Origin: a virus
Taxonomy: Duplodnaviria > Caudoviricetes
Reading direction: 5' to 3' (one strand)
Length of the DNA: 28,088 nucleotides
Virus record (IMG/VR): IMGVR_UViG_3300044976_000024
Location: 1-28,088 of that record
Part shown: piece by piece, positions 1 to 28,088 of the stretch
How positions within the stretch are numbered: the first letter of the stretch is position 1
How the letters are laid out: the number at the start of each line of letters is the position of its first letter
The notes under the pieces: generated by a model
Databases searched by the model: none
Told to the model about the DNA's origin: nothing
The model's input: the letters and a program-made list of their open reading frames with translations, nothing else
Program-made: the position numbers and the translations under genes

Positions 1-10
1 TTCTTTTCTC

Positions 11-93
11 CACCCCGGCGGGGGTGCGCCCGTGGCTACGGGCCTCCCTCGGCGGAGGGATTCCGGTGGCTACCGGAAGAGATAGGTTTATCT
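11..93. repeat. Array of five tandem perfect hairpins with GGYN tetraloops
   Basis: CACCCC-GGCG-GGGGTG (11-26), GCCCGT-GGCT-ACGGGC (28-43), TCCCTC-GGCG-GAGGGA (45-60), TTCCGGT-GGCT-ACCGGAA (61-78), AGATA-GGTT-TATCT (80-93). Confidence 0.9.
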
Positions 94-180
94 ATTTTTG
101 GTAAAGGGAAAGGAGATTAGATATCTATTTAGATATTTGATTTCTAAGCATTATCAGATGATTAACAATCCCTGGATAAA
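81..180. promoter_or_regulatory. AT-rich non-coding tract (promoter and/or DNA-unwinding element)
   Basis: 28 G+C in 100 nt by hand count in a strongly GC-rich genome; TAGATATCTA palindrome at 118-127 and ATATCTA/TAGATAT inverted repeat at 121-136; lies upstream of the first + gene. Confidence 0.55.
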
Positions 181-205
181 GACGTGACACTCCGAAGGAG
201 GAGAC

Positions 206-379
206 ATGGAGTACCTGCTGTATGTGCTGGCGTTCGTCGCCGGCTCGATCACCACCATCGTCATCGACGTGACGGTGAAGGAGCTCAAGCTCCGTAAGGA
301 GCTCAAGCAGAGCATCGAGAAGGCCCGCATCATCAACGAGTACGAAGCCAGCCGTAGCTGGCCCAACAGCTATGCGTAA
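206..379 (+). CDS. Small membrane protein, 57 aa (not in ORF track)
   Basis: AAGGAGGAG SD then ATG at 206; MEYLLYVLAFVAGSITTIVIDVTVKELK...SYA*; hydrophobic N-terminal helix; overlaps the next start. Confidence 0.8.
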   Translation: MEYLLYVLAFVAGSITTIVIDVTVKELKLRKELKQSIEKARIINEYEASRSWPNSYA

Positions 380-620
380 GGCATGGCTGTCGGCCGTCAT
401 CACCAGCGCCCTGATCTGGGCGTTGGTGGTGGCGGCTCTCTATTCGTCGCTGCAGCCGGACGACCTGCTGCACCACGTACTCACCTGGAGCCCGGCACAG
501 CTCGATGAGATGTGCGAGGTCTGGAGCCAGGACCGACAAGCGGTTCTTGAATCGCTGCACGTACTGAACGGTGCCTCGTACGAGGAAGCCGCTGTTGTCG
601 CCACGTTCGTGTGCGACTGA
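372..620 (+). CDS. Hypothetical membrane protein, 82 aa
   Basis: N-terminal hydrophobic stretch (WLSAVITSALIWALVVAALY); 8-nt overlap with the upstream gene; GC-rich third codon positions. Confidence 0.7.
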   Translation: MRKAWLSAVITSALIWALVVAALYSSLQPDDLLHHVLTWSPAQLDEMCEVWSQDRQAVLESLHVLNGASYEEAAVVATFVCD

Positions 621-650
621 ACAAGACGTACAACCCTGAGGAGGGATGGA

Positions 651-1079
651 ATGACACCGATCCACAAGCATGACTGCGAAGCCTGCATCTATGTGGGCTC
701 GTTCACGAAGGTGCGCTACAGCCGCGAGCACGATGACGAACGGCAGGTGCAGCACGACTGCTACGTGTGCCCGAGCAAGCCGGTCAACCTGATCGTCAGG
801 TTCGGGGACATGGGTGAGTACTCATCGAACATGGCCTTCCTGCCGCAGTCCGATTCCATGCGTCGGGCGTATGACCTGGCGATGGGGAGCGAAGCGGTGG
901 ACGGGCACCTCAAAGGTGCTCTCCGCTCTGTGCGCATGGGCGTGTACTCCGACAAGCTCACCGATCTGGTGATGTTCATCAAGCCCGGAGATGATCAGCT
1001 GGTCTACGAGTTCATCACGGACCTGCGTTTCGGAGCACAGGACTCTCGCACTGCCCCGCTCACTCTGACGGGGGACTGA
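651..1079 (+). CDS. Hypothetical protein with His/Cys motifs (HDCEAC, HDCYVC)
   Basis: GAGGAGG SD upstream; phage-like codon use; fills the gap in the operon. Confidence 0.8.
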   Translation: MTPIHKHDCEACIYVGSFTKVRYSREHDDERQVQHDCYVCPSKPVNLIVRFGDMGEYSSNMAFLPQSDSMRRAYDLAMGSEAVDGHLKGALRSVRMGVYSDKLTDLVMFIKPGDDQLVYEFITDLRFGAQDSRTAPLTLTGD

Positions 1080-1084
1080 ACCAT

Positions 1085-1134
1085 CGTCCTGGGCATGACG
1101 TGAAACTGCCCGTCCATTGCAACAACGAGGAGGA
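1085..1134 (+). promoter_or_regulatory. Predicted H-type pseudoknot plus GCAACAACGAGGAGGA start-associated motif (copy 1)
   Basis: S1 CGTC 1085-1088/GACG 1097-1100; S2 GGGCA 1091-1095/TGCCC 1107-1111; motif 1119-1134; ATG at 1138. Confidence 0.6.
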
Positions 1135-1137
1135 AGC

Positions 1138-1413
1138 ATGAGCACCAAGCGAAGGATCCGCACCCACGAGGAGCGGCTCGAAGATGCGCGCAAGGAACTG
1201 GTGCGCCTGGAACAGGAGACGATCACCAAGGCCATCGAACTGCGCAAGCAGTCCGAGGGCTGGACGGTGCGCGCCACCGAGCTGGTGACCAAGGCGCAGG
1301 GCGCGAAGGAGAAGGCGGACGAACTGCTGCAGTCCATCGGCCATGACCCCGTGCTGTTCTGGAAGGAGTACGAAGAGGCCGAGGCTGAAGCTCCTGCTGA
1401 AGGGCAGGAGTGA
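1138..1413 (+). CDS. Hypothetical coiled-coil protein, 91 aa
   Basis: Strong SD; E/K/R-rich helical sequence; GTGA overlap with the next gene. Confidence 0.85.
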   Translation: MSTKRRIRTHEERLEDARKELVRLEQETITKAIELRKQSEGWTVRATELVTKAQGAKEKADELLQSIGHDPVLFWKEYEEAEAEAPAEGQE

Positions 1414-2186
1414 AGCCGGCGGCTCAGGCTGTCGATGAGATCCGCACGCTGCTGCGGGGCAGGCCGGGATTCCTGGTCGGCTCCGCAGTGGCGGGCGAGG
1501 TCTACGACAAGCCGTACAACGACGTGGACGTGTTCGTCCCGTCGGTGGTGAGCCTCGCCTCCACGGTGCAGTTCCTGCTGGACGACGGCGCGAGCCTGGA
1601 TCTGCAGGCCGAGCGCACCTGGAACAGGTGGGACCTGATCGGCACCGGTGATTGGAACACCAACTCGATCAAGCTCGAGACGCTGCACGGCACCGAGGTG
1701 AACGTGGTGTACAAGGTGGTGAACAAGGCACCGCTCACCACCCTGCACACGGTGCTCGGCTCGTTCGACTTCGGCTACGTGGCGATGGGCTACGACCTGC
1801 GGCTGGGCACCTGGCACGACGGACGCGAGTTCTGGTTCGGCCGGGGCTGCGACATGGACCGCCTCGGCATGCTGCCGGAGCGGGAGATGCAGTGGCTCAA
1901 CGGTTCGTTGGGCACCTTCACCGGGGTGCGACAGGCGGAGCGGTACGCCAAGTTCGCCAACCGTGGCTACGACATGTCGCGTTCGGCACCGGTGCTGGTG
2001 CAGGGCTACCGCATCACGGCAGCCCACTACCAGCTCAGCGACGACCCGGAGAAGCTGGAGTACGCCGGGATCTACCTGTCGATCGCCGATCTCATCGAGA
2101 CCGGCGACGTCGACGGGCTGCTGTACGCGTACCAGCATCTGCGCAAGCACGACCCGGTCGGTTCGCTGAAGGCGGCGCTGCCATGA
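1410..2186 (+). CDS. Nucleotidyltransferase (Pol beta / CCA-poly(A) polymerase head-like)
   Basis: hhGSAV...NDVDVF (GS + DxD catalytic signature) and a downstream SFDF motif; GTG start coupled to the upstream stop. Confidence 0.7.
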   Translation: MKPAAQAVDEIRTLLRGRPGFLVGSAVAGEVYDKPYNDVDVFVPSVVSLASTVQFLLDDGASLDLQAERTWNRWDLIGTGDWNTNSIKLETLHGTEVNVVYKVVNKAPLTTLHTVLGSFDFGYVAMGYDLRLGTWHDGREFWFGRGCDMDRLGMLPEREMQWLNGSLGTFTGVRQAERYAKFANRGYDMSRSAPVLVQGYRITAAHYQLSDDPEKLEYAGIYLSIADLIETGDVDGLLYAYQHLRKHDPVGSLKAALP

Positions 2187-2536
2187 GCAAGGGGCTGGAC
2201 CTGGCGATGCTGCGGGCCCGTGCGCTGCTGATGCGCAGTACCAGCAAGGTCAACGAGCTAGGCTGCCGCACTGCTGAAGTGGCAGAGGTGGAGCTGGACG
2301 GACGCACCACCAAGGTCGAGGAGCTGGGCTACTACTGCCGCACCGGCAGGTGGGCGGTGGCTCCCTTGTGCGTCAGCTGCGGCACGCCGGATTGCGTCAT
2401 CCATCTGGATGTCGAACCCGACGAGGCGGACGTGCAACTGGTCGCAGACCTGCGACCCGTCCGTTCGCTGGCACAGATGTTCCGGTTCGGCCGCAGCCGC
2501 GGCTGGTTCCGGGGCACCGGCGGTTACGCCGCCTAG
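2183..2536 (+). CDS. Degenerate HNH/His-Me finger-like Cys protein, 117 aa
   Basis: ATGA overlap at 2183; GC...CVSCGTPDCVIHL resembles the CxNPxCVxxxHL zinc loop of His-Me homing endonucleases, but the catalytic His is not evident. Confidence 0.6.
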   Translation: MSKGLDLAMLRARALLMRSTSKVNELGCRTAEVAEVELDGRTTKVEELGYYCRTGRWAVAPLCVSCGTPDCVIHLDVEPDEADVQLVADLRPVRSLAQMFRFGRSRGWFRGTGGYAA

Positions 2537-2570
2537 CTGTGCCGGACCCCTCATATAGAAAGGAGGTGGC

Positions 2571-3500
2571 ATGTTAGAGAAGTTGATCAAGCTCTATGCG
2601 GCGTACATGACGTTCGGCACCACCGGGCTGATGCCCCATCTGGTGGGCCCGCCAGGTAGTGGCAAGTCGAGCGTCATCGAGGAGCTGGCCGAACTGGTGG
2701 GTGCGGAACTGCACGTCATCAACGTCAGCCGGCTCAGCCCGCTGGAGGTGGAGGGGGTGCAGATGCCGGTCGGGGAGGGGACGGCGATGGTGCTGACCAT
2801 GCTGCCCGCCACCTTCTGGACCCGGCTGAAGGACGGGGACATCATCCTGTTCGATGAGTTCCTGCGGGGATTCCCCGAGGTGTACAACGCACTGCTGGAC
2901 ATCTTCACGTCCAGGAAAGTGGGAGCGTTCCCGCTGCCCCGGGTCTTCATGATCGGGGCGAGCAACTCCATCGCCGCGTACGACGAGGCGTTGGAGGACC
3001 GGCTGCTGCACATCCCGGTGGCTGATCCCCGCAAGCGGCTGACGGAGCGCAAGCGGTTGGGCAGGATGATCGTCGAGCTGACGGGCATCCATCCCGCCAC
3101 CGTCGACAGCAATGAGATGAGCGAACTGCTGGACAAAGCGGTGCTGCCGACGTTCGACGTGCTCGACGCGCTTCTGGACAAGAAGTCCAGGAAGGTGGAG
3201 ACGCCCAAGCTGGGCGGCAGATCGGTGCGCAACCTGATCTCGCAGGTGCAGCTGCGCTACCTGGTCACGCCTGAGCTGAAGGAGCTGATCGAGGACAGCA
3301 ACCTGCGTGCCGAAACCGAGAGCAAGCTGCAGTACCTCGTGCTGCTCGGCAACGAGAAGAACATCGGACGGTTCGGCAAGAACCTCCACCAACTGGTGGG
3401 GAACCCGAAATTGACGAAGGTGCAGCGCAAGAATCTGGAGCTGAACCTCCAGCTGATCGAGCTGGCGGAAGCCAGGAAGGAGAACGACGATGACGAGTAG
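2571..3500 (+). CDS. AAA+ ATPase (MoxR/AAA_5-like)
   Basis: Walker A GPPGSGKS, Walker B ILFDEF, sensor-1 IGASN, ALEDR arginine finger; AAGGAGG SD. Confidence 0.9.
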   Translation: MLEKLIKLYAAYMTFGTTGLMPHLVGPPGSGKSSVIEELAELVGAELHVINVSRLSPLEVEGVQMPVGEGTAMVLTMLPATFWTRLKDGDIILFDEFLRGFPEVYNALLDIFTSRKVGAFPLPRVFMIGASNSIAAYDEALEDRLLHIPVADPRKRLTERKRLGRMIVELTGIHPATVDSNEMSELLDKAVLPTFDVLDALLDKKSRKVETPKLGGRSVRNLISQVQLRYLVTPELKELIEDSNLRAETESKLQYLVLLGNEKNIGRFGKNLHQLVGNPKLTKVQRKNLELNLQLIELAEARKENDDDE

Positions 3501-4437
3501 CCTCAAGCTGGTGGAGGTGAAGGCCGGGACCAGGTTCCCGGTCGCGGCCCTCCGCCGGGTTCTGAAGGACCCGAAGGCGGTGGCGCGGTTCGTGGCGCTG
3601 TACCGGCTGGACGAGTACCAGACCGGAGCGCTGCTGCGGCTGCTGTTCCCGGACAGCCCGGTGGTGCAGGCGCTGGTAGCGTCAGCCCACCTGCACTCCG
3701 GCTCGCTCCAGGGTTTCATCGTGGAGCTGGGGTACGAGAACAAGCTGTTCGACGGCACGGTGCTCACCCCCGAGGAGGAGGTCGAGCCCGAGCCTGATAC
3801 CGATCTGCTGGCGCAGATGTTCGAGCAGCTGCAGGTCAAGGTGGCCGACAACATCGCCGAGGTGGCCGATCAGCTGGCCGACACCCTGGTCGGCATGCCG
3901 GGCAAGGAAGGCCGGATGCGGATGAAGTCGTTGCTGAAGCTGGACCGCCGGATCAAGCGCAAGCTGGGCGTCCACCAGGCGCAGATCCAGCACGCGCACA
4001 AGCCGGACAACCTGGTGGTGTTCGACACCAGCGGCAGCATCGGCGAGAAGACGACGCTCGCCATCGCTGCTCCGGTGGTGGCGATGGCGGTCAAGGCCAA
4101 CGCCCACCTGGTGATCGTCAGCGACGGGGCACGGTGGTGGAAGCCGGGCGAGATCTCGGTCGAAGCGGTGCTCGGTGAAGCCGAGTACGCAGGGACGCAC
4201 TACGAAACCCTCAGCCCGCTCTTCGATCGGGACTGGGGCGTGGTAGTCAGCGTCGCGGACTACGACTCGTCGTACTCCTCGAAGGAGGCGATCGCCGATT
4301 GCACCGGCAGGATCCAGCTGCTGCTGGACATCTCGCTGGTGGAGCGGCCGACGTTCCTGGCCGAATGCCTGGAGCAGCTGGCGGACGAGACCCGTCCGTT
4401 AATGGTGGCCAAGGCTTCGCTGACCCACGCGTACTGA
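3490..4437 (+). CDS. VWA-domain protein (AAA partner)
   Basis: MIDAS motif VVFDTSGS (DxSxS), downstream GT and VAD residues; overlaps the AAA gene. Confidence 0.75.
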   Translation: MTSSLKLVEVKAGTRFPVAALRRVLKDPKAVARFVALYRLDEYQTGALLRLLFPDSPVVQALVASAHLHSGSLQGFIVELGYENKLFDGTVLTPEEEVEPEPDTDLLAQMFEQLQVKVADNIAEVADQLADTLVGMPGKEGRMRMKSLLKLDRRIKRKLGVHQAQIQHAHKPDNLVVFDTSGSIGEKTTLAIAAPVVAMAVKANAHLVIVSDGARWWKPGEISVEAVLGEAEYAGTHYETLSPLFDRDWGVVVSVADYDSSYSSKEAIADCTGRIQLLLDISLVERPTFLAECLEQLADETRPLMVAKASLTHAY

Positions 4438-4751
4438 TGGCGAAAGAAGGAGAGCCCGTCTACTACAACAAGGACGGGAGCGAGCTGACCAGCAAGCAAT
4501 GGAGCGTGCTATTCGACAACCTCAGCTTCAAGCGGATCAAGAAGGACGTGCTGCCGAACGGCCGTGTCGTCTCCACGGTATGGCTGGGGATCGACTACGG
4601 CCATGACCAGCAGCCGCCGCTGATCTTCGAGACGATGGTGTTCCCGTCGGAACGCTCGAACCTCGATGTCGACGTGGAACGCTACAGCACGGAGGAAGAG
4701 GCGCGGGCCGGGCACGCCCGGATGGTGGAGCACTGGTCCACCGAGCAGTAG
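4437..4751 (+). CDS. Conserved phage hypothetical protein, 104 aa
   Basis: TGATG-coupled start at 4437; VSTVWLG...PLIFETMVF...RYSTxxxAxxGH pattern that I recall from phage hypothetical proteins. Confidence 0.8.
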   Translation: MAKEGEPVYYNKDGSELTSKQWSVLFDNLSFKRIKKDVLPNGRVVSTVWLGIDYGHDQQPPLIFETMVFPSERSNLDVDVERYSTEEEARAGHARMVEHWSTEQ

Positions 4752-4761
4752 GACGTTCCGA

Positions 4762-4809
4762 GCAGGGGTGCGTCTGCCTATACGCACACATCCGCAACAA
4801 CGAGGAGGA
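4762..4809 (+). promoter_or_regulatory. Predicted H-type pseudoknot plus GCAACAACGAGGAGGA start-associated motif (copy 2)
   Basis: S1 GCAG 4762-4765/CTGC 4774-4777; S2 GTGCGT 4768-4773/ACGCAC 4782-4787; motif 4794-4809; ATG at 4813. Confidence 0.6.
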
Positions 4810-4812
4810 GAT

Positions 4813-5511
4813 ATGACGGACCAGAACACTCCCAAGGAGATGAAGGCGATCAAGGGCCGGCTCAGCTTCAACAAGCTGACCGCCCTGGAGGCGTACGAGG
4901 AGGCGATCACCGGGCCGTTCGCGGCCAACGTCAAGACGATCGGGGATGCGGCGCCCTACGCGACGCTGCTGCTGACGCAGACCCAGTACGACCGGATCAT
5001 GGCGAAGATCGTGGACGAGTTCCTGCCGTTCTGCGCTGCTCAGTACAAGATCAGCGACAAGGAGAAGAACGCGCTGTCACCCGCCGACATCAAGGGCCTG
5101 ACCGCCCAGCTGGAGGCGGGCACCGGCCCGTACAACACGCCGTTCAAGCAGCCCAGCGACAAGACGCTGGAGCTGATGCCGGACTGCGTGGCGAGCATCA
5201 AGCTGATCGGGCAGAAGGGCAAGGACTTCGACGTCCAGGCCATCGTGAAGAAGGACGACGAGCTGGCGGTGCCTGATCCCGACCGGATCATCCCGCCCGC
5301 GGTGGTGCTGCCGATCGGCGAGACCAAGCACCAGCTCTACAACGGGTGCTGGGTGATCGCGCCGCTGCGGTTCTACAGCTACAAGAACGGGAAGAACCCG
5401 GGCTTCAGCGCCGGGGGCGGCAGCCTGGTGTTCAGCCGGGACGATGCGCCGTTCAGCGGTGGCGGAGCCATCGACAGCGACAGCATCTTCGCTGCGGACG
5501 ACGAGGACTGA
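4813..5511 (+). CDS. ssDNA-binding protein (DUF2815/gp2.5-like), 232 aa
   Basis: GRLSF N-terminus, LYNGCW...FYSY...N.G, acidic C-terminal tail (IFAADDED); typical position beside Cas4 exonuclease and PolA. Confidence 0.7.
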   Translation: MTDQNTPKEMKAIKGRLSFNKLTALEAYEEAITGPFAANVKTIGDAAPYATLLLTQTQYDRIMAKIVDEFLPFCAAQYKISDKEKNALSPADIKGLTAQLEAGTGPYNTPFKQPSDKTLELMPDCVASIKLIGQKGKDFDVQAIVKKDDELAVPDPDRIIPPAVVLPIGETKHQLYNGCWVIAPLRFYSYKNGKNPGFSAGGGSLVFSRDDAPFSGGGAIDSDSIFAADDED

Positions 5512-5517
5512 TGAACA

Positions 5518-5552
5518 ACGGGTGCGGCCGGTATCGGACCGGTCGCACCCGT
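5518..5552 (+). terminator. 15-bp intergenic hairpin (terminator or mRNA stabiliser)
   Basis: ACGGGTGCGGCCGGT / ACCGGTCGCACCCGT, one G-U pair, 5-nt loop; no U-tract. Confidence 0.6.
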
Positions 5553-5577
5553 CGTCGGCACACACCCAGGAGGAACT

Positions 5578-6309
5578 ATGCCGCAAAAATTTTCTGCCAG
5601 CAACGCCACGAAGTTCATGCACTGCCACGCCAGTGCGAATCTGGACCTGGCCATCCCGTACTGGGAGGAGCCGGAGCAGGACCCGGCGGCGGACAACGCC
5701 GCCAACCGGGGCACCAAGATGCACGAAGTGTTCGCGGAGCTGATGCGGCTGCCGCTGCGGGACACCGAGAAGCTCACCGCAGCTGCGGACTACGTGAACT
5801 CGGTGCGTGACCAGCGGCGGTTCAAGAAGCTGGTCGAGGTGACAGAGGTGGCTGACTGGCTACCATCGTCACCCTCTACGACGGCGGACCTGGTGCTGTA
5901 CCTGGCCGACGAGCTGCACGTCTTCGACCTGAAGACGGGCAGGATTCCCATCGAAGTGATCGACAACGATCAGATGCTGTTCTACGCGGCGACCTATCTG
6001 AAGTACGCGCCGCGCGCCAAGGGCGTGACGCTGCACATCGTGCAGCCGTGGGCGCAGAACATCGGCGTCTGGTCGGTGACCACCCACGAGCTGTACCTGT
6101 GGATGGCGCGTGCGATCGAGCACGACCTGATGATCACCGACGGGGACACCACGTTCATGCCGGGGGACCATTGCACGTTCTGCCCCGCCAATCCGCACGG
6201 CAGAGGTGCCAAGGGTTCGCCGCTGTGCCCGGCGATGATGCAGATGCTGTACCCGCAGGCCGCCCTCGATGCGGCGGCCGTCCTGTTGGAGGAGGAGAGA
6301 GATGCATGA
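5578..6309 (+). CDS. Cas4-like PD-(D/E)xK exonuclease (DUF2800-like)
   Basis: GTKMHE, TADLV, FDLKTG, QMLFYA, and C-terminal HCTFCPA...C with an N-terminal Cys (Fe-S staple). Confidence 0.85.
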   Translation: MPQKFSASNATKFMHCHASANLDLAIPYWEEPEQDPAADNAANRGTKMHEVFAELMRLPLRDTEKLTAAADYVNSVRDQRRFKKLVEVTEVADWLPSSPSTTADLVLYLADELHVFDLKTGRIPIEVIDNDQMLFYAATYLKYAPRAKGVTLHIVQPWAQNIGVWSVTTHELYLWMARAIEHDLMITDGDTTFMPGDHCTFCPANPHGRGAKGSPLCPAMMQMLYPQAALDAAAVLLEEERDA

Positions 6310-8416
6310 GCCGGTGCTGAAAGTGATGGGCCTGGACTTCGAGACGTACAGCGATGTGGATCTGCGCAAGCACGGGCTGGCCCGGTACGTGGCGAGCCCG
6401 AACTTCAAGGTGCTGCTGGCTGCGGTGTCCTGGATAGAGGACGACTTCATATGCAGCGCGGTGCTGGACTTCGTGGCCGACGAGGAGGAGGCGAGGGAGA
6501 GGCTGCTCGAGATGCTGACGGGTGCGCACATCGTGGCGCACAACGCCATGTTCGAGCAGGTGGTGCTGACCGCACTGGGCGCGGACTTCAGCATGAACAC
6601 GTTCGTGGACTCGGCGATGATGGCACGGGCGGCAGGTCTGGGCGGCAGCCTGGAAGCGGCTGCGCCGCAGCTGCTGGGGGTGGACAAGATGGCCTCCGGC
6701 AAGGACGGCATCATGCTGTTCTGCATCCCGGGCACCTACCAGATGGACAGCGGCGACGGGGCGTTCGACCCGCAGGTGGTGACCGACCACCCGGAGCAGT
6801 GGGCGGAGTTCGTCAAGTACTGCGCGCTGGATGCGGCGCTGAGCCTGAAGCTGATGTCCAGGCTGCTGGACCAGTGCACCCCGGACGAGCTGCACTACTC
6901 GGCCTGCACCATGCTGATGAACAGCGAGGGCTGGCACGTGGACCTGCCGCTGGTGGCGGAGATGAACCGCCGCTACCAGCAGAACATGGAGGAGGAGATC
7001 CTCCGCTTCCGTCTCGAAGTGGACGGGGCCGAGGACCTCAACCTGTTCAGCAGCCAGCAGCTGATCAAGTGGTGCGGGGAGCGGGGCATCCGTGCCAAGT
7101 CGTTCGACGAGCAGCACGTGGCCTCGATGCTGGAGAAGCTGGCGGTCCGGCTCGACCGGCTGGACCCGGAGTCGGACAAGCGCGCGGGCTACGAGGACGT
7201 GGTACGGCTGCTGCGGGTCAAGCAGGCGTTGGGCGGTAGCAGCCTGAAGAAGCTGCAGACGATCATGGACACCACCATGCCGAACGGCATGCTGTACGAC
7301 CAGTACTTGCACGCCGGTGCCAGCACCACGCTGCGGACCACGGGCAGATCGGTGCAGATGCAGAACCTCAAGCGCCTCGGCGGCAAGGGCGACGACGTGT
7401 CGGAGCTGTTCGATCCGACCGTCAGGTGGGACAACGCCAAGCTGGCCCGCAACCTGCGCCAGGTGTTCACCGCCAAGGCCGACGACGGCGTGCTGGTGGT
7501 CGGAGACTTCAGTGCGGTGGAGAGCAGGGGCCTGGCCTGGCTGTCGGGCGAGGACTGGAAGCTGGAGGCGTACCGCAACGGCATCGGGGTGTACGAGATG
7601 CAGGCCGCCAAGTTCTACGGCATCGACATCGCTGATGTGGTGCCGGAGCAGCGGCAGTTCGCCAAAGTGGGCGAGCTGAGCTGCGGCTACGAGGCAGGGC
7701 CCGAAGCGGTGCAGGACTTCGCCGAGAAGATGGGCGTGCCGCTGACGATGGGCGAGGCGAAGAAGCTGGTCTGGGACTTCCGCACCACCAACGAGAAGAC
7801 GGTGGCGTTCTGGCGCTCTCTTCATGAAGCGCTGCAGGAGGTGTCGGAGATCGGGCTGTCGAAGGTGCAGCTCCCGGAAGGGAGCATCGTGTTCGAGACC
7901 GGACCTGCGGTGCCGTCGCTGCAGGAGCTGACGACCAGGAAGCTGAGCACCCTGCTGGTGCGGGTGGACGTGCCGGGCCGGAAGGACCCGTTCCGCATGA
8001 CGCGGATCTTCCACGGCTTCTCCAACGAGGGCCGCGGGTTCACGTTCTGGAAGTCGAGCGCACGCAAGACCGGTGACCTGTGGACGCCGACGTACGTCGA
8101 TCCGAAGACCGGGTACAAGAAGAACTACTCGCTCTACGGCGGGAAGCTCGCGGGCATCCTGACGCAATCGCTGTGCCGTGAGATCTTCATGCACAGCCTG
8201 AGCATGGTGACGCTGTGGTCGAACGGCACCGACAACGTACGGACGGTAGGCCAGTTCCACGACGAGATCGTGCTGGACTGGCGCGCGCCGGTATCGGTGA
8301 TCGACCCTGATCTGGACGCTACGGTCGGTGCTCTCGACAAGGTGATGAGCCACTCGGAGTTGCCCGGTTTCCCGCTGGCGTGCGAGATCAAGACGGATTA
8401 CCGCTACACGAAATGA
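6302..8416 (+). CDS. polA: DNA polymerase family A with 3'-5' exonuclease, 704 aa
   Basis: Exo I DFETY, Exo II HNAMFE, Exo III YCALD; motif A DFSAVESR, motif B RQFAKVGELSCGY, motif C HDEIV; SD GGAGGAG before ATG 6302. Confidence 0.95.
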   Translation: MHEPVLKVMGLDFETYSDVDLRKHGLARYVASPNFKVLLAAVSWIEDDFICSAVLDFVADEEEARERLLEMLTGAHIVAHNAMFEQVVLTALGADFSMNTFVDSAMMARAAGLGGSLEAAAPQLLGVDKMASGKDGIMLFCIPGTYQMDSGDGAFDPQVVTDHPEQWAEFVKYCALDAALSLKLMSRLLDQCTPDELHYSACTMLMNSEGWHVDLPLVAEMNRRYQQNMEEEILRFRLEVDGAEDLNLFSSQQLIKWCGERGIRAKSFDEQHVASMLEKLAVRLDRLDPESDKRAGYEDVVRLLRVKQALGGSSLKKLQTIMDTTMPNGMLYDQYLHAGASTTLRTTGRSVQMQNLKRLGGKGDDVSELFDPTVRWDNAKLARNLRQVFTAKADDGVLVVGDFSAVESRGLAWLSGEDWKLEAYRNGIGVYEMQAAKFYGIDIADVVPEQRQFAKVGELSCGYEAGPEAVQDFAEKMGVPLTMGEAKKLVWDFRTTNEKTVAFWRSLHEALQEVSEIGLSKVQLPEGSIVFETGPAVPSLQELTTRKLSTLLVRVDVPGRKDPFRMTRIFHGFSNEGRGFTFWKSSARKTGDLWTPTYVDPKTGYKKNYSLYGGKLAGILTQSLCREIFMHSLSMVTLWSNGTDNVRTVGQFHDEIVLDWRAPVSVIDPDLDATVGALDKVMSHSELPGFPLACEIKTDYRYTK

Positions 8417-8419
8417 GCA

Positions 8420-8456
8420 GAAGCCGGGCACCCCGAGGAGGTGGGTGCCCGGCTTC
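8420..8456 (+). terminator. Perfect 14-bp intergenic hairpin
   Basis: GAAGCCGGGCACCC / GGGTGCCCGGCTTC with 9-nt loop CGAGGAGGT. Confidence 0.65.
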
Positions 8457-8473
8457 CTGGAGAAGGAGAGACG

Positions 8474-8944
8474 TTGACATTGTTGCATGTAGTAGGAGTG
8501 GACCCCGGTCTGATCCATACCGGGGTGGTATCGCTGAAGCTCGACACCGATCTGTTGGAGCTGACATCCACCAGCACGCTGATCGATGGGCCGGACGCGT
8601 ACCAGGTCCGGGCCTGGATCGGGATGCTCGGTGATCCGGTGGTGTTCATCGAGAAGTACCGGCCCCGGTCCCATTACGGGACCGACGAGCGGATGATCAA
8701 GGCGGAGCGGGACTTCAAGAAGGCGATGCCGAAGGCGGTGCTGCTCAACAACACCGGCGTGCTGCAAGTGGTGACGCAGGAACTGCTGGAACTGCTAGAG
8801 CTGTGGAAGTTCTCGCTGTCCTCGCACCACCAGGACCTGCGATCCGCGGCGAGGGTGGCGGTGCTGGGGATGCTGCGGGACCCGGAGATGAACGAGCAGC
8901 TGACCCGGTACGTGGAAGGATTGGTGTTCGATGCGAACGCCTGA
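8474..8944 (+). CDS. RuvC-like Holliday junction resolvase
   Basis: VVGVDPGLIHTG, VFIEKY, HQDLRSA; TTG start placed after AAGGAG SD. Confidence 0.8.
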   Translation: MTLLHVVGVDPGLIHTGVVSLKLDTDLLELTSTSTLIDGPDAYQVRAWIGMLGDPVVFIEKYRPRSHYGTDERMIKAERDFKKAMPKAVLLNNTGVLQVVTQELLELLELWKFSLSSHHQDLRSAARVAVLGMLRDPEMNEQLTRYVEGLVFDANA

Positions 8945-10082
8945 GCTGTTCGACTACCAAGAGACGTTCATCGAAGCGATAGAGCAGATCCCGGACCCTG
9001 TCCGGGCGTGCCTCTACTACCGCACCGGGGCGGGCAAGAGCCTGACCGCGGTGCTGGGACTGCTGACGCTGGGCTGCACCGAGGCGTTGGTGATCTGCCC
9101 GCCGTCCACGTTCAACCAGTGGGAGACGGTAGGGCTGCAGCACGGGCTGGTGGTCAGGACCATGAGCCACGCCAAGTTCCGGATGCGCAGCACCAAGCTG
9201 GACCGGGACGTGCCGGTGATCGCGGACGAGTTTCACATGTTCGGCGGGCAGCAAGGCATGGGCTGGCGCAAGCTGGACGCGCTGGCCCGGGGACTTCGGG
9301 CACCGATGCTGCTGCTGTCGGCGACGCCGAACTACAACGACGCCGAGCGGGTGTACTGCGTGCAGCACATCCTCTCGCCGCACGTCACCAAGGGCGGCTA
9401 CCTGCAGTTCCTCTACGAGAACTGCATCACGCAGCAGAACCCGTTCAGCCAGACCCCGGAGGTCACCGGGTTCAAGGACTACCCGGACGCCTGTGCGTTC
9501 CTGGCCGGCCTGTCCAAGGTGTTCCATGTGGCGGACGAGGCGGTGATCGACCTGGTCGATCTGCCGTACCGGGTGGACCTGCCGCCGGAGATGGTGCGCT
9601 ACGGCCTGGACGTCAGGCGCGGACGCATCTTCAGCAGCCAGATGGAGCGGCGGCACGTCGAGCGGGTGCACGGTCTGATCGGCGACGACGGCGATCTCAG
9701 GCCGGAGCCGCTGCGGCTGCTGCTGCCGCTGCTGGACGTGGGCGTGCTGGTGTTCAGCAGCCACGCCACGGTGGCCAGAGCGCTGTCCACCACGCTGCAG
9801 CGGCTGGAAGTGGAGCACCAGCTGATGACGGGGTCATCGACCCATCGGGAGAAGAAGGAGAAACTCGCCGCGTTCCTGGCACCAGGAGGTAGGAAGGTAC
9901 TGGTAGGCACTTCGACGCTGGCGACGGGGACCGATGGTCTGGACCGGGTCTGCGACCGGCTGGTGATCCTGGACGACACCGACGACGATGCTCTTCGTCG
10001 CCAACTTTTGGGCAGGATTCTGCCTAGGGGGGCGACGGTCGTGAGCGACAAGGAGTTCTTCAGGCTGACACCTGATCTCTGA
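8931..10082 (+). CDS. SF2 DNA helicase (DExH)
   Basis: RTGAGKS, IADEFH, LSATP, ATGTDGL, QLLGRILPRG. Confidence 0.9.
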   Translation: MRTPELFDYQETFIEAIEQIPDPVRACLYYRTGAGKSLTAVLGLLTLGCTEALVICPPSTFNQWETVGLQHGLVVRTMSHAKFRMRSTKLDRDVPVIADEFHMFGGQQGMGWRKLDALARGLRAPMLLLSATPNYNDAERVYCVQHILSPHVTKGGYLQFLYENCITQQNPFSQTPEVTGFKDYPDACAFLAGLSKVFHVADEAVIDLVDLPYRVDLPPEMVRYGLDVRRGRIFSSQMERRHVERVHGLIGDDGDLRPEPLRLLLPLLDVGVLVFSSHATVARALSTTLQRLEVEHQLMTGSSTHREKKEKLAAFLAPGGRKVLVGTSTLATGTDGLDRVCDRLVILDDTDDDALRRQLLGRILPRGATVVSDKEFFRLTPDL

Positions 10083-10130
10083 CTCACCCGGGGAGGGACC
10101 GATCGGCCTGATCGGGATTGAGGAGGAGAG

Positions 10131-10253
10131 ATGTCAGACATGGAGATCAGCACCGACAGGATCGTCGAGGTGCTCGAGGATCCGAAGAGCTCGGTCGAAG
10201 ATTTCAACCGGGCTCTCATCAGGATCAAGACGATCAAGTCGTTGCAGCAGTAA
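10131..10253 (+). CDS. Small hypothetical protein, 40 aa (not in ORF track)
   Basis: GAGGAGG SD; MSDMEISTDRIVEVLEDPKSSVEDFNRALIRIKTIKSLQQ*; fills the intergenic gap. Confidence 0.7.
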   Translation: MSDMEISTDRIVEVLEDPKSSVEDFNRALIRIKTIKSLQQ

Positions 10254-10258
10254 CGCGC

Positions 10259-10285
10259 AGGGGCGGTCCATTCCGGGCCGCCCCT
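10259..10285 (+). terminator. 11-bp intergenic hairpin
   Basis: AGGGGCGGTCC / GGGCCGCCCCT (one G-U), 5-nt loop, directly after a stop codon. Confidence 0.6.
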
Positions 10286-10309
10286 TCGTGCTGGAGAGAA
10301 GGAGAGAGC

Positions 10310-11686
10310 ATGCCGACGATTAAGAACAAGCGCCAGATGGCGGACGAGGCGGAGGCGCTGGCGCTCAGCTTCTTCTGCGAGTTCTACAAGGAGGTGCTGT
10401 ACCTTCCGGCGGACTATCTGACTGGGGAGTGGAGCACCCCGCCGCCGCCGGAGCGCAGGATGTGGCGGCCGATGGACAAGACCCTGCTGATGCAGGTGGC
10501 ACGGACGCAGTTCGGGACGGTGTTCTCCTCCGACACGGACGTGGAGCAGTTCCGTTTCATGGTGCAGCAGGCATCGAATGTGACCCAGGTCACAAGTGCT
10601 TCACTGCTGCTCACCACGGACGACGGGCTGCGGGTGCTGCGGGAGGACGGGGAGTTGTACGTTCCCGACGGATCATTCGTACCGAACATCATTCCGGTGC
10701 GGCTGAACACCGATTCGGCAGCCAAGGAGGAGGTGCTGTCGGTCATCACCGAGTGGCTCGGCTCGGAGCAGGAGGCGCTGTCACTGCTGCGGCACCTGGC
10801 CACCGGGCTGGCTCCCGGCTGGTCGGCGGTGAAGTACGTGCTGCTGCTCGGCGACGGACGCAACGGCAAGTCGGTGATGATGCAGATGATGATGAACCTG
10901 TTCGGCCGGTACAACGTCTCGGGCGTGTCCCGGCAGAACATCAGCGAGGGCTCCCCGGTGGTGGCGGAGCTGAACGGCAAGCTGCTCAACATCATCTACG
11001 ACGGAGTGGCGGTGTACCTGAAGGACTCCGGCCATGAGAAGTCGCTGGTCGCCGGGGAGGAGGTCGGTGTCAGGATGCTGTACCGCTCGTCGCTGACCCC
11101 GGTGCAGACCAACGCGCTGTTCATCGAGGGGCTGAACCGGGAGCCGAAGTCCAGCGACAAGTCCTCTGCGTTGCAGGAGCGGCTGGTGCGGTTCTGGTTC
11201 AAGAACACGTACGACGACGACCTGGTGTTCCGGGAGCGGATGCTGTCCGAGCAGCTGCTGGGCGCATTGCTGTCGCTGCTGCTGGACAACTACGTGCGCA
11301 AGGAGGACAAGGCGGTGATGCTCTCACCGACCGAGGAGTCCAAGCTGCTGAAGCTGGAGCACATGACCTCGAACTCGCTGGCGATGCAGTACATCGAGCA
11401 CCTGGTGGAGACCGGGCACCCGGAGGATCTGATCGGCAAGTCGCTGACCGACCTGACGGACGAGTTCAGGAGGTGGCGGCTGAAGGACGGTGACCTCACC
11501 GTCTGGACCAAGGACGGGGTGCGCACACAGTTCAAGACGGTGCTGGAGTTCAAGCGCAAGTCGGCCCGTGCCGGAACGAAAGTGATCAAGGTGGTGGTGG
11601 TCGACGCGTTCAAGAAGCATGCCCTCGAACTGGTCGAGGGACTGTCCGAGGAGGAGGAGACCAAGGATGTTCTGGTGGGAGAGTGA
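10310..11686 (+). CDS. D5/P4-type SF3 helicase (primase-associated), 458 aa
   Basis: Walker A GDGRNGKS, LNGKLLNIIYD, motif C LFIEGLN; AAGGAG SD before ATG 10310. Confidence 0.85.
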   Translation: MPTIKNKRQMADEAEALALSFFCEFYKEVLYLPADYLTGEWSTPPPPERRMWRPMDKTLLMQVARTQFGTVFSSDTDVEQFRFMVQQASNVTQVTSASLLLTTDDGLRVLREDGELYVPDGSFVPNIIPVRLNTDSAAKEEVLSVITEWLGSEQEALSLLRHLATGLAPGWSAVKYVLLLGDGRNGKSVMMQMMMNLFGRYNVSGVSRQNISEGSPVVAELNGKLLNIIYDGVAVYLKDSGHEKSLVAGEEVGVRMLYRSSLTPVQTNALFIEGLNREPKSSDKSSALQERLVRFWFKNTYDDDLVFRERMLSEQLLGALLSLLLDNYVRKEDKAVMLSPTEESKLLKLEHMTSNSLAMQYIEHLVETGHPEDLIGKSLTDLTDEFRRWRLKDGDLTVWTKDGVRTQFKTVLEFKRKSARAGTKVIKVVVVDAFKKHALELVEGLSEEEETKDVLVGE

Positions 11687-12506
11687 CAAGTACGACGGCG
11701 ACCACGTGCTGCCGGAGGAGTTCAGGCATCTGGCCGGGCCGAACGGGGTGGCTTGCGTCAGGGTGTACCCCAACGGCAAGACCGACCCCGGTTGGGGCAT
11801 GACCCCGGACAAGACCGGCCGGGCGTTCGCCGACAACTACGCGGCCAACAAGTTCAACGAGCAGATCGCGCTGATCGGGACGCTCTCGGGCCGATGGGAT
11901 TTCGCGTTCGTGATGCGCTCCCTGAAGGTGGTGTGCATCGACATCGACGGCAAGAACGGCGGGATGCAGCACGTCGGCAAGCTCGGCATGCTGCCGCCAA
12001 CGATGGCCGAGACCAGCAAGAGTGGAGACGGTTACCACCTGTTCTACGCCACGCCGTGGGACGTGTGGGACGAGGAGGCCGGCTTCGCCATGTTCAAGGA
12101 TCGGATCAGCATCGTGCCCGGCGTGGACATCAGGGCGGTGGGGTGCGTGTACCACCATGACATCCAACGGTGGAACGACCGTTCGATCGTGCCGCTACCG
12201 GACTTCCAGAAGGACACCTGGCTGGCACGGGCGCTGAAGGCGGAGAAGGAGATCGACGAGATCATCGAGTTGCTCGACATGGGGGACGACGACCAGGTGC
12301 TCGTGATCCGGACCAACCTGATGACGGACCTGGCCAAGCCGATCCCGGCTGGTAGGAGGAATACGACGCTGTACGCCATCGGGGTCAAGATGCTGCTGGC
12401 GGGTGTTCCCAGCTGGGAGACCCCGCTGTACAACCGCGCCATCCAGGTGGGACTGGACAGCGAGGAGGCCAAGAAACTGGTCGGCAACGTGAGGAAGTAC
12501 CGATGA
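11667..12506 (+). CDS. Bifunctional DNA primase/polymerase (Prim-Pol) with PriCT-1-like C-terminus
   Basis: VCIDIDGKNGG, TSKSGDGYHLFY, GVDIRA; C-terminal GRRNTTLY. Confidence 0.88.
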   Translation: MFWWESDKYDGDHVLPEEFRHLAGPNGVACVRVYPNGKTDPGWGMTPDKTGRAFADNYAANKFNEQIALIGTLSGRWDFAFVMRSLKVVCIDIDGKNGGMQHVGKLGMLPPTMAETSKSGDGYHLFYATPWDVWDEEAGFAMFKDRISIVPGVDIRAVGCVYHHDIQRWNDRSIVPLPDFQKDTWLARALKAEKEIDEIIELLDMGDDDQVLVIRTNLMTDLAKPIPAGRRNTTLYAIGVKMLLAGVPSWETPLYNRAIQVGLDSEEAKKLVGNVRKYR

Positions 12507-12661
12507 CCGTCGAAGAGGAAGCACCGATGAACGATAAGTTGCTGGAAGAATCAGAACGAAAGCAACCTGACCAACTGCCGATCCACCGCACCGAAGCCGG
12601 ATGGCCCCGGTGCAGCACCTGCGACGGCGGCGGTTGCTACGACTGCACGGACCCAGCATGA
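12503..12661 (+). CDS. Small CxxC-CxxC zinc-finger protein, 52 aa (not in ORF track)
   Basis: ATGA overlaps at both ends; ...GWPRCSTCDGGGCYDCTDPA*. Confidence 0.75.
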   Translation: MTVEEEAPMNDKLLEESERKQPDQLPIHRTEAGWPRCSTCDGGGCYDCTDPA

Positions 12662-12939
12662 CGGAGCGTGAACGCATCCTGGACGAAGCCAAGCGGATCA
12701 TCTCGTCCGACCGGAACGTCGAGTACGGCGAGCCGGAGCGGAACTTCGAGCGGATCTCCGACCTGTGGTCGGCGTACCTGGGGGAGGACCGGGTGGTCTA
12801 CGCGCACGATGTGGCGGTGATGCTGGCGCTGGTGAAGGTGGCGAGGATCGCCAACAGCCCCAACAAGGAGGACCACTGGGTGGACCTTGCAGGCTATGCA
12901 GCCTGTGGAGGCGAGCTGAGGCCGCCTGAGATGGGGTAG
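12658..12939 (+). CDS. DUF6378-like alpha-helical protein, 93 aa
   Basis: DRxxxYGxPxxNF..I..LWSAYL...VA.M..L.K.AR......DHWVDLAGYAA. Confidence 0.85.
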   Translation: MTERERILDEAKRIISSDRNVEYGEPERNFERISDLWSAYLGEDRVVYAHDVAVMLALVKVARIANSPNKEDHWVDLAGYAACGGELRPPEMG

Positions 12940-12950
12940 ACGAGGAAGAG

Positions 12951-12989
12951 GAGGGAGCGAGGCTGAAAAGCTTCGCTCTCTTTTTTTTT
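12951..12989 (+). terminator. Intrinsic terminator
   Basis: GAGGGAGCGAGGCT-GAAA-AGCTTCGCTCTC followed by T9. Confidence 0.92.
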
Positions 12990-12992
12990 AGG

Positions 12993-12998
12993 TAGGCT
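12993..12998 (+). promoter_or_regulatory. -10 element (TAGGCT) of a probable leaderless promoter
   Basis: TANNNT 6 nt before ATG 13005; no SD; directly after a terminator. Confidence 0.65.
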
Positions 12999-13004
12999 AC
13001 GGAC

Positions 13005-13571
13005 ATGAACGACAGCGAGTCGGTCCTGTCCGAAGCGGAAAGAGTATTGAGAGAGAGGTTTCTGAATAAGGGGGAGAGCAATAGGGCTCTGCCTAGTGAT
13101 GCAGAGCCCGGACGACCTTCGGTACGGGTCGAATCGTTGGTGATACCCGACGAGTTGAGAAGGAAGATGCCGCTCACCAAGTCGAAATACTTGGTGCGCG
13201 AGAACCCGCACATGGTGCAGTGGGAGCGCGAGGTGCGCAAGTTCCTGCGCCAGCTCTCGCCGGACCACGAGCACCGGGTCTCGGCGGTGATGCTGTACGA
13301 GTGGGCCACCGGCATCAGGATCGTCGACCTGGTGCAGCTGGAGCAGGGGCGGGCGCAGACCAGGCCCGGCTCCCAGGACACCTGGCGGAGCGACCTGCGC
13401 AAGCTGAACAAGCTGCTGCGCTACTACTTCGGCAAGCCGTACTCCACCTACATCGGCGGGCGCAAGGTGCCCAAGGCGTACAAGGTGAGGATCGGCTACC
13501 TCATCACCCGGCACCGGCCGATGACGCTGACGCTGTGGACCGAGTACACCGAAGGGGCGCTGTACCCATGA
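13005..13571 (+). CDS. Hypothetical basic protein, 188 aa (possibly DNA-binding)
   Basis: Open frame with strong GC3 after the N-terminus; ATGA overlap with the next gene. Confidence 0.85.
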   Translation: MNDSESVLSEAERVLRERFLNKGESNRALPSDAEPGRPSVRVESLVIPDELRRKMPLTKSKYLVRENPHMVQWEREVRKFLRQLSPDHEHRVSAVMLYEWATGIRIVDLVQLEQGRAQTRPGSQDTWRSDLRKLNKLLRYYFGKPYSTYIGGRKVPKAYKVRIGYLITRHRPMTLTLWTEYTEGALYP

Positions 13572-13855
13572 CCCCGGTCTACCGGGAGCTGCCGGACGGC
13601 ACCCGGGTCTACCAGGGCGGCATGAAGTACAAGCCGGTGCCGCCGGAGCAGCGGGTGTACCGCAAGCACAAGCCGCCGGTCGAGGGCTGGATCAGGATCG
13701 ACAACAACTGGTACCCGGCGCAGATCCCGGTGCTGCCGGACGAGCGGCGGGTCATGCCCGACACGCTCGGCAAGGACGCCACCCGGACCAAGCGCACCCG
13801 GCGCAGGCACGAGCGGCAAGCGAAAGAACGACGACAGCAGGGTGACGCTCCGTAG
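13568..13855 (+). CDS. Hypothetical Pro/Arg-rich protein, 95 aa
   Basis: ATGA-coupled start at 13568; MTPVYRELPDGTRVY...; last gene of the + arm. Confidence 0.75.
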   Translation: MTPVYRELPDGTRVYQGGMKYKPVPPEQRVYRKHKPPVEGWIRIDNNWYPAQIPVLPDERRVMPDTLGKDATRTKRTRRRHERQAKERRQQGDAP

Positions 13856-14155
13856 TCAGATGCTGATCGTCTCGTCCTCGACCAGCGTCTCGTCCTTCTG
13901 CGCCCCGCCCTCCAGCCGGTTGAACAGCTGCTGGATGGAGCGCAGGTCCTGCGCCATCACCGCCTGCAGGATCAGCGTGGCGGCGGTGCGGTCCAGCAGG
14001 TCGGTGCTCTGCATGTACACCGTCTGCACCGTGCCGAACCGCTGGTTCCACAGCCAGCGCAGCCGGGTGTCCAACGAGGCCTGGTGGTCCGGGGGCACCT
14101 GGTGCTTCCACCGGCGGCCGGGCAGGTCGTGGACCACGACGATCTCGGTCCTCAC
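13856..14155 (-). CDS. Hypothetical protein, 99 aa (small-terminase-like helical motif)
   Basis: GTGA-coupled start at 14155; ...AVMAQDLRSIQQLFNRLEGG... Confidence 0.75.
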   Translation of the reverse strand: MRTEIVVVHDLPGRRWKHQVPPDHQASLDTRLRWLWNQRFGTVQTVYMQSTDLLDRTAATLILQAVMAQDLRSIQQLFNRLEGGAQKDETLVEDETISI

Positions 14156-14439
14156 TGCTCCAGCTCCCCGGTCAGGTCGGAGAACTCCACGCCGGTCTGC
14201 TTGCGGGTGGCGGGGTGCGAGCCGGGGGAGCGCCGCCCCACCAGCCGGTTGAAGATCATGTTCCGGGCGATGTTGGCCTTGTGCCCCGCGCCCCGTTTGC
14301 CGGACATCGGGGTGTTGGCGATCTCGAACAGGGTGCGGGCGACCAGCTCGTGGACGTGCACCACCAGCACCTCGTCGGTGTCCAGCTCCGGGTGGTCGGC
14401 GACGTGCTGCAGCGCCTGCCGCACGGTGGTGTGCCTCAT
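14152..14439 (-). CDS. Hypothetical protein, 95 aa (small-terminase-like helical motif)
   Basis: ATGA overlap with the terminase stop; ...ARNMIFNRLVGR... Confidence 0.75.
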   Translation of the reverse strand: MRHTTVRQALQHVADHPELDTDEVLVVHVHELVARTLFEIANTPMSGKRGAGHKANIARNMIFNRLVGRRSPGSHPATRKQTGVEFSDLTGELEQ

Positions 14440-15899
14440 GTCCACACCTTCGAGAAGTCCTGCTCGTAGTCCAGCGAAGTGGTGCCCTGGCCGGGCATGT
14501 CAAAAAATTTTCCGCTGAAGAAGTCCAGCTCCTTCACCGCCTGCACCCCGTACCGCAGCGCATCCATCATGTGGCTGTACTTGTCGTGCAGCGGCCGCTC
14601 GGTCCACATCTGCAGCTTGGTGCTGAACTCGTACTTGTAGTTCTCCAGGCACTCCAGCAGCCACTGGCAGTTCTCCTTGTGGATGACTGCGTTGTACAGC
14701 TGCATCCGGGTCTCCTGAATGTCGGTGATGATCGAGTAGTCGCCCGACCTCGAGCCGGGGATCTTCCACACCTTGCCCGACTTGGCGAGCACCGCCACGT
14801 TGGGGAACCGCTGCCGCATCATATCGGCCGGGGTGGTGTTCACCGCCCGCTCGTGGCTGTCGCCGTCCCACGGCAGGATGATGGCGGCCAGCTTGGGGAA
14901 GTAGTGCTTCACCTGCAGGTCGTCCACGTACTCCGGCAGCGCACGGCCGTGGCCCTCGCCGCAGTCGTAGAGGAACAGCTTGTTGTTGATCCACTGGAAC
15001 GAGATCCACGCGGTGGCGTCGGACTGGAAGCCGGAGGCCCCGATGTCGAACACGGTGTACACCGGGTGGCCGGGGTTGAGGTTGAACTCCTGGATCCGGC
15101 CGTCCTTCTCCATCTGCATGTACGCCTCGCCGTAGACGGCGGCGGCGTCCATCTCCTCGAACGAGCAGTAGTACTCCTGCTCGAACATGCGGGTGTTGCC
15201 GAAGCGCTTGAGGTAGGTGGCCTCGATCCGCTCCAGCTCGTCCAGGGTGAGGACGGGCGGCAGCCCCTCGCGCACCATCTGGGCGTTCACGTCGTCGATG
15301 GTGCGGGTGATGATCTGCGCCTCCGGGTTGCCGGAGAGCGACTCCATCAGCTGCCACAGCGGGTTGCGTCGCTTCCCACGAGGAGTGGACACCACCATGA
15401 GCCGCTTGTTCTCCGCCCGGTTCTCCAGGATCGGGGTGAGCCGGGGGATCGGGTCCTCGCGGGTGAACAGCGCCAGCTCGGTGATGGTGTAGTCCTGGTA
15501 GGAGGTGCCGACGCCGGACTTGTCCTGCCCGGACTGGAAGTAGCCCTGCAGCTTCAGCCGGCTGTGGTTGTTGAACCGGCCCTCCATCCAGGTGTCCTTC
15601 CAGGTCACCAGCTCCTCGGGCACGTTGTCCATCAGGGCGCGGATGTAGTCCCCGGAGACCGGGTCAATGTATGTCTTGTCCCACAGGATGTCGCGAACCA
15701 TAGGATTCGACAGGCTAATGTATACCCCCGTCGTCTTGGGCGTACGCAAGCGCGCCTCGCACTGCTCCATCGAGGCGGCGACGTCCTTGCCGGTCTGCCG
15801 GGGCAGCACCGCCAGGCCGTACCGCTTGGTCCTCCACATCTTGTGGAGTTCCTGTTGATAAGGCCGTGGGATGTAGTGCTGCGGGAACCTGTGCTGCAT
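14436..15899 (-). CDS. terL: Terminase large subunit
   Basis: PRPYQ Q-motif, Walker A PRQTGK, motif III VSTPRG, FEQEY, nuclease VFDIG and HMMDALRY. Confidence 0.92.
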   Translation of the reverse strand: MQHRFPQHYIPRPYQQELHKMWRTKRYGLAVLPRQTGKDVAASMEQCEARLRTPKTTGVYISLSNPMVRDILWDKTYIDPVSGDYIRALMDNVPEELVTWKDTWMEGRFNNHSRLKLQGYFQSGQDKSGVGTSYQDYTITELALFTREDPIPRLTPILENRAENKRLMVVSTPRGKRRNPLWQLMESLSGNPEAQIITRTIDDVNAQMVREGLPPVLTLDELERIEATYLKRFGNTRMFEQEYYCSFEEMDAAAVYGEAYMQMEKDGRIQEFNLNPGHPVYTVFDIGASGFQSDATAWISFQWINNKLFLYDCGEGHGRALPEYVDDLQVKHYFPKLAAIILPWDGDSHERAVNTTPADMMRQRFPNVAVLAKSGKVWKIPGSRSGDYSIITDIQETRMQLYNAVIHKENCQWLLECLENYKYEFSTKLQMWTERPLHDKYSHMMDALRYGVQAVKELDFFSGKFFDMPGQGTTSLDYEQDFSKVWT

Positions 15900-15911
15900 G
15901 CGCTCCCCGGT

Positions 15912-16766
15912 CTAGCGGGTCCACTTCCTGATGGGCTGGGCACCGTTGGTGCTGCCGGGGCGGTAGTTCTGGGGTTGAGTGCCGTTGGTGCTGCCGGGGC
16001 GGTACGGGGCTGTGGTCGGCCCAGGACGGTTCCCACCAGCGATGGTGCGGGGGTCAGGGCCCGGCGCGGGCTGGATGCCGTTAGTGCTGCCTGGGCGGTA
16101 CGGGGCTGTGGTCGGGCCTGGACGGTTCCCTCCGGCGATGGTGCGGGGGTCAGGGCCTGGTGCAGGCTGGGCGCCGTTGGTCATGCCAGGGCGGTACGGG
16201 ATAGGGCCCTGCCCCGGCTGGGCGCCGTTGGTCATGCCCGGGCGGTAGTTCTGCCCGGTCAGTGCAGGGCGATTCCCACCAGCGATGCTGCCCGGGTTCG
16301 CACCTGATACCGGCTGGGCGCCGGTGGTCTGGCCGGGACGGTACGGGGCGGTGGTCGGTCCAGGACGGTTCCCACCAGCGATGCTGTTCGGGTTAGCACC
16401 CGCTGTCGGCTGCTTGCCGGTGGTCTGGCCAGGACGGTAGTTCTGCGGCTGCGTGCCGGTGGTCTGGCCAGGGCGGTACTCGTTCGAAGGCGGGGTGTTC
16501 TGGCCATTCTGCGCAGCCTGGGTGGGGGTCGGTGCCCCGCCGAGGTCGAGCACCAGCCCGGAGTGGATGAGGTCGGCTGGTCCGGGAGTGCCCTTGCTGC
16601 CCTTGGGCACCTTCAGCTTGCCCATGTTGGTGGCGATGATGCGGAGCATCTCGTCCGCGACCTCCTCCACCGTGGCGGGCGGGGTGTTGGTGCCCCGCTG
16701 CAGGCCGAGCGATCGGTCGGCGATGCTCCAGATGCTGTCCCCGGGTGCAACCGTGTACAGAGCCAT
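15912..16766 (-). CDS. LysM-domain protein with C-terminal Pro/Gly/Thr repeat region
   Basis: YTVAPGDSIWSIA...N...DLIHSGLVL (LysM with insertions); 8 copies of YRPG[QMS]T[TN]G and 4 copies of IAGGNRP. Confidence 0.8.
   Translation of the reverse strand: MALYTVAPGDSIWSIADRSLGLQRGTNTPPATVEEVADEMLRIIATNMGKLKVPKGSKGTPGPADLIHSGLVLDLGGAPTPTQAAQNGQNTPPSNEYRPGQTTGTQPQNYRPGQTTGKQPTAGANPNSIAGGNRPGPTTAPYRPGQTTGAQPVSGANPGSIAGGNRPALTGQNYRPGMTNGAQPGQGPIPYRPGMTNGAQPAPGPDPRTIAGGNRPGPTTAPYRPGSTNGIQPAPGPDPRTIAGGNRPGPTTAPYRPGSTNGTQPQNYRPGSTNGAQPIRKWTR
15935..16482 (-). repeat. Intragenic coding tandem repeats
   Basis: Includes a 96-nt duplication (units starting at 15981 and 16077) that differs mostly at synonymous sites. 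Confidence 0.9.
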
Positions 16767-16767
16767 G

Positions 16768-17238
16768 TCACTTGCCCTTCTTCTTCGAGGATGCGCCTTC
16801 GGCGCTCCGGGCCGTGGCGGTGAAGCTGAAGAGCTTGGTGTTGCTGACCAGCCCGCTGAGCGAGCGCACGTAGGCGTTCACACTGACCGCGGCGGCCGGG
16901 GTGGTGACGCTGATCTGCAGCTGGGTGGCGCTGAGCAGCGTGGCGGTCTTGTCGACCCCGCCCCACACCACCACGTCGCCGGTCTTGAACCCGGTGCCGG
17001 TGAGGGTGACCTGCAGCGCAGGCATCGCCACGTTCGCCACCGCGGTGGCGGGGGTGAAGGTGCTGATCACCGGGGCGGTGCCGCTGATCCAGCGGAACTC
17101 GGTATCGACGGCGGCGGCGTTGCTGGCGTACTTCGCACGCTGCGACGCGACGGCGGCGTTCACCGCCGCTGCGGTTTCGGCCGGGGTCTTCACGTACAGG
17201 TGGTCCGGCGGGTAGTACACCGCTGCGTCGTGGGGCAT
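16768..17238 (-). CDS. IPT/TIG (Ig-like) domain virion protein, 156 aa
   Basis: PVISTFTP...VTLTGTGFKTGDVVVWGG...LSATQL...SN...FSF; TAAGGAG SD before ATG 17238. Confidence 0.8.
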   Translation of the reverse strand: MPHDAAVYYPPDHLYVKTPAETAAAVNAAVASQRAKYASNAAAVDTEFRWISGTAPVISTFTPATAVANVAMPALQVTLTGTGFKTGDVVVWGGVDKTATLLSATQLQISVTTPAAAVSVNAYVRSLSGLVSNTKLFSFTATARSAEGASSKKKGK

Positions 17239-17247
17239 GTCCACTCC

Positions 17248-18282
17248 TTAGATCCTCAGCTGGGGCAACCCTATCGTTCCGAACAGCGTCGAGAAGTCCT
17301 CCTGCTCGCCGGAGGTAGGTGCTTTCGAGGATATGCCTTTCTGCGGCGGCGACGCCTGCTTCTTGGACGCCGCCGGGGCTGCGGCCGGCTTGGGGGCCGA
17401 CTGCTTGCGCAGGCTGTCGATGATGGGCTGCACCGGCACGCTGTAGCCGTGCAGCCTGCCGTCGATGCGCACCTCGTACGCCTGGGCCATCGAGGTGAAG
17501 CGGTCGGCCAGGTCGCGGTCGAAGCCCTTGGTGCCGGGGATCAGGTCCGGGTTGTTGCGGAACAGGTCCACCGAGGCGTGGATGGTCTCCATGAAGCCGC
17601 CCGCGTCCTGCATCCAGGTCGCGGCCCGGCCCTCGATCTCCTGGGTGAGCAGCTCCCGGATCGCCTCCTGCCACTCGCGGGCGTCGTTGGAGTCCCGCAG
17701 CGTCTCCATGCCTTCGCCCTGCAGCGAGGGCACCTGCTTGCCCACCAGCATGCGGGGGTGCACCTCGAGCGCCTCGAAGTACTTGGCGTGCTCCTCGCGG
17801 GCGGAATCGTAGGCGGCGGAGCGGTAGCCGTTGGAGAGGTTCTCCTCGATCCTGGTGCTCAGCGCACCGATCTCGGGAGCGACTGCTGCGGCCTCGGCAC
17901 TCCAAGCTGCTGGATCGCCGAGGGCTGCAGGCTGTTCAGCACCTCCGCCAGCATCTCCTTCTGCTCCTTCAGCTCGTCCTGCTGCGCCAGCAGCCGGGTC
18001 GCCAGATGCCCCGTCCGGTCCCTCAGCAGCTCGTCCTGCCGCTGCAGCGCCTGGGACAGCTGCCCCATCGCCTCCAGCAGCACCGCCTTGGTCTGCCGCA
18101 CCTGCGCCTGGTGCACCTCCAGGATCCGGCGCTCCAGTTCCACCCGGTGATGCAGCAGCACTTCCGCCTGCCGCATCCTCTCCTGCGCCTTCCGGTCCGT
18201 CGGGCGCCAGCGCGTCCATGAGCGCACCGAACGCAACGTCCCCCTGAGAGGGGAGGCTGATGGCTTCCTGATCATCAGGCAC
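17248..18282 (-). CDS. Scaffold-like protein, 344 aa (acidic low-complexity N-terminus)
   Basis: GGGAGG SD and GTG start; Ala/Gly/acidic N-terminus, helical core, Pro/Lys linker and short C-terminal helix as in scaffolding proteins; the function is inferred. Confidence 0.65.
   Translation of the reverse strand: MPDDQEAISLPSQGDVAFGALMDALAPDGPEGAGEDAAGGSAAASPGGTGAPDPGGAPGAGAADQGGAAGGDGAAVPGAAAAGRAAEGPDGASGDPAAGAAGRAEGAEGDAGGGAEQPAALGDPAAWSAEAAAVAPEIGALSTRIEENLSNGYRSAAYDSAREEHAKYFEALEVHPRMLVGKQVPSLQGEGMETLRDSNDAREWQEAIRELLTQEIEGRAATWMQDAGGFMETIHASVDLFRNNPDLIPGTKGFDRDLADRFTSMAQAYEVRIDGRLHGYSVPVQPIIDSLRKQSAPKPAAAPAASKKQASPPQKGISSKAPTSGEQEDFSTLFGTIGLPQLRI
17859..18275 (-). CDS. Overprinted coiled-coil ORF nested in the scaffold-like gene, 138 aa
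   Basis: ATG overlaps the upstream stop (TGATG); 37 of 40 codons from 18176 end in G/C versus 11 of 40 in the host frame; L/Q/E heptad-like sequence. Confidence 0.65.
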   Translation of the reverse strand: MIRKPSASPLRGTLRSVRSWTRWRPTDRKAQERMRQAEVLLHHRVELERRILEVHQAQVRQTKAVLLEAMGQLSQALQRQDELLRDRTGHLATRLLAQQDELKEQKEMLAEVLNSLQPSAIQQLGVPRPQQSLPRSVR

Positions 18283-18829
18283 CCTCAGCCTCCCTGCGGG
18301 TCTCTTCCAGCACGTCCACCAGCATCTGCCGGTGCTCGTCGGTGAACTCGAACTTGATCTGGTCCAGCAGGCCCAGGATGCCCTCCTCGCCGAAGAACAT
18401 CCGGTGCACCTCGGCCATCGCCGCGATCTCGATCCCGGCGGCGGGTGAGTCGGGGTCCCACTCCAGCTCCCAGAGCAGGAAGGTGGACTGCCACAGGATC
18501 ATGATGTTGAGGTAGCGCAGCGAGTTGGTCTCGCGGTCCTCTTCGGCGGAGGCCGGGTGCAGGCACTCCGGCTCCTGCTCGATCTCCTCCTCCAGGATCG
18601 CCGCCAGGTCCAGCACCTTGGCGAAGTACACCGCCCGGAAGGCGGTCATGTCGGCGAACCCGACGCCCTGGTAGGTGGAGACGATCCGGTTGGCCCACTG
18701 CGGCGTGATGCGGGCCTCGGACTCCCCGACGGCAGGGGCGAGCACGCCGCGCCACAGCTCCAGGATGGTGTGGTACGGCGCGGCGGCGGCGTCGAGCAGC
18801 TCCTCGACGGCGGTGTCCTTCTCAGTCAT
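18275..18829 (-). CDS. Hypothetical acidic protein, 184 aa
   Basis: ATGA-coupled start at 18829 (MTEKDTAVEE...); strong GC3. Confidence 0.85.
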   Translation of the reverse strand: MTEKDTAVEELLDAAAAPYHTILELWRGVLAPAVGESEARITPQWANRIVSTYQGVGFADMTAFRAVYFAKVLDLAAILEEEIEQEPECLHPASAEEDRETNSLRYLNIMILWQSTFLLWELEWDPDSPAAGIEIAAMAEVHRMFFGEEGILGLLDQIKFEFTDEHRQMLVDVLEETRREAEGA

Positions 18830-19482
18830 CTGACCTTCCCGTTCAGGATCAGTTCGCGGTACTGGGCGTCGATGGTCTGCACCACCGAGCGGATGTCGTA
18901 GCACAGGTCGTTCTCGATGTAGATGCGCTTGCAGGTGCGGGGCACCAGCTCCGCGCCGCCGAAGTACTCCTCGATGTCGGCCAGCGCGAACCCGGAGCGG
19001 TCGTTGTAGGTGTGCACCTTGAACGGGAACCGGGGGTCCTTGTAGATGCCGACCTGGTAGGAGGGGAGCGTGATCTTCACCTCGGCGGGGCGGCCGGTGC
19101 GTTCGCCGGCGACCTCGAAGGTCTCCACGTACTCCCCGCTCTTGATGGTCTCGGTCTTGACCCCGGTGTCCAGGTAGGTCAGCACGCGGCGGCCGCGGGG
19201 CTTGGGGTAGGCGGGCTTGCGCACCTCCTCCTGCAGCCACTCGCGGCCCTCGTCGTCGATGCGGATGACGCCGGGGTCCTGGCTCTGACGCTGGCCGGGA
19301 AGCTCGGCGGGGTCGGGGGCGTTGGCGCGCGGCGGCTCGGCGGCGATCTGCGGGGCGAGCACGCCCAGCTCCTGCGCGATGGCCTTCAGGTCGTCCTCGC
19401 TGTAGCCGGAGTAGCGGTGCTCGGGCTCCCAGCCGTGCGCCTTGAGCGCGTTGTACAGCGCGGCCCGGTCCTGCTGGCCCAT
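18826..19482 (-). CDS. Hypothetical protein, 218 aa
   Basis: AGGAGG SD; strong GC3; short helical N-terminal module, Pro-rich linker and beta-rich C-terminal domain. Confidence 0.85.
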   Translation of the reverse strand: MGQQDRAALYNALKAHGWEPEHRYSGYSEDDLKAIAQELGVLAPQIAAEPPRANAPDPAELPGQRQSQDPGVIRIDDEGREWLQEEVRKPAYPKPRGRRVLTYLDTGVKTETIKSGEYVETFEVAGERTGRPAEVKITLPSYQVGIYKDPRFPFKVHTYNDRSGFALADIEEYFGGAELVPRTCKRIYIENDLCYDIRSVVQTIDAQYRELILNGKVR

Positions 19483-19584
19483 CTGCGGCCCTCCTAGGTG
19501 TCGTCACGCCCCGTTGTGCACCGACCCTAGCACCGCAGGGGTGCGCCAGGGGGGCCGTCGTGGGGGCGCGCACGCCCTTCGGGA

Positions 19585-19685
19585 GTAGACAAGTAGACAC
19601 GTAGTCACCCTGTTTCCTTACTCTCCCTTTTCTTCTCTAAAAAGTAGAGTAAGGGGCTGAGCTGTCTACGTGTCTACATGTCTAC
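19585..19685. repeat. Inverted iteron element: 3 x GTAGAC (8-bp period) / AT-rich core / 3 x GTCTAC; candidate replication origin
   Basis: GTAGAC at 19585 and 19593, GTAGTC at 19601; GTCTAC at 19664, 19672 and 19680; inner inverted repeat CCTTACTCT/AGAGTAAGG. Confidence 0.85.
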
Positions 19686-22600
19686 GGCCTGCCGTAGTCC
19701 AGGTAGGGCAGTGGCACTGCGTTACGGCTGTACGACGTTCCGTCACCTTGGGCGTCGGCTCCGTACTCGAACGTCTCCACGCTGCCGAACTCGTAGCCCA
19801 CGTTCACGCTCACCGGGGTGTAGCGGTACTGCACCACGCCGAGCTGCCCCGTGCCTGGCCGGCCGTCCACCGAGGAGGCGTACAGGTACCACTCCTTCAT
19901 GTCCCGGCGCACCAGCAGCACGTCCTCCACGTCCCAGCGCTGCCCGGTGGGCGCGGCCTCCCCGGCGTCGGTGAACACCTTGGCCACGTCCACCTCGGTG
20001 CCGTGCAGGGTGCGGCCCCGCACGCCGTAGCGCATCGTGCCGGAGAAGTTGCCCAGCACCACCCCCACCTGCTGCAGGTGCGCCCAGGCGTCGTGCGCCC
20101 GGTTCGCGCCCTGGGTGTTGGTCTCGAACGACCACGGGATCTGCTGCTCCAGCACCATCCCGCCGACCACCGCGTGGTCCCGCACCGCCTCCTCGTCCAG
20201 GTAGTACAGCCCGTCCGGCCGGGACACCGACATGAAGGTGTGCGACCCGATGGTGATCGGCTTCAGCGAGCCGCCCTGCACCAGGAACCGGGACCAGTGC
20301 CCCATCTCCGAAGCGGCGTCCAGCACCCACACCTCGTTGCCGCGGCAGCCCAGCGCCAGCGTCTCGCCCTGCGGGTTGTGCACCAGGTAGTACAGCCGGT
20401 TGTCCAGCTGGGAGCTCATGATGCGCTGCTTGGACTCCAGCAGCTGCCACGCGTTGGCGATCTTGTCGGTCTGCGTCTTGTGGTTGATGTTGTAGTTGGA
20501 GGCGGTGGACTTCAGCAGCGACATCCCCAGCGGGCGGTACAGCCCGTTGTTCAGCACCTCCACCCCGAACGGGGCCACCGTGCCCGGCGTGCTGGTGGTC
20601 TCCTCGAACCCCATCACCGGGAACGATCCCGAGCTTCCGGCCTCGACCGTGGCGGGGGCCATGTAGTAGCTGACCGAGCGGCCGTTGTCGTCCGAGCACA
20701 GCACGGTGATGGTGTCCGCCGATTGCGGGTTCTGCCACAGCGCCACGCTGTAGGGCAGGTTCAGGTTGCCGGAGGTCAGCGCCTTCTCCCCGCCGCCGGT
20801 GTTGGGGGTGAACATGGTGTACCGGCCCGGGGCGCTGGAGGACCACTGGATGGTGGCCGGCTGGTACGGGCTGCCCACCAGCACCATCCGGTCCCCGGCC
20901 ACCAGCCCGTTGCGGTGCGCGGGCGGCAGCGAGGAGTTCAGCCGGTTGCCCGGCGTCGGCAGCCACGCGGTGACCGTCCCGGCCCGCCGGGCGGCGGTGA
21001 CCTGGATCCGGCCGCCCACCGGGTACGGCAGCGGCACCGCGCCGCTGGTGGCCTGGTCGGGGTAGATGTCCTGCGAAGCGATCAGCGACCCCTCCACCGG
21101 CACCGCGCCCTGCTCCGGCCAGGACAGGGCGTACAGGTTCCACCGCAGCGCGTTCTCCCGCACCGCCTGGTCGTACACCGCTTGCGGCATCACCACCACC
21201 AGCTGGTCCGCGGACAGGTGCGCCTCGGCGGTGTACGTGCCGGACGGCTCCCCGGTGGCGTTCGGCGTCTCCCAGCGCCAGTCCGACCAGGCCCGGGACA
21301 TCCGCAGCTCGGCGACCTGCGAGGCCGCCGACTCCCCGATGTCGTTCTCGATGGTGTAGAAGAACGCGATCTTGTACGGGTTGGACTCGGCCCCGCCGGA
21401 GGCCACCAGCGTCTTGAGGGTCGGGGTCTCCGCGGTCGGGGCCGAGCTCCCGGCCAGCTGCGCCTGCAGCGAGGGACCCTCGTGCGGCAGGTTGCTGGTC
21501 ACCCCGGACCAGGTGTGGCGGGTGTCGGCGTCCGAGGGGCTGCTGCCGTCGAAGTACGCCCCGCCACCGGCCCCGGCCTCCAGCAGCGCGCCGTCCAGCC
21601 GTACCGCCGCCCCCCGGGGCAGCAGCGGCACCAGCACCTCCAGCGCGCAGGACACCGCGGTCGGCCCCGCCGTCGCGGTCGCGGCGTACCGGGCCCACGA
21701 CCCGGTGAGCGCGGCCCGCTGTGACGGTCCCCGCACCAGCCGCTCCACCGTCGGGTTGGCCAGGTCGGTGGTGTACATCAGCACCGAGACCGTGGCGTTC
21801 GCCGCCTCGGCCTGCATCTTCCTGATCGCCACCGACCCGGCCATCGCGGCGGCCCCGCCCGGCACCGCGTAGGTGTGGGTGCGCACCCGCACGTCGGCGG
21901 GCGGGTGGTGGATCGAGGCGGAGTTCCCGGGCTCCCCGGTCCAGAAGGTGTCCGAGCCGGAGTCGCCGTAGAACATGCCGGTGGGCTCGCCCTCGGCGCA
22001 CACCAGCACGTTGCGGAACCGCACCGAGGTGGAGCCGGTGCCGCCCAGGCTCAGCCGCAGCGCCGCCGCCCCGTCGGAGGACACCAGCGCCGGGCCGGAC
22101 CACCTGCCCGACCCGTAGCCGGTCATGGCGACCCGCTGCCGCGACAGCACCCGGCCGTCGGCGGACAGCGACTCCAGCACCATCTGCGGCACGGTGTCCC
22201 CGCTGCCGGTCTGCACGTCCACCGCCGTCACGTACCGGGCCGCCTCCCGCACCCCTTCGGTGATGACCGGGCCGACGACCAGGAAGTCGGAGTCCGCCGA
22301 CGACGGGCTGATCTCCAGGTAGGAGCCGCTGACGCCCAGCAGCGGGTCGCCCTGACCGGCGGTCCAGCCCACCGACCCGGACGCCGGTACCTCGTGCAGC
22401 GGCCGCGGCTGCATGTTGGTGCGGGCCGGGGCGGAGGCGATCTCCAGCGCCCGCCCGCCCTGCTGCCCGGTGTCGGCCACGGTGCGCCAGGCGCAGGAGT
22501 CCGACTTCGTCCAGTACCGGGTGCCGACCTCGAACGAGGGGTTCAGCGCGACGTTGGTGCGCAGGGTGCGAGCCTGCTCCCCGATCCAGGCGGCGTCCGG

Positions 22601-23188
22601 GTGCAGCACGGTGAGCTTGTGCGCCGCGGACCACTCCGGCACCGACACCGCCTTCAGCTTCTTGGCCAGCTTCTGCCCGCCGACGTAGAACATCCGGGCC
22701 GGTTCGCCGTCGTCGCTCAGCGCCAGGATGCGGTTGTTGATCTGCAGGTACTTCACATGGGCGGTGCCGGGGTCGAAGCTCAGCACCTCCTCGCCCTGCG
22801 GCACCGAGAAGCCGACCTCCGGGTCGGTGAGCCGGTGCACCACGGAGCCGTAGACGGTGGACAGCAGCGCCCGGAAGCCGACCTTGCCGGTCGCCTCCCG
22901 CACCGCGACCAGCAGTGCCCGCGACCCGTCGTCCAGGTAGAACAGCTCCGGCGAGCCGATCACCGGCAGGTCCATCGCGGTCTCCGGCGCGGTCAGCGAC
23001 AGGTGCCGCAGCCCGGGCCGGGTGTTCAGCGCGCCGTTGCGGTCCACCCACAGGTTCGCCATCAGCCGCAGCGAGTTCGGCTCTGATTGACCAGGGGGGT
23101 AGGCGGTGGACCAGCCGACGAACTGCCGCAGGTAGGCCCGCGACAGCGGCCGGTCGATCGGCGGCGGGGTCTGCTTCTTGGTCGCCAT
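19682..23188 (-). CDS. Large tail protein (podovirus nozzle/tail tubular B-like) with inserted carbohydrate-binding-like modules, 1168 aa
   Basis: N-terminal F.GW...NLWVDRNGALNTRPG and beta-rich C-terminus as in podoviral nozzle proteins; TNxxxNPSFE and YFDGS...WxG motifs as in actinophage minor tail proteins. Confidence 0.65.
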   Translation of the reverse strand: MATKKQTPPPIDRPLSRAYLRQFVGWSTAYPPGQSEPNSLRLMANLWVDRNGALNTRPGLRHLSLTAPETAMDLPVIGSPELFYLDDGSRALLVAVREATGKVGFRALLSTVYGSVVHRLTDPEVGFSVPQGEEVLSFDPGTAHVKYLQINNRILALSDDGEPARMFYVGGQKLAKKLKAVSVPEWSAAHKLTVLHPDAAWIGEQARTLRTNVALNPSFEVGTRYWTKSDSCAWRTVADTGQQGGRALEIASAPARTNMQPRPLHEVPASGSVGWTAGQGDPLLGVSGSYLEISPSSADSDFLVVGPVITEGVREAARYVTAVDVQTGSGDTVPQMVLESLSADGRVLSRQRVAMTGYGSGRWSGPALVSSDGAAALRLSLGGTGSTSVRFRNVLVCAEGEPTGMFYGDSGSDTFWTGEPGNSASIHHPPADVRVRTHTYAVPGGAAAMAGSVAIRKMQAEAANATVSVLMYTTDLANPTVERLVRGPSQRAALTGSWARYAATATAGPTAVSCALEVLVPLLPRGAAVRLDGALLEAGAGGGAYFDGSSPSDADTRHTWSGVTSNLPHEGPSLQAQLAGSSAPTAETPTLKTLVASGGAESNPYKIAFFYTIENDIGESAASQVAELRMSRAWSDWRWETPNATGEPSGTYTAEAHLSADQLVVVMPQAVYDQAVRENALRWNLYALSWPEQGAVPVEGSLIASQDIYPDQATSGAVPLPYPVGGRIQVTAARRAGTVTAWLPTPGNRLNSSLPPAHRNGLVAGDRMVLVGSPYQPATIQWSSSAPGRYTMFTPNTGGGEKALTSGNLNLPYSVALWQNPQSADTITVLCSDDNGRSVSYYMAPATVEAGSSGSFPVMGFEETTSTPGTVAPFGVEVLNNGLYRPLGMSLLKSTASNYNINHKTQTDKIANAWQLLESKQRIMSSQLDNRLYYLVHNPQGETLALGCRGNEVWVLDAASEMGHWSRFLVQGGSLKPITIGSHTFMSVSRPDGLYYLDEEAVRDHAVVGGMVLEQQIPWSFETNTQGANRAHDAWAHLQQVGVVLGNFSGTMRYGVRGRTLHGTEVDVAKVFTDAGEAAPTGQRWDVEDVLLVRRDMKEWYLYASSVDGRPGTGQLGVVQYRYTPVSVNVGYEFGSVETFEYGADAQGDGTSYSRNAVPLPYLDYGRP

Positions 23189-23197
23189 CCGGGCCTC

Positions 23198-23962
23198 CTA
23201 GATGAAGTCGGCGTGCGGATGCAGGTGGCCGGTGTCCTGGTTCACCAGGCCGTTCTCCAGCGGCAGCGTGAAGGAGTTGCTGTACGGGGCCTCGGTGTGG
23301 CTGGTGTCCCGCTCGATCAGCTGGTACATCAGCGTCTTGTAGTCGCCCTCCAGCGTGGGCACCCGGGGCTGCATCACCGGGTCGGTCTGGGCGTAGAAGT
23401 AGGCGGCCCGGGCGATCACCAGGTCCGGGTAGGCGAAGTCCACCTCCTGCAGCCTGATGTGGTCCGGCACGCTCTGCCCGACCGCCGGGAGCCGGAACAT
23501 CACCGGCTCGCGCATCACCGGGACGTGCACCTCCAGCCCCTCCTCGGCGTCGGTGAACGGCCGGGAGAACAGCAGCCCGCCCTCGATGGACGACACCCAC
23601 AGCCCCACCATGTGGCGGTACTTGTGCAGCGCGTCCCGGGGCAGGAAGTACGCCCAGGTGCGGGTGTTGCCGTCGGTGTCCACCAGTCGCACCGCGTCGT
23701 CGTTGAGCACCCGGGGCCGTAGCGAGGCGGGCAGCCGCACCGAGGTCGCGCCGCAGCTGGCGCTGGCCCCGGCGTCGGTGGTGGAGTGGTAGCAGGACCA
23801 CTCGTTCTCCAGCGCGTTGGCCCGCAGCGAGCGGTTCAGCGACCGGGCGACCGAGCGGAACCGCTCCAGCTCCGGGGCGTACGACAGGTCCAGGCCGGTG
23901 AGCAGCCCGAGCACCTCGGCGACCGCCTCCTCCAGCGTCATCCGCACTTCGGGTCCGGCCAT
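23198..23962 (-). CDS. Probable head-to-tail adaptor / tail tubular protein A, 254 aa
   Basis: TLEEAVAEV N-terminal helix, LNRSLR...W, LPASLR, LVIARAAY; directly upstream of the nozzle-like gene. Confidence 0.55.
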   Translation of the reverse strand: MAGPEVRMTLEEAVAEVLGLLTGLDLSYAPELERFRSVARSLNRSLRANALENEWSCYHSTTDAGASASCGATSVRLPASLRPRVLNDDAVRLVDTDGNTRTWAYFLPRDALHKYRHMVGLWVSSIEGGLLFSRPFTDAEEGLEVHVPVMREPVMFRLPAVGQSVPDHIRLQEVDFAYPDLVIARAAYFYAQTDPVMQPRVPTLEGDYKTLMYQLIERDTSHTEAPYSNSFTLPLENGLVNQDTGHLHPHADFI

Positions 23963-23963
23963 C

Positions 23964-25151
23964 TCAGCCCCACTTCCTCAGCGACGCGCCCTCGGGGCCG
24001 CCCAGCGGCTCGAACTGCATCGCGGCCGCCAGGTCGGAGTTGGTGACCTTGGCGCTCACCTTCTCCTGGCCCTTGTAGTCCTTGATCCAGTCGGGGACCG
24101 CCTGCCGCACGTACGACTTGCCGGCTTCGTTGGAGGCGTCCATGAACGCGGTACCGGACAGGGTCTTCTTCGCCCCTCCGCCCTCGCCGGTCTTCTGCTC
24201 CTTGGCCAGGTCCAGGTAGTCGGCCTGCGAGGTGTAGGTGTTGCCGAGCTGGGTGAACGTCTCGGAGCGGCGGTTGTAGAAGTCCTGCCACAGCCGCTCC
24301 CGCTCGGACTCGGTCTGGTTGTGGGTGTTGGACAGCGCGGACTGGGTGTCCACGTTCAGGTCGTTGATGGCGGCGTTGGTGCTCTGCATGCTGTCGAAGT
24401 AGGAGCGGTTGCCCTCGTTGATGTTGGACTGCCAGTTCCGCGCCGCGCCCACCATCGCCCGCAGCATGTCGGTCTGCCCCACGCCCTGCTGCAGCAGCGA
24501 GCCCAGGGTGTCCTGCCGCTCCCGCACCAGGTTGGACATGGACCCCTCGGCCTGCCCGGCGGTGGCCTGCTCGGTGTTCTTCGCTCCGGCGAGGAACTCC
24601 AGCGCCCGGGCCGACGCGCCCTTCTTCAGCATGTCGAACTGCTCGCCCAGCAGGCCGTCGATGTCGGTGAGGTTCTGGTCCAGGCTCTGCTTGAACGTGA
24701 CGTCCAGCGCGTGCCGCAGCGCCGCGATCTGCGGGTCGAGGTTCTCGGCCTGGCTCTTGTACCGCGCGCCAGCCCGTGCCATCGCGGCGGCTGCTTCGGC
24801 CTCGGCCTTGGCCTGCGCGGCCCGGGCGTCGGCATTGGCCCGTTCCTGCGCCGCGGCCGCGGCCCTGGCTCCGGCGTCGCCGGCCGAAGGACCGGTCTGC
24901 TGCGGCGGGGTGAGGAGCGCGGCCATGCCCGCCGGGAGCGCGGTGCCGGACGCCCGCATCGCGTCCATCCAGTCCAGGTACTCCTGCGCGGTCGCCCCTT
25001 TGCGCAACGGCGGCGGCGGCGGTGGCTTGACGACGGTCCGGTTGGTGGGGGCGGTACCGGCGACGGTCCTGGCCCTGCTGGCGGCGGTGTTGTTGGTAGC
25101 CCGCTGCTTGTTCTGCTGGTCGTAGGACTCCCCGCGCTTGCGTGCCGCCAT
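23964..25151 (-). CDS. Ala/Gln-rich helical protein, probable internal virion (ejection) protein, 395 aa
   Basis: Composition, absence of Cys, and position in the structural operon. Confidence 0.6.
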   Translation of the reverse strand: MAARKRGESYDQQNKQRATNNTAASRARTVAGTAPTNRTVVKPPPPPPLRKGATAQEYLDWMDAMRASGTALPAGMAALLTPPQQTGPSAGDAGARAAAAAQERANADARAAQAKAEAEAAAAMARAGARYKSQAENLDPQIAALRHALDVTFKQSLDQNLTDIDGLLGEQFDMLKKGASARALEFLAGAKNTEQATAGQAEGSMSNLVRERQDTLGSLLQQGVGQTDMLRAMVGAARNWQSNINEGNRSYFDSMQSTNAAINDLNVDTQSALSNTHNQTESERERLWQDFYNRRSETFTQLGNTYTSQADYLDLAKEQKTGEGGGAKKTLSGTAFMDASNEAGKSYVRQAVPDWIKDYKGQEKVSAKVTNSDLAAAMQFEPLGGPEGASLRKWG

Positions 25152-25152
25152 C

Positions 25153-26382
25153 TCAGCCTCCGATGCCTAGGAAGGACCTGGTCTCGGCCCCGGTGCGGTA
25201 GCCCTCGGGGACTCCGATCCTGTCGTCCTCCAGGGACTTCAGGTTGAAGTAGTCGAAGATCTCGTTGTAGTCCGCGTCGGTGAACTTGTGCTCCTGCCCC
25301 ATCGCCCACAGCTCGTCAAGGTTCTCGGTGGATGAGGAGGAGAGGTAGTCGTACATGTTCTGGAAGATGGTCTCCTTGGCGTTCTCCTCGTCGGTGGCAC
25401 GGCCCTGCCCCTGCGCCAGCCAGCCGAACGGGATCTGGTCCACCGGGATGTCCCTGCCCAGGTAGCGGTCGATCCGGGCCTGCTCGCTCCAGCCGGTGAT
25501 ACCGGTGTCGGCCAGCGCCTTCTCCACCAGGCTCCCGGCCAGGTCGATCTGCCGCTGGTCCAGCGCGGTCTGCGCCGCGGCCCCGGCGGCGGAGTGGTAG
25601 CCCTGGTACGGCCCGATCTCCGGGGTGGCGTCCCACGGCTGCAGCGCCTTGATCTCGTTCACGTCGTAGGCGCGGTCCAGCGACAGGTACTCGTCCAAAT
25701 CTTGACCTCGTAAGCGGCCCATGCCCATCTTGTCCAGCAGCGCCACCGTGTTCGGGGCGTACACCTGCGACCCGCCCTCGGTGCCGAACATCTCGGCGAC
25801 CCTGGCCCGGTACTCCGGGTCCTGCTCCTGCGGTGCCACCTTGCCGCGCCGGTCGGCCTCGGTGGCGTTGATCAGCAGCTCGTTGAAGCGCATCGCCTTC
25901 TGCTGCTGCGGGGTGAGCGACTGGTAGTCCGCCAGGTTCGCCCGGCCGGTGCGGTAGGAGTCGCCGGTCAGCTCCGGCGAGAGGTTCGGGGCCTTCACGC
26001 CGTAGTCGGCCTGCGCCTGCTGCTGCTGCCACTTCGACAGCGAGTACCGGTGCGGGCCGATCTCCTTGAAGGTGCTGGTGTCGGCCCAGTCCTGCAGCAG
26101 CCCCTGCGGAGCCACCGCCCCGTTCCAGCCAGCGCTCTTCAGGTAGCGCTGGGTGGCGCGCGACGCCGTGGTCGGATCGAACCGCTGCGGCAGGACGGCG
26201 GGCGTGTTCGGATGCCAGCCGCTGCCGGGCAGCCTGACATCCTTGTCGCCGGGCTTCTTCCAGTCCTTGTCGCTGCCGGGCAGTTTGATGTCGTTCTGCC
26301 GCTGGGTCTGCTTCTCCGCCTCAGTCGTGGGGAATGGACGGGATTTGATCCCGGGCAGCCAGTCGAAGTCCCAGAACCCCAT
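25153..26382 (-). CDS. Hypothetical virion-associated protein, 409 aa
   Basis: AAGGAGG SD; strong GC3; short duplication DIKLPGS/DVRLPGS; 1-nt gap to the next gene. Confidence 0.75.
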   Translation of the reverse strand: MGFWDFDWLPGIKSRPFPTTEAEKQTQRQNDIKLPGSDKDWKKPGDKDVRLPGSGWHPNTPAVLPQRFDPTTASRATQRYLKSAGWNGAVAPQGLLQDWADTSTFKEIGPHRYSLSKWQQQQAQADYGVKAPNLSPELTGDSYRTGRANLADYQSLTPQQQKAMRFNELLINATEADRRGKVAPQEQDPEYRARVAEMFGTEGGSQVYAPNTVALLDKMGMGRLRGQDLDEYLSLDRAYDVNEIKALQPWDATPEIGPYQGYHSAAGAAAQTALDQRQIDLAGSLVEKALADTGITGWSEQARIDRYLGRDIPVDQIPFGWLAQGQGRATDEENAKETIFQNMYDYLSSSSTENLDELWAMGQEHKFTDADYNEIFDYFNLKSLEDDRIGVPEGYRTGAETRSFLGIGG

Positions 26383-26428
26383 GCCGTCCTCCTTCCGCCA
26401 GTCCCATCCTAGGCGCGGGGCCTGCGGA

Positions 26429-27136
26429 TCAGAGGTCGTCGACGACTGTCAGCCCGATGCCGTCGAACAGGTGCGCGGCCTGGGACTTCCCGACGAAGGA
26501 GGTGCCAGGGGCGTCGTTTCCGAACCCGTGCTGCGTCTGGCACTTGCGCACCTCGTCATCGGTCATGGCGAAGTACCCGCCGGTGGTCGGCAGCGTCGCG
26601 CCGCCCTCGAGCGGATGGCCGTTGAGCACGGTCTGCAGGTACCAGACCGAGTCGCTGTCCTCGGTGCCGAACGTCAGCTTGCTCAGGTAGACGGTCTTGG
26701 AGGTCGGGGCCGGGTAGTCGCCACCGCCACCTCCGCCGCTGTCGTTGTGGCTGAGCATCGGGTCGGCCATGATGTTGCACGACCAGCCGTACTGGCTGTG
26801 CCGCTCGAAATGCAGGTGCGGGCCGGTGGCGTTGCCCTCGCTGCCGACCTCCGCCAGGTAGTCGCCGGCCCCGACGTGGCCGCCGTTGCCGGGCCGGGTG
26901 CGGGTATGGGCGTAGAAGTCCTCGGTGCCGTCGCCGGGCCGGACCACGAACTGGTGGCTGCCGAAGCTGGAGCCGTAGTCAACATGGCTGATCTGCCCGC
27001 CGCGGGCGGCCACCACCGTGGCCCCGGCGTCGGCGGCGTAGTCCTGGCCGGTATGCCAGCCGCAGGTGTTCCAGCTGCCGGTGTTCGCCTTGTGGTACGG
27101 GGTCGTCACCGAATGGCCGGGAACCGGATTTACCAT
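26429..27136 (-). CDS. Endolysin: M23 peptidase plus peptidoglycan-binding-like domain, 235 aa
   Basis: HTGQD (HxxxD), YAH, HLHFE (HxH), Gly linker, VWYLQTVLN...TDDEVRKCQ; start at ATG 27136 with TACTGT 7 nt upstream. Confidence 0.88.
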   Translation of the reverse strand: MVNPVPGHSVTTPYHKANTGSWNTCGWHTGQDYAADAGATVVAARGGQISHVDYGSSFGSHQFVVRPGDGTEDFYAHTRTRPGNGGHVGAGDYLAEVGSEGNATGPHLHFERHSQYGWSCNIMADPMLSHNDSGGGGGGDYPAPTSKTVYLSKLTFGTEDSDSVWYLQTVLNGHPLEGGATLPTTGGYFAMTDDEVRKCQTQHGFGNDAPGTSFVGKSQAAHLFDGIGLTVVDDL

Positions 27137-27174
27137 AACCCCCACAGTAACGATTCCGCTGGCAGTATGGGCCG

Positions 27175-27294
27175 ATGAACGAGTTCTGGTGGGTCGTGGT
27201 ACTGGCGCTGGCGGTGACAACTATCGCGGTCTCGGCGGGGTTCCTGTACGGCATGTACCTGATCGTGAACGACCTCATCCTGACGTGGGACTGA
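27175..27294 (+). CDS. Small single-TM protein, 39 aa (not in ORF track)
   Basis: MNEFWWVVVLALAVTTIAVSAGFLYGMYLIVNDLILTWD*; divergent from the endolysin gene. Confidence 0.6.
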   Translation: MNEFWWVVVLALAVTTIAVSAGFLYGMYLIVNDLILTWD

Positions 27295-27548
27295 CGGCGG
27301 TCGAGGTGGGGATCGTCGGAGGTCCGTTCCTGATCCTGCTGGGGCTGCTGCTGAAGTTCACGTCCTGGTGTCTCAATGTCCCTTTCTATGCGCCGCTGGA
27401 CGAGTGCCCCGCCGGCTGCTGGCTGCCGCCGGTCGGCCCGCGCACCATGAGCTCGGCGGAGTTCCGCTGCCGCGACTGCGGCCGGTACTGGCGCACCGAG
27501 ATGGATGCGATCCGGGACCGCACCGAGTACGTCTTCTGGGTGCCGGGA
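27285..27548 (+). CDS. Probable TM plus Cys (CPAGC...CRDC) protein; 3' end uncertain (frame stays open to 28001)
   Basis: GTG start overlapping the upstream small ORF; coding-like GC3 up to ~27548, then the frame enters a hairpin and antisense genes. Confidence 0.45.
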
Positions 27549-27580
27549 CGGCCCCGGACACGGGGGTGGATCCGGGGCCG
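27549..27580. terminator. Perfect 10-bp hairpin between convergent genes
   Basis: CGGCCCCGGA / TCCGGGGCCG with a 12-nt loop. Confidence 0.6.
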
Positions 27581-27597
27581 CAGTCCGGAGCCTACGG

Positions 27598-27678
27598 TCA
27601 GTACGCCGCGAGCACCAGGGCGACCTGGCACGCCAGGATCAGGGCCAGCAGCAGCACCGCTATCGCGCGATCGTCCAT
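27598..27678 (-). CDS. Leaderless 26-aa hydrophobic peptide (not in ORF track)
   Basis: MDDRAIAVLLLALILACQVALVLAAY*; TACGCT 6 nt upstream of ATG. Confidence 0.55.
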   Translation of the reverse strand: MDDRAIAVLLLALILACQVALVLAAY

Positions 27679-27698
27679 ACCGGCAGCGTAGCGGCGGA

Positions 27699-27974
27699 TC
27701 AGTCATCGTCGCGCACGGAACCGTAGTGCTTCCCGGCCCAGACCCCGGCGGTGACCGCGTGGCGCTCGGCGTAGGCGCGGCACTCCGCGATCACCGGGCA
27801 GGCGTCGCAGACCTGCTCCACCCGCAGCCGCTCGATCTTCAGCCGCTGCGCGCCGGAACCGCGCCACTCCGACGGGAACCACATCAGGTCGCGGTGCTCC
27901 GGCGCGGCACAGCTGGCCCGCCTGCGCCAGTCGTCGGCGATCTCGACGATGAACCGCTGCGCGTACGGCCTCAT
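27699..27974 (-). CDS. whiB: WhiB family transcription factor
   Basis: W...A.C, WFP, CxxCPV...C four-Cys pattern and GVWAG turn. Confidence 0.92.
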   Translation of the reverse strand: MRPYAQRFIVEIADDWRRRASCAAPEHRDLMWFPSEWRGSGAQRLKIERLRVEQVCDACPVIAECRAYAERHAVTAGVWAGKHYGSVRDDD

Positions 27975-28088
27975 CGGCCGGTCCCGGTGCTGCTGTCCTG
28001 ATCGTCGTCCGGGGGCGGCTTGGTCTGGCTGCGCGCCTCGGCGCCGACCCAGGCCCCGAGCACCACGAACCCGGCGGCGAGCATCTGC
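27971..28088 (-). CDS. Partial membrane protein (5' end outside window)
   Basis: ...QMLAAGFVVLGAWVGAEARSQTKPPPDDDQDSSTGTGR*; ATGA overlap with whiB. Confidence 0.6.
   Translation of the reverse strand, partial: QMLAAGFVVLGAWVGAEARSQTKPPPDDDQDSSTGTGR

Follow-up and report, generated by a model that had tools for sequence, protein, structure and literature searches.

A conserved row of DNA-like hairpins ahead of the early operon of actinobacterial podophages, and a predicted virion RNA polymerase as its possible reader

The locus and its source

The DNA analysed here (the window, 28,088 nt in full) is a 28-kb virus record and represents a fragment of a cluster EM/EK-like actinobacterial podophage. 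Arthrobacter phage MissAmericana and, among Microbacterium podophages, the Burro group are its best relatives, with about 40% identity in Pol and 68% in the terminase. A chimeric contig was considered for the difference in GC content between the two halves of the window and was rejected, because each half matches EM phages with its genes in the same order. The contig starts 10 nt before a row of short hairpins, which stands ahead of the early/replication operon. The features used below, in window positions, are as follows.

11-26: hairpin 1, 6-bp stem, loop GGCG (CGCC on the minus strand)
28-43: hairpin 2, 6-bp stem, loop GGCT
45-60: hairpin 3, 6-bp stem, loop GGCG
61-78: hairpin 4, 7-bp stem, loop GGCT; last hairpin with a GC apex, anchoring the fixed downstream spacing
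79-99, plus strand: spacer of fixed length, with a weak hairpin (80-93) and a T-run (95-99)
80-93: hairpin 5, 5-bp stem, loop GGTT; weak and A/T-rich, inside the spacer
100-101, plus strand: GG directly downstream of the T-run, 32 nt from the loop 4 start; predicted start of transcription
100-120, plus strand: purine-rich tract (86% purine; mean about 82% in relatives); predicted start of the transcript
193-379, plus strand: ribosome-binding site and first ORF (57 aa, ATG at 206) of the early/replication operon
2571-13571, plus strand: remaining operon, encoding an AAA ATPase, an SSB-like protein, an exonuclease, DNA Pol A, an SF2 helicase, a primase-helicase and Prim-Pol
11619-12506, plus strand: Prim-Pol
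19585-19685, inside the structural operon: origin-like cluster of inverted GTAGACA-type repeats round an A/T-rich core, without an adjoining hairpin array

The primase-helicase is of the SF3 type, and the minus-strand genes include those for the terminase, an M23 peptidase and WhiB. In the relatives, the start of the early operon faces away from a divergent neighbour, a gene of more than 4,400 codons, and we infer that this phage carries the giant gene as well, beyond the left end of the contig.

Four further features of the window were noted. The M23 peptidase and WhiB-like genes lie at 26429-27974, where MissAmericana and Burro have other lysis/tail genes. Five degenerate repeats with a 96-nt spacing occupy 15918-16439, in a minus-strand ORF adjoining the terminase. 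A short palindromic element lies between two early genes at 1081-1112, and the fetched loci did not contain its core. The 258-aa early protein encoded at 1410-2186 is conserved in EM-type phages and has invariant residues G24, D38, D40 and D120, a pattern which we take to be nucleotidyltransferase-like; no Pfam, PHROG or PDB match was found for it, and tblastn placed it in 11 records, none of them from EK phages.

Structure and conservation of the array

The five perfect hairpins at 11-93 that a preliminary description had reported are real. Their stems of 6, 6, 6, 7 and 5 bp are separated by gaps of 1, 1, 0 and 1 nt, and their loops start at 17, 34, 51, 68 and 85, an exact 17-nt period that had been missed. 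A chain of five abutting hairpins arose in none of 3000 dinucleotide shuffles of positions 1-120, where the longest chain was three, and in none of 40 shuffles of the whole window; outside the array, the longest chain in the window is also three. The folding z-score of 1-120 is -4.3 as DNA and -3.6 as RNA. An exact search of viral contigs with hairpin 1 returned 119 loci, none with the array, and the sequence of the array is therefore not conserved.

The 258-aa early protein served to gather relatives, giving 39 viral loci and 108 metagenome loci, of which the best 80 were used; eight cultured phages were added. EM, EK1 and EK2 phages share the array, as do environmental contigs, and its place before the early/replication operon is the same; the family consists of short-tailed phages of soil and water. 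For an unbiased count, 50 distinct loci were anchored on a separate conserved upstream motif and scanned over 1.46 kb for a triple of perfect tetraloop hairpins at intervals of 16-18 nt. Such a triple was found at 44 of the 50 loci, as against 21 of 388 control windows taken from other parts of 11 genomes; the other six loci comprise one truncated locus and five arrays that are imperfect by eye. In 50 arrays picked from the collected loci, with the hairpin chain restricted to spacings of 13-21 nt, the period was 17 nt in 96 of 119 intervals and 16 or 18 nt in 22.

Pairing was analysed in 44 non-redundant arrays (six near-duplicates dropped), anchored on the last strong hairpin. At 17 nt upstream of the anchor, a GC apex was found in 44/44 arrays (with a shift of up to 2 nt allowed) and 240 of 264 pairs were Watson-Crick. 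The corresponding values were 42/44 and 203/264 at 34 nt, and 25/44 and 130/264 at 51 nt. These counts indicate that the unit is a row of three to four hairpins with the loop N-G-C-(T/G). The 44 arrays have 41 distinct 5' arms, and swapping arms between them gave a mean of 88 and a maximum of 117 Watson-Crick pairs, against the 240 of 264 in the real ones. The alignment of related phages thus bears out the earlier view that structure and loop are selected rather than duplicated, as the stems covary with the GC tip of the loop fixed. Other details of that view did not carry over to the relatives. The shared loop is N-G-C-K rather than GGYN, the alternation of closing pairs is not a rule, and the fifth hairpin, whose loop is unconserved, is a weak A/T-rich element of the fixed spacer and not a member of the array. 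The first loop base at the last strong hairpin varies (T in 20, G in 16, C in 6 and A in 2 of 44), and 7 of 168 loops in relatives are GCT triloops.

The array is a single-copy element. In 9 of 11 complete genomes the GC-apex triple was found at the array and at no other place; G003 and G011 each have one deviant loop in the array. A profile scan with the tail only, partly trained on the same genomes, revealed no further site linked to hairpins. In every one of the 11 complete genomes, as in the cultured phages, the array lies internally. Telomeres of Streptomyces and Rhodococcus linear replicons also consist of rows of short palindromes with a shared loop; a telomere was rejected here, given the internal position in complete genomes and with no terminal-protein gene identified.

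The region past the array is conserved in layout as well. In the relatives, the hairpins are followed by an A/G-rich stretch, often a weak hairpin, and then the T-run, a G and the purine tract. T occupies offsets +26 to +29 from the last loop in 32-38 of 44 arrays, and 45 of 50 arrays have the first G at +30 to +32. Tandem G/A repeats expand the purine tract that follows the array at L164:6200-6290. The motif TANNNT occurs in the spacer of 22 of 50 arrays and a conserved -10 box is absent. A consensus scan of window positions 1-1500 found neither a sigma-70-type promoter nor a terminator.

These features bear on two rival readings of the row. In one, the terminase or the ejected giant protein would bind the regular hairpin row as a multimer. 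Single copy, a strict 17-nt period that suits a multimer and DNA-like pairing (see below) agree with this, as do the circularly permuted genomes, which fit a pac site (PMC7302621), and the start of our contig only 10 nt before the array. However, technical causes also make assemblies break at hairpins, every complete genome examined has the array at an internal position, and a fixed T-run, G and purine tail pointing into the early operon would be left unexplained. We therefore regard a packaging or ejection signal as improbable, and the same holds for the joint proposal that such binding starts headful packaging or pulls in or anchors the genome. In the other, a regulator of phage or host origin would act on the host RNA polymerase at the early operon, with the hairpins as its operator array. 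The operon is directly preceded by palindromes whose centre is fixed, and Burro has a zinc-finger DNA-binding gene in its early operon; yet no -10 box is conserved, and the arms share no sequence within or between arrays, a misfit with reading of duplex sequence. An operator thus appears highly improbable.

Nucleic acid, strand and relation to replication

The preliminary description had left a structured RNA open as one option. In that case the array would form part of a leader or small RNA, with repeated NGCU loops for binding or sponging a protein and with the weak fifth hairpin and the U-run as its end. The RNA z-score of -3.6 with a closing stem is consistent with this, and RNA folding energies favour the sense strand (27 versus 17 of 44 arrays, by a mean of 1.2 kcal/mol). 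In addition, EK1 phages have TATAAT boxes upstream of the short repeats (iterons) that precede the array. The mispairs point the other way. On the sense strand, the array has 14 G.T and 17 A.C in 792 pairs, versus 50 G.T and 1 A.C in 445 pairs (11% G-U) of the terminators of the same loci, which end a small gene upstream of the array at 43 of 49 relative loci; stems were defined differently in the two counts, and the contrast therefore rests in the asymmetry. The 24 internal mismatches, a count that pyrimidine-rich linkers may bias, include 14 that are pyrimidine-pyrimidine on the plus strand (five of them tandem, equal to tandem G.A on the minus strand), six that contain A.C, four purine-purine (one from a mis-anchored hairpin) and one that contains G.T. 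These are types that are unstable on the sense strand, and G.A and G.T are among the better-tolerated mismatches in DNA. Rfam gave no match at gathering level for the window and five loci, with weak matches only at relaxed thresholds; an intrinsic terminator or known RNA family was accordingly rejected, as no terminator was called in 1-1500 either. The array lacks the sense-strand G-U signature of its neighbouring terminators, and the structured-RNA option is therefore disfavoured and in our view quite improbable.

We read the array from these sequence patterns as a DNA-like element. With DNA parameters, the minus strand of 1-110 folds as exactly these five hairpins and the plus strand adopts an alternative fold across the first three; DNA folding energies in the relatives show no strand preference (19 versus 22). 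The mismatch types lend moderate support to hairpins on the minus strand, which the folding energies do not share.

The same strand and DNA-like pairing would be expected of a single-strand priming site, another function proposed earlier. Hairpin-reading primases are known from plasmid origins, and single-strand initiation sites of plasmids and phages are DNA hairpins near an iteron origin in a replicon that encodes a primase. Here, Prim-Pol or the primase-helicase would read the minus-strand hairpins after unwinding at the iterons. This phage encodes both Prim-Pol and an SF3-type primase-helicase, and most relatives have an inverted short-repeat (iteron) cluster within about 750 nt upstream of the array, which appears to resemble a primase-helicase origin. 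However, a second iteron cluster without an array lies 21-27 kb away in 8 of 11 complete genomes, which suggests two origins per genome, and the cluster at 19585-19685 of the window likewise has no array. Conversely, G001 and G002 keep the array with no iteron cluster before it, and in L163 a gene is inserted between the cluster and the array. As array and cluster separate in both directions, the array goes with the first early gene and not with the repeats. The constant association of array and origin expected of a primase initiation site was not observed, taking the clusters as the presumptive origins, and unlike such sites the array is periodic and keeps its place beside the early operon where iteron clusters have moved or been duplicated. 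Moreover, priming leaves the fixed position ahead of the first early gene unexplained. The nearby iteron cluster in most relatives means that a link to replication remains. The distribution of the enzyme does not help, because all 58 phage records with Prim-Pol homologues are of Microbacterium phages or MissAmericana, matching the phages with the array, and co-occurrence cannot separate primase from polymerase. Priming by Prim-Pol is thus weakened by the independence of array and iterons while sharing its distribution with the array, and we consider a priming site rather unlikely; the accompanying proposal that the rightward leading strand is primed near the T-run and G is equally so.

A predicted virion polymerase as candidate reader

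The giant protein of the relatives offers another reader. It has been described as the largest protein known in actinobacteriophages and as virion-associated, with a virion band of about 250 kDa presumed to be Burro gp27; in the accessible text of that report it has no assigned role and is described as unlike the N4 polymerase, and the genomes are given as circularly permuted (PMC7302621). We found a single conserved DxDGD motif in the giant proteins of four cultured phages, as well as in the giant ORFs of environmental loci. Among the 130 full-length members of the family (245 clusters), which are about 4,400-4,900 aa long, 128 have the motif at residues 803-1009; both exceptions are shorter proteins, one of which shows the motif in the alignment. 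A profile of the region matched two polymerase subunits, 7ogp of phiKZ (E 0.0025) and beta' of AR9 (E about 0.1), over a stretch with both the arginine-proline and the aspartate motif; the same search gave a coiled-coil protein at 0.009, and the margin of the 7ogp match is thus thin. An AlphaFold model of the region had a pLDDT of 73 and a pTM of 0.43. Among the Foldseek matches listed for it, all were RNA polymerase largest subunits, with TM-scores of 0.10-0.16; the best E was 0.005, and no match reached 0.001.

About 2,100 aa after DxDGD lies a second block with invariant lysines in a well-predicted beta-strand region. These lysines may correspond to the lysine pair of beta subunits, which would make the block a candidate second barrel; a PDB profile search with this block gave no match. 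A KG-bearing block near residue 1720 was also considered as the second barrel and was dropped on viewing the alignment. Searches of the four giant proteins against Pfam and PHROGs, and of one of them as a single sequence against PDB, returned no match, no T7/N4-type motif, Pfam or PDB match was found in the four, and the ESM Atlas gave no usable match for the giant protein. On this weak fold evidence, the giant protein of the relatives appears to be a predicted virion two-barrel RNA polymerase. At G004:C1:6532-20469 (L257) and in the family P0021-P0170, the aspartate motif, which is beta'-like, precedes the candidate beta-like lysine block, and the spacing of about 2,100 aa between them is unusually wide for a single-chain two-barrel polymerase.

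We propose that the array may be a tandem DNA-hairpin promoter or loading site of this predicted polymerase, a reading to which we give about an even chance. Several observations argue for it: the array is conserved in place, single-copy and at fixed spacing to the T-run and G ahead of the first early gene; no host-type promoter was found in 1-1500, and in relatives a terminator closes the small gene upstream; pairing is DNA-like; array and iteron clusters separate in both directions; and the giant protein of the relatives has a polymerase motif. The more specific form, in which a sigma-less two-barrel polymerase within an injected protein of some 4,500 residues reads a row of three to four DNA hairpin loops, is somewhat less probable than that. 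Under this model, the giant protein would be injected into the host, where the short inverted repeats would extrude or become exposed as single strands. The enzyme would then bind the GC-tipped loops on the minus (template) strand, several of which might be engaged by several domains or enzyme copies, and transcription of the early operon would begin with the G that follows the T-run, some 105 nt ahead of the ATG at 206. The promoter reading is weakened by the TATAAT boxes upstream of the iterons in EK1 phages and by a conserved A/T-rich element upstream, which could be the real promoter.

Of the three functions offered in the preliminary description, a promoter for a virion RNA polymerase has gained most, with an enzyme of two-barrel type and a geometry that is not that of N4. 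The N4 virion RNA polymerase recognizes template-strand hairpins with variable stems (PMC4496689). Like N4 promoters P1-P3, the array offers short hairpins with a partly free stem ahead of early genes in a phage whose relatives have a giant candidate virion polymerase. In contrast, each N4 promoter has a single hairpin, which contains a sheared G:A pair and whose 3-nt loop is centred at -11, whereas here three to four tandem tetraloop hairpins follow a 17-nt period and the last loop lies about 30 nt before the predicted start. N4 also has three promoters at the left genome end, which enters first, whereas a single array is found per circularly permuted genome, and its enzyme is of T7 type, whereas the candidate here is two-barrel. 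Extrusion of N4-type hairpins depends on supercoiling and SSB. If the model holds, the array would work by analogy with the hairpin promoter of N4 without belonging to the N4 family.

Closer parallels for the enzyme are phi14:2 gp66 and P23-45 gp96, both of which transcribe the first genes of their phages. The crAss-like gp66 is a virion two-barrel enzyme that prefers single-stranded DNA, and its early transcripts share no common motif in the text available (10.1101/2020.03.07.982082). Thermus phage P23-45 gp96, of 5,002 aa, has its catalytic aspartate motif at 779-783, and its promoters are an A/T-rich sequence motif (10.1101/2022.12.01.518664); the word 'hairpin' does not occur in the main text of either report as available. 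The giant protein here is similar in size and in the place of its aspartate motif, but differs in having its candidate second barrel about 2,100 aa past that motif. The A/T-rich promoter of gp96 calls for caution, because the present phages also hold a conserved A/T-rich element upstream.

Our search of the literature, which covered main texts of mostly open papers, turned up neither the array nor a proposal that the giant protein is a polymerase; the same is true of the accessible text of PMC13460095 and of PMC7302621. The word 'hairpin' is absent from that of PMC7302621, whose supplements list repeat motifs of other clusters. If the promoter reading is true, the array would represent a class of multi-hairpin promoter not described for any two-barrel polymerase. 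A family-wide, single-copy signal that is encoded in structure and set at a fixed distance from a predicted start would also be a precise target for studying how sigma-less virion polymerases find their promoters. Should one of the rival explanations hold instead, the array would be a new kind of priming or packaging signal. The phages and their harmless host Microbacterium foliorum are in culture, so a direct test is feasible.

Two conserved elements lie further upstream in the relatives. One, of about 70 nt and strongly conserved in sequence, directly follows a terminator upstream of the array at L164:6015-6090 and 48 other loci, in a region outside the window. Rfam gave no match for this element, which has a covarying 7-bp hairpin with flanking pairings, occurs in 23 viral contigs, of which 22 belong to relatives known before, and is a candidate for a new non-coding RNA or DNA signal. 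The other, at L168:1000-1045 and in L164, L165 and L121-L128, consists of a conserved A-rich run, a C-run and a TA-repeat palindrome. Situated between the giant gene and a small gene, upstream of a small conserved ORF, it could be a promoter, including one for the virion polymerase, or a packaging site.

Follow-up and report, generated by a model that had tools for sequence, protein, structure and literature searches.

A probable gene nested in the +1 frame of a conserved pre-terminase gene of EK/EM-type actinobacterial podophages

Does a stretch of a tailed phage genome encode two proteins in two overlapping frames of the same strand, or is one of the two frames just the shadow of the other? 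The question is raised by a locus in a viral DNA of 28,088 nucleotides (the window; positions 1 to 28,088 of the IMG/VR record IMGVR_UViG_3300044976_000024), where an ORF originally described as a coiled-coil gene lies in the +1 frame of a longer, scaffold-like gene. The window derives from an actinobacterial podophage of the EK/EM type, a group described in the accessible part of PMC7302621: a tblastn search with the C-terminal domain (C-domain) of the outer protein matched 58 phage records, 57 from Microbacterium and one from Arthrobacter. CheckV estimates the completeness of the virus record at 52%. Homologues of the outer gene include MissAmericana gp48, Burro gp45 and Akoni gp50, with 37-44% identity over the C-domain, and the family, which is confined, comprises 147 representatives at 50% identity; the gene is found shortly before the terminase in the window and in all the 11 GenBank records that were fetched. 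The genes concerned are the following:

18275..18829, minus strand: upstream gene, 184 aa, acidic, with no assigned function; its TGA (18277-18275) and the inner ATG overlap as TGATG
17248..18282, minus strand: outer gene, 344 aa, GTG start at 18282, with tblastn matches to the 58 phage records
17859..18275, minus strand: inner +1 ORF, 138 aa, ATG start, nested in the disordered linker of the outer gene
17248..17862, minus strand: C-domain and tail of the outer gene, singly coded, GC3 0.95
14436..15899, minus strand: terminase large subunit (PHROG 2, E 6e-18), downstream context

The inner ORF starts with a basic N-terminus, followed by SWTRWR, a long helix rich in Leu, Gln and Glu, the sequence EVLNSLQP and a short Pro/Ser tail. 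The upstream 184-aa gene has no Pfam or PHROG match. In the window, a 158-aa gene with an IPT/TIG domain (16768-17244, minus; Pfam E 8e-5, above the curated cut-off) is inserted between the outer gene and the terminase, and MissAmericana has no gene at that place; just 5′ of the terminase, a 284-aa gene (15912-16766, minus; no Pfam match) has an N-terminus that is LysM-like by eye, followed by Pro/Gly-rich tandem repeats of 96 nt. In another genome (G004:C1:35153-36664, minus) the terminase match is split in two pieces, residues 5-408 and 399-486, contained in one open frame of 513 aa, which suggests a short in-frame insertion. A plus-strand ORF at 17831-18247 (GC3 0.45) was set aside as an antisense shadow.

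The geometry first described for the locus was confirmed: the inner ORF (18275-17859) is fully nested in the outer one (18282-17248) and the two starts are 7 nt apart. Over 18176-18057, GC3 is 37/40 in the inner frame and 12/41 in the outer one (the earlier count for the latter was 11/40). GC3 is 0.43 in outer residues 1-141, 0.95 in residues 142-344 and 0.91 in the inner ORF; seven neighbouring genes have values of 0.94-0.98 and a repeat-rich one of 0.82. In addition, the outer frame of the window contains no ATG, GTG or TTG between codons 22 and 174, in agreement with the original prediction, which had found no other start near its C-terminal part. When the outer protein is recoded, the +1 frame remains open with a probability of 0.14, and recoding of the inner protein leaves the outer frame open with a probability of 0.50; since shadow extensions with inverted GC3 are also common in these GC-rich genomes, the open frames of the window alone are weak evidence and the case for two genes rests on the family.

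The homologous loci came from two sources: 11 of the 58 matching GenBank entries, and four scans in which C-domain patterns served as seeds. Under the combined rule 274 loci were examined, of which 99 were duplicates and 29 were cut by contig ends, leaving 146 distinct complete loci. All 146 have an open +1 frame of 100 codons or more, and in 141 it extends from position +4 of the outer start to the inner stop; no relative with one frame only was found among the loci examined. Both frames thus stay open throughout the homologous loci, as was to be checked for the dual coding that had been proposed. In the first set of 70 distinct loci the +1 frame is open over 101-160 codons, and a null was built by recoding one of the two proteins with the codon usage of each locus: an open +1 frame is expected in 20.4 of the 70 loci (29%) when the outer protein is recoded, and an open outer frame in 12.5 when the inner protein is recoded, versus 70/70 observed. 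A held-out metagenome set (80 loci, 36 of them dropped as duplicate, truncated or devoid of anchors) gave 44/44 open frames, and a third set (102 loci, with 72 duplicates and 7 truncated) gave 23/23. These counts overstate independence because the loci are related; the 141 C-domain rows form 114 clusters at 90% identity, 57 at 70% and 14 at 60%. The genomes that keep the nested pair span 47-68% GC and, at the lower end, the locus L193 (47% GC) has both frames open at P 0.04 and 0.003. The position of the inner stop varies from -38 to +37 nt around the start of the C-domain. Leu and Val codons of the xTG/xTA type preceding an A are absent from the overlap (0/89) versus 176/362 in the C-domain, a comparison that is partly circular because +1 stops bounded the overlap; the valid test is the recoding null.

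These figures bear directly on the possibility that the outer gene alone is translated, the +1 ORF being a by-product of a low-GC3 linker of Ala, Gly, Pro, Asp and Glu that is kept for translation speed or for RNA or DNA structure. Such a linker automatically yields a high +1 GC3 and few +1 stops, as reflected by the value of 0.14 in the window; furthermore, GC3 of Ala codons is lower (0.58) also in the singly coded C-terminal tail, and the inner sequence is fast-evolving. However, open +1 frames in 146/146 loci versus 29% expected, together with an inner start that is conserved and compensated when displaced, with helix substitutions favouring the inner frame and with an inner motif kept through silent inner changes in L193 (all detailed below), make this explanation very improbable.

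The region where the two frames begin contains these signals:

18289..18295, minus strand: Shine-Dalgarno (SD)-like AGGGAGG, 6 nt before the outer GTG
18273..18286, minus strand: start cassette with a second SD-like word (GAGGG), the outer GTG at 18282, the upstream stop and the inner ATG at 18275

As initially noted, in the window the outer frame has an SD sequence and GTG start of its own, and the inner ATG would be coupled to the stop of the preceding gene, whose TGA overlaps it. The 7-nt spacing of the two starts is true of the window, but it is a minority form in the family, where the usual cassette is RTGA-GTG with the inner GTG at +4. Among the 146 loci, 121 have the inner start at +4, 19 at +7 and one at +10, and five have none (three from the Burro lineage and two for which no outer start was picked). 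A start at +7 is present in 19/23 loci that lack the one at +4, versus 14/121 of those that have it, and the loci using +7 are scattered over about nine places in a quick tree read by eye, the change tally of the tree program itself being set aside since it skips 119 unlabelled rows; an ATG at +7 occurs in 10/11 GenBank loci, but it is not the family rule. The +4 GTG arises from an AGT second codon, the ratio of AGT to AGC at this position being 119 : 6; it is 0 : 10 in 37 coupled starts from five relatives and the window, and 3 : 10 in 70 annotated genes of two phages, which served as controls. A +4 or +7 start occurs in 0/37 and 1/70 of these controls, and in none of the 107 is it accompanied by a long open frame. 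SD-like words precede the outer start in 56/70 loci and the inner start in 46/70, and the upstream stop lies at +5, over the inner start, in 38/70, at +1, over the outer start, in 21, at -2 in 7 and at other positions in 4. For Escherichia coli, the accessible text of PMC9841429 demonstrates that RUG/RUGA sites lying close together support dual initiation as well as termination-reinitiation.

In the Burro lineage (L271, L273 and L275) a +1 stop is found 13 nt past the outer start and there is no +4 or +7 start; here, and also in L283, the inner gene would begin about 10 codons later, at an ATG or GTG. Arete and Araxxi, which are sister to this lineage, keep the +4/+7 starts.

Selection on the two frames was examined through substitution rates in 26 disjoint close pairs and through amino acid change ratios in 23 pairs with an anchor. 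Two short elements are referred to:

18208..18240, minus strand: outer N-terminal amphipathic motif (D15, F18, L21, D23, L25), under outer-frame constraint, of which the inner SW is a shadow
17922..17945, minus strand: inner EVLNSLQP motif, under inner-frame constraint

The rates at outer codon positions 1, 2 and 3 are 0.15, 0.11 and 0.29 in the C-domain and 0.15, 0.12 and 0.26 in the first 32 codons; in the remaining overlap they become 0.23, 0.23 and 0.28, with position 3 still the fastest, and 66 of the 72 indels of the overlap are multiples of three. The ratio of inner to outer amino acid change is 1.72 in the C-domain and 1.65 in the outer motif, and along the overlap after the motif it takes values of 0.87, 0.94, 1.03 and 1.11; in the first two quarters of the overlap the inner frame undergoes the milder changes, and the last half of the overlap (1.03-1.11) gives no inner advantage. 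The substitution pattern indicates that constraint alternates, the outer frame governing the N-terminal motif and the inner frame the helix. In the inner motif, L193 reads EILNSLQP in place of EVLNSLQP, conserved by silent inner changes that include a switch of Ser codon family, and the outer reading of the same site passes from GGAEQPAA in the window to GDSEFASA, with 4/8 residues kept. A tally of this motif over 44 loci, chosen by pattern, serves only as an illustration. Conservation of the inner protein is low overall, with a mean column identity of 21%.

Composition also departs from that of a plain shadow in both frames. Leu, Gln and Glu account for 17%, 10% and 8.7% of the inner residues, versus 7.7, 4.4 and 1.9% in the null, and the outer linker contains 0.9% Arg and 0.3% His versus 7.1 and 2.7% expected. 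The linker had been regarded as the shadow of the inner gene; this depletion, and an N-terminal motif driven by the outer frame, indicate that it is not merely that. Since starts near the C-domain are also scarce (any start in only 26/70 loci), the linker is likely to be translated and selected. The same data weigh upon a reading in which two genes follow each other in series and the frame of the outer N-terminal part, a shadow, is not translated. This is how Araxxi is annotated, with gp45 in the +1 frame and gp46 as the C-domain; gene callers often choose the inner frame, the inner GC3 is genome-like, and shadow extensions are common in these genomes. On the other hand, the outer frame is open in 70/70 loci versus 12.5 expected, the window has no start near the C-domain, changes in the outer motif are biased towards silent ones in the outer frame, the linker is Arg-poor, and the outer RTG is conserved with its SD-like word in 56/70 loci; serial genes thus have a very slight chance of being the correct reading.

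A programmed frameshift, which the original prediction had put forward as the alternative to true dual coding, would fuse the outer N-terminal motif to the +1 helix, or the helix to the C-domain. Several features could accommodate it: both frames are open alongside each other over the whole linker, with the inner stop near the C-domain start; constraint is on the outer frame in the first 30-40 codons and then on the inner one, as a +1 shift after the motif would likewise predict; and the Burro lineage lacks the +4/+7 start. It does not explain, however, why the +1 start is conserved at +4 and compensated at +7, nor why +1 stops are avoided upstream of and within the outer motif, which is needless for a later shift. 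In addition, when canonical signals were searched, an X XXY YYZ heptamer was found in 1/70 overlaps, and homopolymer runs near the inner stop occur in 9/70 loci. With each frame provided with a conserved start of its own, a frameshift is quite improbable. A database protein, P0114, switches from the outer to the inner and back to the outer reading, and it is also fused to the upstream gene; it is likely a chimera due to sequencing errors and does not speak for a frameshift of biological origin.

The window is a metagenomic record and the interval 17860-17900, pointed out earlier as the possible place of a 1-nt assembly error, is fully covered only by the sequencing run X1, which may be the source of the window itself; an indel could then have split one gene into two apparent frames. 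Every listed contig piece is nonetheless gap-free, including those from X2 and X3 that cover 17919-18211, 17924-18074 and 18162-18312, and the architecture is common to 11/11 cultured phages fetched from GenBank. The relatives refute this reading, the probability of which is practically negligible.

Dual coding from separate starts, producing an outer protein of 344 aa and an inner protein of 138 aa, is therefore the preferred reading; given open frames in 146/146 loci, a conserved inner start and selection on both frames, its probability can be put at about 0.85.

As regards the two products, the model of the outer protein (pLDDT 73) shows a helix at residues 14-25, disorder up to about residue 120, a confident helical domain at residues 131-295 and a tail helix at residues 331-337, the linker being acidic, Ala/Gly-containing and disordered. 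In sequence, the tail helix (residues 328-338, 17301-17269) resembles the N-terminal motif (18240-18208). Both terminal helices, which sit on long disordered arms, follow a D-x-F-x-x-L-hydrophobic pattern and are possibly two copies of one binding motif. The inner protein is modelled as one long helix (residues 9-116, pLDDT 90), and in the window its residues 35-116 display a hydrophobic periodicity of 100 degrees that is equalled by 2 of 1000 shuffles. The convincing coiled coil of the original prediction is thus sustained for the window as a helix with significant periodicity, but only 3/70 family members show this periodicity in the 42 residues that follow the Trp motif, so that a coiled coil is not claimed family-wide. 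The median net charge over the first 45 residues is -9 for the outer and +11 for the inner protein; the basic character of the latter is partly due to Glu/Asp codons being read in +1. A transmembrane segment is absent from the inner protein in 70/70 loci (maximum 19-residue hydropathy 1.39, with 0/70 above 1.6).

Searches of both proteins and both alignments against PHROG, Pfam and PDB sequences gave nothing significant, and Foldseek with the outer model gave no PDB match at E<=0.001. In BFVD, the outer structure had significant matches only with the Burro and Araxxi homologues; four of the 50 rows were named scaffolding protein, at a non-significant E of 0.66-2.4. The VIA fold search of the outer protein returned a best Z of 7.5, with generic helices, and the ESM Atlas contained unnamed clusters only; the nearest named one for the inner protein, Phage_GPO (0.75), was rejected as being at chance level. 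The inner protein had no tblastn match in GenBank phages, though the homologous frame is present there; its profile retrieved 60 proteins called in other assemblies, none informatively named, and comparison of the inner and outer profiles revealed no likeness.

Phage scaffolds combine acidic disordered arms, a helical core and a short helix that binds the coat protein, and the modelled architecture of the outer protein would suit such a role. For a small terminase subunit, the position before the large subunit fits, no family match was found and the inner model is a single helix. MissAmericana and KingKamren, the two genomes inspected, carry no annotation of a scaffold or of a small terminase; because of these unassigned functions, the position of the pair and the coupling of its starts, a role of the inner and outer proteins in head assembly or DNA packaging can be tentatively proposed, at somewhat less than even odds.

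From the observed open frames, start conservation, and codon and substitution patterns, we infer how the locus may be translated. Ribosomes would initiate at both starts, so that the outer protein of 344 aa and the helical inner protein of 138 aa would come from a single message: those finishing the upstream gene, or loaded by the SD sequence, would restart on the outer RTG or, 4 or 7 nt further on, at the +1 start, and this would set the proportion of the two products with no need for a frameshift. The inner helical protein is predicted to act together with the outer protein in head assembly or packaging. The overlap would be workable because the constraints alternate; there the outer protein would need just a short helix followed by a disordered linker that is long, acidic and free of Arg, and the free third positions of the linker would supply the Leu, Gln and Glu of the inner protein. 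A more daring proposal, at present unlikely, is that the tandem RUGA-GUG cassette, which brings three frames together within 10 nt, may serve the whole podophage family as a fixed-ratio switch for two head-assembly proteins, a scaffold with a long, acidic, disordered arm and, encoded within this arm, a basic helical partner that would be the missing small terminase or another scaffold, with the +1 shift giving them complementary charges.

Among the 11 GenBank records fetched, 10 call the outer frame only and none calls the two genes as a nested pair. In Araxxi (L006:1735-2690) gp45 covers 86 aa of the inner frame and gp46 is the C-domain; the record of Arete, near-identical to it, differs. A description of the overlap was not found in the literature searched, the scope of which did not extend to PhagesDB or Phamerator notes, supplements and subscription papers; there is no mention of it in the accessible portions of PMC13069448, PMC13460095 and PMC8227390. 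As the pair is missing or split in the records inspected, one gene of the morphogenesis region is likely absent from the annotation of dozens of cultured EK/EM phages, and the two proteins are candidates for the scaffold or small terminase unannotated in the two genomes inspected. Moreover, the conserved +4/+7 cassette lends itself naturally to tests of dual initiation and of termination-reinitiation, and cultured phages and the host Microbacterium foliorum exist, which makes each step testable.

Among tailed dsDNA phages, the spanins are the best-known instance of long genes fully nested on the same strand, as stated in the accessible part of PMC6139136, and the pair shares several traits with lambda Rz/Rz1 as portrayed there: a whole gene is embedded in the +1 frame in a tailed phage, it is usually missed by gene callers, and one partner is of low complexity in the shared stretch. 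Unlike those spanins, it has neither a transmembrane segment nor a lipoprotein Cys, and its host is likely Gram-positive. The outer N-terminus is acidic, modelled as a short helix followed by disorder, and carries no transmembrane segment, and the inner protein of the window has no Cys. The nested pair also lies outside the lysis cassette, the endolysin and membrane-protein genes being about 7 kb upstream in MissAmericana and KingKamren, and the helical partner is here the inner one. Position differs as well, since in the same portion of PMC6139136 most embedded o-spanins start about 0.4-0.5 along the outer gene, whereas the inner gene starts here 4-7 nt after the outer start. What the locus would add is a nested pair kept across 57 sequence clusters (70% identity) outside the lysis cassette.

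Gene E of phiX174, nested in the external scaffolding gene D (PMC4825663, in the part available), offers a likeness in that the inner gene of the podophages also lies within a possible scaffold gene. However, the same text gives E as a membrane lysis protein, and a hydrophobic segment of 19 residues is lacking from the inner protein in 70/70 loci; D is an external scaffold, and the outer protein is only a scaffold candidate. The closest parallel for the starts is provided by the AUGUG/GUGUG and RUGA sites of E. coli, where, in the section of PMC9841429 consulted, the starts of two frames also fall in one ribosome binding site with an overlapping UGA; the spacing is 2 nt there versus 4 or 7 nt here, and in the phage family both frames are long and kept by selection, initiation of this kind in Actinobacteria being presumed. 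Judged from the sequences compared, the inner ORF appears to be a real, family-wide nested gene, of a known kind of architecture and with a tandem start cassette.
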